From: Camelus dromedarius
Taxonomy: Eukaryota
Assembly (NCBI RefSeq): GCF_036321535.1
Contig: NC_087454.1
Span: 17,422,001-17,486,000 of the forward strand
DNA: 64,000 nucleotides
Direction: 5' to 3'
Below are positions 1 through 64,000 of this stretch, piece after piece. Each line of letters starts with the position of its first letter. Positions within the stretch are counted from its first letter, which is position 1. The position numbers were made by a program, and so were the translations under genes. The notes below the pieces were generated by a model. The model did not search any database and was not told the DNA's origin. It saw only the letters and a program-made list of their open reading frames with translations.

Positions 1-904
1 ACAATTCTGCACTAACAAGAAAGAAAGAAAGACAGACAGAAAGAAAAAGGGGTCGCTGTAGGGAGGATTAGCCATGTTCAAAACACCACTAATCTCATTA
101 AAGTACTCCCAGGGGGAGGCCCCTGTAGGCTTTGTAATGACCTAAATCAAGTATTAGCCCTTCCCTAAAATTAACCCCACGTTCTACAAAACGCACGTTC
201 TTGTCTCTAAAACTGGAGAAGGCTGAAAAAGGATTAATAAAGGAAGGAAGGGAGCTTGTTAGGAATTGCAGGACCATCAGACAGGCCAGCAGGCCAAGGG
301 GCAACTGATAATCGACGTTTCGTTTTCTCTTTCGTGGCTGTCTCACAGACTTAGTCAGAAAAGGGATTCACGCAGTTCATGTTTGAATGGAGAAAGAGAA
401 GAAAAGGAAGAAGTTTCCATTTGCAATTGTCTGTCTATCATTTTATTTTTCAAAACACCGGACTTTTAGGGCCACAGCTTCTTCATGGCCTGACTTATAA
501 TCTGTCCGGTCAAAATTCATCCTTTAAAATAGAAAGAGCAAAAGAACTGAGAGGGAAATTCCCTTGAGGTAAAAAGTCATCTTCCTTTATATGTTATTTC
601 TACACTCCCCAAGGAACCATTATCTAATTTATTAGCTACCACGTTACCAAAAAGAAATGAGTGGAGCTCTTTGCTCAGCGTTTTTAGCTGATTGGGATAC
701 CTTCACCTTGCAAACACGCGCAGGAAAAAAAAAGTGCGCGATAAAAGAGAAACTAAAACTTTTCGGCGTATTTAAAGCCGCCTTCCTTTCCGGCTCGCCC
801 AGCGAAGAGCGAGGTTTTCCGACCAATCAAAACATTGAAATGTTAATCATCTCTTCCTTGCTCCACCCTTCGATGACCTAATTTGTAAAACCAACCGAAC
901 GTCT

Positions 905-941
905 TGTTTTCAAACAGGTCCGCAAAAATACTATTTAAAAA
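905..941 (+). promoter_or_regulatory. H4 Site II-type element (GGTCCG, HiNF-P motif) and TATA-like box
   Basis: TGTTTTCAAACAGGTCCG at 905-922; TATTTAAAAA at 932-941; CCAAT at 823-827. Confidence 0.8.
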
Positions 942-957
942 GCATTGTGGCGGCTGA

Positions 958-1290
<333 letters not shown>

Positions 1291-1329
1291 GAGTATGAGA
1301 TTCGGTATTCTTCAAACTTTGAAAACAAA

Positions 1330-1370
1330 GGCCCTTTTCAGGGCCGCCCACACAGTCATGAAAGAGCTGT
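1330..1370 (+). terminator. Histone 3' stem-loop and HDE of H4C3
   Basis: GGCCCTTTTCAGGGCC at 1330-1345; AAAGAGCTGT at 1361-1370. Confidence 0.95.
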
Positions 1371-3175
1371 TGTACCTTGCAGGGAAGTTTATTTGAATAG
1401 GTAAAAGTAAACAGTTTGTACAAAAGGCTGTTAGGAGAGAGCAGCATTTACTGACGCAATCAGGTAACTAATCACGGGGTATTACGCCTACCGTGTGAGA
1501 AACGGGTTTTTTCACAAAGAGAAACTAGGCTTCTGGGAAGTGTAGAAAAGGCGTGAACAATGGTTTGATTAGATAGACTCCCTGAGAGATGTATGAGTTT
1601 TGAGAAAAGTCCTTTAGACTGCTGGTGGCATCCCTAGCACAAAAGCTCACACTATCAGCCCACACAATACACGGCTATGTAAATGAAGGCTGATGGGGGA
1701 CGAGCTCTCATTCGACAATTCTCGGTGTGGTGAGACCACTGTTAAATTGCGGAGGGTGGCATTACAAGCAATGCCATGTTCCTATTGGCCAAAACTACCA
1801 GGGGGCTTCCTAGTGGCCCCCGGAACTGGAGGAAAAACCTTGATTGGTTAACGTTCTTTTTAACCCAGTGTACGCGGGCACTAAAGAGCGCAAGGAGCAA
1901 AGAGGCACAGGGTCACCGAACCGGTCCTATACAGGCTCTAATAGTGCTGGGGTCAGACTGGCTGGCTGCTGGGCGGGGTGAAGCTACACGTTCATCCTTT
2001 TCCTCTGACACAGAGAAGGAGCTTAGTGCCTTGAAGGGCAAGTGAGGAGTTTCCTGCACTATTGCAACTCCAATCTCAAAGGGAAACAATGGCTACCTTA
2101 TCCAAGCAAAGCAGGGCTGTAGCTGATTCTATAAAAAATTTAAACCACTGTGTTTAGTCGTTTTCCACGTAGGATACAATTTTTTCCCCTAACGCCGTTA
2201 TACAAGTGAATTCAGAAAAGCTATGTCCTAGTGAGTTGTCTGTAGAACATACTTGTATTTGAGAGAATGCATTATGTAGTTTTTGCATTGTGCTTTGTTC
2301 AAAATTGCCCCACTGATGCCAAAAATAACAGTATAAATTTATCATTTGCGAGGATCTTTAAGAATGCTAAATCACAAATTAAGTGAAAACTAACTTTTAA
2401 AGTCAGAGTTATGCTTTAACTCAGACCCTGAGCATTTCCTAATACAAGCAGTTTTGTGATTTAGAAAGTTCACTTCAGAACGTAACAACGCTGCAGCCTC
2501 CCAACATTTTCATCAATGTTTTAGGGTTAGTATTTTCAGCCTGTGGAGCACGATCTGGACAAATCTATACACTACACAAATAAAAAAACAATCATAGTTG
2601 TATTAGACCAATCAGAATAATTATCAAACCAAAATTTCAATGTAACAATGCATGTGCTTAACATATAAACATCCAGTAGCTACTTCCAAAATAATGTGGA
2701 TGAACAGTATTTCAATATTTTGCAAATGTTAAACCGAAAATACTTGATTTCTAAAGGCTAATACGTTACGAAAATTCAGTTAAAGACTAGACAGGTTAAA
2801 AAAATATTCCCACTAACCCAAACTGAAACACCATGATTCCTATAAATTAAGCCCCTATATAATTAAGGGGACACCTCGTTTAATACTTCAGATGGCACCG
2901 TAAGTATGTGTACTGGAGTATCATTTGTGACAAAACACATCAGGCAGCGCAGGGCACGGAGCTGATCCTTCTTTAAGTCTGAGTGTAAACAGATACGCTC
3001 TTCCAAAAACAGTATACAATCTAGCTTTCTCACACTGGACACCACCAGTGTCCCCTTGGACTCTGAACCGGGGTGTGGGTCTAAGGTTTGTGCTGAAAAG
3101 ACGCCCTTTCACCTCAAACTTGCCTCCTGGCAACGCCACTGGCCGTAGCTCTCGTGAAAAGACACAATTTGAGTT

Positions 3176-3216
3176 ACACCCTTTTAAGAACCTTTTGGGT
3201 GGCTCTTAAAAGAGCC
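3176..3216 (-). terminator. Histone stem-loop and HDE of H1t
   Basis: Minus strand GGCTCTTTTAAGAGCC at 3216-3201, then ACCCA and purine-rich AAAAGGGTGT. Confidence 0.9.
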
Positions 3217-3252
3217 TTTGGGTTCTGTTAAGTATTTGTTTTTTCCAAAGTC

Positions 3253-3885
3253 TTACTTCTTGGTTGCCCTCCTAGAACTTGATTTCTGCTGGGTCAACTT
3301 CGGATTCCCAGTTTTATTAAGATTCCCTGCCCTGGCCTTTGCTGGACTCTTCCGTTGTTGTTTGGCCTTCGCTCCTTTCGCTTTCCTGCCGCTCCGAGCC
3401 GCTTTCTGAGCCGTTGTTGCCCTAGGCTTTTTAGCGGTCTTGTTGCTCTTGGCACTCTTTGGAGACTTCACGTCTCTAGATAAGACCAGCTTCTTGGCCT
3501 TGGAAGAAGCAGGCTTTCTAACCTTGGTAGGCTCAGGAGCAGCCTTTCTACTGAGCTTGAAAGAGCCGGAGGCACCAGTACCCCTAGTCTGCACCAGTAT
3601 CCCCTTAGTCACCAAACTCTTGAGACCCAACTTAATACGGCTGTTATTTTTCTCTACATCATAGCCCGCGGCTGCCAACGCCTTCTTCAGCGCGGCCAGG
3701 GACATGCCAGCTCTTTCCTGAGACATCGAAAGGGCCTCGATGATCAGCTTGGACACCGAAGGGTTTGTAGTCTTTCGACTCGCACCCATCAAGGCAACCG
3801 GCTTCCTGCCTCGCTTCTTAACCGGAGGTTTTTCCATGGGAGCTAGAACCGGGTCGGCTGGAGCCACTGGTGCTGTCTCAGTCAT
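3253..3885 (-). CDS. H1-6: Testis-specific linker histone H1t, 210 aa
   Basis: First ATG at 3885 (MTETAPVAP); the ORF-track extension starts at GTG; H1 globular domain [28 protein letters not shown] with H1t-type features [32 protein letters not shown] and LTQQ. Confidence 0.93.
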
Positions 3886-3950
3886 TTCACCACACTGAAC
3901 CAAACGGTAGTGCTCCGCAGGGACCGTAAAATGCCGCCGGGCCACAGGGC

Positions 3951-4031
3951 TTTATATAGGGCAGGGCGCGCTGTGATTGGTGCATCGCTCAGGCACCGCC
4001 CCCGCCCCTTGGGGGAGGAGCACTTGTGTTT
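3951..4031 (-). promoter_or_regulatory. H1t proximal promoter: AC box, GC box, TE1-like segment, CCAAT, TATA
   Basis: Minus strand AAACACA (4031-4025), GGGGCGGGGCGG, GCACCAATCAC and CCTATATAAA in canonical H1 order. Confidence 0.88.
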
Positions 4032-4371
4032 GTTTGACTCCCAAAAGTTGAGTCCCGCAAAAGTCCTCTTCACGGAAACGCGCAGATTCCACTGCTGAAT
4101 AATCCACAGAGAAACAGATTTCACATGCCTTTCCCCCTTTTCATGAAAAATGACCCTGCATGCCAAAACTATTCAGAAAAGCCCTCAATTTGCAGCAAAA
4201 TTCAAAGTGAAGAACGAAACTTCCTCTTTTCCTTGTAAATTTAAAAGTAGTTTTTAGCAAGAGACTTCCTTATCTCTTCTGAGTGGTCTTCCAAACGCTT
4301 GGCTTCCAATTGGTGGAGAAAAAAAATTATTCACGCCCTGATTTTTACTGAAAATTACTTGTGTATATGAG

Positions 4372-4383
4372 GGAAGTAACACA
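4372..4383 (-). promoter_or_regulatory. H1 TG box upstream of H1t
   Basis: TGTGTTACTTCC on the minus strand, about 350 bp upstream of the AC box. Confidence 0.7.
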
Positions 4384-5809
4384 GATCTCTTTGATGTCTC
4401 ATTGTGGAGTTAGAAGATTCTTTTAGAACAGTCTAAAAACTACCGGGTAGGACCTTATTTGGGCAAATACAATCTAATAAACCATGATCTACAGGCATGT
4501 GGGTTGCTTGTAACTAAAATCACTTAGTCTTTCGGATTGGTTGTAGACCCTCAAGCCTGGGGTAAGTAACATGGCTCTCATGCGCTAATTGCTCGGCCCC
4601 CTTGTGGCTGGCGTCTTAACTGAGTTTTGCTTCTGGCTTCATTAATTCAAATCTTACCGCTATGCCCACACCATCCTCAAAAACATACATGTATTGTGAG
4701 ACATAGTGACAAAGGCCAGCTGGTGGGGATTTTCTACCGTCAGGTGCTTGGGGGTGAGCCCTGTGGTACTGCCTGTGAGGGATGAGAGCAGTTCTTGCAC
4801 GAGGCCAGGTTGAAGGGTTCAAGCTTGTTATTCTCACACAAAGCAGTTTTAACGGTGCCCAGAAGCCTCCCTTCTCTCAGGTGCTGTTCCCTCTGGGCTA
4901 CTGGCAGATGAAGTCATCCTCCCTTTTAAAATAAGTCAAATCAAACATCTAATGGAAATGTACCCAAATAAATGCTCAGTCTGTTTCTTGCCTTGTTACA
5001 AAATGCATTTCTCCAAATCCTTTTCACAAGCAGGCAAAGGCCAACCTGATTTTGTGCTGTCCAGGTGTCCAAATCCAGTCCTGGGAAATAAATGCCGGGT
5101 TTGCTTGTTAAGGAATCCTCTTTACTACCTGTGGGCTGACACCTGAGTGGGGTGGGGAGATATGGGTTTCTGTGAAAATAGTTTACACATTTGTCTAATA
5201 TGATGGCTCGTAATTATAAGCTGTGTTCGAAACATCTAATACGCAAGCCATCACTTCACTTTACAAATAGAATCTCTTCCTACATGATTTGTGTGAACTT
5301 GTAAGAGCATGGTCATGGTTTCACATTTAAGTAGGTTTTAAGAAAGCTCTGCCTGGAAGCAGATCCTGGTGGTAGTGAGAGGGGCAAAGGGGAGGCAGCT
5401 CTGCCTTCTTAGTGGGTGAGGGGCACAGTCTCCCACACAAACCATTGACCATCTCTGCTGACTTAAGTTATGACCTCTGATGTTCCAACAACTTAACAGA
5501 CTCACTATGGCTTTAAACATAGTAGTCTTAACATTCCAATTGCCACATGTTGTTCTCAATGCTGTTGAAAAGGTACCAAATTTAAGGACTGTGCTGGAGG
5601 GAACCACAGCTCTCCCTTTCTGTGCCTACATTCACACCTGTCCTCACAAGCTCACGGCCAGAATGAGGGCAGTAATGGTGGTACTAGAAAAAGAGGGCCA
5701 AGTACTCGAAACACTTCAAAGGTAGAAACAACAGGGCTTTGATTTCTCCTCTTTTCTTCATGACTGGGTCTTCCTCCAAGAGTTTCAAATGTGCTTTCTA
5801 AAGCATTTT

Positions 5810-5900
5810 ACTGTTTGAGAATAAATTGAGTTAATACAGTAAAGCACTTAGAAAAGTACCTGGCATATAATAAGTGCTACACTGGTGTTAGCTACTTTTG
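5810..5900. mobile_element. MIR SINE fragment
   Basis: ttgagttaatacagtaaagcacttagaaaagtacctggcatataataagtgct resembles the MIR core; boundaries approximate. Confidence 0.6.
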
Positions 5901-5949
5901 TTATATTAAGCATTTTAATTAATGGTAATATGCAAATTATATCTACTGC

Positions 5950-6100
5950 TCCCTTAATCCCCTATCCCTGCTCTACCTTCTCCATTTCTGGGGCATTTAT
6001 TCCTCTTTCATATTTTATATAATTACTTATAGTAACTACTCCTTGTTGTCTGTCTTCCCCAGATAAGATGTAAGTGCCAAGAGGGTAGTGACTTTGTCCT
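5950..6100 (+). mobile_element. L2 3' fragment
   Basis: tgtctgtcttcccc...gtaagtgccaagagggtagtgactttgtc resembles the L2 3' end. Confidence 0.5.
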
Positions 6101-6329
6101 TTTCCAAGGAGACAATCAATTCCAAGAAGAAGGCTCCTTAGCAGCTGGAAGACAAAGAGCCAGAGGATGGTCCTTAGGTCTTGAGGAGAAAGGTAAGAAA
6201 TCCTCTCCTGAGACCATCCCAGAACTGGCCAGTGAGAAGCTATTGTGGGGACTCTTAAAAGGGACCAAAGGGTAAGAGGAAGAGGAAAAAGGGAAAGGAG
6301 AATTGAAGGAGGCAAAAGAGAACTGGATG

Positions 6330-6720
6330 TGATGACTGAGAGTTCACCTGCTCTGCATCCATCAACTCCTGTTTCTCTGCCTGGTCTCCAGGTCAGTCTA
6401 AATTTCCCTGGTTTCCCTGGCAGGAAGGTGGTGCTGAGACTGAGTTCTGGCCAAAAGACTGTGGACAGAAGTGATGTGTGCCACTTCCAAGCCTGGCCCA
6501 TGAAAATCTCCCTCCCTGAGGCATCTTTCTTTCTTCTCTGTCTGCTGGTCTGATGTCTCCAAGACCAGAGGGAGGCTGAGGCATGAGATGGAAGGAGACT
6601 TTGTCTGAGAAAGGCTGTGGAGCTGAACCCCACTCCTTCATTGTGATGGGATATTATATAATATATTAATAACTTTCTCTTGTGTGTAGCCACTGAGTTT
6701 TGGACATCTGTTTCATATAT
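6330..6720 (+). mobile_element. MLT1 (ERVL-MaLR) LTR
   Basis: gactgagttctggccaaaag...agaagtgatgtgtgccacttccaagcctggccc and tgtgtagccactgagttttgg are typical MLT1 segments. Confidence 0.65.
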
Positions 6721-7099
6721 CACTTACCTTGTTTTGAGTTGAGGATTTGTCTGTTGATGCAAACTCAACATTGCCATTCATAGTTGCACAAACCCCTACC
6801 AACCCATCATGCCCAGGCCTTAATCTTAGACCTGGTTGCCTAGAGAGTGATTAACAAGTATTTCCCCCAAGTAAATGTTAAGCATCTCAATGCTTCTACC
6901 ACATAAACTGACTCCATTTAGCCCCTGGGATAGCAGGGTCGCATTTCATTCATTGGCAGATCATTGTAATCCCCCCCCACCCCCACCCCGACGGCCCTCC
7001 TCTCCCTAATCCTGTTCTCATCTCTTTTTTTTTTTTCCCTCCATGACACTCACCTTCTTAGAAACCAGATCTGTCGCTTATATATTATGTTTCTCCTAA

Positions 7100-7210
7100 A
7101 GTCCTCACTGTCTGCAGAAAAGGATTTGGTGATATTGTTCACTGATATATGCACACAGGAGCTTGGTACACAGTAAGTATTCAAAAAAGTTTATTGAATG
7201 AATCGAGTAA
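7100..7210 (+). mobile_element. L2 3' terminus
   Basis: ttgttcactgatatat...ggtacacagtaagtattcaaaaaagtttattgaatgaat. Confidence 0.55.
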
Positions 7211-7769
7211 CTCAATAATTTTTGTGCACTGCTGTATGCCAGTCTCAGGAATTGCCAGTAAGGATTATGTGGCGACCAAATCCAAGCTCAGAGCCTATTG
7301 GGGGTGACAACTAGACAAGTCATGACAGTTAAGTGCAAACTGTAGTGGTTACACAGAGCATTTGGGAAGGGATGGTCAGAGAAACCTCCTACAGAAGGTG
7401 ATGGCCAAGCAGATGTCTGTAGGATGAGGAGGAGTTTGCTAGGCTGGAAGGAGGGCAAAATATTAAAAATGGAGGTCTAGCATATGTGGGAGGCAGAAAA
7501 ACAGGAAAAGCAGAGCTTGTGCAAATCTGGCTGCAGTATAGACCATGAGAGAGAGAGGACCGCAGAGGCTGTAGACAGTGGGCAGGGGAAGAGCCCAGCA
7601 AACTGTTTCAGATGTCTGAAGTATCCTAAAGGCAAGATATAGCTCTTTCAGGCCCATTCCAGACCCTCCATGAGGCTCCAGCTCACATGCTAAAAGGATG
7701 ACAGCCCCTTCCTCTTATTTCCATTTTATTAAAATTTCTGATCATGTTAAGACAGTAGAAAATTCTGTA

Positions 7770-8110
7770 TGATATTATAATGATGAATGTAATTCATTAT
7801 ACTTTTGCCCAAACCCATAGAATGTACCAGAGTGAGCCCTAAAAAGACTTAGAAAAGAATAAAAAAGAAAAAAAAAATAAGAAAGGAAAAGAAAACAACA
7901 ACAAAAAAGAGTGAACTCTAAGGTCAACTATGAACTTTGGGTGATTATGCTGTTGTCAACATTGGTTCAGTTAAAAAAAAAGTGCCATTCTGGTGAGTGA
8001 TATTGACATGTGGAGGGGTGGCAGGGGGTGGGCGTAGGGGATATATGGAATACCTCTGTACCTTCTTCTCAGTTTTGTTGTAAACCTAAAACTGGTCTTT
8101 TAAAAAAATC
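7770..8110 (+). mobile_element. Old L1 (L1MB/L1MC-like) 3' fragment
   Basis: gtgaactctaaggtcaactatgaactttgggtgattatg...ggaatacctctgtaccttcttctcagttttgttgtaaacctaaaact. Confidence 0.55.
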
Positions 8111-8349
8111 ATATATAATATATATTTATTGAAATTCTAGTCCATTCATCATTATTTATGTCTAGAATTGACAGGGCCAGGCTCAGTCTCTCTAATGCAT
8201 AGAGTCAAGGACCCTGAGCACTTTCCCAAACCTCCAAAAATCTCTTACCCTGATGCTTGCTGGGCATCCTTGACCCACTTTTGAGGCTAGCAGTCTTTCT
8301 TCCATTCAAGATCTCAAAACTTGCATCATCTGTGTAGAATTCTTAAACA

Positions 8350-8533
8350 CATAATTGTATTTGTTTACTAATTTATTTCCATTTTAAAAAAAATACTTAT
8401 TTCAGTGCATTAAAGCCCAAATGCCTGTGTTTACAAATTAGTAACTAACATCTATCACACCAGTCATTTCAGTAAATCCAACAATAAAAGTGGTACATTG
8501 CAATCATCAATATTCTTATATCCTGTCCTACAG
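8350..8533 (-). other. Candidate distal non-coding terminal exon of H2BC4 (spliced, polyadenylated isoform)
   Basis: Minus strand: 120-nt AG-free, mostly pyrimidine tract (8655-8536), CAG| acceptor at 8536-8534, AATAAA at 8377-8372, downstream TGTGTTT. Confidence 0.55.
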
Positions 8534-10059
8534 CTGAGTTTGTAGGGAGATTATAGCAGGGAGAAAAAGTGAAAAGAAAATAAAGGAAAAGAAAAGAGAA
8601 GAAGGGAGAAGGGGAGGAGAAGAGGAAGAAAAGAAAACAAGAACAAAGTTTTATCCTCATTGCTTTTGAAGCCAATTATTTTACTGTCGGAGAACTTGAT
8701 TTGCTTAGAAGACAAGTTTAGGGCCATGAGTGATGAGGTCAAGGTTTTACCCCAGTATTGTCTCCTGAAGTATTTCGGTGTTCTTATAGAATGAGACAAG
8801 CCCCATCATTTCTGTTCCTTCATCCGTTGGAGCCTGCAGCTGGATGGGGCTCTAATACCACCAATACCCATAGCAAGATGAAACCAGCTTTTTCTATCAA
8901 TTATTATGCAAATTGCTTATTGGGCGATAATGCTATGTAAGTCTTTAAATGAAATAATCAAAGTCTCATTTTCCTCCCTCAGAACTGAAGTGGGACAGTA
9001 AGAAAGTAGCTGATTCTCCAGATTATCTCTTTTTTCTAATTTATAATAAACACCTAATTCCTGAGGATTTGTCCAGCTGATTTTGAGAGTCCAAAGAATG
9101 TAGTCAGACCCTAGAATGTCTTGCTGGCAAGGTCACAGGCAGCTGTGTATTTGGCCCAACTTATTTTTATGCTTAGTCATCATCCAGGATTGCACAGGGT
9201 GAAAGTTTGGAAATGCTAACTAATGTTTAATGCTTTTCAGGTTAGGACTCTGGAACTCCCTGGCAAAATGCTGACTACACACCCTTCTAAATCTGAAAGG
9301 CTCAACAAAAGATAACTATCATCCTTTATTTCCTTAGGTATATGTCTAGAGCTCTAATTAAATATGAGTGGGGAAAAAAATGCATTTGCTTTCAATCTGT
9401 TGGACCAAGGTAAAATCCATGGAATCAGCTGGCGATCTTTTCATATCACTCGTGAAATTCCTATCATTTAAGGAAGACTAGCTTCTACCAAGGTCTTCAG
9501 TTATGAGCTGCCATAGGTCCCTTTAGGGTATTAAGAAGGTCATAAATGAAACTTTTCAAACATCACACAACGAATGAGCACCCACCAGCTGCCAGGCACT
9601 CCAAATTGTGTTCTATGCATTAAAGATCTTTGATCGTCACAAACATCTAGAAGATAGGTGCTATTACCATCATCTGCAAGATACAGAAGAGGCAAAGAGA
9701 GATTACTGACTTGACTCAGTCTCACAGCTAATAGTTGACAAGCTGGGAGTAAAACTTGGAGTTCCTACCTCCAGAGGCTACACTTTTGTCATCAAGGAGC
9801 AATGCTGTACAGCCATTTAGCTGACATCATACCATTTCTAGGACAAGTATTTTGTATTTGCTATTTCATTTAACCCTCACCCCATCTTAAACAGTAGGTA
9901 ATTATTACCACCCACAGACTCAGAGTGGTAGGTTTGTCAAACAATAACTCAAAGACATTTAGTTAATTATTAACACACTGTTTATTGTGTATAAGGTATG
10001 CCAAACAATTGATTGATTACATCCAAACACAGTAAAAAAAAAAAAAAAGATAAGATAAT

Positions 10060-12800
10060 TTGTATAATAGAAGGGAGAAAATGCCTGTAGACTGCCTAGG
10101 AACAGGATAGCATATTTGTACATTATTTTCAGTAATAAAGAGTTCAGTATGGACAGTCTCTTTTTACATAGACCAAAGAGGATTTTCGAAGAAAACAATT
10201 AGTGATTCTGTAGAAACTCTTAAGAAATTGTTCAGGTATCCAAAGATTAGGCATCAATGTACTCAATTTAATATTCATCTCAATTTTTATAGTTATCCAT
10301 AGACTTTGAACTCAATATTTAAGCCAACACGCTGAGTCCTTATGATTTATAATGTAGAAATTAATTTTGTTTTTAAAATGACATTATCTATCTACATTGT
10401 CATTATCTTGTGATTTGATTTAGTTCAATGCATAATTTATAACTGTAAAATTTTAAATAAAGTGATGTCAACTCATCAGGTTGAAGAAATTTAGTAAATT
10501 TAAATTAATTAGTGTTCTTTAAAGAAAATAACCCCTGTGCTTATGTAAACTAGAATATTACACTAACATTATTTTTACATTATGACAATAAGAAAGAAAG
10601 AGACATAGAGCCATTTTGTAAAGCAAAATTTTAAGCCAACAAATTTATCCAAAAAGTTATCTTGATTAGAAATATGTAATTTTTTTCTATAAGATTACAT
10701 ACATGCATTAAAATTTTAAAAATAATTTGAGTAGTTCTGTTTTGCTTCTTATCTTGTAACCTGTTAAATAAGACCACTAAATAAATTCAGTTAAGTTTTC
10801 TTTTTCAAAAAAAAATTTTTTTTTCTTTTTCTTCTGAATTACATTTTAAAGAGGTAGCACATTTAAAGCATCTGAATTTGATTTTTGGTCTTATTTTAAA
10901 CTGATATGTTTTTTAGTCTTCATATAATCTCTTTAATATGTAAGTTTACATTATAATTTTTAAATTTCTTGTTAAGGTAGATAATTTGCTCAAAATTATT
11001 TGTCTTCATCAAGCAGAAAATATTCTCAATCATTGCACGAGTTAGAGGAGCTAATTGTGAAACTGGAACAAAATTTAAAGAGATTTAATGTAAAAACAGA
11101 GCCAGAGATGGTATGTGTTAATCAGTTAAAGAAACAAATGGATTAAGATCAGAAATCCTTCAGGGATTACTGTTGCTGAGAATTTGTGTAAATTCTGACA
11201 CCCTTCTAAGTTTGGTAGGAAATTCTAGTTTCCAGACCCATCCTCACAATGAACTCGTTAAGGTTTAGAAACTATTAAATGTTTGTTTTATACAGGTATT
11301 GGGAGCCCTCTCTTTTTCTTCTGACTCAATAATTCTATTTATAATGACATTTCTTCTCTCTCCTCTCTGACCTTAAAAAGGCTGAAGGGACAATATTTTT
11401 TTGGAATTACTGAATCATAAACTTTAGACACTTCAGCATAGCAAGAGATAGGCCAGTTGCATGCTGGAGATTTGGTTTCCTTGTTTTCTTCCTTGTCCTA
11501 AGTCTCCTGTTAGGTCTTAACACTTTATTAAAGTTAAAAGTTTTAGGCAACTGTTTTATATTCATATTATCTCTGAAGTATGAATGTTATTTTTGGAGAT
11601 ATTGACAATTATTTGGATTCATACTGAGTAATCATGATAAAAGACAGTTTTGAAAGGAGAAAAGAAACAGCTTTAGTTAAAAGAACCCACAGTATACAGA
11701 CACAAAACACCAAACACAGTGAATCCCATCAAAGGCCAAAAAGAAAAACATCAACTTCCTGCTCTTGTGTTCTCAAATGCCAGAGAATATCAGAATCCTT
11801 GGACAAACACAAAACGCAAAAAAGATTAACAGATGAACGATTCCAGGTTCCCTGCGATCTGACTTAATGATCTGACCATAAACCCACTATGTCTAGCCAA
11901 TAGACAGAATACAATCTAAGAACCAAAATAAGAAACAAACTTGGGCAAAACAAATTTTAGTATGCAAATGCCAAGGGAAGATGATCAGAAAACTCAAGTG
12001 TCCAGGGCTAACAAAGATCCAATTTTCAGGTCACACACATTTCTTTGATTCCTATGGTGGGACTCAGTTAAACTAACAATGTCTTGGTGGAATCTTCAGA
12101 AATAAATGACCAAGGAATTAATGATTATCCAGCCTGCTCTTGTATTGAAGAGAAAACAAGCAGTTGAATTATTTCATCCAACAAAGGCAAACCAGAACTT
12201 ATATATGAGGAAAAGGGCAGAAGGGAAGGGAAAAAAAAAAAAAAAAAAAAAAAAAAAGATAAGAAACAGAAACTTGGTAGTCAGCCTGGATAGTGAATCT
12301 CTTAGCACATTTTTTGGGGTAAACTAGTTGGCAGTGAGGAGAGGTCAGTCTGGATTGGACCATCAATCCTTGGGCAGGCTCACTAGGGTCACAGGAAAAA
12401 TCCCAATTTCAGTTGTTGAAAGACTTGGGAAAACTCAAGAGTTTGGTTGAGGAGCTCCCATGACAAGCATCGGCCATTGTCTCATATTTACATTTCTATC
12501 TAAATTAGGTCAGGGGTCCCCCGGATTTTTCAGGCAACTTCCAGGTTAGGCAGCCAGTGTTGAAAAAAGGAGGCCTGTTTAGACCAGACAGGCCTTACTA
12601 TTTTTCCCAGATGTCAAAGAAAACTGCAGATTTAAGATCACCGGTACTTATGTTAAGTAACATAAATCATAATGTAACCTAACATCATACAAAATTTTGT
12701 TTTCCTTCTGACAGAATTTCCTGTACTCTCCTCACGTTTTTACAGGGAAAGCAAACTTTACTTACTCCTAGGTATTGAAAATGTGTTCTAGACTTTGACA
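10060..12800. mobile_element. Probable decayed ERV1-type internal fragment
   Basis: AT-rich sequence resembling MER4-group internal regions; no intact ORF; impression only, boundaries rough. Confidence 0.3.
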
Positions 12801-13308
12801 AAATGGAAAAAGTGTATCTTTCACCTTAAAAGCTGCCTGGAGCAAAGACCATGAGGAAACTGCTTCAGGGAAGGTGGAATTTCCCCGCCCACACCCTCCC
12901 CGCGGGTGCCAAGTAAAAGGAAGGTTCTCTAGTGGAGACTGATTATGCCAAGTTCAATGGCGTCCCTTCCTTTTCCCGCTGTTTCCCAGCCTTCAGTTTA
13001 GCCTCCCATAGAGACTTAACAAATTGCATTTCCTAAAGTAGTTCGTCAACCCCAACTGCCTATTACAAGTCCCCAGCCACCTAACCGTTTTAAAATTTTC
13101 ATGTTAGGATCACTCCGTATCAGTTACACCACACTGATCACTGGAAGTCTAAACAGTTTTTATGTAATTGGGGTGAGCCACTAATTGCAACGGCAAATGG
13201 ATAACGTGGGGTAATAATGTCAGGAGCGACAAATGGGCAATGCTTTTATTTAATTATGGAAAAGCAGTTTTTGCACCAACTCCACTGTACGAAATTAAGT
13301 GGCAGATT

Positions 13309-13350
13309 GCAGCTCTTTTTGTGTATACGTGGGTGGCTCTTAAAAGAGCC
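13309..13350 (-). terminator. Histone stem-loop and HDE of H2BC4
   Basis: GGCTCTTTTAAGAGCC at 13350-13335; AAAGAGCTGC at 13318-13309. Confidence 0.95.
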
Positions 13351-13384
13351 TTTGGGGTTAGGTGNNNNNNNNNNNNNNNNNNNN

Positions 13385-13765
13385 NNNNNNNNNNNNNNNN
13401 NNNNNNNNNNNNNNNNNNNNNNNNNNNNNNNNNNNNNNNNNNNNNNNNNNNNNNNNNNNNNNNNNNNNNNNNNNNNNNNNNNNNNNNNNNNNNNNNNNNN
13501 NNNNNNNNNNNNNNNNNNNNNNNNNNNNNNNNNNNNNNNNNNNNNNNNNNNNNNNNNNNNNNNNNNNNNNNNNNNNNNNNNNNNCCATAGCCTTGGACGN
13601 NNNNNNNNNNNNNNNNNNNNNNNNNNNNNNNNNNNNNNNNNNNNNNNNNNNNNNNNNNNNNNNNNNNNNNNNNNNNNNNNNNNNNNNNNNNNNNNNNNNN
13701 NNNNNNNNNNNNNNNNNNNNNNNNNNNNNNNNCGGGGCAGGAGCGGACTTGGCTGGCTCAGGCAT
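13385..13765 (-). CDS. H2BC4: Histone H2B type 1-C (mostly masked)
   Basis: ATG at 13765 ([11 protein letters not shown]); unmasked island SKAM places Met60 at 13588, exactly in frame; stop inferred from 126-aa length; divergent from H2A. Confidence 0.88.
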
Positions 13766-14493
<728 letters not shown>

Positions 14494-14536
14494 NNNNNNN
14501 NNNNNNNGAATTTCCCGAAGTGCTTTAAAACCCAAA

Positions 14537-14577
14537 GGCTCTTTTCAGAGCCCCCCACTACTTCGAAAGAAGAGCTC
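14537..14577 (+). terminator. Histone stem-loop and HDE of H2AC6
   Basis: GGCTCTTTTCAGAGCC at 14537-14552; AAAGAAGAGCTC about 15 nt downstream. Confidence 0.93.
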
Positions 14578-16049
14578 ATATCGCTATATAAAGCTAAGGA
14601 GTAAAAGTAGATGAAAGGTAAGTTAGTAAATTAACTTTCCTAAACGAGTAAGCATTTAGAATTTTAAAGAAGCCTTAATGTGTTTCTAGAAATTGGTCTG
14701 CTTTTGAAGAAAGTCATAAATTGGTGGAAGCTTGAATATCCTCACGAAGTAGCTAAGTATTCTGTGACAGTCGAATTAAGTTAGTAACACCTAAATATAG
14801 TTTAACAGCAAAACTAACGTGATCTCTGAACTCTGGCACACTACTTGGATGTTGAGAGTAAATGTCTCGCGTGTAATAGCCAGACACTTAGACGGCTAGT
14901 TTTAGGCTGCAAGCCTCTCGCCTTCCCTAATTCTGTAACCTCTAATCCTGTATGGGAGTTGGGTCCTCAGCTCCTGCTAACTTTCAGTTACCTTTTGAGA
15001 CTTATAAGGGGATTGAAAGGGGCTTCTGAAAAATTGATTGCCGGAGTTAACATGAGGTAGCGCATTACAGACTGAACCTAGACTCGAGTTGTGGCGTCTC
15101 CCTCGTTTACAAACAGATTTGGGGCTAATTTAAAACCTGGTACAGTTTTGTCACATGTAAACTGAGGGTAGGGTGATTATATCTTTATAGATTTTTTTTG
15201 ATAATTAAACCCCTTAAGATCCCTAGTCTAGATCAGCGCCTGACCTTCAACGAACTACGTGTAATTTCTATTAAGAGGTGTAAATGCCTAGGTTCCGAAT
15301 GCAGACCCAAAAGGGGTAGAGTAGGGCAGCAGGCCTCCCCGAAACAGTTTACTAGGGATCTGGTATATTTGCTGCTCCAACCCAAAAGTGTCGATCTGGG
15401 ACTGTCCAAAAATCCTTAGATCCTGTTTTCCAGGGTTGTTTCATCAAGATTTTCTTCTGGATGACTCGGTTTGTAATGAGGCTGAGTGGGCCAAAGCTCG
15501 GGACCTCGGCGGCCTAGGGAGGCGCATTCTCAAAGACTTCTGGAGCTTCACTGAAGCCTTTTGCGTAGAATCCTTCGTTTGAAGCATTCAAATCCGAGTG
15601 TACGGGGAGAGAATCTAAATAGAAGCTGGTTCCCGCGAACGCGCATTCCTCCTCCCAACGCTGGCACACATATCCCATAGTCTTGAGGCAGTCTCCCCGC
15701 TCTCGACTCCCTCCCACGCTACCTCTCCACCCCCCACCCCCACCCTCACTCGGGCCTTGAAACTACCATCCAAAGACCAGGCTAGTGTCTGGGTGTTTGA
15801 AGGCAAAGTGGTGGAAAAAGAAGTGAGCACCTTAATGGCCACACGTTAGAATCTCCTGAGTTTTTAACAGTAGTCAGCCTGAAAAATCACGGTTTGGCCT
15901 AACAGCATTTCAGGCAGGGGTCCACTGAGAGGACCGGGTTCTTTCTGCGCAGAATTTCTTTCTTGGAACTTGTTGGAGAACTTGTTTCCTTAGATTGCAA
16001 TTGCTTTATGTGGACCGTGGGACACTTTATTTATTGACTTTCAAAGTTG

Positions 16050-16400
16050 CCTTTGAACCCAGCTCTAACACTTACTAGGTGTGTGACCTTGGGCTAGGTG
16101 ATCAACTTCTCCCTGTGTCGATTTCTTCTTACATACCTTTGCTTGTCTTGTGATGAAAAGAGTGGGCTCAGCAGTGTAGTTTCTGAAATTAGAACAAAGG
16201 GTGCTCAGAGTAATGGCCAACACTTACTAAGCACTTACTGTGTATTAGGTACATTTCTACATGCTTCCAGCATATTTAACCCAGCAATCTTAGAGATGCG
16301 TACTATCCCTACCCCAATTTTAAAGATGAGGAAACAGAAAGAGAGCATAAACAATTTGTCTAAGTTCCAAGGTCAGGAAGCCCACTGGCTATTCTATAAC
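16050..16400. mobile_element. MIR SINE fragments
   Basis: cacttactaggtgtgtgaccttgggc...; cacttactgtgtattagg...; attttaaagatgaggaaacag...tgtctaagttc. Confidence 0.6.
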
Positions 16401-16616
16401 CAACTGCTCCCTAAGAGATCACTGTCAGAAAAATGAAACGAGAAAAAAACTCAATGAGTTTAACTGCCACATACCAGAATGTCTCTGCTTGCATCCTAAA
16501 CTTTGAAAATTTTAAGGGAAGGGGGAGAGATGATCTCCCTGGAATCTACAAAGAGGGAGGGAGGTAAATCTTGTCAGTGAGTTAGCTACACATTTTTGTG
16601 TTAACCAATACACTTT

Positions 16617-16865
16617 TTAAAATTGTTATTGAAGTATAGTCAGTTTACAGTGTGTCAATTTCTGGTGTACAGCATAATATTTCCTACGTATACATACATA
16701 TATTCATTTTCATATTCTTTTTCATTGTAGGTTACTACAAGATAGTGACTATAGTTCCCTGTGCTAACCAGTATAAATTTGTTTTTTTTTTTTGTATAGT
16801 AGTTAGTATCTGCAAATCTTGAACTTCCAATTTATCCCTTCCCATCCCCTTTCCCTCCTGGTAAG
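16617..16865 (-). mobile_element. 5'-truncated L1 3' end with 12-bp TSD
   Basis: ttattgaagtatagtcagtttacagtgtgtcaatttctggtgtacagcat...; TSD ccaatacacttt at 16605-16616 and 16866-16877. Confidence 0.8.
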
Positions 16866-17699
16866 CCAATACACTTTAGATTTAGTGTGTGATAAGTGAA
16901 ACGGGAGACGTGGGGAGATGGTTTGGTAAAGAGCTATGGGACTTGGTAAGGAAATTTATTGTGAGTGAAGAAAGGAGTAAGAGAAGACTTGAATTTGAAT
17001 TTTCCTCTCTGGTCTCCAATAACAAAACTTTGATTATTTACGAGTGAAAGATATGTTGTGCTAATTGTGTTTGTTTCATCTTCAGCAAGACCTCCTTAAG
17101 GTCAAGGGCACCATCTTGTTAAATTGTTGATAGTCAGCATAGATTCTGGCCTACAATAAACATTTGATAATTGGACATTGAGTAAATGTTGAGCTGAGTC
17201 GGTTACTGGGCCATCAGGAAGCAGTTTGTTCTAGAGGGTCAGTTTATTACCAGGAGCTATTAATTATTCACTAGACTAACAGGCTGCTAATAACATCTCT
17301 CACTGGTATAAAAAAAAAAAAGAAAAAGTCCCTTCTGAAAACCTAATATGCATCAGCAACTTATTTTGGGAACTTCAAAGAAACACATAAGGTGCCAATT
17401 GACCAAGAGATACTGCTGTTCCCCAAGCAAAGGACATTCCTGTGCTAATGTCCAGAGCTCTGGCCTACCTTCCTCTCTCCAACATAACATACTTCCTTGC
17501 CTCCTACTTTGAAATGTCATTGTTTATATCCAAAAGCCCTAGTTACCTTTTGGGAAAATTCTCTAGTGGGCAATAAACGCTCAGTAGCTTTAGTTGGTTT
17601 CCAGCCCTTGAGTAGGTCTCCATTTACCATGCCTCAAGGGTCCTGGAGAGAACCATTTAAATTGGGACAAGTTGATGAGAATGGTAAACCCAGGCCTTC

Positions 17700-18800
17700 C
17701 AATTAACTGAAGGCACCAGGGACAAAAGTTCATCTTATTCACTGAGATGTGAGGCTGAGACAGAATAATCATTCAACTATATAGGATATTCTGACAATGC
17801 AGATCAATTTGCTACAACATCACTGACTATAAAATTTCTTTAAAATTTCCAAATCTATGCAGCAATATCCTTTAATGCATCCATCATCCATTAACTTCCT
17901 ATTTTTTAAATGTATCTTTTTTTTTTTACAAATATGATACATTTTATAATCAGTTGTAAAAATATATACCTATTTTAAGGTTAGAAGTAGGTTACATTCT
18001 AAGGGTTTGTCATTTCTTGATCCTAAATTATAATTATAACTTAATTATAAATATAAATACCCTGTTAAGTATAATGCATGTAGATTATTAGAAGATGTTA
18101 GGAATTTAATGAAGGATTCTCCATACATACTAAAATTGAGAATAAGTATTCATATGTACCCCAGAATTCTTCCTTCTCTATTTTACTTAAAATACCTTGA
18201 TAATGTGCCAAACTGAGTTTAGCATCATCAGAAGATCTACCAAAAGGCAGCTATAGTCTATATTTACACCCAGAAAACGGTATCATTAGTAAATAGACAA
18301 ACCTATGGGAAAAACTAAGTAAGTTTAAGTGTTATAACACCAAAAGAACTTGGAACATGACATGTATACTTTAAAATAAAGTGAATTCTCAGACATGGAA
18401 TTAATGTAGTCATATTGAAAAAAATATCAGACCTTCATTGGACTTAATTACATTACAGTTGTTTAAGTTGTATTTCGGGCAGGGTGATAGAACCAACACC
18501 TCTTAAGACTTAGGACTTACGCTCATTACTTATAGTTGAGGTTCCTTCTGAAAGAAGCAATTGTGCCAAGCCTCAGGGTCTTTGTTGCATGTTACTTGTC
18601 TGCCAGTTGGAGCTTAAACCTTAACCATATTCCTCACTCTCAGAGAACCAGGCAGCAGCAGGTAAGAATGTCCATCCTTTCCTGTATTCAGTTACAGCCA
18701 GAGCCGAAAGTACAGGGCTTGACTTTCTGCCATGACAAATTATCTTGCATTAAAAAGCTATCTTAAAATGGTCAGGCTATCATTTGCTTTAAATCTTAGG
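17700..18800 (+). mobile_element. Possible decayed hAT transposase remnant
   Basis: Scattered translations FPNL, SVTARAES and LKSYL resemble the hAT C-terminal dimerisation motif; frames are broken. Confidence 0.3.
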
Positions 18801-19019
18801 ACCTTGGAGCTTGGTACTAGCCCCTATTTACTCTGTCTCCTTGAAGATTTTACCAGTACGATAGTTTCAAAGGCTATCAGTATGCAGCAAACTAATTTTA
18901 TATCACCAGCCCTGATGTCTTCCCTGAAATGCACATGTGTGCATACAAATTTCTACCTGACACCTTCACTTGGAACCCTAACAGACCTCAAAACCTAAAT
19001 ACATTAAAGACACAAGACT

Positions 19020-19430
19020 TAACATTATGCTCCCTAAGCCTGTTATCCCTCCAATCTTCTGCAATTCAGTAAATGACATTACCATAAATCCATTTACTCA
19101 AGTCAAAATTCTAGAGTGAGCCTTGCTGCCTTTCCTTCATCTCCACAGATCCAAAAATATCTGTAAATCATGTCACCTACACCTTTACCACATAATTTAT
19201 TCACTGTGCTCCTTACCAAGACCAGAGGGGCCGTCTATGGCCGTCTTTGACCTCTGCCCACCTCCCCATCTCCATCATCTCTCTGTCCAGCTACCCTGGA
19301 CTCTCTTCCCACTGCCAAGCACTTTGCTGCTTCAATACATTTGCACTGTTGGTCTCTTTCTCTGCAGGGCCTGTCCTCTGACTTCTCTTCCGGCGAGCTG
19401 CCTCTCAGCTCTTCAAGCTTGTCTGAAATA
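19020..19430 (+). mobile_element. L2 fragment
   Basis: cttctgcaattcagtaaatgacattaccata...tcaagtcaaaattctagagt...gcctttccttcatctcc. Confidence 0.5.
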
Positions 19431-21221
19431 GACCTACCCAGATGGATTAAAGATCTAAATACAAAATACGAATACTCAATGAAATTTTAGGGAACAGTTT
19501 GTATAACCTCAATTTTGTATGTGTGTGTTTTGAGGGAGAGTTGTCATTATTAAGCAAGACAGGAAACACAAGTGCCATATAGGAAGGGACACAGACCACA
19601 AAGGCCAAAAATAAATTTAAGATGAAATACAGCACAGAGAGTAGAAAATAAGCAGGAAACTGGGATACAGGATTTGCTAAACATTATACATCAAAGGTTA
19701 ATGGTCTTAATTTAACCATTAGGTTAAAGACCTGCAAACTGCTAGGAAAAAAAATTAGAAAAAATACTTATCAGAATATTTTCTGTTTCATTAAATTCCA
19801 ATAGACAATACATATGAGAAAAAAACAAAGCAAAAAATGTACAACTATTCACCTTCCTACAAGTTAGATTATGCATATTACAGCAACAGTGGAATAGCAC
19901 TTCTCACTATGGATAGATAATCACTAAACCAGTATTACTTAGGATGCTAAGGATGAGGAAGGATTGCCACAGCTATATAATCTTTTGAGAAAATTTCCTG
20001 GCAACATATATTCAAATTGATCCATAGACACTTGACCTTTTGCAAAACAAAATAGTATTAGATTAATTAAGTAAATCAAGAAGAAAAAAATAGAAAGTAG
20101 AGAAGAGAGGGTATCGACCGTCTAGAAATAAAAACCCCACTATGTGAGGTTATATGAGGAGAGATTGTTAACCTGTATAAGCAGTTGTGTGTAAAGTGTT
20201 AAAATCAGTGTGTATTAAGTTTGTAACTTAAAGTATAAAAAGTACCCTCCCTCTGTACACTTCTCACTCCAAGTTACTTTCTATCAATCATCCTGCTTAG
20301 ATTCTTGAAAATACAGTCTTAAGATTTTTATCAGATCCCTTGTTTGCCTGTCCCCATTGTACTCTGCTCCATGAAGTGTGGGATCTGCTCTGTCTACTCC
20401 ATATGACATCTCAGCATCTATGAGAGGGCCTGGCACTCAACATTCTGGGGACTGAACCAGGGACTGTATCTTGTAGCCCAGAAAGCCCTCTCAGAGCCCA
20501 GGAAGCACATGATTATCTGAATTTCTGTATAAAAATGTTTGCTCACTAACCATTGTTACTACATTGACTACTGCCCTACACAGCTCCCCAAATGGCAGTG
20601 AAATTTGAAGTACTGTGTACTCAATTTTTTTTTCACACTCTACCTTTTGCCAGATTTTTGAACTGACCCCTCCAGACTTAAATGTTTCATGATAACCCTC
20701 AGTGGCCCAGGAATACCTAATTCCTTTAAGGGCCTATTCTCTGCTGGCTGATACCATGCAGAAAAGAATCCTCTTTAATACCCTCTGAGTTTGTGGTTAT
20801 TAAATGTTTGCTTAGAATCAAGGAAAGAGAAGGGTGTGTGTGACCAAATCAATGCTGTTGCATCCACTTACAATGTCTGTTCTGCACATAAGGGCACCTT
20901 GGTGGCTTTTACATTCTAATGTTGGGGTTATCCAGTAAACAAGACCATCTACAGGGTGAGTATGTCAAAAAAATTTGATCATGCATCTCCATACCCTGGC
21001 ACATCACAGCCTTTCCATATAATAGATCTTCAGTAAGTATTTGGAATGAATACACAGAATTAATTTGTTGACAACAAAAGTTGTATCTGCACAGAAATGG
21101 AATAATCACTAAGCTGCAGGGACTTGGGAGTTTATTACTGAGTTACAGACCATTTTAGCCACCACTTGGTTTCAAATTCCAGTTGCTAAATTTGGAGGGA
21201 GATACATAACTGGTTCTTGAG

Positions 21222-21390
21222 CTGCTGTCCAATATAGTAGCCACCAGCTGTATATGACTTTAAATTTAAATGAAATAACATGAAAAATTCAGATCTTCAG
21301 GTGCACTAACCACATTTCAAGTTGCTGATGGCTTCTGTACTGGGCAGCAAAGAGAACATGCTTGTCAATGCAGAAGTTTGTGTTGGTAGC
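21222..21390. mobile_element. MER33/MER3-like hAT-Charlie element
   Basis: gctgtccaatatagtagccacc...aaaattcag...cactaaccacatttcaagt. Confidence 0.6.
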
Positions 21391-21477
21391 ACCTGGCTAG
21401 GTGGTACTTGCCCCTCTGGGCAAACATTCAAATGCACTTACCCAGGCTCCTCCAGGTGGCATCTGAAGATATACTTA

Positions 21478-21661
21478 CCAGACATGATATGGGATGTTCA
21501 ATTAAATTTGAATTTCAGATAAGCAACAAATAATTGTTTTAGTATAAGTATGCCTCCAAATATTATACAAGACATAGTATACTGAAACAAAAATGTTTTT
21601 ATCTGAAATTCACATTTAACTAGGCACCTTGTATTTTTATTTGCCAAATCTGGCAACCCTA
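21478..21661. mobile_element. MER53-like palindromic hAT MITE
   Basis: aattaaatttgaatttcagataa ... ttatctgaaattcacatttaac ... aaatctggcaaccct, with internal inverted repeat. Confidence 0.6.
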
Positions 21662-24600
21662 TCTGAAGAGCAAAATTAGAGCATCTTCCCCAGGAGGCTG
21701 GGTCCTCTTACCACGGGGAGTTTTTATGTGAGGAATTGAGAAGCGCTGATACCCCAAAAGGAGCAAAGTCATTGAAGGAAACAGGTTTAGTGAATTTTTC
21801 TGCAGGTGTTGAAGACTGAGAAAGAAGTTCCCAAATACATTTACTTTCGTTTCTTCTCTCCTCTTAGGTTTCAAAAGCTTCCCACTACAAAGAGATGCCT
21901 GTCATACTCATCAATTCTCAGAAATAAATGGATAGATGGCATCAATGTTCTGACGTCACTGATTGATTCTGCACCTGCAAATTTTTGTCCTATTAAAAAC
22001 TTAACCTGGATTTCTTTCTTTGTGTACTGTGTACCTTGAAGATAAGGAGAGTAAAGGAGGAAGTAGTGGGAAGTATTTCTGCAGAGAAACTCTCTTTAGT
22101 ACAAAATGTGTCTAATTTCTTGAATGAGTAATACGTTTAGAAGATTCAAACAAATAAAAATAACAAGGTATATATTTATAATCCACTCCTTGACTGGATT
22201 ACTCTGCTGTTTCCTAGGTAACATTATTTTCCTTGTGTATCTGCCCATTGTTAATTCATGCTGATGTGAGTCAAGAATGAATGTGTTTTCTCTCCCCCAC
22301 CCTTAGCTTTTATTCTTAAGATAGCAGACGGTATAAACGTGCTCTTTTCTATAATGATATACCTTGGAGAACTTTCCAGCTGTGAACACAGGGGCCTTCC
22401 TGTACACCGTCTCATGGTATTGTGCTGTGTGGATGCATCACAGTTTATGTAACTTGTCCCCTCTTGGTAGGCACATGAAACAATTCTGGAATAACAAACG
22501 CTGATGTACACCAAAATGGAAATTGTTCTAATTTTCTGCTGGGATAGTGGAAAGTGAACAGAAATGCAGGTCACTCATGGATTGGACTCAAGGTTCCTTC
22601 CCTTAAAAACTATGGCATTACCCAAAATAAGTCATTTTGAACCTCGGGTTCTTCATCTATAAGATGGAGGTAATATGGTACCTTAAGTAATTATGAGAAT
22701 GAAAAAATTGGAGCTTTGAAGACTAGCACAAATAAAATTATTTAATTTTCAACACCATTTCTTTTGTGTTGTAAATAGCATATTGTAATAGGAGCAGGCT
22801 CCCCAGATTCCAGCCTGGCAAGATGAAATGAAAGATGGTAGAAAGAGGAAGGTGGTTTTCATTAATTACTTGGTGAAATGGCAATTTCCTCTCATAGTAA
22901 GAAGCCACCGCCTCTCAATCTGCCTGCATCTTTGCCCCTCTGCAGTCAAGGTCAGGGTTTGAAAATGTCTCTGCTACTCTTAAGCCTGTGTATTGGGGGC
23001 TGGAGGCCTGGGTGGTCCACTGCTGTGTTGCCTGCTCTCAGCTGGTGTCTGACATTGCCTGGCATGTACTAGTCATTCTAAAAATATCTGATGAATTCAT
23101 AAGGCTGGGTTGTCAGAAGGACACATCCAACTTAGTCTTAAAAATGCCTATAAAAATAAGTCTACTCATAGTGGCTTGTGTGTATGCGCACACACATATA
23201 CACATACACATAGCACAGACATGCAGTGAGATGTCCTGGAAAGATGGGAATCTGGGTTTGTGTTCCAGCTTTGCCGTTTACAAACTGTCTGACTTGGGGT
23301 GAATCACCTGCCATCCCTGCAAATCAGGCTTTTCATCTGTCAAATGGGATAATCACACCTCCCAGAGTTTTGAAAACTAATCATCGGAGATAGTGCATGA
23401 AAAAGCACTTTATTACTTGTCAAACCTAATATAAACATGTACAAGATTATATAAAGATAGAGAAAATATCTATCCTTTACTGATCTATCTCCACATGTGG
23501 AAAGTAGGAGAGGATGTTGGGATTTCTACCTTAGGATTTGCCGGCATCTACCTGGAGACACTGAAGTGATTTTGACTATGCTAAGCCAGAGCGCTACCTG
23601 CTTCTGGTGGCAACTCCCCCAGGGTAGGAGGAAGCTTCTGGAGGAGTGAGGCTGGCAGACACGTGATATTCAAATAGCAGTGGATGCACCCACTCACCTG
23701 CCACCAGGTCTCCTCCAGGTACAGAAGCAGCAGCCCCAGTGGGCTGGGTGGGTGTTTCAAACACAGCTGAGCCACCTCTCCAAGAGCAGAAACTCCTAAG
23801 ACAGGGATGCTCCAAACTGTGTCTACTCTGGTTGGGTTCAATATGACTCCCTAGATATGGAGAATCACCCCTACCGGGTACCTGAGTAATGACAGTGAAG
23901 AAAAGAAAAATGTGGAAGGTCATTAAAGAAAAGGGCCCTAGATACACTGGCCCCGTGGTGGGAAAGAATAAATGAAGGGGAGAGCACAGAAGGAAACTTC
24001 TATTTCCTTTAGCTCAGTCCCTCCAGGCTGTGGATGAAGAGACTGGGGCCCTGAATCACTGGTCTTTGCAAAGGCACGAAACAGATGGGTGCTTTGTACA
24101 TGTCCACACACTGGGCTATATTTCTGCCCTTGCCACCTTCATCCTCTTAGGCATTCAGTGAAAAATCTCCATGTCACTTTGAATCCCTCCTGCCTTTGTT
24201 CCTACTCTGGGCTCAGTGTAACATGGGTAGCCTGGAACTGGCCACGGTGGGAGTATTTGCACCACAAGAATTAGCAAACACTGCAGATCGGGATTTGGGG
24301 GTGGGGGGTTTCCTGGAGAACCAGTTATTAAACTTATTTACCAACACACCACTGCCTTAAACATTCTTTGTTCCTGCCGGGTAAGGCTTCTCTCTGACCT
24401 CTCATATCTGTCTCTGTTTCTCTGTATCTGGTCTGATTTAATTCCCACACTCTGATGATCTGCATCCACTGTGATCCATTCCCATCTGCTGCATTCCTGT
24501 ACCAACTTTCCAGATTTTATGAGGAAGTCTGGAACACACATCTCACCGATTCTCACCTGCCTCACCCCTCACTTACTCCAGGCTTTGGCTCAAATGTCAC

Positions 24601-26684
24601 CTTCTCAGTGAGACCCTCCCTGACCTTTCTTCCACTCCCAGAGCCAGAGATGCCTTCTGGGAGGGCGAATATGGTCTGGCAGATGGTGATGCCGAGAGGG
24701 TGGTCTGTCAGTACAGCATGGTGAGCAATGCCATGAGCAAAGGCACTGCTGGGACACAAGTGGCTGTTTAACCAGTGACTCCAGGGACTTCCTCTGGGTT
24801 GCCTGGCAATGAACTGGGAACGATGGCTGCTTCTCTCCCTGTGGGAGGATCAGCAAATGTTCCCAGGTGCTGGGAGGCTGGCGCTCCCAGCTGACACCCA
24901 CACAGAAAATGTTTCCTCTCCTCATTCAAGTCTGGTGTCATGCTTTTCTCTATGGAAAGGAACAGCACGGGCACTGGGTCCCCTTTTGGAGCACAGCCCC
25001 TCTGTGCATCAGGCTGTTCCCTTCCCTGACACATGACCCAGGGCGGCAGGAGAGCAGGCACCACACATCTGCTGACTTCTGCCCACACGTTCCAGCAGGC
25101 ACAAGTGACACTGTGCCTGCCGATGAGACAGACACTAGTCCAAAGTAGGAAGACATATTAGCAGGTGTTAAATGACCTCTGGAGGTGGTCCTCTGTGTAG
25201 AGGAGTGGAAATAATCTTTTATTAAGGGGTTGAAATGGAACGTTTTAATCATGATTTTAATTACCTTGTGTCTCATCTTCTCAAATGCTCTTCATGAAAA
25301 TTACAAACCAACACCTCTTTCTGAAATTTTTCGTTTAGCCCCTTGTATGCCCCCTTTCTTTTGTCCATTCTTTTCCCACTAGCTCTCTTTCCTCTCCAAT
25401 TAGCATCAACTTTTTTTTCGAGCAGCACTTAAAAAAAGATCTTTCTTGTTTTCCTGCTAGTGGTCAGTGTTGAATACGTGGGGACCCTATCCCAACTGCA
25501 CTCCGTGGATGCCCCAGTGGTACCCAGTCACTGGGACTACCAGCTCAGCTCAGGTTTCCGGGGCCTGCATCCGGATCGTGGAGCCGCACTTGCAGAGCAG
25601 TCCTCTGGCTCCATCAGTAGGACCCACACTGCTCAGCTCTCCCCTGTGACTCAGCAGTCACACCTGAGAATCAGACAAGTCTTCCTTGTTGCCCAAATTC
25701 ACTGCTATCCAAGCTAGAGTTGGATTGGGAGGAATGCAGTTCTGAACTCATTTCATTAATTAGATTATAACGCTCACTCTGTGCCAAGCACTAACTTATT
25801 TTATTTAAACTTCATAATAAGTGGATGAGGTAGGTGCTGTTACTATTCCGTTTTGTAGATTGGGAGACCAAGGCACAGAGAGATTAAGTAATTTTCCCAG
25901 GACATATACCTCATAAAATGGACAGATGGGGAAGGTGTGCAGATGAGAATAAGGCACAGGGAATTAGCTTGGTACTGTTACTGGGAAGGTAAAGGAGATA
26001 ATACGTAAAGACCTCAGAAGAGCACAAACCCACAGGGAACCCTTGGTAAATGCTTGTTGCTATTTGCTACTGTTATTATCATAAGGGTAATGATTTAATT
26101 ATACAATGAAACCAATGTCCTAGTAGTCCAAGGAGCTAACAATTGTCTCTTTGGTGGTTCTGTTTGATTTGATTTGGTTATTTGTTACTCTTAATTTCAT
26201 GTTCTTTGTACTTTAGTCTTTAAGTAAGAAGCACCAGATATAAGGCCCTGCTCTTTTTTAGTTTTAGGTGAGTTATGATATTCTGAGAGAGAGCAGTGGG
26301 AATGCAATTTTAAGAAAATAAGAAGGCAGTTGATTTTAAACAATTTACTCTTTTTATTTGTACCCAACACAAATGAAGTGACAGCAACCTTGAAGACAGA
26401 TTGTTGTGAATTCTGAGACAGTGTGAGATATGAAAATAAAACCACAGGTTTGACTGTCCATCAGACCCTATCTTGCAACACAATGCGATCTTGAACAAAT
26501 TATTTTCCCTTTTCGTCCTCAGTTTCCTTGTCTGGAAAATGGAACCAATGATGATCACCCACCTCAGAGGATGGAGGTGAAGATTAAGTGGGGATAATGT
26601 CTTGGCACATACTACACACTGAAAACCATGTCCTCTCTTCCCTCTGTTTGCGCTTATATATGTCCTCGGTTTATCTCTGGAGGT

Positions 26685-27340
26685 ATTTGTTATCTATTTC
26701 TGCATCACAAATTATCCCAAAACTTAGTAGCTTCAGGATCTAAGCTCAGCCAAGCTGGGTTCTCTGGATTTCTCACAAGGCTACATTTAAGATGTGATCA
26801 GGTATAGCACAGGGAAATATATACAAGATCTTGTGGTAGCTCACAGCAAAAAAAAAAAAAAAAATGTGACAATGAATATATGTATGTTCATGTATAACTG
26901 AAAAATTCTGCTCTACACTGGAATTTGACACAACATTGTAAAATGACTATAACTCAATAAAAAAATGTTAGAAAAAAAAGATGTGATCAGGACTGCAGTC
27001 ACCTCAAAGCTCATTGTGGGTTCAATCCACTTCCAAACCCATGCATGTGGTTGTTGGTAGGACTCAGTTCCTCAAGGGCTATTAAACTGAAGTCCTCAAG
27101 TCCTTGATGGTTGTTTCTTGTCATGTGGGCAGCTCATTATGGCAGCTGGCCTTCTTATGAAGGAATGAGCAAGTGAGAGGCTAAAAGCAGGGGCCCAAGA
27201 CAGAAGCCTCAACCTTGCATAAACAAATCTCAGAAGTAACACACCATAGCTTTTGACATATTCTATTTGTAAAAAGCAAGTCACCAGGTGCAGCACACAC
27301 TCAAGAAAAGGGGACAACGCAGGGGTATGAACCCTGAAAG
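26685..27340. mobile_element. MLT1 LTR interrupted by a young L1
   Basis: tatttgttatctatttctgcatcacaaattatcccaaaacttagtagctt...tggttgttggtaggactcagttcctc. Confidence 0.6.
26803..26977 (+). mobile_element. Young 5'-truncated L1 3' end with perfect 14-bp TSD
   Basis: tatagcacagggaaatatatacaagatcttgtggtagctcacagc...aactcaataaaaaaatg; TSD aagatgtgatcagg at 26789-26802 and 26978-26991. Confidence 0.85.
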
Positions 27341-28934
27341 GCAGGGGTCATTGGGGTTATGTTAATAGATATATCCTTCACACTGGATATATCACAAACT
27401 GATTAAAGCCAGGTGAAACTGTCTTCTTGATCCAGTGTCTTTAAATATGGAAGTATACCTCTGGTTGAGTGCAGGTACAAGGTCTCATGCTCAGGCATCA
27501 CCTTTGCAGAAATATTTCTTTGAATTTCTGATTGCTTCTGTCATTTGCCTCACTGAAGCTGCTGTATCACTGGAAACTACATTTCCCAGGCTCTCTTGCT
27601 CTCTGGCTTCCAGTAGATTTGACCAATGGGAGTCACTGGTGGAACATGTTGGTGAGACCCGTTCCTACTTTGCTTCCTGGGGTTTCTCCAGCCTGATTGA
27701 TACTTTTTGGCTCCAATCCCATGGCTAGCTCATCTCCTGGTGTTCTCAGCTCCTGTCTTAGCAGCCGTTCCAGCTTCATGGGGAGGGAGGGGGGCTGTGT
27801 CCCCTAGATGATAATAGAACCTCTTTTTCCCTTTGTCCCTCTAGCCCTTGGAGAACTTCTTGTTAAGTGTCCCTCAACTTCTTGCAGCTGCTTATCTTTG
27901 GTTACTCCTCATCTTTCTTTTGTTTTCTTAACTCTCTCATTATCTATTTATCTAATTACCTCTGTTAAATTCCTTCTATACAAAGGCCCTGGAACAGTTT
28001 TTAACTGGACTGTACTAATACACTGACAAATGGCGGGACTGAACCCAGCTGAAACATAGGTCTTTCCTGAGCAAGTCACTTACAGAGTAGTATTTGCAGC
28101 ATTTTCTAAAACGTTTGCAGTGCTAAATATCTGCCCTGGTCCTCATGCTGCTGGAAGTCCAGAGGGTGGTTGCTTCATCAGGATAGAGCTTCACCACTCT
28201 GGGCTCAAGTATCCTGTTCTATAAAGTGGAAGGCTTTGTGATATCTGTGGTCTCTTAAATCTCTGAATATTAGGGGCTCCAGAATTTCTCCACAGAGAAA
28301 GTTTAGGAAACACTTTCTAAACTGGTTTGGTTGGGAAGTGGGTGGGAGCACTTTATGCAAGACCAAAGTTGGGGGGAGGGGTAAGAAAAGAAAACAAAAA
28401 CCCCAAACCCTCAGTTGTCCACGTCACAGAAGGGGAGGGTAATTGGGTTAGACTGTGGGAGAAGCTAATGTGGATTGTGCTATGACTTCATAAAATAAGT
28501 ATGTTGTCTTAAAAATTGCTTCCTGTTTCCTACTCTACCCCCTGCTTTCTACCCACTTTAAATAATAATAATAATAATAATGCTTAGAAATAAAGTTTAA
28601 AAATATGAAAATAAAACTTCACTGTATTTGATATAACAATAGTTTATAAAGGATGGTAGAATTAGTCGCTGGAATAATCTCACCAGGAGGAGACACAGTA
28701 CAGGAAAGCTCTCTTAATTTAAGTTCCTGCATCTTTAGATACAGTTTTGCCATCTGGAAAATGATGATAATAATAGCATGTAGGGTTATTATAAAAATTA
28801 AGTGAGTATTTGTAAAGTGCTTTGAACAGTGCCTGATACATAGTATTTACTCTTTGGTAAACTTTATATATGTGCTGCTATATGCTAAATTATAATTGAC
28901 TATATTTGTAAATGATATAAATTATACTAGAATT

Positions 28935-29010
28935 GGGGGAGGGTATAGCTTGGTGGTAGAGTGCATACCTAACATGCACAAGGTCCTGGGTTCAATCCCC
29001 AGTACCTCCA

Positions 29011-29043
<33 letters not shown>

Positions 29044-29047
29044 AAAT
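28935..29047 (+). mobile_element. tRNA-Ala-derived SINE (camelid Vic-1-like)
   Basis: gggggagggtatagcttggtggtagagtgc...ggtcctgggttcaatccccagtacctcca followed by a (TAAA)n tail. Confidence 0.85.
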
Positions 29048-29529
29048 ATCATGGCTACTGTAAGTCTGGAGAATTCAAGTAAGAACCGCTGTGAGAAAAA
29101 GCAAGTTGGTAGTCACCTAGAAAAAGAAGGGTTTGTAGGATGGTGACTTGATCAATGTATCTTTTCCACAAAATAGAACAGTTTACACAAGTGTCCTCAG
29201 GGTGGAGGAGCTGATTGATTGGGGGACTATTGCTTCATGAAAAGATCCTTTTTTATAAACTCTGTGCTCAAAAAGTATCCTTTAGTCTGTTATCTCTGGC
29301 GTCCTGATCAGAAAGTAAGCACATTTCTGATCCTTATTTTTAATATCAAGTATGTCTCTTCCTATAAATTAATTAATGACATGGCTTATAAATTCAGTTC
29401 ATGGGAATTTAAGTTTGTATAATCATAGTAATAGGTAACATCTATGGTTGTTTACTATGCATCAGTGTAACAAGCAGTTCAAAAACATTATTTTATCTAA
29501 TCATAGCATACTCCTACTGAGTCAATAAT

Positions 29530-29880
29530 AGTTGTATCAGTTAGATTTTGCTAAATTATATAACAAACAATCCTCAAATCTTGGTCGATGACAATAGTAA
29601 AGGTTATTTCAGGATCATGTCACATTTTTTTGTCGATTGGCTGTGACTCTGCTCCACATTTTCTTCCTGGAGGGACCCAGACTAAAGGAATATGACAAAG
29701 AGATTGCATCGCTCGTAACCATTCTACAGGAAAGGGTGTACGCCTCACTTCTACTCACATTTTATCAACCAAAGCAACTCCCAGGTTGATGACTGATGTT
29801 GATGTGGTGGGAAAGTATACTCACAGGGGGAGGCAAATTATAAATCCACATCAATGGGCAGGGATGTATATTCCTTCCAA
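29530..29880. mobile_element. MLT1 LTR fragment
   Basis: gtatcagttagattttgct...aacaaacaatcctcaaatcttgg...aaaggttatttc. Confidence 0.5.
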
Positions 29881-30049
29881 AAAGGGCAGAAAAAAATTGA
29901 GAGGTAAAACTACAATCGACTCTACTATCCTCGTCCAAATTTTAGACATGAGAAACTTGAGAAATAGAGTTTAGTAAATATCTTAAAGTCTCAAATTTAA
30001 TAAGTAATAGGATTGGGATCTGAAATGGAGTTGTTGGTCTCCAGAACTG

Positions 30050-30580
30050 TGACAGCCAGACTCCAAAATTTCCCCAGTAATTCTCATCTTGTATGCAAGC
30101 ACTGTGTAGTTCCCTTCCAAACTGAATAGGACTGACCTATGGAACTAATGGAATATTGTGATTTATGAAGTTACGTTAAAAAAGATATTGTGACTTCCAT
30201 TTTGCTCTCTCTTGGATTACTCATTCTTGGAGAAGCCAGTTGTGATGTAGTGAGTCCTCAAGCAGCTGGATGAACAGGTACATATGCCAAGGAACTAAGG
30301 CCTTCTGTCAACAGCCAACACCACCCTGCCAGTCATGTGAGCCACATGAGCCACCTGCAAATTAGACCTTCTATCCCCAATCAAATTTTCAAGTATTAGC
30401 CATAGTTAATATCTTGGCTCCTATCTTATCAGAGATCCCAAGACAAAACCACCCAGTTAAGTCACCCCCAAATTCCTGACCCATGGAAACTGTGTGAGAT
30501 AATAGATGCGTATTATTATTTTAAGCCACTAAATTCTGGGATAATTTGTTATGCAGCAATACAAAACTATACATGAGTGT
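30050..30580. mobile_element. MLT1 LTR
   Basis: ggagaagccagttgtgatg...gccaaggaactaaggcc...ttttaagccactaaattctgggataatttgttatgcagcaata. Confidence 0.65.
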
Positions 30581-31809
30581 GTGTCTAACCATTATACCAA
30601 TCTGCCGTCATGTATAAATTAACAATCTTGGGTAAACGTATAGATATTACATTTATAAACCAGTAAACCCATATAATTTCGGGAGAATGGAGTGGAACAT
30701 GTAAAGGGATGCTGAAGAAATAATAGCAAGTTTGATAGACAAAGAGAGAAAAGTAAAGAACAGAGAAAAGATACATAAGGCCAAATGCAATATGTTCTTG
30801 TTCATTGAACCATCTCTTCTAAAGACACCAGCAACATCTTTGAAAAAAGAGATGCTGAAGAGGTTGATTAGGAAAATGCTTATGAGTTAATGGAAAAGTA
30901 AGTTAATATCTCTTAAGTCATTCTCACAGAACCCACTTTTCAGACGGAAGAGAGTATTTCTCAGACTCCTGCCAGGATTAAGGGATCTGTGTTTTGACTC
31001 TTAAGAGTATATATGTAGACACATATTTTATATTCTTAAGCTCTTATGGGCCAAGAAAGGATACTGAATCCTCTACCTCATCCCCAGATCCAAACTACTC
31101 TCCACCTGCACCTTCAGTACAGACCCTTCCTACCACCAGATTCTAAAGGTTTTCCTTCCTGACAGCCAAGTGGCCAAGTCACTAACCTTTCTCAGGCATT
31201 TATCTTGAAACAATAATGGGTTCTTGGAACTTCCATATACTTCAACACCCAAATTCACTTTAGAATCATTTATTAGGTTTACTGTTTTTATGTATTTTTT
31301 TTGTTTTGCTTTTATAGATGTGTTTAGCCTTAGGCCAATTTAGAACAATTTAACTCTTGAGTTTAGAGCTTACAGTGTGTGTATATGTGTGTGTGTATAG
31401 TGTAAAATATATAAGATATAAAAATATATCTACTATATAAGATATAAAAATAAAGAGACTAAGATCACCTCTTAAACTATAGTTCATAACAGTGTTCCTT
31501 CAATCTGCTGATTGAGATCCATTATTTATGAAATCAATTTATTTGGTTTTAGTCAGCTTTATCGAAACTAAATAGAGAGGAGAGGAGAGGGAAGAGATAA
31601 GAAGGGAAGAGAGAAAGAAATAGCAGAGAAAATTGCATTTAAAGGAAAATCTATTCCTTCCTCAAAGTTTTGTTTTAGTTAGGGTATGTATGATGGCATG
31701 TGAGTGTGAACATATGATGTAAAACATGCTTCTTAATGCAGGTTATAATCAAAAATTTTTCTTAAAAAAATTATAACTGACCAGCTAATAAACTTTTGAA
31801 AATAAACTG

Positions 31810-32400
31810 AAACCATTACTATTTAGGCTACAAAGTACCCCAAAACTTAGTTGCCTAAAACAACAACCATTTTATTATACTAGTAGATTCTTCAAATCAG
31901 AACCTCAGAGAGAGCAGAGTGGAGCTCGCCTGTCTCTATGCATGATATTTGGAACTTCAGCTGAAAAGACTTGAGCACTGGAATTTCTAATCAGCTAGAG
32001 ACTCCCCTCACATTTCTGGTCCTTGAACAAAGATGGTTCAAAGACTCCAATGACTTGCCAGAGTCTCCAAACATGGTCTCCACAAGCAGCTTGGCTTTCT
32101 CACAACATGGTGGCCTCAGAGTCACCAAAATGTTTACAAGATAGATAGTCCAGAGACCAAAGCGTAAGGGTTCTAGCAAGTAAGGCAGATGCTGTGTTAC
32201 TTTTTAAGACCTGGTCTTGGAAGCCACACTGCCTCCCTTCCTCCACACTCTATCGGTATAAGCTGTCACAAGTTCACTCAGAATCAAAGGGATCAGAATT
32301 AGACTTGACGTGGAAGCATCAGGACTCACCAGAGAAGGGAACATGAGTCAGGAGAAATTGTTGTGACCATTTTGGGGAAATTAAATTTGCTATATCATAT
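31810..32400. mobile_element. MLT1 LTR
   Basis: taccccaaaacttagttgcctaaaacaacaaccattttattat...cacaacatggtggcctcag. Confidence 0.6.
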
Positions 32401-32989
32401 AACCAAGAGAATGTCCACAAGTAGTAGACTGCATAAGTAAATACAATGGGCTATGTATACAAATGAAATTTTAAACTGCAGTGCCTATCAACAAACTAGA
32501 GAGATCTCCACACCAATATAATACAGAGGGATGGATCTTGTTCAGGGGGAAAAAGCAAGACACAAAAGATTAAATCCACTATGGGTTCGCATACATACAT
32601 TTCAAAATCAGGACAAACTAAACCTTATTGCTATGGATACATATATAAATGATAAATCTGTGAATAAAAAGGCAAGGATATAATTTCAGTGAAAGTCCAG
32701 ATAAAGAGCAGAAGGAGGCAACAGACAGTATCTGGATGTTAGGGAAACTCAGCACACATTTTTTTAAAAAATAAGCTTCATTATATTTTAAAGATTTTAA
32801 ACGGGTTTGCTACTAATAAAGTAATCCATACTTACGGTAGAAACTTTGAAAAGCCATTAAAGTTTTGACATAAGAATAAAAGTCATCTCCATTTCCTCAA
32901 CTTTGGAGAATCTATGTCACATTTAGGTATATTTTCCCCTTCTGTCAAAAGTGTTATAATATGATGACATACAGAGAGAAACTGTTTTT

Positions 32990-34700
32990 TGTCTTAAGGA
33001 AACTTTTTGTTTTGAACTAATTTTAGATTTACAGGAAAGCTGCAAAAATAGTACCAAAAAATTCCTTATATCCCTCAACTGGCTTCCCCTAATGTTAATG
33101 TCTTGTGTAACCAAAATCAGTTATGAAGAACTGGGAATGGACATTGGTAACATATTGTTAACTAAACTTTAGACTTTATTCAAATTTAACAAACTTTTCC
33201 ACCAAGTACTTTTTCTGTACCAGAATCTTATTCAGGATCCCACATTGGCTTTACTTAATATTTGTCCTTAGTCTCTCCCAGTCTGTAATGATTCCTTAGT
33301 CTATCCTTTTCTTTCATGGCCTTTACATTTTTGAAAAGTATCGATCAGTTAAAGAATGTCCCTTGATTTGAATTTGTCTGATATTTTCTCATCGTTGCAG
33401 TAGCTTATGCATTTTGCCAGGAAATATCACAAAAATGATAGTGTCCTCAATGCAAGGACATCGTGATGTTGATAGGTCTTACTACTTATGAGGCTTACTT
33501 TGCTCACTTAGTTAAAGCGGTGTCTGCTGGGTTTCTCCACTGTAAACTCACTACCTTTCTCTTTGTAGTAGATAGGTATCCTGGGGAAGATATTTGAAGA
33601 CGATGCAAATCCCAATTCTGCTTAAAGTTTTATTCAATGATTTTAGCATCCTGTGGATTTTATCTGCAGCAGGGAATAGTTGTCCCTTCTCCTTATGTAT
33701 AAATTTATTTATGGATATATAGTTTGTCTATGAGTTAAAATCCAATATTATCAATTTTTATTTTTTGCTCATGGTAACGGCTTCAGGTATTACTAGCTCC
33801 TTTGACTGGTTTGCATGGTTTTTTGTTTGTTTGTTTATTTTGTTTTGTTTTCAACAAATTTTCATTCTGTTTTAAACATCTTACTTTCTGACACCACAAG
33901 GTGTTCCAGGCCCACCCTGTATTTTCCCTTCTCCAGCCTTGTTGTCTATCACTTCTCCAAGGAGACCTGGTTCTTTTGATTGGAGAACGATACTTAAGAA
34001 ACAAAGATTGTCTGCCAGGTGTGCTAACTGCTTCTAGGGTGTCACTGCTCATAGGCCTTCTCAGCTGACAGTGCAAGACAGTATATGAATAAGTTAATTC
34101 ATGTGCACACACACACATATGTTTCTATATCTATAAAACTAGGTATATTTCAAAATATGCATTTATATTAATATTTCCGATTCTAATCCAGTACAACGAG
34201 GTTCATTTTAGCCAAATACTTCTTTTTTCACTAGTGAGAACACTGGATCTCATTTTCTACACCATATTTGCTTCTTTGTTCAATTCTAGTAGACACAAAA
34301 ATAGTTTCAGAATTGGGGTTAACCCAAATTCCTAAGAGAAACGCTTTCATTAGATTACAACCTTTATATATAGTTACTTTTGTCTTTAGTCTTGTACTAT
34401 CCCATCAAGATACTGTTTTCTGCAGTTGCTTAAGTTAATTTTTATCTTCCCCAATCCCTTTAGTGTTAGTGTGTTGTTAATTAAATGCAGTTTGGTTCAT
34501 TTGTTAGGTGCTTAAATTCTGTTTTGAGTTCCCCATACCTATTGCTTTTAATAGTTTGTTTATTTTGCTGCTATATGAAACAGTACTGTAGTTGTAAAAG
34601 TCACAGTTACACAAGAAGACATACTCAGAAAACTGTCAATCCCTTCTCATCCCTAAGACTCTGTTCTCATCTTCCTCTTCTTTCCACTCCTTCCTAACCC
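32990..34700 (-). mobile_element. Old L1 (L1MC-like) fragment
   Basis: ttttgaactaattttagatttacaggaaagctgcaaaaatagtacc...aactaaactttagactttattcaaattt...caggatcccacattg. Confidence 0.65.
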
Positions 34701-36605
34701 ACACCCCTATCGTAGATAACCAATCTCATTCATTTTTAATTTATTCTTTCTGTGTATCTTTTGCACAAACAAGCCAAAAAATGTGTTTTTTTTAGATCCT
34801 TTTCATTCTGCTACAGAGGGTATCATACGGTAGATATTCTTTTGCAGTTAGCTTTTTCACTTAACCATGTAGCCTGGAATTCATTCCTTCTTCATTCATA
34901 GGGATCTTCCTCGTTCATTATTGCAGCTGCATATTCCTCAATTGTGCAGATGTGTCCTAGTTGATTCAGTCACTTTTATATGTGGATATTAAAGCTCCTT
35001 CCAATATTTTACAGTTCCAAATGATGCTGCAATAAGTGAATAACCCTGGGTATGGACCCTCCCATTTTAATTATTGAATTAAACAAAAAGAATCACAATT
35101 TCTGAAATAATAAATAGCCCTTTAGAAGAAAACCTTTCCAGAAATGCTCTACACCAAAAACCAAGACAGAGTGCCTCTTAAAAGAGTTCACTAGGAGAAA
35201 GTCTGTACCAACAGATAGAGATCTACAGGTGGTCTTCATGGTGTCACCATGTCTGTGCTCATTCAACACGCCCCTTATGAGGAAGCTGGGGAGGGGCTAA
35301 GCAAAAAAGCACCCCTTCCCCAAACTCTCTTCAATAGTCCAATCATGGTAACCTAATAAAATAGAAAAATCCAGAAGCAAGCAGTTAGAGCCCAGAATTT
35401 GGGAGTAAAAGGAACCAAGCATAAGCTTCTCTTTCCTTTCAGCTTTTCTATAAATCACATTGTTCCTCTTATCCCAGCTGCCATCATGTTCAAAATGGAA
35501 ATGTTACAGAGGGCTCCCCATTTTTAATGACTCAGGGTTCCTTAGAGGCTTAAAAAAGTCAATAATAGGAAATTACTTTTTTAGTTTATTAGAGAGTAAT
35601 ACACTTGAGAATATATCACGGCTACAAAAGTTCAAGAAACTGCATGAGGAAGACTCTGCCTACTCTGGCCATATGAGTTCATGCTGAAAAAAAAAATACA
35701 TTTTACACCAAAGCACCGAGCACCCAGTCAAAAGCTGTGTCCATAACTGAAACTACATGGGTTGGGCTCTGATATTTTACATTCTATTCTAGTTCATTAA
35801 AAAAAAAAACACACAGCATTTTGGCCTTGTGCTACAAAATTGATTTCACAGCCTTTAATGATCATTCAGAACTGCAACCAGAAAAACACTGTTCGTTAAG
35901 AGCATGTACTTTGAAGTCAGACAGATGTGAGCTGGAATCTTGAATGCACATCTTACCAATAGTCTTCACAGGAGAATTTCTTAACCTATGTAAATCCATT
36001 TCCTTGTATATAAAATGGGTATACCATCTAGCAGGATAAGAGTATATCTCTATCTTACTTTTTGCTGAGTAAGAATGCAGGTAGCACATAGTCCAGCAGC
36101 CAATAAATGGAAAACGTAATTTTTATTAAGAATAATAAAATGTGACAAGAAGTGGGGATCTGTACTGGGGAATTCTGGTGGTTCACAGGCAGCCAAGGTC
36201 CAATCCATCTGCTATAGATGGAGAATAACAAAGCAGAGGATCCTTTTCAGTTACTCTTCTTTCTTCTTCTCCAGCCCACTCTACTGCCCCGTCGGTTGTG
36301 AATCCAAGGAAGTGAGGATTATAGTGTTGCTGCCCCCATCTTCCCAACCTGTGGTCATATCCAGCACGGACTTCTCTTTGAAGGTCTTGCAGGCAATTCA
36401 GAAATCCACAGGAATACTCATGACAGGAAATACTTTTGACCTGTTGGTCAGATCCAAGTAAGAATGGCAGTGGTTCGCAGAACTGGCTGGCATCAGAGAC
36501 ACCTGAGGACCTTGTTAAATATTCAGATTCTGAGACTCCCTGAAGTTATCCATTCACAATCATCTGGTGAAAGACTTTGGAATCTACATTTGAAACCCAT
36601 GTACA

Positions 36606-36692
36606 GGGAGATGGATATAGCTCAATGGTAGAGCGCACGTGTAAGGTCCTGGGTTCAAATTGCGGTATCTCCATTAAAACAAACAAACAAAC
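36606..36692 (+). mobile_element. tRNA-Ala-derived SINE, diverged
   Basis: ggatatagctcaatggtagagcgcacg...ggtcctgggttcaaat...ctccattaaaacaaacaaac. Confidence 0.75.
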
Positions 36693-38372
36693 ACATACGA
36701 ACACCCTAAATAGTTCTGATATAGCTGACAGATCATCAGAGAAATGGAAACTTCTGTTGTTATTCTTATTTCAAATAAATGCTTGATGTAATAGTGGCAG
36801 ATCCTCAATGCTTTCTTTAAGTCTGTCATAGTTTTATTTGTAGAAAACACCATGCTCTGTAGGAGATGAGCATGAGTTACAAGAACACAGAATTTAAAGA
36901 GCTAAATAGCGCCAAGTCAGAAGTAGTATGGAATACATAGAATAAAGCAAGGCATTTAAGAGGAAACTTCAATGTATTCAGAAAATTTCAACTATTTAGG
37001 GAAGTGGCTTTGTTTGTTATTGAAAATGAATATAACCCCACTACTCTAGGATCAAGTGTCCACAAAATCAGTTTCCTTAGCAACCATCAATTGGTCTGTT
37101 TTGGAACCTTATCCCCTCTCTTTTTATTTTAATATATACAAAGGATATATTTATTTTTCACTAGCATGCAAAAATTACTTTAAAAATGTTTACACATTAA
37201 GGCTTTACAAAAGATAATTTACACTTCTTTTATACCAGATTCAGCATTATTTTAAATGAGACTGTGAAATATTTTATTAATGTTGTATCAAAGATATATA
37301 TTCTCATTTATTGCAATAGTAGAGACTGTTGTGTATGGAGAAGATTTGAGGCAATGGAACTAAACTTAATGTGATATCCAATGCTATGTTACAATCAGCC
37401 ACACCCACAGAATTGTATCATACCACCTTATAGCACCAGCTAAAATTGTATTTTATTTCAAATGGCTTGCAGTTTTAAAAGAGAATCCCATCCAGACCAG
37501 TTTCCAGGAATAATTTCCTTTGTTGAGTTTTCATTGCCAACATGTATTCTTTGTTGATTGCCAATGTGTACTACCTAAACAAAACCACTATTTTCAGAGA
37601 ACTTGCAAAGGATGACTTCATAGGACAAGAACTTAATTTGGATGGTCTTCCAAAGCTCGGCTTCTAAAATAGAAATCTGAACTTTTCATTCAATCCTACA
37701 CGTAACTTGTTTTCTTTTTTTGTGGAGCTCTGGGAAGCATAGGGCCATAGTCTTCAAGACTGAAGCCATATTTGCTATGTGGAGTAGTCATTCATCTGTT
37801 ATTTAGTGATAGGAGAGTCTGGGTTTCTCTAGTAATGGAAATAGATATGTTATACTCTGTATTACTCATTTAGTTCCTTCTTATGATCAACACTTGAATT
37901 TCATTTCTAAAAAGTATAATACTATTTGATCCTGAAGCACAAGCCAGAAGAATTCAGTAAGACAGCAGACAAATACTTCAAAGTGCGCCTCCACTTCCAG
38001 TGACTTTGTGGACATCTTCATGTTATTTGAAAATTAATCATTTTCCATCTGTGTGCCCTGACTATTTTGGACCCCCTCCTTTTCCAAATATCTTGAATTC
38101 AATGTATCTAAACTCATGGAGCAGTTGTCCAGAGGAAGAGAAGCAACAGCCCCGCCCCCAACCCTTGGGAACAGAAAGGAAAAGAATTATCCTAAGGAAT
38201 TGTTTAAAAACCCTGATGCAGTAGACAGAAATAAAACGATGGCTGCATAGATTGATGTCCCAGGGGTCCAAAATTTAACCCCATATGGTCAATAATCTGT
38301 TTAGCATTAAACTAAACCAGTTTGATGAACTCAAATGCCCTCGGCTCAATAGTCAGGACTCTCCGAGGAGCC

Positions 38373-38384
38373 TGTGTTACTTCC
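38373..38384 (+). promoter_or_regulatory. H1 TG box upstream of H1-4
   Basis: TGTGTTACTTCC about 530 bp upstream of the ATG; an E2F-like GGCGGGAAA lies at 38570-38578; core promoter masked (38699-38894). Confidence 0.7.
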
Positions 38385-38904
38385 ATCACTTAAGCGCAGA
38401 TTTGTAATAAAAATCTTAATGTCAGTGACATGGTTTTTGGACATATAAGAACCTAACCACTTGGAGAATCATACTTGAGAGGTCAGAAAACTCCAGAGTT
38501 AAAGATCGGTTTATAATTTACGAAGAAAATAGAAAGTTTTGTTTCTCTGAGTTGAAATTTGACGAGCACGGCGGGAAATATTGCTGGTTTTTGGCATAAG
38601 GTTTTGTGCTTTCCTCCTAATTTGAGACCTGTGTGAAGCCTGAGGCTTCGGGGATTATTTTCTGAGAAAAATCGGGCAATTCGGTGTAGAGAATTTTGNN
38701 NNNNNNNNNNNNNNNNNNNNNNNNNNNNNNNNNNNNNNNNNNNNNNNNNNNNNNNNNNNNNNNNNNNNNNNNNNNNNNNNNNNNNNNNNNNNNNNNNNNN
38801 NNNNNNNNNNNNNNNNNNNNNNNNNNNNNNNNNNNNNNNNNNNNNNNNNNNNNNNNNNNNNNNNNNNNNNNNNNNNNNNNNNNNNNNNNNNNNNTGTCTT
38901 CAAC

Positions 38905-39561
38905 ATGTCCGAGACTGCGCCCGCCGCACCAGCTGCTCCGGCCCCTGCCGAGAAAACGCCAGTGAAGAAAAAGGCCCGTAAGTCTGCAGGTGCAGCGAAG
39001 CGTAAAGCGTCTGGGCCCCCAGTGTCCGAGCTCATTACCAAGGCTGTCGCCGCTTCCAAGGAGCGCAGTGGCGTATCCTTGGCTGCGCTCAAGAAGGCGC
39101 TAGCGGCTGCTGGCTACGACGTGGAGAAGAACAACAGCCGCATCAAGTTGGGTCTTAAGAGCCTGGTAAGTAAGGGCACCCTGGTTCAGACCAAGGGCAC
39201 TGGCGCCTCAGGTTCTTTCAAGCTCAACAAGAAGGCAGCTACTGGTGAAGCCAAGCCTAAGGCCAAGAAGGCGGGCGCGGCCAAACCCAAGAAGCCCGCA
39301 GGAGCTAAGAAGCCCAAGAAAGCGACTGGAGCAGCCACCCCTAAGAAGAGCGCCAAGAAGACCCCAAAGAAGGCGAAGAAGCCTGCTGCGGCTGCAGGAG
39401 CCAAAAAAGCAAAGAGCCCGAAAAAGGCAAAAGCAGCCAAGCCTAAGAAAGCACCCAAGAGCCCAGCGAAGGCCAAAGCGGTGAAACCTAAGGCGGCAAA
39501 ACCAAAGACCGCCAAGCCCAAGGCAGCCAAGCCAAAGAAGGCGGCAGCCAAGAAGAAGTAG
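38905..39561 (+). CDS. H1-4: Linker histone H1.4, 218 aa
   Basis: Complete [32 protein letters not shown]...[10 protein letters not shown]; ARKS motif; nearly identical to human H1.4 as recalled. Confidence 0.96.
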
Positions 39562-39605
39562 GAAGTTCCTTTGGCCAACTGCTTCGAAGCTCAACACAAC
39601 CCAAA

Positions 39606-39648
39606 GGCTCTTTTCAGAGCCACCCACCGATCTCAGGAAAAGAGCTGT
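39606..39648 (+). terminator. Histone stem-loop and HDE of H1-4
   Basis: GGCTCTTTTCAGAGCC at 39606-39621; AAAGAGCTGT at 39639-39648. Confidence 0.95.
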
Positions 39649-40297
39649 TGCACACTGGAAGGGGGCGTGGCTGGGAGGATGACAGTGATGGGCGGGCCTT
39701 CGGGGATTGGGATGCGAGGTGCTTAACTCCGCGCCTCCTAGAATATGCAGGCGCTTTTTAAAGAGCGGTTCTCAGCGTCGATGTATGGGGAAACGGAGTT
39801 GAGCATTATACCTTGTTTCGGCCTCCGGAACTCTGAGAAAAAGGATAGGGAGTCGGTAGCAGTTAATGTCGCCTTCAAAAGTGCCCTCGTTTCCGCCTTT
39901 TCCGTCACTATACTGTTAGACGAGTTACCCAAATGTAACTTTACCTGTAGCAAAAGTTAACTAGGACTTTAGAGAAGATTAAGCAGTGCTTTGAGAGGGT
40001 GACTAACTCGGCACGGCGAAGGTGTTGGTTCCGAATTGTTAGCACCTGGAAGCCAGACAAAGCGCTTAACAAACCACAGCCTTGACCACCCGCCCCAGCT
40101 GAACATCAACATGGCCCCTATGTGCCGGTACCCAGAATCAACGCAGGAAATACTCCTAGATAACAAAGCAGTTGCCACCGGCTACAAACAAAACTGGCAA
40201 GCTATTCAGTTTTGTCTGCTTGCCTTCATTTCAGAAACAGCTTAAGATCTCAAAGTCTATTTGTACTAGCTATGGGTAGTCTAGTCTACGCCCTCTG

Positions 40298-40890
<593 letters not shown>

Positions 40891-40927
40891 NNNNNNNNNN
40901 NNNNNNNNNNNTACACCTAATCTCAAG

Positions 40928-40969
40928 GGCTCTTTTAAGAGCCATGCATGTTTTCAGTAAATGAGTTGT
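40928..40969 (+). terminator. Histone stem-loop and weak HDE of H2BC5
   Basis: GGCTCTTTTAAGAGCC at 40928-40943; AAATGAGTTGT downstream. Confidence 0.88.
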
Positions 40970-43304
40970 ATCCTTTTATTCCAAAGGCGATTTTTCAGAT
41001 TTGTCCTGCCAAATTCTAAGCTCCACTACCATTCTTTAATGTTTTAATGTACTTATGGAGGAAGTAATTGTAGGAAACCTAGACAACGTGCCATAAACTG
41101 CGCGCTCACTACGGGCAAGTACAGTCCCATAGAACTATAAATTATGTAGTATCACATAGCCAGATACTAACTTACACTGAAAATGCCATTTCAAGTGTAC
41201 AGCTTTCCTTTCCGTGTGTAGGTCTACAAGTTGATCCTGCCTTTGATCCCGGATTTGGCGATCACCGCTTACTCAGAGCACAAAAGCATGCTCTGACTAC
41301 TTCATTCTGCTCAGTTTTTCTTTTCCGTTTTTCTTCTCTTTTTCTAAGTATATAGACATGTGTTTCTGAACAAAAAAAGGCTGAAGACAATGTGAGTTAT
41401 CACAGAAATAATTATAAAGGGTTTTCTGGTTTGCTTTCTTGAAAATTGGTCCAATTTTCGCTGGAGGCTCTGAGCAGCGGGTGGGGGAGGTGGGGAAGGA
41501 GCCTGTGCTCCATCCTAAAGGCACCGAGGGAGAAGAACGGGAAGCCTTCTTTGACACGCCTTCCAGTCAATCTTGTCAGTTACTATACTTTCATTCTCTG
41601 AAAGTCCTAATCAATTTATAGTCCTTCGGTAGCATTCAGATTTAAGGTCCTCAGGGTTACAAGACAGAAACCCACTCCTCAATCCGTTAAGATGTCTTGA
41701 CTCAGGACTGACGCCCCCTTTACAGCACCGTTTCCTCTTTCCCGGATGTCCCCGAGCATTGAGGGAGGAGAGGAAGTAGAAAGGGAAGAAAAGCCCCTTC
41801 TGGCTGGATGTGGTTTTACTGCACGATGTAGGATAGCTTTAAGGGTGTTCGCTGCTGGAACAGATTTGTGGGGAAGTTAAATCTCTGGAATCTCGAAAAA
41901 GGGGCTGGGAGGGAGTGGCCTGGAGGAAAGGAATCAGTGGTCAGAGGTCACCAAGAAAACTGCAAAGTAGATGAGGCTGGAAAGGGAGGCAAGTGCTGGT
42001 TGAGGTGGAGAGTTTAGAAAGGGGGTGTTGTTGTCTAAGAGAGGAATGAATTTAGAAACCCTAGGGTTTGGGAGAAGGTGAGAACCCTAAACAGGTGCTC
42101 TGGATCACGGAGATAGATTTTCCATAATAGGGCAAGTGGGTACTTGGATGGACAATTAAAATCCAAAATAATACTTAAATTTACAAAACACTGTGAAGAG
42201 CCACTATGAAATAAGGAACTCTCATTCCCAGGTGCTTGACCCAGGGAAACCCCAAACACCACAGCTAGCTTTCACCCAAACCTGAGCTTTGATTTTTAGA
42301 GTGTTATGTGAAGCCTGTCCGTAGTGGGGAGCATGATAAGGACTCTTTCCCACTGAAGCTGAGACACTAGACCAAAATGAACTAGAAATAAACACTCACA
42401 CACTCACCATAGATGATTGCAAAATCTGCCCTGACCCTTGGTGCTGAACAAGGAGATTCCACCACTGAGAATTTGGCCTATAAGCCAGCGTTCACACGCA
42501 TTTCTTTCAGCATTAATACCACAGGGATTCAAAGCACCTAGGCTGAGAATTTAATATAGAGATAACCCCGACTGGTTTAGTGCCCCTGAGCACCTGGTAA
42601 AAGCAAATACAAGTCCTCTCTCGAAGAATAAGCTTCATTTTAGGCCTCCACAGATAAATATCAAAAAGAAAAAAAAAAATGAGCAGTTTCACAACCAAAA
42701 TTAACCAGAAACACCATGAAACAAGTAACCATGACCAAGAGCAATGAACTATGAGAAAAAAGCTAACATAAAAATTTATTTAAAATATAGGTATTGAAAC
42801 TGATGATTGAGAAATACTAAAAAAATTACAATGTTTAAAGTGTAAGATAACTGATTAAGAGTTAAAGAAGAATCTAAAGAATTGAGTCATGAAAGCTTAT
42901 AAGGAGATTCTTGTGTGTCAAAATGCCCTAGTAAATTGTACCATGGCACTAGTTTTTTATTTATAAATGATGGTAAGAGTACTTACATGTCAATTCATTT
43001 AAAAGATAATCATTAACTATCTCTGGCTTAGTCATCTATATGGACACTGGTGATTCAGAGAAACATGGTCGTCCTTGACTTCCTGAAACCCTCAAGTTTG
43101 TAAGGCTGTCAAGGAAGCTTAGACTTAACTGCTTTCATATTCCTTTATCTTTCAATAAGAACCAAAAAAGTGTTTATCACTCTTTGCAAATCTACAGGCA
43201 GGTAAACAGATGGGCTTCTATGGGAACTACCAAATTCATTCAATGAAGGCGATAAAATTCATCCCAATTTTTGAGTAATAAATATTATACAGTAATATTA
43301 ATAC

Positions 43305-43915
43305 TATTGTGACACAGTGCAATGCTTAGGAACAGTCCATAAGACCGCACTCACATCTGACACCAACTGCAGTGTTCAGAGTTCTCTCCAAAGCCACCCT
43401 TGGATTAGATAATTTAATAGAAGGACTCACAGAACTCACCAAAAGCTATTATACTCAACGTTAGTGTTTATTAGACCAAAGGACACAAAGCAAAATCAGC
43501 AAAGGGAAGAGAACATGAAGCAGAGTCTAGTCATTTGCCAGCGGAGTTATGGAACGTTAACAACACCTCCCTGCAACAATGTGTGACAGCATAATGCATA
43601 TTGCCAACTAGGGAAACTCACCTAAGCATTTTATGAGGCCTTTATCACGTAGACACGATCGACCACCTGAGTGGCTGATCTTGAGTCTCCAGTTCCTCTG
43701 GAGGTAGTACAGATACAGCATGGCCTAAAGCCCCCAACATGAATGATATTATTCCACTAGTCCATTAGTGGAATATGGACCTATGATCCTATTAGCTCAA
43801 GGCCTCCTGGTAAACAAAGATATTCTTAACATGCATTCCAAGGGCCTAAAAGTTACCTTCCAGCAAAGGGCAAAGGCTAAACCTCTTTCGATAAGGTTAA
43901 TTCTGAACATAATCA
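43305..43915. mobile_element. MER21-like LTR
   Basis: cataagaccgcactcacatctgacaccaactgc...ggactcacagaactcaccaaaagc...aaaatcagcaaagggaagag. Confidence 0.6.
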
Positions 43916-45208
43916 TAAGAAAATATGTAAGTATGACTTTTTTTTTTCCAATTTTGAACTATATATCTATCAGTGACCATAACTTGAGTTCTACAACTAT
44001 TTGCTTTTTTATGATTGTACTATCACATAGTTTTGTATATTTAGGTCACCTGTGGACCTAGAGATTATGAGATTTCTGATGGAAGACAATTTTTCATACT
44101 TTATTCAGATGAACAGCATCAGCAGTCTTCTTGATTTGTACTCCCAACTGCCCTCCAAACCCTAGGTGCAGGAAAAGAAGACTTAGGAAGGGTGAAGGTC
44201 AACATTGGGGGAATGTGGGTATTCTTCACCTTCATGTTGGTGGCGTGGGCATTTAGTGCTACATAGAAGAAAAAACTCAGTTTCTTGACATGAAAACAGC
44301 ACTTGACTTTCCTTTTCATAAACGATGAAATCTGCTGCCATGCACAGAGAACAGGAATTGTAGAAAAGTAAAGGAGTTATGCTTTAGGATTTTATTTAAG
44401 TTTTTAACAGTGAATGTTAAGTTGTGTTTTATAAATACAAAACAAGTATCCCAGCCAAATTATGGGTATTTTTTAAGAAAAGAAGGAGGAGGATCATGGG
44501 AGAAAAAGAAAGGTGAGAGAAATTGAGGACTCAGAAAAAGTATGGAAGAAGTAGACTGCTACTACAGAAGGGAGAGAAAGGGCCTGGAGACCAAAGAGAA
44601 GCCTATAGCGGACTGTGATGGGAGAGAGGCAGGAAAAGAAAAGAGGGAGATGGCTAGATTGACCTTATGATATATTTAGTATTTTTGCCAGGTATAAGAC
44701 TTGCAACACAACTGAAATATTCTCCACATTTCTTGGGTTTTCGGTTGACTGAATTGATTAAAATGGTATATCTGGGAGATGTTCTCTGACCAGTAGATGT
44801 AAAATGTCACCTCTCTCTTCACATTTTTTAACTTGCTCTATTCATTCTTCTTCATTATACTTAGTGCTAATTGACATAAATTTATTTTTTGTTTCCCTTT
44901 CCCATTGTCAAGACTGTTAATCTCCATTGGGGCAGGGTTAGTATTTTTTACCACTGACTCTGTAATACCTTGGCTGTTCCAGACACAGACTAGGCTCTCA
45001 GTAAGTATTTGCAGCACGATGTGATGAATTAATTGAAATACATATATGTCTATAACAATAAAGATAGAGCACAGGGCTGATTTTTGAGAATATTCAACTG
45101 AATGAGTGACTCAGCCTTTCTGAGTCTCACTTTCTTCATCTATAAAAGGAGAATAAAAATCATACACTACTTAGAGTTATTTTAAGGACTAAGATAATTT
45201 ATGTAAGG

Positions 45209-45335
45209 AGGGGAGGGTATATTGCTTAGTGGTAGAGTGGGTTTCAATCCCCAGTACCTCCATTAAACAAACAAACAAACAAACAAAGAAACCTAATTAT
45301 GCCCTCAAAAATTAAGAAGAAAAAATATTTTTTAA
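45209..45335 (+). mobile_element. tRNA-Ala-derived SINE with internal deletion
   Basis: ggggagggtatattgcttagtggtagagtg-ggtttcaatccccagtacctccattaaacaaacaaac. Confidence 0.75.
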
Positions 45336-45807
45336 AGTTTAACAAAAATTGAAACCGTTTTTTTTTTTGTTTTTTTTTTTTTGTTTTTTTTTAAGAAGAG
45401 ATCATTTGTGTAAAGCTCTTAAAAAGTTATGGACATTTAGTAAGCACTTGGCAGTTGTATTTTCCTTAGTCACTAAATTAAAACGAAAATCAGAGAAGCT
45501 AATTCTTTTCAGATCAAAAATTAAGAGAGAGAATATAAGCTTTTTATCTATTTGAATTCTACCCCGAGGGGTAATTGGGGGATTTGGAACAAAGATTACA
45601 TTATTGAGGAATATCTCTTGACTGAGTATGATTTAAGTCATTATCTGTTCATGTTAGTAATGACTAAAGTGTGCATAACACTGGAGGGGAGATTCCTTGT
45701 AGCACATTATACAAGCATATGTAAACAGATCCCTCTTCATTGTGTAGCAAATATTAGTGCTAATGGCAAAATGGCACCTAACATATAAACCTTTTTTATT
45801 TCTTCAG

Positions 45808-46205
45808 TCAGGGGAGCGATATGAGTGCAAGAAGAACTGAATGCAAGCAGAAAGTGAAAATGAGAATCTGGCTAGAGAAGTTATGAAGTATGATGTCCAA
45901 TCTGCCTGAGATGATTGATTAGTCTGTATATCCCACACAAATCCTATCCATCTGATTTACTGCACATTGATTTATCAAAAGGTGATCATTACCTGAGTGG
46001 AAGAGCATAAACAAGGTGTTTTAGCTTTTTCATTGTATTTATATTTGAATTAAAGAAATAGAATTTACTTCTGTTACAGGCCTAATTACAGGAATTCACT
46101 ACTTACTGTGGACTACCTACCTTTGCTGGGGAAAGCCTGAATGAAAGGATGGCAAGACATCTGTAAATGAGATGCTATAATTAATAAAATCTGTGGATAA
46201 TTGGA
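45808..46205 (+). other. Candidate distal non-coding terminal exon of H2BC5 (spliced, polyadenylated isoform)
   Basis: Branch-like CTAAC 45778-45782; pyrimidine tract ccttttttatttcttCAG| ending at 45807; AATAAA 46183-46188; U/GU-rich sequence downstream. Confidence 0.7.
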
Positions 46206-46402
46206 ATGCTTCATTCATTGTTGATTCAAATCCTTCTCCTAAGATCTCTCCCCCTTCTAGACATACAATTTATTTATTTTTTCATTTTATTTTTTGGTAT
46301 TAATTTCTCAGTAGATAAGTCCTAAGTGCTATTTTGCCTTTGGTAACAATCTTGAATCAAACGAGTTAGTTTAGCTAAGCTGACATTTGAGAGGTCACCT
46401 TC

Positions 46403-46780
46403 TGTTGCCAAATCCTGTTTCCTGTACCCTGGTATCTAATCAAGGCTCAGAGACACAGAATTTTAGGGAAGAGGAAAGAATAGCTTTATTTCTTTGCCAG
46501 ACAAAGGGGGTCACAGTGGGCTACTGCCTCAGGAGTGCGAAGCTGGTTTGGGGAAGAGTTGTGGGGAGTTTTATAGTGAAAATCCAAGGAACAGTGCTTG
46601 GAATAGGACGCAGGGCTGCATTCCTTCCTTCTTTGATACAATCACAGTGGTAAACGGTAATCTGGTGACAAGGTCTTCTGTTCCTGGCAGTGAACAAGGC
46701 ATATCTCCTGACATTCCTGTGCCTGGAACAAAGGAAAGGAAGGGGTGTATATGTTGGGAAAAGAAAAAATACGTGCAGTT

Positions 46781-46838
<58 letters not shown>

Positions 46839-46919
46839 GCTCAAAAATGTCTCAGAGTGAGAAGCCATTTGAGGTTACCATTAAGTGACTATAACCACTG
46901 TGCCCACTGTGCGGTTGCA
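46403..46919 (-). mobile_element. ERV1-type solo LTR with 4-bp TSD
   Basis: TG...CA termini; TSD CTTC at 46399-46402 and 46920-46923; minus-strand AATAAA within aatagctttatttctttgcc. Confidence 0.75.
46783..46834. repeat. (AC)26 microsatellite inside the LTR
   Basis: Uninterrupted AC run. Confidence 0.95.
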
Positions 46920-46957
46920 CTTCAACATCCGAATTAAGTGGAACACAGTATTTTGAA

Positions 46958-47163
46958 GCAGTTTCAAACTTAAGTGTACGCTAAAATCACCTGAAGGATT
47001 TTTTAAAAAGATCGCTTTGAGATCACTCTGAGGGCCCCACGTCACAGTGTTCTGATTCACTGCAACTGGAGGAGGACCCAATCATTTGGATTTCTAAATT
47101 ATGAAGGTGATGCTGATGCTGATGCTGCCGGTCCAGGGATAACACTTGGAGAACTGTGCTTTA
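46958..47163. mobile_element. MER5-like hAT-Charlie element
   Basis: aaaatcacctgaaggattttttaaaa...ttctgattca...ggtgatgctgatgct...cacttggagaactgtgcttta. Confidence 0.6.
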
Positions 47164-47289
47164 GGACATGGGGTTTCCCTGAGATGATACTACCAAACAG
47201 CTGCACAAAACCGAAAAAACACATTGAGGTTTAAACTGGAAGTCAGTACTGAAAATTAGTACCTCCTCCCGGTGCGGCCATGCTGGGGT

Positions 47290-47750
47290 GCAAAGTACAA
47301 AGTGGGCCCTACACGCCCCGCCTCTGCCGGCTCCTAGTAACCAAGGCCCACACGCCGACTCCCTCATTGGGCAGTCCTGCCACGCCCCTCCATGCCGGCT
47401 CCCTCATTGGGCATTCCTGTCACGCCCCTCAATGTCGGCTCCCTCATTGGGGCGTCTCGCTCAGCCACGCGTCCCTCCGCTCCCCGCAGAGCCGCAAGCT
47501 ACGTATACACCGGGTAACGCCATTCGCGCTCCTCCACTCCGGCCTGCAGTTTGAACCCGCGAGGTTTCCCTGTGGCCGCCCCTGCTAGTGCGCAGACTCT
47601 GCCGACGCAGCCTCTCTCTTCTGGCAACCACAGGACGCCGGAGAGTCCGAACGATGCGCTGGGTCATTCGCAGATAAAGACACAGAACCGAGCAGTCTGA
47701 AGACCAAGAAGCAAGGCAACAGCCCCCCTCCTCACCCCCTCATTGGTTTT
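47290..47750. promoter_or_regulatory. Orphan CpG-rich promoter-like element with CCAAT/GT-box repeats
   Basis: High CpG density; ATTGG at 47366, 47406, 47446 and 47742; CACGCCC boxes; no adjacent histone CDS. Confidence 0.6.
47355..47451. repeat. 40-bp tandem repeat, about 2.4 copies
   Basis: ccgactccctcattgggcagtcctgccacgcccctccatg / ccggctccctcattgggcattcctgtcacgcccctcaatg / tcggctccctcattggg. Confidence 0.9.
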
Positions 47751-48363
47751 TCTCCTCCTCTCCCAACTTTTTTCTGAGTTGCCATTTCCTTCATAGCTAA
47801 TCCCCGGGAGGCCTGCCTTGCACCACCTCTGCTTATTGTCAGCACTTTTATCGGGCACTTTGTGTGAGTATTAAGTGCGTGTATACGTGGATGCACGCAG
47901 AGCCTGCATCCATTAGGCATAGCGGACACAGGGTCTACGACCCAGAGTACTTTTAGAGGCTCGCGAAGATACTTGAATTGCTTCTAAACTTTTAGGTCGA
48001 CGGAAACATTCTAATATATTGATGTTTTGATTTTTATATAATTTTAGTAATAATATCCTTTTTGTTATTATTTTTATGGAGGAAGGGATCCAGAACGGCA
48101 GATGCGCAGGACCCACAACAGATAATGCAGACTTGAGTGCGGGTAGCACGGACCCGTTTTCAGTTGTTTCTACTTAGTTAAAAAAAATTTTTTTTAATGG
48201 TAAATAAACACCCAGGCAAATTTTCAAGTGCTTTCTAGATGTTAACTCGTTTAATTCCCATAAAACATCTGTGAACTGTTATCCCAGCTTTACCTGCTTG
48301 TATGAATTACCCAAAATTCAAAATAATTTACCCAATGTTACCCAGCTAATATATGGCAGAGGG

Positions 48364-48503
48364 TACATAGCGCAGTGGTAGGGTGCATGCTTAGGATGCG
48401 CAAGGTCCTGGGTTCAATCCCTAGTATCTCCATTAAAAAGTAAGTAAATAAATAAACATGATAACCTCCCCCGGCAAAAAAAGAAAGAAAGATATAGATA
48501 CAG
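48364..48503 (+). mobile_element. tRNA-Ala-derived SINE with 13-bp TSD, inserted in a MIR
   Basis: TSD atatggcagaggg at 48351-48363 and 48504-48516; tagcgcagtggtagggtgcatgcttaggatgcgcaaggtcctgggttcaatccc. Confidence 0.85.
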
Positions 48504-48769
48504 ATATGGCAGAGGGAATTCTAACCCAGCCTGGTTAGCTCCAGGGTCCCTGACCTAAAAACCATTACACTAAAGATACTATCTTGAGATACCTCTAAAC
48601 AATTAATCCAAAAAAACAGCAGGTAAGATAACCACTTAACTCTAGACAGGCTACTCTGAGCCCTCTTCTCCACTTGGCCTTTAACAAAGTTGAACAAGAC
48701 TTGAACACTATTATACTGCACTAGCATACTTTGTAACAGCTCAAGGCCTAGGATGACCCCTCTTACAAA

Positions 48770-51239
48770 GCCTACCCCAAGTCAAGACCTATTCCTTTTA
48801 TCTTTTTCCTTTTCTGTTTTGTCTTTGTTAGTTTTTTAAGAATCATCTTGACTATTTTTGCTCATCAACATGAATTTTACAGTGCTTTATCAAAAAATCC
48901 AGTGAGTCTTTGTGGCATAACATTGAAATTTTAGGTTATTTTTAAATGTATGGACATTTTAGCATATTGAGACATCCCCAAACATAAAAATAGTCCAGCA
49001 TACATCACTTAATTTAGGTGAGTCTTGTTTCATATCCTTTAACAGCACTTCATAGTTTTATTCTTAGAGATCTGCAATACATTCCCTTGGGCTTAGAATC
49101 CTTAGAATGTGTTGTACTGTTGTGAATGATGTCTGTTTTATTTATTTCAATTCTAGATAGATCATTGCTTGCTAATGTATAGAAAAGGCCATGAATTATT
49201 GTTTTGTGGTGCGCATTTATTCACCAACCCTGTTGAGCTTATTAGAGATAATTGTTTATAGCTTCTCCTGGATTTTTTACAATGACATATTATTTTCAAA
49301 GAATAAATATAACATCTTTTCTTATTGAATTCTTACCCTTCTCATTTCTAGTCCTTGTCTCATCGTTTTGGCAGAACCCTTGGTGCCATGCAGAATAGGA
49401 GTGATACCACGGAATTTTTGTCTTTCTTTTGGCTCTTTGGGGAGTCTTCTAAAATTATACCATTAAATGTTAAGCTCACTGTAGCTACTCCTTATGAAGT
49501 AAGTAGCTACTACTTCTCGTTCTAGTCTGTTGAAAAATGTTTGTGATGAAGGAGCATTATATTCTAGCAAATACTTTCCCAGTATCCTTGGAGATGATAA
49601 CAGTTTTTATCTATTAATATCTTAAATTTGTGATGTAAAACACATGGAAGCATTCTTGGATAAACCCTACAAGACATACTATTGTTTTTTAAACAGTTTG
49701 GTCTCTTGCTTTCCATTTGTTTACATTTAAAATAGAGATTTATTTATTTATTTTTTTTAATTTGTAAGTAAGATGAGGCTATAATTTTCTCTCAATCTGT
49801 TTCTTTGTGTGTGTGTTGTTCCTGTTTAGTTTAGGTGAAGTTATAAAACTTGAGAAGAAAAAAAGGATAGCTATTTTTCTATTGAAACAGCTTATGTAAA
49901 ATAGGGATTATCAATTACTTAAATTTCACTAAAACCTATAAAACCCAACTTTGCTTGGAATTCTTTGGGTTGAAGAATATAGGAAAGATACATTTTTAAA
50001 CCCCCATCATATTTCCTTAATCATACTTTGTTTTCTCAGCCTATTCTTCTTCTTGAAATTATCGTTTTCTATTAAGAATAATGTTTTTCTAAAGATTGTT
50101 CATAGCATTCTCATGATTCTTTCTATCTACCTTTTGGTAGCTAATTTCCCTTTTTTATTCCTATAACTTATTTTCCCCTCCCTCCCACACACTTTTTTTC
50201 CTTAACTAGTCTTTCTAAAGGTTTGCCTATTATCATGAGACTTTTCAAAGAACAAGCTTGTGATTTATGGATCATCTCCATTTTTTCTATTTAATTAATT
50301 GTTCCTTTTAAATTTCAAAAATTGACATTGAGAATAATATGTCAACATACAAATCCATGAGAACCTATAAACAATTAGATCTAATAGAGCTCAACAGGAT
50401 TGATGGATAGATGAGAACCACATAAAAAATTATGGCCTTTCTGTACATTAGCAGAGACCTATCTTGAATTGAAATAGAAAAACCAGGCATCATTCACAAG
50501 AGTGCAACACATTCTAAGAATTCTAAGTCCAACTTTATCTGCTTTATTTTGATTTATTCTCTTGTTCTTTTTCTAGCTTTTTTTTTTTGATAAATACCTA
50601 TTTCATATGTCTTTAGTGTTTCTTTTCCTTCATACATACGTCTAATATTGTATATTTCCATTTCAGTACCACTTCTGATACATCCTACAATTTTCACATG
50701 TATTATTCTCATTCATATTTGTCTCAGAATATAAGTTTCCCTTAATGATATTCATTCTAATCCATGAAATTTAGAGGTGTGCTTTTAGTATCCAGTAATA
50801 TGGGAAGATTGTTTTAGTTTTACTATCTTTAAAATAACCTTTTTTTTTTCTCTTTAATTAGACGATGAAAAAGAGTACAGTGTTTATGAAACTGATTCTT
50901 TGGTATCTATTGTAACTTTTTCTAAAACCAAGGTTGAATTTTTGAAATGATTAAATATGTGCTTTCCAAAATTGTTTATTCTCTACGTATTAAGTGCAGG
51001 AATCATAGATCAAGTTTACTCATTGTGTTGTTCAAATATTCTGTAACCATGCACATTGTTCTTTGCTTGTTATGTGAATTTTTGAGTAGTATATTGAAAG
51101 TTTACCCTACAATCATAAACTTGAAGTTCCCCCAATTCTGTCATTTATTGCCTTACGTAGTGGTTGAGTGGTCAGGTGCATACAAGGTCTTGAATGTTAC
51201 ATCTTATCAGTACATCTTTATTTGGTCACCGTGGAGTGT

Positions 51240-51271
<32 letters not shown>

Positions 51272-51400
51272 TTTCTAGAGGTTCTGTTTTGTTATTTTTT
51301 GATTACCCTACTTAGATTTTCCCTTGTTCCTTGATTGTATTATTCCATCTTTATTTCTTTAACCTTTCAGTAAATAGTTACCTTACTGTTTCTGATCATT
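48770..51400 (-). mobile_element. Degraded old L1 fragments
   Basis: T-rich L1-like antisense sequence (cattaaatgttaagctcactgtag, ttttcaaagaacaagctt, aagtgcaggaatc); boundaries rough. Confidence 0.5.
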
Positions 51401-53089
51401 TCAATATTTGAAATTCCTAGGAGAGAGCAAGGGGATCTAAGGCTCCTGTTTATCTGAAAGCCTGACTCTCCAGTGTCTGTTTTCCTCTTCTGTTTGTTAC
51501 CATTTATTATAAGCTTATACGTGGTAATCCCAAGTTCCTAGTAGAGTGCCTGGTAAGTAATAGGTGCTCAGTAAATAATTGCTGAATAAATAAATCACAA
51601 TCTGTATGAATCTAGAGAACTTGAATTCAAGATGCTTCCCTCCTGAAGGGGTTTACCTTTGCCTTCACAGGGCACTAGGAGGCGCTCTGAACCTACATCA
51701 CTAATTTCACAACCCTTTCCTTGAAACCCCAGATTCTATGTAAGTGGTTAAATCCCAGTGGCAAATTTCCTCTGTCCTCCTCCACAGAGTTCTGCGGAGA
51801 CAGACAGGTTTTCTTCTTGGGAACCTTTGCTAGATTAACCTTATTGTAACCTATCCTTTCTTCCAGGGTCCTGGGTTTAGTTTAAGGGTTTCGAATCCCC
51901 TTCCCCAAGGAGCAGATATTAATTGACAAAGTTCAGAATCTTGATAATAATAGTTGCCCCAGAGAACCCAGTCTAGTGTGTTTATCTCTCTGGTTTCAGC
52001 GCCTAGGTTTTTCATTGCTTTGCATATTTCAAGGCATTTTCTCAGTTTCTTCTTAGCTGGGCAATGATGTGCTACTGTTTTGTTGTACTTTATCTGGTCT
52101 TTAGGTGTTTTCCTTCAAGATGGCTTTGTATCCAGAATATCTTGTTTTCTGTATTGGAAATAAGTTTTTACAGTGTCCCTCTCTATCCCTAATACTTTTA
52201 GCTTAAAAATGTGTCTGCTATTAATATTGCTAACTTGCTCTCGGTAAACATTCCCCAGGCATGTGTTCCTCTCATTCTTATTTTTTATTTATTGTTATTA
52301 TATAAATATATGCATAATTTATCTTCATTCAAATAAGAGGAGCACTTTTAATGCATATTTTTATTACACATATTCTTTTGCTTTATAAAAAAATGTAACC
52401 ATCTAAAAGATAAACTACTGTACCTATGCAAGAACTCTAGCATATACTTTTCTGAGGGAGACAAAAGAAAACCTATAAAACTTCCAGGTGACCACAATCA
52501 TACAGGACAATAACTAAGCATATATTTTATTTGAGTTAATATCTACCCTTATTTTGGAGTTACATTTTTTGTAATCCTAAAAGAAGAAATCACTGTTATT
52601 GAGTCTGGAGACAATTCATATGGGGAAATTATTTAATAAAGAGTGTGGTAGTCAATTTTGTTTTAAAATTAACAATCCTGGGGACTAGGTAACACCTTTC
52701 ACCTCTTTGTCAAATGATCACTGCCTCAGAGGAGTTTAGAACAATTGGGATTCAGGAGCTTTGCCTAGACAGACAATTTTCATGGTATCCAACATATATT
52801 TCTATAAATAATTATATTTCATTAATTTCACTTAATAATACACTAAACATAAAACCAAATGTGTTTAATATTTTACTTTTTTTAAAAAACCAGACCCAGC
52901 AAGATTTAAAGGAGATGTCTTTAGTTGTAACTAACATTATTGACCTTTAATCTGAGCCTTGTGATCCTAGAAAATAGTGATTATTAAAGAAATTCTCCCC
53001 CTTTTTGTATTCCAAAAATAATTTACTGCAAGGAGGCACTGTTTTCACCTATGATTTGGAAAAGATAAAAAAAAAAACAACTCCTGGTT

Positions 53090-53194
53090 GGAAGGGTATA
53101 TAGCTCAGTGGTAGAGTGCCTACTTAGCGTGCAAGAGGTCATTGGGTCAATCCTCAGTACCTACATTTAAAAAAATAAATTTAAAAAACAACAG
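53090..53194 (+). mobile_element. tRNA-Ala-derived SINE
   Basis: gggtatatagctcagtggtagagtgcctacttagcgtgcaagaggtc...; flanking caactcct duplication. Confidence 0.8.
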
Positions 53195-53224
53195 CAACTC
53201 CTTGTATATCTAGGACACAACCAG

Positions 53225-53660
53225 ACACAGACCCCTCCCAAATTCCCATTCTTTGCCTCAAAAGTGATAACCTGAACTAATCCATGGAAACAATATACTT
53301 TGTCAACCAAAATTTAGTTACATTTTCTCTATCCCCCCAGGTCCCAGAGCTTTGACCCACCCTCAGCCTGAGCCACTTTACTACCCCTCCTTAAGGGTCC
53401 CTTCTGATAGTTGGCTGGACTCGGGGTAAAACATTATCTGTTTTCCTAATATCTAATCAAGCCATTTTTTCATCCTACCATTCCTATGTCATACTCAATT
53501 CTTTTTAGTCTTGTTTGCTCTTCCCTAAGAAAATCTGTTTTGGCTTCAGCCAAAGAGAAGCTTACAGATCATATGCAGTAGTCCGTTTCACCTCCTATCA
53601 ACAGTCCTTTCAAAAATAGCCTCTCCTTACCAAGTCTGAATCTTTTTCATTTAAAACAGC
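53225..53660. mobile_element. ERV1 LTR fragment (MER34/MER39-like)
   Basis: caggtcccagagctttgacccaccctcagcctgagcca...ggactcggggtaaaacatt. Confidence 0.4.
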
Positions 53661-55770
53661 TCATGGACTATTTTGTCTGCCCTGTACACTGTGTGTGTTT
53701 CTACTAAATTCATGTAGGTATGGAATGAACACTCTAGTTTGGGTCAGTCCTCACCACTCTTCAGTGTTATATAGATCTGTTCACCTGTGTAGAGGTTATA
53801 GCCTCTATTCATGGTTACTACATTTAAATTAGTTGCCTGGTCCTTTTGAGACAGGATGGAAGGGGGCAGGGCACACCCATTAAAAGAATAACACAGCAAT
53901 GAGCACCAAGATGGCCAAAGATTCAATTCCCAGTCGATCTTGAGGCCCAAGATAGTAGAAGATTTGACTTCCAGCAAACCTTGACCTTCATTATATGCTC
54001 ATTTTGCAATAATAGCATGGTAAAGGGCACTCCCATAGACATTATAACAGAAATTTTGGGGTGAAATTTCATAGGTTGGCTGAAATATGAGTAAATTTAG
54101 AGAAATCGTCGACCCTAAAATTATTGGGTATTGACTTAACTCTACAGCTTTGGCTCTTAATCAGTGGCTTTCAACTTTATCTATAATGGAAATATATCAA
54201 AATCTTAACTAGTAAATTAATAAGTTGGTGATATGGTGAAGCTAATATCAACTAAAAATAGATAAAGCTAATAGCAATCACTGAATCCTTCTCTCTATGA
54301 TTTACATTATCTATATTTTGTCTCTCCAAAATACTGTCTCATTCTCCAGATAAGTTTCTCTTTTTGCCCCACTCTTCCCCATCGGCCTCTTTTTCCACTG
54401 AGTCTTTTTCTCTCCCTCTCCGCCTTTTCCATTTTTTCTTTAATCTAGTTGTAATTTTCTTTCTCATTTTTCTCTCTCCTCTTCCTCCATGGACTAGGTA
54501 TATAAGAGAATCAACGTTTTTTTTTTCATTTTAACATTCTCCTTCAGTCATTTAAAAAATGCTTTATTTGCCATGCTTCTAAAGTTAGAAGAAATCACAA
54601 CAAACTTTTCTCTTTTTTTCCTAAAACAGCCCACCAAACGCCAGCGGGAGTCTTATGAAGGATTCAGATTTAAGGCAGACTGCTTTAATCATTATCCTGG
54701 CTCCACAATTTACATGTTAATGGGATTTGAGGGAAAAGGCCTTGTCTCATGTTCTCTGGTTTTCTTTTCTATAAAATGGAGGGCAAAAAACAAACACAAA
54801 CAAACAATCAGGTAGGGTTTTATGATTAAATAAAATAATACATATAAAGCATGTTAGCTATTATTCCAAACATTGCTACACGGGCTAAATTGGGGAAAAG
54901 TAAAAATAAAAGAGTGAATAGGTCTTCAGGAGATTTCCTCCTCAATACCAAAGTGAGAAAAACAAATTAATTACTTTGTGCCCTTTTTGTTTGCCAGCTT
55001 ACCACGTGCAGCTTGCAGCCCTGGATTTACTGCCAGCAGGGGAAGCCAAAAGGTGGGGCAGCGTAGAAAGTCTTAGAAACATCTAAATCAAATTCAGGGG
55101 AAACAGGTCTCAATAGAAAGGAAACATGTTAATGGAAGAACTAGCTAAAAAGCCGGTTTCTGATAGTGATAATAGTAAATTGTAAATAAAAGTATTTATC
55201 ACCATGTTCTCCCGTTTCAGTTGTTTTCTGGGGTTTTTGTTTCTGTTTTTAACTAAGTAGAAGGAAGAGTAATTTCTGATCCGCTTTAGTGGCTAACCTG
55301 GATGTGATTTGATCGTTTCCAATACGAAGCACTGCAGCGATACTGGCTACGAAATTCTTGCATTTATTACCTTCCTTTAAGCTACGTAACTTTAAACTTT
55401 GACATTTATTTTCACGCTATATTTCTACATTTTTGGTATAGTTGGAAACACTGTCTTAGGAATTTTTTCGATTACCGTAGATCGCCTATTTCTTCTCAGT
55501 TCTTCCTTTCCCTGTCACTAATCTAGAATCTGGATTCAAAGGCAGAGTGACAGCTTTTCTAGGAGTTGTAAACAGGCCTTGCAAATCGGAGAGATAACCA
55601 GTCCATGAAATCTGCCTTTTTGATATTTCAGAATACTGTAGAGAGTGCTATCTAGTTTATATCCTTAACAAACTAATCTGAATTGTTATAAACAACTACA
55701 GAACTTTTAAAATAATTTAACTAGATTAAAGTAGCTGGCCTGATTGCTGGAAAACTGTCTCAGGAGATAG

Positions 55771-55886
55771 CCAATGGGAGGGCACTCCCCTAGTTATCTT
55801 TTGCATGCATACCTCTTAACAAATGAACGAATCAGCAGTTGCCGAGTTAAGGCCTCATTTGCATAATACTGCCTACAAATAGGCAG
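55771..55886 (+). promoter_or_regulatory. H2BC6 promoter
   Basis: CCAAT 55771-55775; canonical octamer ATTTGCAT 55857-55864; TATA-position variant TACAAATA 55874-55881. Confidence 0.78.
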
Positions 55887-55930
55887 GGTCCTACAAAGCG
55901 GACACCATTTTGTCTGTGAAAAAGCAGTAG

Positions 55931-56317
<387 letters not shown>

Positions 56318-59300
56318 NNNNNNNNNNNNNNNNNNNNNNNNNNNNNNNNNNNNNNNNNNNNNNNNNNNNNNNNNNNNNNNTGTAGCTGTGCACTAGCAAG
56401 TGGTATTTCCTGAAAACTAGGCTTGCAATTACTGTTACAGGTTGCACTTAAAAATGCAGTTAGAAAGCGAACGGTTCTTGGGGTTCAAACTTGCATATTG
56501 TTCTGATTACCGTCCCCTGTACGAGGATTCCCATCAGCATAAGCGAACATGGATCTTAGCACTAACGGCCAGCTCTTCGACTTCTTGGTCACCTTTATGG
56601 AACTTACACAGATGCTCTGTGGGCTGGTAGCGAGCTTCGGGAAACTGGTCTGTTTTTGGTAAAATACCACGTTGTAGCGTCAAATAGGTCAGAACAACAT
56701 TTGAATCTCCCGCTATCCAAAAGCGGAACTTCCTCTCTGATGCTGCGGATCCTCCGCCTGCCCATGTTGTTTTGTGGGATCTATTTCCTTCTCTCTCCCC
56801 TAGCCCTTTGCCTAGGGCTTTCGAGTCCTGGCTAAGTATTTTATCTAAGACTCTTCACAAACCTGGTAGATTGGCTGTAGTTCTCCAGTAACGGAAGAGC
56901 AGTTATTTTTACTGTCCTTTTAGTCACTTTACTAAATTTTTAAAAAGCTCTTATCACTGGATTTTTAAAAAAATTTTAATACAGTCATCTCCCCACTCCA
57001 CAGACTTTTTGCAAACCTACAAAACTCACAGAATTTTCAGTGTTCAGCTCACCTGTGTGGTCACATAATATAAAGGTCGGCTCTGAAGCTTTCTAACCAC
57101 CCTTTTCTGTAACTTGCAGTCTTTTCCGAACCCATCCCCCTCTCCTGCCTCCAGCTCCCCTTTCCCTGCACAGTTCAGAAACCGTGGAGCGATCTTGACA
57201 AAAGAGGGACCCACGGCCGGTTCAGATCTCAGAGAGGAAGCACCGTGGAAGTAGGAGATGACTTTTAACTGTTGTGGGCTGAGCTCTTGAGATTTGGAAG
57301 CCTACGGTTTGTGACCACATAATGCCCAAGAGACTAAATCCTGGGAAATAGAGTCGGGCGCTTCCCTCATTTCTCCGGAAACTTCAAGGTAGGGACTTCC
57401 TTCAGGAAGTTAGGTGGAAAAGGTTCGGTGGCTTGCATCACCCATAAATGGAAATATCAAACCCACCCAAGAATGGCTACCACTGTCCTTAAACATTCCT
57501 AACCAGCCTCCTGGACCAGTCTATCTGGTCTCCCATTTATTGTCTCAAAAACATAAATAAAATAAGCATAAAGACACAAACAAGTCTTTATTTTTCAGGT
57601 TCCCAAATTACAACAGAATTTCAACTTTTCTCATAACCTTGATTTTAGTTTGAGGTAATACTGACACTCCTTCATCCATAGCGAATTTCGTTTTCATGCC
57701 AAATTCGCCATGTTTTTTTGGCTTTGTATCTTTCCTTCACAGCCATTGGATGGTTCCGAACTTGACAAAACTAGAAATTCTGTGCTATTGCCACAGGCCC
57801 TGCATTGTCCAGCCCTCACCTAACTTTCCAAGTCAACCTCAGAGGACTTTTTCTTTTGTTTTTGTTCATTTCTTATTTTTTGGTTTGGGTTTTTTTGGTT
57901 TCTTTTTTCTCCACCTCTACAGTTTTTCAACTACCAAGGCCTGGCTGCCTGCTTGTATTCACTGTGGGATGGCAGCAGCAGCTGATTTGATGACTTCAGC
58001 GCTCTTTGTTTATTGATATGGCTTGCATTATTTTTCATTCAGAGATGTGTAAGTTTGCAATTCAGAGGCAAAAGGGGACTGGACTTATAAATTTTGAAAA
58101 TTTTTAAAATAATTTAATGTCAGCATGGCATGAAAATAGGTTTCAAGAAAGACTTTTTCAAACTGGTGTGATGCCTAGTAGGCTGAGAACAAGAGCTTTG
58201 GACACAGAAAATGGAGAGCACTGGGAACTCAGGTTACAGATACTAAAGGGCAACCCACACACCATCTGGACACCTTCAGGGCTCATGATTATTACCTCTT
58301 CCGTGGGGAAAAACCTCCACTTAGAGCTGAGCCCAAAGTGTGAGAATTATGTTGATACCCTTTCTCTTGTGCCACTGTATCTCACTGATGCAGACATCTG
58401 CCCAAATAGGGCAGATTTGTTTGCCTTGAAGTTGGGAAAACTGACAAAAGAAAAAGGCCTGAGTGTTCAGCATTTCCCTAAGCATGGTCAACAAAAAAGT
58501 TTCAAGAGATTTTAATTTGTTTAAATTACCTGAAATTGTTTTGTTATGTCTGCATCCAAAAAACTTTCATTAATACACTTGCTACTTAAGAATATATGTA
58601 AACATGTTTCTTTAAACACGTACATAAACCCATTATCCTATGTTGTCACACTCAGTCCTCACGAAAACATGAAATTTCTCCTACATTATAGATAAGGGAA
58701 CAGTGGTTAGTAACTTGCCACAGATCACAAAGAAAATGGCAGTTCAGAATTTCAACTGTATGTCTTCATGGTTCAAAAATGCCCGTTTCTTTTCTCTGAG
58801 CCTCTTTCATGTCATGAGAAATAAGAACACTAATAATAATAATATCAGTCATCAAAACAGAGCATTTCCCATGGCCATGCACTGGCCAAAATGCTTAATA
58901 TTTAATGTTATTTACCCCCAAACCAATAAGATAGGAACTACTGTTATCTCCATTTTACCGATGAGGAAACGCGCACAGGGAGGTTAAGTGACTTAACCAA
59001 AGACACAAAGAGTACAAACTACCTTCTGTACAAGTTTTCCGGTTCCTTTTTATCTTTGAAGAGGGATATTGGGACTGTTTCTTGTAAACAGAACAAATGA
59101 TTTACTCAGTGACACTGACTACTAAATATTTAGACCCTACTATATATTTACCAAGAATAGCAATGGAAGGTAAGTTCAAAGAAAGCCTTAAGAAACAGTT
59201 CACGGACTTCTGCCTTAAACAGCCTAAAAATAAACTCCCCACTATTTTTATTTACTCCTAAATCTTATGAGATACAGTTTGGGCCTTTACGCCTCTGAGA

Positions 59301-61084
59301 ATCAAAATTTTTCAAAATGGGTTATCTTTCTTGCATTCTAGTTACAGTGTAAAGGACTCATCTCACTTGTCAAGAATATATAGATCTATTGCACACAGTG
59401 AATAAATACATGTGCCAAATTTACTGCTGTTTGATGTGTTCTTTATGCATTTGGTCTGCCCTTTTCTCTGTAGCCCTAAATTTTGGATTTCTACAACCTC
59501 AGACTCTAAAATCCTAGACTCCAAGTTGTTCACAGGAATCCATGGAGCCCTGGGAATTACTTGAATGAGCTCCATGAAATACGTTTTATACACACACACA
59601 CACATATAAGTATATGCACACACAGATCCTCAAAGAAACTTATGATCCACATACTGTTAAAAACTCCTAAGGGGAGACAGTACTTTGAAATATCCAGATT
59701 ACAACTGCTTAAGGCATGTGGATATTCCACATCCCTAACAGGTAACGAGCCCTTATTCTGTGTTCTAGCATGGAACACCATGGAAAGAGTTGAAAAAAAA
59801 TGAGTTGAAAAAAACATACTTGGTATGGTAAACTTTAGTTCTTATAATAGAGGCTCAACAGTAAATTAGCTTAAAGACAGTTAAGTCTTGTCACTTGGAA
59901 CAGATCCACTGTGATCAGTCCAGCTCTGTGGTGCAGCGCTGCTCCTCCTGATCGGGATCTGTTGTTCCTTCCATCATTGTTCTGCCATCCCTAGCGCCTG
60001 AAGTTCTCTGCTGGGCCAGACAGTATCAACACCTTCATAGAAGGCAGCAAGAAGGATGAAGGCTCGAAAGCCTGGGAATATCTTCTACTGATGCTTATTA
60101 GAGAGCAGGTAGCCACATGCTCACCCCTGCTCTCAGATAAGCCAGAAATATTGCTTCAGGCCCGGGAGTTATCTGTCCAGGTATTCCTTTTCTTACAACA
60201 AAGAGAACAAGTTTTAGTTGAAAAAATGCCAGTTGTACTACAATAACCTAAGATTTTTTTCACAGAATAAAACCCATTCTGAGGACACTAAAGAATACAG
60301 TGGCAGGCTGACAGTCCTGAGAGATTGTAGACAGTTTACAACAGGTAACAAGAAACGGGTAACGCACTTGAGAACTGCTTGTTTTGCCTCATTTTCTGCT
60401 GTGAAGGGAACAAGACTGGAAATCATGAAAACCTGGGTTTGAAAGGCTCACTCCAGCCTTTTTGTCAGGGTATGTGGCACGCAACCAGTTTATTAGAGTA
60501 TTTCAAAATTGACTGTAGTTAAGTCTGTTACTCAAGATAGAGCCAAAATAACTTGGTAAACATAAACCGGCATACTTATACCAGACATAGATGCATCAAT
60601 AGGTTCTTTTTGATTGTGAAACAGTAGCTCTGGATGGATGGGAAAAATAAGTCAGCCTGTCTCCATTCCACTTTTAAACAAGAGACCTCACACTTTTCTC
60701 TGGTAGAACTTGACTGTCTTCAGCATTACCAGTCCTCCCCTTTCTCAGGTCCTCTTTATCATGTGACTTTTAACAGGTTTTTTCAATATCCTTAGCTGAG
60801 GAGTGTCTACATTAGTTCTTTTTCCCGATCTTCTACCACAAGACTTGACCTCGTCTTCCATAAAACTTCCCAGCTGGGTTTCGCTAACAGTTGTGCAAAA
60901 TAGTTTTATCACCATAGATTAGCCTTCTTGCTCTAAAGATAATACATCGCACATACACCAAACCGACTATAGATTAAGTGCAAACCTGCTAAGGCCTGAA
61001 ACATACGTAAATCACATTTAAGTTTACAGGTTGTCGACAGTACTTACCTGTTTAAATACCTTCTTATAAAACTAAAACAAAGCG

Positions 61085-61127
61085 TTAACTCTTTTAAGTG
61101 AGCGGATAGGTGGCCCTGAAAAGGGCC
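61085..61127 (-). terminator. Histone stem-loop and HDE of H4C4
   Basis: GGCCCTTTTCAGGGCC at 61127-61112; AAAGAGTTAA at 61094-61085. Confidence 0.93.
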
Positions 61128-61163
61128 TTTGGTTTTGCCGTGCGAAGCAGGGCGATCGGTAGT

Positions 61164-61584
<421 letters not shown>

Positions 61585-62296
61585 AACCACAGTCGGTCCA
61601 GCCCTTCGTTTATTTGTCCCTTGCTCAGAGCCGTAGTGACTAGGCGGGGCGCCTAAAGCGACAATGGATCCTGGAAGTGAAATTTAATCAAGGTTCCTAT
61701 ACGTGAATTCGTGTTTTTGTGTATTCATACAATACGTGAAGCCATTAAATAGGGCAATAATTCATAGACTTTCCATAAAGAAACCCGATGCTTGTTCTTC
61801 AGATTTCCCAGAATATGAAATAGTTAATACAAGCTATTGTCCCCAAAACTCTTTAAACACGGTTTTAAAGAAATCCTATATTTATTGTTTAATTTTCCAT
61901 TAGTTTTATCCACGTGTGGTTGTTCCGTTATCTAAGCAGAGCTCTTTATCACACACTCTGGATAACCCTACTGAGGAAGCTGAGAATATAAAGTTAAACG
62001 TTTGAGAGATCAAGTAACGTTAAAAGTCACTGAGGGCTACATTGGAGATTTATAAATATGTATATCCCAAAGTGATAAGAACCTTGCTCTACTGGAAGTC
62101 TAAGATTTATGGTTTGATTGTGTATTTAATTATGGACAGGTTTTATCTGGCACTGTATCTGTCACCACATTCTATTTCTCCAACCACTTGGCATTACAGT
62201 GACCAGTCAAGTTCTGGAGATAGCCTGCTCCACATACTAGCCTGTGACTTTGGGCAATCTATACTTTTTTTCATTTTAAATGTGCACAAAGATGTT

Positions 62297-62415
62297 GGGT
62301 GACGGTATAGCTCAATTGGTAGTGTGCATGCTTAGCATATACAAGGTCCTAGGTTCAATCCCCAGCACCTCCTCTAAAAATTAGTACATTAAATGTAACT
62401 AACCCTCCCTCTCCA
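62297..62415 (+). mobile_element. tRNA-Ala-derived SINE
   Basis: ggtatagctcaattggtagtgtgcatgcttagcatatacaaggtcctaggttcaatccccagcacctcc; TSD aaagatgt at 62288-62295 and 62416-62423. Confidence 0.82.
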
Positions 62416-64000
62416 AAAGATGTATAGGAAGGTATAAATTACAGAGCACTTAAATTTAAGAGATAATCCAAAATTTTTAAAATAATATCAGGAAATAAGC
62501 AATTACTCAACAACATTTATTATGAAATATTGTACTACTGTGGCTGCTCTCAACTCCTCCCTTCAGTACTCACCCCTCTAAAGTGAGGAGCCTAAGCAAG
62601 TGTTTAATTTGCAAAACGCTTGTTTTGTGAACTCCTCAAAATAATAAATACATAAAGATTTAATTTCTCATTATTTCCCTTGAGGTTCAGCTGACTTTGG
62701 ATAGATTTTGCTTTTTACTCCATGGTAAGGAGGACCCTGTTCATCAAAGCTCTTCCATGAGTTTACAGTGCATGGAAACAAATTCTACAATGGAGTTGTT
62801 AACCTGGGATATATAGATGGGCTCAGAGCATCTGGAAACTTACATAGAACAAAAATTCCATCTTTATTTTTACTATACTCCAATTGGATCTTAGTGTTTC
62901 CTCCTCTTGTGAAAATGTAGTCAACAAATAGGGTGATTGGCAGGACCCATGCTCTGTTCTATTACGTTGTAATCACAGCTGTCAATGTCTCAAAATATTG
63001 TTTAAATATATTACTCTTCCTAAAATGTGGTGATTTATGGTCATATGGGTAATCTTATTATTTAACATATTAATAAAGAAGCACATGTTAATACTTCACT
63101 AATTTGGATTTTTGTTAAATTTGACGATGGTATTTTTATATAACTGTTTTCCTTTATAATCCTGTGTATATTATTTTAAGCATTGAAAAGCATTATTCTG
63201 GGAAGGAGTTCATAAACTTTATCACACATACAAAGAAGTCCATGGTACAAAAATGGTTAAGAATCCCTCTTCTCCAGGATCTTGAAAGTCTGGAAAGATG
63301 CTGGGTTTCAAAAATGTGCGGAGAGAAACATTGGGAAATTCCATGAATGCTGGAATGAAACTGACATATTAGTAAAAGTACTCTGATAGAGCTAAGGGTA
63401 AATGGAAACAATTTTCTCCACTTATGAATAGTAAGAGGTCATTTCCTCTTCCTCTTAGAGAGTTTTCTTGGAGAAATAGTGAGTCTGAGTTTTCACTCTT
63501 CCCTTAGGAATACAGTGACATTTTTCTAGGGATTAAGCCCAGTCTCCAGTTTTTACAATGGAAAGAAATCTCCTAGGTAGTGAGCCGAATAACCTCTAGA
63601 TATGTAAAAATATACATCTGTTATTAGCTTAGGAGTCTTTCACAACATACACATGAGAGGTGAACATGTCAAGGTGAATGGGGCGATACCATGAAGATTC
63701 TCTACACTTAGATACCTAAGAGATAACTCTTCCTTTGTGTTGCTGCAGAAAACCAACTATAATGAGTTAAGGTCATTTTTAGCTTAGGAATGCATGAATC
63801 AATAACATGTAAATATACACTCCAAGTAAAAATGTTTATATTGAACTATTTCTCCTCTCATATCATCCATTTCAATTGCTCTTAATTTTTAATTTTTATT
63901 AATGTTCATTAATGTTTTGATGTTTAACTTGAATGTACTGCATGAAGTGATCAGTCATTTGTTGATTTTGATGGGACCAAAGAGGAGTATTAAACCCTTA

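Follow-up and report, generated by a model that had tools for sequence, protein, structure and literature searches.

A candidate distal terminal exon of the camel H2BC4 gene and its possible boundaries

A candidate terminal exon downstream of camel H2BC4

Our analysis points, tentatively and at less than even probability, to a long non-coding terminal exon of camel H2BC4, which would run on the minus strand from 8984 to about 8358 and contain the stretch at 8355-8533 as its 3' part. All coordinates refer to the window, the 64,000-nucleotide segment of the Camelus dromedarius genome that was analysed. As judged from sequence comparison, the conserved CAG at 8985 is the likeliest acceptor, ahead of the CAG at 8534 on which the initial annotation had relied, and the exon would thus start about 450 bases further upstream. 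Under the proposed mechanism, the stem-loop cleavage site would be passed over in non-dividing cells, and a donor presumed to lie just after the stop codon, among masked letters, would be spliced to the downstream acceptor, with removal of the stem-loop and the HDE. Polyadenylation would then occur roughly 10-20 nt past the AATAAA at 8377-8372. With the acceptor at 8985, the exon would measure about 625 nt and the intron about 4.4 kb.

We prefer this reading because of the identity of the gene, the isoform already known for it, the distal polyadenylation signal, the acceptor at 8985, the complementary distribution of two hexamers among mammals and the presence of a single signal in camel. Confidence in the longer exon is modest, because the statistics are modest and just six lineages enter the comparison; the uniform conservation of the surrounding block, the retention of YAG sites at background level and the absence of the block from bat and hamster all argue against it.

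Known spliced, polyadenylated isoforms

Spliced and polyadenylated mRNA from HIST1H2BC (H2BC4) was described in human tissues by Lyons et al. 2016 (NAR, PMC5100578), and the orthologues in mouse and cow behave likewise, so that the human isoform named in the initial annotation is documented. Splicing starts from a donor located after the stop codon and ahead of the stem-loop, which is hence removed; about 10 nt around this donor are highly conserved across mammals, and the junction is so close to the stop codon that the spliced mRNA escapes NMD (PMC5100578). In terminally differentiated cells, replacement H2A and H2B are thought to come from the polyadenylated mRNAs of a small number of replication-dependent histone genes (PMC5100578). 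In addition, Kari et al. 2013 (PLoS One, PMC3661734) reported downstream second exons for HIST1H2BD/H2BC5 and HIST1H2AC/H2AC4, along with little or no poly(A)+ HIST1H2BC RNA in fractionated human HCT116 cells. A distal spliced poly(A) exon of H2BC4 is therefore an already known phenomenon; since the isoform is found in human, mouse and cow, such an exon is expected in camel H2BC4 as well, and the question is its position.

The camel candidate resembles the isoform of Lyons et al. in several respects: the gene is the same by synteny, the strand is the same, and the terminal exon is non-coding and lies downstream, toward H1t. The camel intron would likewise begin right after the stop codon and take out the stem-loop and HDE, and, because the junction would fall within 55 nt of the stop codon, the mRNA would be expected to escape NMD. 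The likeness is one of gene, strand and intron layout, as the text of Lyons et al. states no coordinates of the 3' exon for human, mouse or cow; moreover, their isoform was seen as RNA, whereas the camel candidate is known here from DNA sequence alone. The H2BC5 and H2AC4 isoforms are similar in that a replication-dependent gene, once stem-loop processing is bypassed, turns to a second exon and poly(A) site further downstream, and they rise on differentiation and cell-cycle arrest (PMC3661734). They differ in coming from other genes, and local BLAST, with letters 7794-7829 masked in the subject, detected no paralogous similarity between the camel stretch and the rest of the window. The description of the stretch as a "mirror-image" terminal exon is only an analogy.

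Locus and host gene

The open reading frames of the window follow the order H4, H1t, H2B/H2A, H1, H2B, H2B, H4, and the window corresponds to the segment H4C3, H1t, H2BC4/H2AC4, H1.4, H2BC5, H2BC6, H4C4 of the camel histone cluster (Table 1). As this order matches the major mammalian histone cluster around H2BC4/H2AC4, the H2B gene is assigned by synteny as the H2BC4 orthologue; its arrangement head to head with H2AC4, its position upstream of H1t and the strand that it shares with H1t support this assignment, and the host gene named in the initial annotation, H2BC4 on the minus strand, was correct. The H1t protein of the window is also found in GCA_036321535.1 CM070328.1 and shows 98% identity to Camelus ferus H1t and 93% to alpaca H1t. 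A 126-aa H2B gene is called in the same record at a place that maps to 13765-13385 of the window, and from this call the stop codon is placed at 13387-13385, with the mask running 20 nt into the 3' UTR. Reading of the visible letters at 13364-13350 on the minus strand revealed no GT dinucleotide.

The histone stem-loop was the sole family reported in an Rfam scan of the window. A stem-loop of the H2A gene can be read at 14530-14550 on the plus strand, yet it remains below the Rfam gathering score, for which its masked upstream flank may account. About 60 nt beyond the H2B HDE, overlapping ATTAAA/AATAAA hexamers are present at 13254-13245 on the minus strand and are kept in alpaca; a read-through H2B mRNA, unspliced and with its stem-loop retained, might be polyadenylated there. 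Further along the interval, at 4698-4672, camel is without some 2.5-7 kb that all the other mammals compared carry there, which reflects either a camelid deletion or repeat insertions in the others upstream of the H1t promoter.

Table 1. Coordinates of the genes, processing signals and candidate exon features in the window.
Feature	Coordinates	Strand	Remarks
H4 ORF	979-1290	+	
H1t coding sequence	3885-3253	-	
TGTGTTT, GU-rich downstream element	8345-8351	-	
Candidate exon body of the initial annotation	8355-8533	-	unique in the window, 71.5% A+T
Distal AATAAA poly(A) signal	8372-8377	-	kept in alpaca and whale
Acceptor AG of the initial annotation (end of CTCAG)	8534-8535	-	kept in alpaca, Cervus, whale and squirrel
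AG-free pyrimidine-rich tract (purine run on the plus strand)	8536-8655	-	120 nt; in all aligned mammals, with varying length
Decayed proximal poly(A) hexamer	8656-8661	-	AATGAG in camel; GATAAA beside it at 8655-8650
Conserved acceptor-like site, CAG ending at 8985	8985-9009	-	14 of 17 pyrimidines; CTTAC branch-like motif, A at 8999
Histone 3' stem-loop of H2BC4	13310-13355	-	Rfam RF00032, 40.1 bits, E 2.8e-09
First 20 nt of the 3' UTR, masked; presumed 5' splice site zone	13365-13384	-	placed from the donor position in Lyons et al. 2016
H2B coding sequence (H2BC4 orthologue)	13385-13765	-	ATG at 13765; mostly N-masked; ORF with 11 residues (not reproduced here) and SKAM visible
H2A ORF (partner of H2BC4)	from 14101	+	
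H1 ORF	38905-39561	+	
Further ORFs, two H2B genes		+	
Further ORF, one H4 gene		-	

The candidate acceptor at 8985 and the proximal polyadenylation hexamer

A scan of the interval for YAG sites preceded by a good proximal pyrimidine tract turned up one that every aligned species retains, the CAG ending at 8985. At 8985, both the YAG and its tract (13-15 of 17 pyrimidines) are kept in Cervus, Oryx, whale, horse and squirrel, that is, in all five aligned non-camelid lineages, and squirrel retains them despite an average identity to camel of 64%. Retention of the YAG alone is at background level, as the block has 74 YAG sites, of which 7 survive in all five lineages against about 8 expected from the 45.6% of columns that are fully identical; among these seven, the site at 8985 alone also preserves a strong tract.

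A second element lies about 105 nt upstream of the 8534 acceptor, where camel reads AATGAG and the pyrimidine-rich tract follows directly, as a U-rich downstream element would. Cervus, Oryx and horse read AATAAA at this position, whale AATAAG and dugong ATTAAG, and the AATAAA of squirrel lies 6 nt further on, so that the pair formed by the AG at 8985 and a proximal AATAAA is kept in ruminants, horse and squirrel. In every lineage that lacks the proximal hexamer (camelids, whale and dugong), an AATAAA stands at or close to the distal site; where the proximal hexamer is present, horse and squirrel show just ATTAAA distally, and in ruminants about 650 nt pass without a distal hexamer. This complementary pattern spans six lineages only. 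A hexamer scan of camel 8984-8378 detected no further AATAAA or ATTAAA.

In the light of the acceptor kept at 8985 and of the ancestral AATAAA presumed at 8661-8656, the pyrimidine tract can be read as a former downstream element, and the comparison suggests that it originally served a poly(A) site and was not an acceptor tract. The longer exon would ancestrally have used the signal at 8661-8656 and ended near 8640, with the tract as its downstream element; with the loss of the proximal hexamer in camelids, the distal AATAAA would have come to define the 3' end. An alternative or additional acceptor of this exon may exist in the AG at 8534 or the TAG at 8528; either could also serve as the acceptor of a small internal intron, for which the GGG/GTAAAA at 8751/8750 would, speculatively, be a possible donor.

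A broader evolutionary scenario, which we regard as unlikely on the present comparison, is one of polyadenylation-signal turnover: the proximal AATAAA, which a U-rich tract follows, would have been lost independently in camelids, whales and sirenians and replaced by the distal AATAAA about 280 nt on, and the whole exon would have been lost in bats and muroid rodents. If so, the 3' UTR would have been lengthened, the camelid downstream element would have become a long pyrimidine tract before a new lineage-specific acceptor, and bats and muroid rodents would need a non-orthologous exon.

Conservation of the block and the possibility that it holds no exon

The 10 kb upstream of H1t was compared from eleven mammals; in seal and bear the orthologous block lies beyond this 10-kb flank, and the dugong locus covers the block end only. 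Over the block at 10225-7882, identity to camel amounts to 96.8% in alpaca, 81-84% in blue whale, 73-77% in horse, 75% in Cervus (a red-deer relative), 74.5% in Oryx and 64% in ground squirrel. Conservation is uniform along the block (64-84%) with no exon-specific rise, and per-50-nt identity in 8533-8350 is no higher than in the flanks, a pattern that is neutral-like at the candidate exon. The best conserved 70 nt of the region, at 8296-8365 on the minus strand, are nearly invariant in camel, deer, whale and horse; they start at the presumed cleavage site and extend well beyond a normal downstream element. Two stretches of the minus strand resemble repeats by eye, namely a LINE-1 3' fragment at about 8090-7760 and a MIR-like element at about 9780-9570.

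The block is missing from two of the species compared, with 9770-7663 absent from the molossid bat and 9646-7422 from the golden hamster; nearly the same 2.1-2.2 kb was lost in each, apparently through independent deletions. It therefore cannot hold an exon of all mammals, although mouse expresses the isoform, and its absence from hamster makes it probable that the mouse exon is not orthologous to the camel stretch. In blue whale, the equivalent of the candidate exon is interrupted by some 200 inserted nucleotides (positions 3187-3389 of the whale locus), which have an A-rich tail and are apparently a SINE.

The neutral-like conservation, the independent deletions in bat and hamster and the whale insertion are all consistent with the next most plausible explanation, a quite possible one, in which the stretch is neutral intergenic DNA, an old pyrimidine/purine tract beside A+T-rich sequence with a chance AATAAA, and the isoform, if any, ends elsewhere. 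Hexamers are indeed frequent here, with 15 AATAAA/ATTAAA on the minus strand of the 9.4-kb H2B-to-H1t interval, and of the seven AG sites in the window with a pyrimidine-rich tract, four are followed by an AATAAA or ATTAAA within 80-400 nt, so that the combination of tract and hexamer is not special. Other ends for the isoform can be proposed: an acceptor at 9674 with the ATTAAA at 9231-9226, a hexamer retained by all six aligned species; an acceptor at 6145 together with the AATAAA at 6001-5996; or unspliced read-through to 13254-13245. However, the acceptor at 9674 is camelid-specific and lies inside the MIR-like element, and that at 6145 is retained in neither whale nor horse. Two more points weaken the explanation: drift alone would hardly pair the 8985 acceptor with complementary poly(A) hexamers, and the small sequencing runs described below contain the stretch.

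The shorter exon first proposed

The individual motifs listed in the initial annotation are present on the minus strand exactly where it had placed them. The last two letters of the acceptor-like CTCAG are the A at 8535 and the G at 8534; the pyrimidine-rich tract is free of AG for 120 nt, the nearest upstream AG being at 8657-8656; and a unique body of about 180 nt is followed by the AATAAA and the TGTGTTT. At the sequence level, the candidate exon end thus has a canonical poly(A) signal and downstream element. CA dinucleotides at 8363/8362 and 8357/8356 are candidate cleavage positions, and TGTA motifs are found 55-120 nt upstream of the distal AATAAA. The antisense open reading frame at 8414-8542, when compared with protein representatives, gave one match only, to an unrelated 731-aa protein.

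Acceptor strength was judged by pyrimidine counts. The 100 nt upstream of the 8534 AG are 90% pyrimidine, and the last 20 nt just 60%, with purines at -6 to -8 and at -10, which makes for a mediocre acceptor. Among the 8531 AG sites on both strands of the window, the tract at 8534 is the most extreme, and no other site combines 120 nt or more free of AG with a pyrimidine content of 90% or above; this extremeness only says that a low-complexity pyrimidine tract is present, not a splice site.

Across species, the pair of signals is poorly kept. The CAG at 8534 is CAA in horse and CTG in Oryx, and the distal AATAAA is replaced by a nearby ATTAAA in horse and squirrel and deleted in Cervus, Oryx and dugong. 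The AG at 8534 and the AATAAA at 8377 are both intact only in camelids and blue whale. The cross-species conservation of this pair that an orthologous exon would predict is thus largely absent, with the AG lost in horse and Oryx and the hexamer in Cervus, Oryx, squirrel and dugong. What stands of the claim of an orthologous exon is the strand, the interval and the canonical poly(A) signal.

A terminal exon of about 180 nt, from 8533 to about 8355, behind a 4.8-kb intron from the H2BC4 donor and using the 120-nt tract with the CAG at 8534 or the TAG at 8528, therefore appears doubtful to us. All the features that it needs are present; an AG-free zone of 120 nt permits a distant branch point, the decay of the proximal hexamer in camelids leaves nothing to stop transcripts from reaching 8534, and none of the five aligned lineages (Cervus, Oryx, whale, horse and squirrel) has lost the TAG at 8528. 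Against this stand the weak proximal context of the 8534 site and the loss of its CAG in horse and Oryx. The stronger acceptor at 8985 would also be transcribed before it. In ruminants, moreover, no hexamer occurs for about 650 nt downstream of the 8534 orthologue, although a relative, the cow, expresses the isoform.

Sequencing runs that contain the stretch

Fourteen sequencing runs from five studies each contain at least half of the sampled words of 8340-8540. Eight of the 14 are small (0.46-0.9 Gb, from two studies) and are guessed to be RNA, with word shares of 82-100%, seven of them at the same share of 0.82; in the run searches, none of the runs listed as containing the stretch was recorded as RNA. 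The recurrent share of 0.82 would fit contigs bounded by an exon edge, such as 8533, and the poly(A) site, as the shorter exon would predict, but a single sequence difference from the reference yields 0.82 equally well. In addition, an EcoRI site at 8342-8337 and a PstI site at 8839-8834 frame a fragment of about 500 bp, and the small runs may be reduced-representation DNA, which their sizes fit too. The run listing offers weak support for expression at most.

That the stretch is an exon of another transcript, for instance an intergenic non-coding RNA starting between H2BC4 and H1t, is very improbable: the acceptor and poly(A) signals are silent on the promoter and nothing ties the region to the H2B donor, but inspection of 13300-9000 revealed nothing promoter-like or CpG-rich, and the literature assigns the interval to the 3' intron and exon of H2BC4 in other mammals (PMC5100578).

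Implications

The initial interpretation of the stretch as a distal terminal exon of H2BC4 is plausible in kind, and the exon boundaries are probably not those that it proposed. An incomplete gene model would gain from a mapped camel exon. Such an exon would leave the present view of the mechanism as it is and would instead supply one more observation on the freedom with which the 3' exon evolves while the donor stays fixed.

Follow-up and report, generated by a model that had tools for sequence, protein, structure and literature searches.

A downstream exon in the dromedary histone cluster is probably the camel counterpart of the polyadenylated terminal exon of human H2BC5

A spliced and polyadenylated variant of human HIST1H2BD (H2BC5) mRNA was reportedly described by Pirngruber in 2009. 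The initial annotation of the camel DNA considered here referred to such an isoform, and the literature bears this out: human HIST1H2BD gives rise to a spliced, polyadenylated mRNA by way of a second exon located downstream of the histone gene (Kari, 2013, PMC3661734; Lyons, 2016, PMC5100578). In this transcript the splice donor follows the stop codon and precedes the stem-loop, so that splicing takes the stem-loop out and the mRNA is spared nonsense-mediated decay (NMD) (PMC3661734, PMC5100578), and some 10 nt around the donor are reported to be conserved across mammals (Lyons, 2016, PMC5100578). Cow Hist1h2bd is expressed as a spliced poly(A) mRNA, and the mouse gene is a pseudogene (PMC3661734, PMC5100578). 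Poly(A) sites of human HIST1H2BD have been placed at hg18 positions 26266834, 26279217, and 26279551 (Hummon, 2012, PMC3281783); the principal one is at a distance of some 13.2 kb from the start site, another is found at about +0.5 kb, and there are two RefSeq variants (PMC3281783). Primers that flank the HIST1H2BD splice site have also been published (Hummon, 2012, PMC3281783).

The DNA analysed here, a stretch of 64,000 nucleotides referred to below as the window, represents the mammalian major histone cluster of Camelus. Its genes (Table 1) are arranged in the order H4, H1t, H2B/H2A, H1-4, H2B, H2B, H4, which we take to be that of human H4C3, H1-6, H2BC4/H2AC4, H1-4, H2BC5, H2BC6, and H4C4, and the H2B that starts at 40511 therefore occupies the H2BC5 position. 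Judged by gene order, this gene is the H2BC5 (HIST1H2BD) orthologue, a replication-dependent H2B directly 3′ of H1-4 and separated from the H1.4-type gene by a spacing of 0.95 kb. The rest of its coding sequence beyond the readable 5′ part is masked as N (40649–40911), and the stop codon is predicted at 40886–40888. In a second Camelus assembly (GCA_048773025.1), an identical H1.4 protein is encoded at the locus, the sequence 3′ of the stem-loop is 99.4% identical to the window, and the public gene table gives for the H2BC5 locus only a 381-nt H2B gene. The tRNA-derived SINEs of the window are likewise of camelid appearance.

Comparisons were made with H1.4 loci and their 10-kb flanks from pangolin (L003), bear (Ursus, L004), and bat (Rhinolophus sinicus, L005). 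The H1–H2B arrangement is common to camel, pangolin, and bat, and the bear locus differs upstream and aligns downstream; in bear (L004, 475–12059), but not in camel, an H2B and an H4 are found no more than 10 kb upstream of the H1 that precedes the H2BC5-like gene. A Bos mutus ‘H1.4’ locus (L002, 1640–16092) was rejected for comparison as it carries a different H1; the protein concerned (P0102) is positioned after an H2B and an H4. Separately, linker-histone and H2B domains are fused in the public gene models P0007, P0008, P0054, P0117, and P0119, one such fused model being a 337-aa Camelus dromedarius ‘Histone H2B type 1’, and these are probably mis-merged H1–H2B neighbours. A tRNA match (RF00005, 37 bits) is located at 28939–29010, in the region without genes that separates H2A from H1-4.

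Table 1. Coordinates of histone genes and of the proposed H2BC5 processing signals in the camel window.
Feature	Position	Strand	Basis or remark
H4	starts 979		gene order in window
H1t-like gene	3253–3945	minus	
Divergent H2B/H2A pair	~13.4–14.5 kb		
H1.4-type gene	38905–39561		
H2B at H2BC5 position, readable 5′ part of coding sequence	40511–40648	+	ORF translation
Expected 5′ splice donor interval, ~9 nt after stop	40889–40911	+	predicted; camel letters masked
Histone 3′ stem-loop GGCTCTTTTAAGAGCC	40928–40943	+	RF00032 match
Candidate branch point CTAAC	45778–45782	+	sequence
Pyrimidine tract ccttttttatttcttc (45790–45805) and tandem AGs (45806–45807, 45810–45811)	45790–45811	+	
Proposed terminal exon, all 3′ UTR; start 45808 or 45812, 3′ end approximate	45808–46205	+	
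Internal acceptor-like motif tttacttctgttacag, first exon base 46080	46066–46079	+	conservation
UGUA upstream of poly(A) signal	46162–46165	+	
Poly(A) signal AATAAA	46183–46188	+	in conserved block GATTAATAAAAT
U/GU-rich downstream element	46190–46230	+	largely conserved; cleavage expected near 46200–46210
Second H2B	starts 55937		
H4	61164–61526	minus	

The donor of the putative camel isoform would fall in masked sequence, and its likely position can be read from the orthologues. The H2B 3′ UTR of both pangolin and bear contains CAA/GTAAGC (the slash marks the splice position) 9 nt past the stop, and that of bat contains CAC/GTAAGC 8 nt past the stop; in all three species this GTAAGC is situated ahead of the stem-loop, and no other GT in that interval comes close to it. 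A camel donor is thus predicted from these sequences to lie at 40889–40911. Since the predicted camel stop is only 39 nt from the stem-loop, any camel donor located before the stem-loop would be within the NMD-safe distance of 50–55 nt. The stem-loop itself scores modestly, its RF00032 match (40923–40968) reaching 29.2 bits where the gathering score is 34; the corresponding values for four other histone genes of the window are 35.7–40.1 bits, and two further ones are likewise under the threshold. Its 3′ flank follows the pattern ATGCA...AAATGAGTTG, as against ACCCA...AAAGAGCTG in the neighbours. A weak processing signal at H2BC5 would favour read-through, although this is only suggestive because two other genes of the window are also sub-threshold. 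Directly 3′ of the stem-loop (40944–40961), camel reads TTTTCAGTAAA, and the human counterpart, taken from a published non-poly(A) reverse primer, is TTTTCAATAAA. The human sequence thus has AATAAA after the stem-loop, at the proximal poly(A) site, where camel has AGTAAA, and because of this difference the proximal site (at about +0.5 kb in human) may be weaker or absent in camel.

A terminal exon had been proposed by the initial annotation about 4.9 kb downstream of H2BC5, and the sequence signals on which that proposal drew are all present, the acceptor being located 4.87 kb beyond the H2B stem-loop. They comprise the candidate branch point CTAAC, a complete 3′ splice site with a pyrimidine tract and a CAG that ends at 45807, AATAAA at 46183–46188, and after it a U/GU-rich tail (tctgtgg...ttgttgatt). 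The roughly 400 nt between acceptor and tail were described as unique, and blastn within the window, run up to 40545 and from 40912 onward, indeed found neither a second copy of 45808–46205 nor any paralogy between it and the rest of the window. That first reading had passed over a second AG at 45810–45811, which provides an alternative first exon base at 45812, a conserved internal acceptor whose first exon base would be 46080, and a TTTATT in the pyrimidine tract that constitutes an AATAAA on the minus strand.

Taken alone, the splice and poly(A) signals are at chance level. Acceptors were scored with an approximate matrix, the frequencies of which follow published compilations, and of the 988 AGs found on the plus strand from the stem-loop to the following H2B (40944–55900), the acceptor at 45808 ranks 19th and that at 45812 ranks 8th. 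When the 15-kb intergenic region was searched for an acceptor this good with an AATAAA 150–1000 nt downstream, 12 such pairs were obtained on the plus strand and 20 on the minus strand, and about 6 ± 3 were expected from first-order Markov simulations. The 12 plus-strand pairs against some 6 expected speak for a reading in which the stretch is a look-alike, namely neutrally evolving DNA between genes that carries splice and poly(A) motifs by accident, and in which the sequencing runs that contain it (see below) represent DNA or read-through noise. Further evidence comes from conservation, from published human primers, and from RNA-like data.

Bat and bear are colinear with camel over 40925–47430 and beyond, and pangolin can be aligned only up to 42881. 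Within this alignment, the block from 45391/45516 to 46400 has an identity of 76% in bat and 72% in bear. Conservation is not higher in the exon than around it: identity across the three species is 0.62 both in the exon and in the 390 nt that precede it, and 0.56 downstream, and exon-specific constraint is therefore not detected in this comparison. Such a lack of excess over the flanks is as expected for a weakly constrained 3′ UTR exon; it also suits a chance origin of the motifs, against which stands the block GATTAATAAAAT with its AATAAA, identical in camel, bat, and bear. The UGUA 17–20 nt before the AATAAA is also kept in bat and bear. At the 5′ border, CTAAC is retained in bat and is CGAAG in bear, and the pyrimidine tract is retained in both. 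The camel CAG at 45805–45807 is CAA in bat and bear, so that the upstream AG (45806–45807) is an extra feature of camel relative to these species, whereas the AG at 45810–45811 is kept in bat (TTAG/GGG) and found 2 nt further on in bear (TATAG/GAG). The ancestral acceptor may for this reason correspond to 45812, with camel having gained a second AG 4 nt upstream. Either acceptor would be workable because the exon is untranslated.

The same alignment bears on whether the exon could be real and yet have other borders, beginning either at 46080, which would make it 126 nt long, or at a site upstream of 45558, which would make it longer. The motif TTTACTTCTGTTACAG/G, which would make 46080 the first exon base, has hardly changed between camel, bat, and bear, representatives of three orders; it ranks 48th of 988 AGs in camel, 23rd of 571 in bat, and 8th of 574 in bear, and in the latter two species it scores like 45808/45812. 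It is possible that this motif (46066–46079) serves as an alternative 3′ splice site that would produce the 126-nt exon. For a longer exon it can be said that the alignable block begins at 45391–45516, not at 45808; however, the candidate AG at 45510–45511 is lost in bear. A shorter exon is at odds with published human primers, since the reverse primer of the junction-flanking pair and the Pirngruber amplicon find their counterparts at 45876–46001, upstream of 46080, and the human isoform must by this mapping at least start before the position equivalent to 46080. We regard other borders as improbable, and 45808 or 45812 is retained as the start of the proposed exon.

Those primers, the Pirngruber poly(A) forward and reverse primers and the Hummon reverse primer for the poly(A) variant, were used as probes standing in for the human exon itself. 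In alignments that include small gaps, the reverse complement of the Hummon reverse primer is placed at camel 45876–45889, the Pirngruber forward primer at 45938–45961, and the reverse complement of the Pirngruber reverse primer at 45977–46001. All three are thus found in the expected order, sense, and spacing within 45876–46001: some 65 nt of exon precede the Hummon junction-flanking primer, and the quantitative PCR amplicon of the Pirngruber pair is about 65 nt long. When primer scores were summed over windows on both strands of about 8.6 kb, the orthologous window was the top one in bat (z 4.2) and in bear (z 3.9), two species that are not independent of each other, and in bear the forward primer is matched with only 4 mismatches. 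In camel the summed score has a z of 2.4 and is not that of the top window. That three independent published primers for human exon 2 land in order is difficult to reconcile with a fortuitous set of motifs, and from this correspondence 45808–46205 is very probably orthologous to the human HIST1H2BD poly(A) exon.

A second camel position for the human exon, 48521–48540, matches the Pirngruber forward primer with 4 mismatches and agreed with the position scaled from human. It was rejected because bat and bear put all three primers in 45876–46001, and the match is regarded as due to chance; it presumably lies in a MIR-like element. This element (48215–48600) is split by a tRNA-derived SINE at about 48355–48505, with an apparent target-site duplication atatggcagaggg.

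The proposed exon is represented in public sequencing data. At least 95% of the sampled words of 45808–46205 are contained in each of 20 RNA-like runs from 16 studies, of which one is registered as RNA and a second is labelled RNA-Seq in its library entry, the classification of the rest being guesses. That only one holding run is on record as RNA leaves room for the chance reading; however, several of the holding runs are very small (7–30 million letters), and because data sets of this size are unlikely to hold a given unexpressed 398-nt piece of a mammalian genome, they argue for expression over genomic coverage. Taking these data with the primer order and the invariant AATAAA block, we consider it very improbable indeed that the stretch is a chance look-alike. 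Exact look-ups of small open reading frames in and around the exon found nothing on record.

A wider word-share search covered 45558–46780 (1223 nt), consisting of the exon with 250 nt on its upstream side and 575 nt on its downstream side. Among the matches listed, the shares fall at 0.51–0.57, 0.72–0.79, and 0.87–0.95; RNA of the exon alone would give a share of about 0.33, and runs at that value fall outside the matches listed. Since the RNA-like runs have shares of 0.51–0.93, the contigs reach past the proposed exon borders on one side or the other. The clusters fit the exon accompanied by intron reads, a longer exon, or a minus-strand exon equally. Six runs hold 0.51–0.57 of the region (among the matches listed), and the exon with the whole 250 nt upstream would give about 0.51, as a longer exon predicts, although intron reads in deep runs can also supply the upstream words.

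A further reading is that the RNA here derives mainly from the minus strand, by transcription from a CpG-island promoter at 47290–47870 into a terminal exon that would have its acceptor at 46722 and its poly(A) site near 45775, with AATAAA at 45801–45796. A 948-nt minus-strand exon of this kind predicts a share of about 0.77, and six runs have shares of 0.72–0.79 (among the matches listed), the contigs being without strand information. On either strand of the 15-kb region, no acceptor scores higher than minus 46722 (15.7), three CCAAT boxes in minus orientation are present just upstream of 47300, and GAAGAAATAAAAAAGG on the minus strand runs into GU/U-rich sequence. Nevertheless, bat and bear lack camel 46400–46920, which includes this acceptor and (CA)n, bat reads CATAAA at the minus-strand hexamer, and the human poly(A)-exon primers map in the plus-strand sense. 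We therefore think it unlikely that minus-strand RNA is the main product, although a minus-strand exon may coexist with the proposed plus-strand one. An arrangement in which the H2BC5 exon takes part in a sense–antisense overlap of 3′ ends, its acceptor pyrimidine tract being the complement of a minus-strand AATAAA used by a CpG-island transcript with the insertion-derived acceptor at 46722, appears quite unlikely; if it were true, convergent transcription could influence production of the H2BC5 poly(A) isoform.

Several features of this region may be recorded in their own right. The segment at 46400–46920 (about 520 nt) that the bat and bear loci lack contains a (CA)n run at about 46785–46840, and the top-scoring acceptor of the intergenic region (minus strand, first base 46722) is part of it. 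In the CpG island, CCAAT/GC-box repeats occur three times, with CCAAT on the minus strand; the island aligns to bat and bear at 62–66% identity, and a strong plus-strand donor, TGT/GTGAGT, is found at about 47864.

On balance, the stretch is probably orthologous in camel to the H2BC5 poly(A) exon already known, a reading in which we infer the donor, the junction, the RNA strand, and the site of cleavage. The proposal of a terminal exon for a spliced, polyadenylated H2BC5 isoform like that of human is in this way supported by gene order, the literature, the order of the primers, and the conserved tract with AG, UGUA, and AATAAA. To call the exon hidden, as the initial annotation did, was an overstatement in that it has already been described in human and cow. 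In the reading favoured here, the H2BC5 transcript would be cut after the stem-loop at 40928–40943 during S phase, whereas in arrested or terminally differentiated cells stem-loop processing would fail and the polymerase would read on. The donor predicted a few nucleotides past the stop could then be spliced to the acceptor at 45808 or 45812, which would remove the stem-loop together with an intron of about 4.9 kb, and the non-coding exon of about 400 nt would be cleaved and polyadenylated some 15–25 nt past the AATAAA at 46183. The protein would be unaltered, and a junction about 9 nt past the stop would be too near to it to trigger NMD.

Compared with human H2BC5, the camel locus has the same position directly after H1-4, a donor placed after the stop and ahead of the stem-loop (read in bat, bear, and pangolin and predicted in camel), a single proposed downstream non-coding terminal exon with AATAAA, and, inside that exon, counterparts of the human exon-2 primers. 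It differs in scale, which counts against the correspondence, the main poly(A) site or exon end being 13.2 kb from the start site in human and 5.7 kb in camel, where the intron would be about 4.9 kb. The location of the terminal exon would improve annotation of a gene for which the public table has the H2B coding unit alone, and with the comparison there are three more examples, all laurasiatherian, in which donor, acceptor, and poly(A) signal are conserved. The known mechanism is left unchanged.

Among other histone genes, cow Hist1h2bd and mammalian Hist1h2bc (H2BC4) share with it the replacement-type expression of a replication-dependent H2B from which the stem-loop is spliced out (Lyons, 2016, PMC5100578). 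The spliced mRNAs of Hist1h2bd and Hist1h2bc are both reported to be conserved in mammals (PMC5100578), the camel example being predicted here from sequence. The exon proposed for H2BC4 (8350–8655, minus strand) has no detectable sequence in common with 45808–46205. HIST1H1C, HIST2H2AA3, and HIST1H2AC likewise represent alternative 3′-end formation of replication-dependent histone genes outside S phase; they differ in that the stem-loop is kept, the transcripts being unspliced or spliced after the stem-loop and some of them NMD-sensitive. The mechanism proposed for camel is thus one already published for human and cow, and the camel exon is most likely a known kind of feature.

Follow-up and report, generated by a model that had tools for sequence, protein, structure and literature searches.

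What is a CpG island without a histone gene of its own doing between two H2B genes? We consider this question in a 64-kb stretch of Camelus dromedarius DNA (the window), which is part of the main mammalian histone cluster and whose histone genes are listed with the other features in Table 1. The initial annotation of this stretch described an orphan promoter-like block built from a 40-bp repeat with CCAAT and Sp/KLF-type boxes, possibly amplified in this lineage, and proposed that it could drive a spliced transcript into the H2B gene at the H2BC6 position. The island is genuine and old, an orphan that is neither a young LTR nor a histone-type promoter; in the best reading of the sequence it has stayed free of germline methylation, and that it acts as a promoter is, on balance, likely.

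Setting and composition of the island

The CpG observed/expected ratio, 0.33 over the whole window, rises to the value given in Table 1 over the island and to about 1.0 over 47400-47700, and the 800 bp of the island lie above the thresholds of Gardiner-Garden and Frommer for length (at least 200 bp), GC (at least 0.5) and CpG observed/expected (at least 0.6). No histone ORF overlaps 47201-48000, and the description of a CpG-rich block without histone coding sequence is therefore borne out. Neither a histone ORF nor a Histone3 stem-loop is found between 41 and 55.9 kb, which rules out a relic of a histone promoter or pseudogene. A small RNA gene is ruled out as well, because Rfam has no match over the island even at E <=1. 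The ORFs of the island are all of 102 aa or less; a homology search with the 102-aa ORF returned no homologue, an exact look-up of four ORFs in Logan contigs recorded nothing, and the called protein genes leave the island uncovered both in a second Camelus assembly (L005) and at the bat (L009), squirrel (L010) and bear (L012) loci described below.

The island starts about 1 kb past the AATAAA of the putative distal terminal exon of the H2B at the H2BC5 position. To its left is a (CA)n microsatellite at 46785-46835, and the stretch beside the latter, at about 46950-47200, is presumably similar to an old interspersed repeat. Directly 3' of the H2BC5-position H2B, BLAST finds the block at 41100-42750 conserved at 65-70% in pangolin, bat, squirrel, desman and bear; its two camel copies agree at 95-99%, and it could be either a regulatory block or an extension that is transcribed. 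In Prionailurus, a felid (locus L007, 1-3545), the annotated range of a 129-aa H2B-type gene exceeds 3.5 kb and contains no H2B ORF over its last 3.5 kb, so that a distal 3' coding exon is annotated there. Elsewhere in the window, other short CpG-island-like blocks lie outside histone coding sequence at 1681-2020, 15441-15800, 56621-56820 and 57161-57380, and an Rfam tRNA match (37 bits) at 28939-29010 on the plus strand, which is not called by ARAGORN, is probably a tRNA-derived SINE.

Table 1. Features of the window and of the compared loci; positions are those of the window unless a locus is named.
Feature	Position	Strand	Remarks
H4	979-1290	+	
Testis-type H1	3253-3945	-	
H2B	13358-13786	-	
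H2A	about 14101-14490	+	
H1.4	38905-39561	+	
H2B at H2BC5 position	from 40510	+	
Putative distal terminal exon region, H2B at H2BC5 position	45600-46299	+	from sequence; paralogue identity 0.92-0.97; 70-76% to bat, squirrel, bear
CpG island without histone coding sequence	47201-48000		GC 0.57; CpG observed/expected 0.77; 48 CpGs
40-bp tandem array	47311-47470	+	units 47311-47350 (weak), 47351-47390, 47391-47430, 47431-47470
Three CCAAT boxes in CCCTCATTGG	47361-47370, 47401-47410, 47441-47450	-	exact 40-bp spacing
Unit missing from L005	47381-47420		flanked by 10-bp CACGCCCCTC direct repeats
Island core just 3' of the array	47471-47870		paralogue identity, CpG retention
Fourth CCCTCATTGG	47737-47746	-	not conserved
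Donor-like GTGAGT, weak candidate	47864-47869	+	5.4 bits; identical in paralogue
Proposed acceptor before H2BC6	55485-55499	+	pyrimidine tract and AG ending at 55499
H2B at H2BC6 position	from 55937	+	
H4 (H4C4)	61164-61475	-	
Camel paralogue island	L006 18501-19060		three CTCATTGG boxes
Bat island, Rhinolophus sinicus	L009 17481-17940		GC 0.61; observed/expected 0.62
Squirrel island, Sciurus carolinensis	L010 19861-20860		GC 0.60; observed/expected 0.96
Bear island, Ursus	L012 19721-20520		GC 0.62; observed/expected 0.91

The repeat unit in Camelus and in other orders

The left part of the island is a 40-bp tandem array in which every unit carries a CACGCC(CC) box and the last three also carry CTCATTGG, that is, CCAAT on the minus strand. 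The weak preceding unit was recognised by eye; Tandem Repeats Finder reports, at 47354-47451, a period of 40 with 2.5 copies and 91% matches. Between the units at 47351-47390 and 47391-47430 there are 4 differences in 40 positions; the third unit shows 68% similarity. The 10-mer CCCTCATTGG occurs four times on the two strands of the 64 kb (at 47361, 47401, 47441 and 47737), where 0.19 would be expected, and none of 100 shuffles reaches four copies. The spacing, the small difference between the first two units and the fourth copy are all as the initial annotation placed them. Its claim of an NF-Y/KLF-Sp array also holds as a statement about sequence: the CCAAT boxes (NF-Y-type) and the CACGCCCC boxes (Sp/KLF-type) share one orientation, in an array that arose by tandem duplication. 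The fourth CCCTCATTGG is probably incidental: it is altered in the camel paralogue and deleted or altered in bat and bear, and its stretch is without a squirrel counterpart. A metagenome scan for two boxes 40 bp apart gave four chance matches with no further likeness.

Two other camel sequences bear on the history of the array. The second Camelus assembly (L005, GCA_048773025.1) is 99.4% identical to 41-49.5 kb of the window and lacks exactly one 40-bp unit, so that it has two boxes and the window three. Because the units differ by 10% and the assemblies by 0.6%, the array with three boxes came first, and that with two arose from it by a deletion; a collapse during assembly of L005 is possible but unlikely. 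The other sequence is a paralogue of the island about 26 kb downstream, found in a C. dromedarius assembly (L006) that matches window positions 55276-64000 at 99.4-99.6% identity. It belongs to a segmental duplication in which 12187-22076 of L006 is 82-88% identical to 41000-51626 of the window; the block in L006 lies downstream of a second H1-H2B pair, which begins just beyond the window end, and comprises the distal exon, the island and 3.6 kb beyond. As the paralogue has three boxes too, the three-box array predates the segmental duplication. The divergence of the units and the three boxes of the paralogue together rule out a recent tandem amplification.

The two camel copies also tell which part of the island has been kept. 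Their identity is 0.99, 0.98 and 0.93 across 47500-47799, about 0.8-0.87 around the island and 0.78-0.87 in the array. From the first copy to the second, 23 of 24 CpGs are retained in the core (47471-47870), against 8 of 13 in the array and 3/9, 2/15 and 0/7 in the flanks, where the lost CpGs have mostly become TpG or CpA. Since the core CpGs were kept while the flanks decayed, both camel copies retain a core of the unmethylated type; by this indirect comparison between paralogues, its CpGs have escaped TpG/CpA decay as germline-unmethylated DNA does. The 98-99% identity of the core and its CpG retention could come from gene conversion rather than selection, because an identity of 95-99% is reached elsewhere in the duplicated block too (at 41400-42599, 43800-44399 and 45600-46299, beside 47500-47799).

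The next question is whether the island exists outside the camels. Comparison loci were taken as DNA near H1.4 genes in other assemblies, with H1.4 proteins as anchors; L006 and the felid locus were obtained via fused H1-H2B models, and both lie downstream of H4C4. The pangolin locus (L008), with the island beyond the locus, and the desman locus (L011), with a gap and an insertion at the place, are uninformative. Bat, squirrel and bear each have an island (Table 1) directly after the block that aligns to 45.4-46.4 kb, the H2BC5 distal-exon region, and each of these islands contains the 39-40-bp unit. The squirrel array is a 39-bp repeat of 8.5 copies, whose consensus, when best rotated, agrees with the camel unit at 27 of 40 positions, a value that none of 500 shuffles attained; CGCCACGCCCC is present in all squirrel units and CCAAT in none. 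Of the two 40-bp units of the bear, one carries CTCATTGG and the other CTCGGTGG; the bat has about two decayed units with a single CTCATTGG. An island and a unit shared by camel, bat, bear and squirrel date back at least to the ancestor that these orders have in common. The island is therefore not a young LTR, and a lineage-specific solo LTR or U3 is ruled out; no AATAAA is present in 47290-47870 and no other copy of the island within the window. As to the ultimate origin of the island, it may be an ancient co-opted repeat.

Counted by box, CACGCC occurs in one orientation 4 times in camel, 2 times in bat, 11 times in squirrel and in both units of the bear. In sequence, the Sp/KLF-type boxes are repeated and conserved as CCACGCCC / GGGCGTGG. 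Predicted NF-Y boxes with CCAATGAG flanks number three in camel and in its paralogue, one in bat, one in bear and none in the squirrel array. The GC/GT box is the constant part of the unit, with CCAAT in camel, bat and bear, and the CCAAT-bearing unit has multiplied in the camel lineage. The suggestion of an amplification in this lineage is right to that extent, with three CCAAT units in camel against one each in bat and bear. It does not describe the array as a whole, however, which is ancient, has 8.5 units in squirrel, had its three-box form before the camel duplication, and has lost a unit in one Camelus assembly.

Overall, the island is 45-70% identical to that of the bat, no higher than the neighbouring DNA, with about 70% at 47600-47700. 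Conservation of position and composition with turnover of sequence is common for non-coding-RNA promoters. The bear locus (L012, 1-20648) has the order H2B, H4 on the minus strand, H1.4, H2B, distal-exon block and island, which is the order of the second camel copy, and the 10 kb upstream of H1.4 is without a histone gene in bat, squirrel and pangolin. The orders thus differ in how this part of the cluster was duplicated or rearranged.

Promoter, boundary element or relic

We propose that the island is a TATA-less RNA polymerase II promoter-like element of the Sp/KLF plus NF-Y type in the histone cluster. The 40-bp units would serve as an upstream activator array, in which each unit supplies a CACGCCCC box, joined in camel by CCAAT, and whose copy number drifts via slippage or unequal exchange. 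The more constrained 400 bp that follow (47471-47870) are the best candidate for a core promoter with a first, non-coding exon. The product would probably be a non-coding RNA or an untranslated first exon; this product, like the factor binding, the transcription and its strand, is what we infer from the sequence.

Some hints come from sequencing libraries. In 14 small libraries of unrecorded type (49-898 million letters, from six studies), 66-93% of 47000-48200 is present as contigs. In libraries so small, contigs over a single kilobase suggest that the place is strongly enriched and, as the kilobase is covered throughout, apparently unspliced, which would fit open-chromatin, ChIP-type or unspliced RNA libraries. 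Recorded RNA runs hold 20-43% of 45700-48100, probably the H2BC5 distal-exon side, and are absent among the listed holders of 47000-48200; in the recorded RNA samples, the island may therefore yield little stable RNA.

On which strand might the island be used? The order of the boxes, the core and then a GTGAG motif, which is found in the paralogue and nearly in the bat, fits plus-strand use. The GC skew of the plus strand is -0.3 to -0.5 over the array in camel, bat and squirrel and rises to zero or above further right; a negative skew of this kind is usually read in favour of minus-strand or divergent transcription. On this ground, the island might fire mainly on the minus strand or divergently and send a G-rich antisense RNA back over the H2BC5 distal exon, near which it lies in all four species. 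CCAAT and GGGGCGTG do read forward on the minus strand, and a fair minus-strand donor (8.0 bits) stands at 47735. That donor is within an unconserved stretch, however, and most of the skew is inherent in the repeat unit. We regard this antisense use as unlikely, though worth keeping in mind, and the plus strand as slightly favoured by the sequence. All donor scores here come from a rough splice-donor matrix, on which the best nearby sites reach 9-11 bits.

According to the proposal of a spliced transcript into H2BC6, the island is an alternative upstream promoter of H2BC6, and a first exon ending at 47863 is spliced to the 55499 acceptor to give a spliced H2B mRNA. The island lies on the same strand 8 kb upstream of H2BC6, a GTGAGT and a pyrimidine tract with AG are at the required places, other H2B genes of the cluster have distal exons (that at the H2BC5 position and the felid model), and a long human H2BC6 transcript model may exist. 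Conservation is against it. In the bear, the pyrimidine tract and AG are missing at the aligned place. The donor is weak (Table 1); the bat has GTGAGG 2 nt away, and bear and squirrel are without a counterpart, so that no conserved pair of donor and acceptor supports an upstream first exon of H2BC6. In bear and in the second camel copy, moreover, an H2B-H4 pair that aligns to H2BC6-H4C4 stands upstream of H1.4-H2B; the island is then downstream of the pair and cannot be its upstream promoter. No protein-gene range in L005 extends to the island. In the literature, we found no paper on a start site, CpG island or transcript between H2BC5 and H2BC6, nor one describing the proposed transcript; U91328.19 and AL031777.3 (ENSG00000282988) are named, without positions, and AL031777.3 is called a putative H2A isoform. 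The spliced H2BC6 transcript therefore finds no support, and we consider it highly unlikely.

The lesser motifs fare similarly. The initial annotation had pointed to a YY1-like CGCCATT (47518-47524), a CHR-like TTTGAA (47550-47555) and the GTGAGT, and their positions are correct. They are unremarkable by chance, though, with TTTGAA occurring 101 times and GTGAGT 30 times on the two strands of the window, and are at most shared with the camel paralogue or nearly with the bat. The YY1-like site and TTTGAA are common only to the camel paralogue and are missing in bat, bear and squirrel. None of the three motifs, nor the acceptor at 55499, goes beyond chance.

The island could also be something other than a promoter. 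A role in insulation or termination, as a CTCF site or as an island at the 3' end of a long H2BC5 transcript, would account for its place directly after the distal poly(A) site in every case. A CTCF core motif, judged by eye against the textbook consensus, is perfect in the bear (L012 at about 20160-20185, minus strand) at the equivalent of 47567-47590 and has one mismatch in the bat. With three mismatches in camel and no motif in squirrel, and with a C-rich sense strand that is the opposite of an R-loop termination skew, we hold a boundary or termination role to be very unlikely. There is a still slighter chance that the island is a functionless GC-rich minisatellite, CpG-rich through biased gene conversion or recombination, or an ancient repeat-derived relic. 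Free variation in copy number (8.5, 2-3.5 and 2 units) and a high turnover of sequence would be natural for such a relic. What it would leave unexplained is that four orders, and both camel copies, have remained CpG-rich at this one position while the CpGs of the flanks decayed, that the best-kept part is the non-repeated core and not the minisatellite, and that the window has no second copy beyond the segmental paralogue.

A more speculative extension of the promoter reading brings these observations together. An Sp/KLF-box minisatellite may have stayed in one place in the histone cluster from before the time when camel, bat, bear and squirrel diverged, with its partner box exchanged (CCAAT being present in all of these but the squirrel) and its copy number changing within Camelus, and may act as a copy-number-tunable promoter or boundary for replication-independent, polyadenylated H2B expression of the neighbouring gene or genes. 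We think this rather improbable. If the island is active, it would be a conserved promoter of a non-histone type in the main histone cluster, just after the distal exon of the polyadenylated mRNA of one H2B, and might regulate replication-independent histone expression. It would then also be a clear example of a promoter minisatellite that stayed put over tens of millions of years despite turnover in its units, its partner motifs and its copy number. For now, the island is well documented but of an ordinary orphan type, with putative activity, and is distinguished by a long-lived minisatellite with motif turnover, by the copy-number difference within Camelus and by its paralogous twin.

Resemblance to known systems

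How does the island compare with promoters of known types? The replication-dependent H2B promoters around it also have CCAAT boxes, and the CCAATGGGAGGG of the H2BC6 promoter, at about 55772, is close to the CCAATGAGGGAG of the repeat unit. In contrast to these promoters, the island has no octamer, no TATA box and no histone ORF in or next to it, and no 3' stem-loop follows in 41-55.9 kb; it does not qualify as a replication-dependent histone promoter.

Promoters of the G2/M type, such as those of CCNB1 and CDK1, have phased CCAAT boxes plus CDE/CHR at a spacing of about 31-33. The island resembles them in its two to three same-oriented, regularly spaced CCAAT boxes, in the lack of a TATA box and in a downstream TTTGAA. 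Unlike in those promoters, the spacing is 40 bp, and the TTTGAA at 47550 lies 100 bp from the last box, is a motif common by chance and is not shared by bat, bear or squirrel; a CDE/CHR cell-cycle promoter is not what these features describe.

Promoter VNTRs made of factor-binding units are known, for example the 30-bp repeat upstream of MAOA, and the U3 of primate ERV-9/LTR12 contains 40-bp repeats with CCAAT and GT boxes. The island shares with both the tandem units of 30-40 bp with Sp/KLF and/or NF-Y sites and a copy number that differs between close relatives. LTR12 is known from primates only; unlike ERV-9/LTR12, the camel island is orthologous in four mammalian orders and has no internal poly(A) signal.

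The closest in kind may be the orphan (intergenic) CpG islands, which Illingworth and colleagues are said to have described in 2010 as unannotated promoters. Like these, the camel island is CpG-rich and TATA-less, lies away from annotated starts, is conserved in position more than in sequence, and has kept its CpGs in comparison with its flanks. It differs from typical orphan CpG islands in being known here from its sequence, in being built round a minisatellite, and in lying inside a replication-dependent histone cluster.
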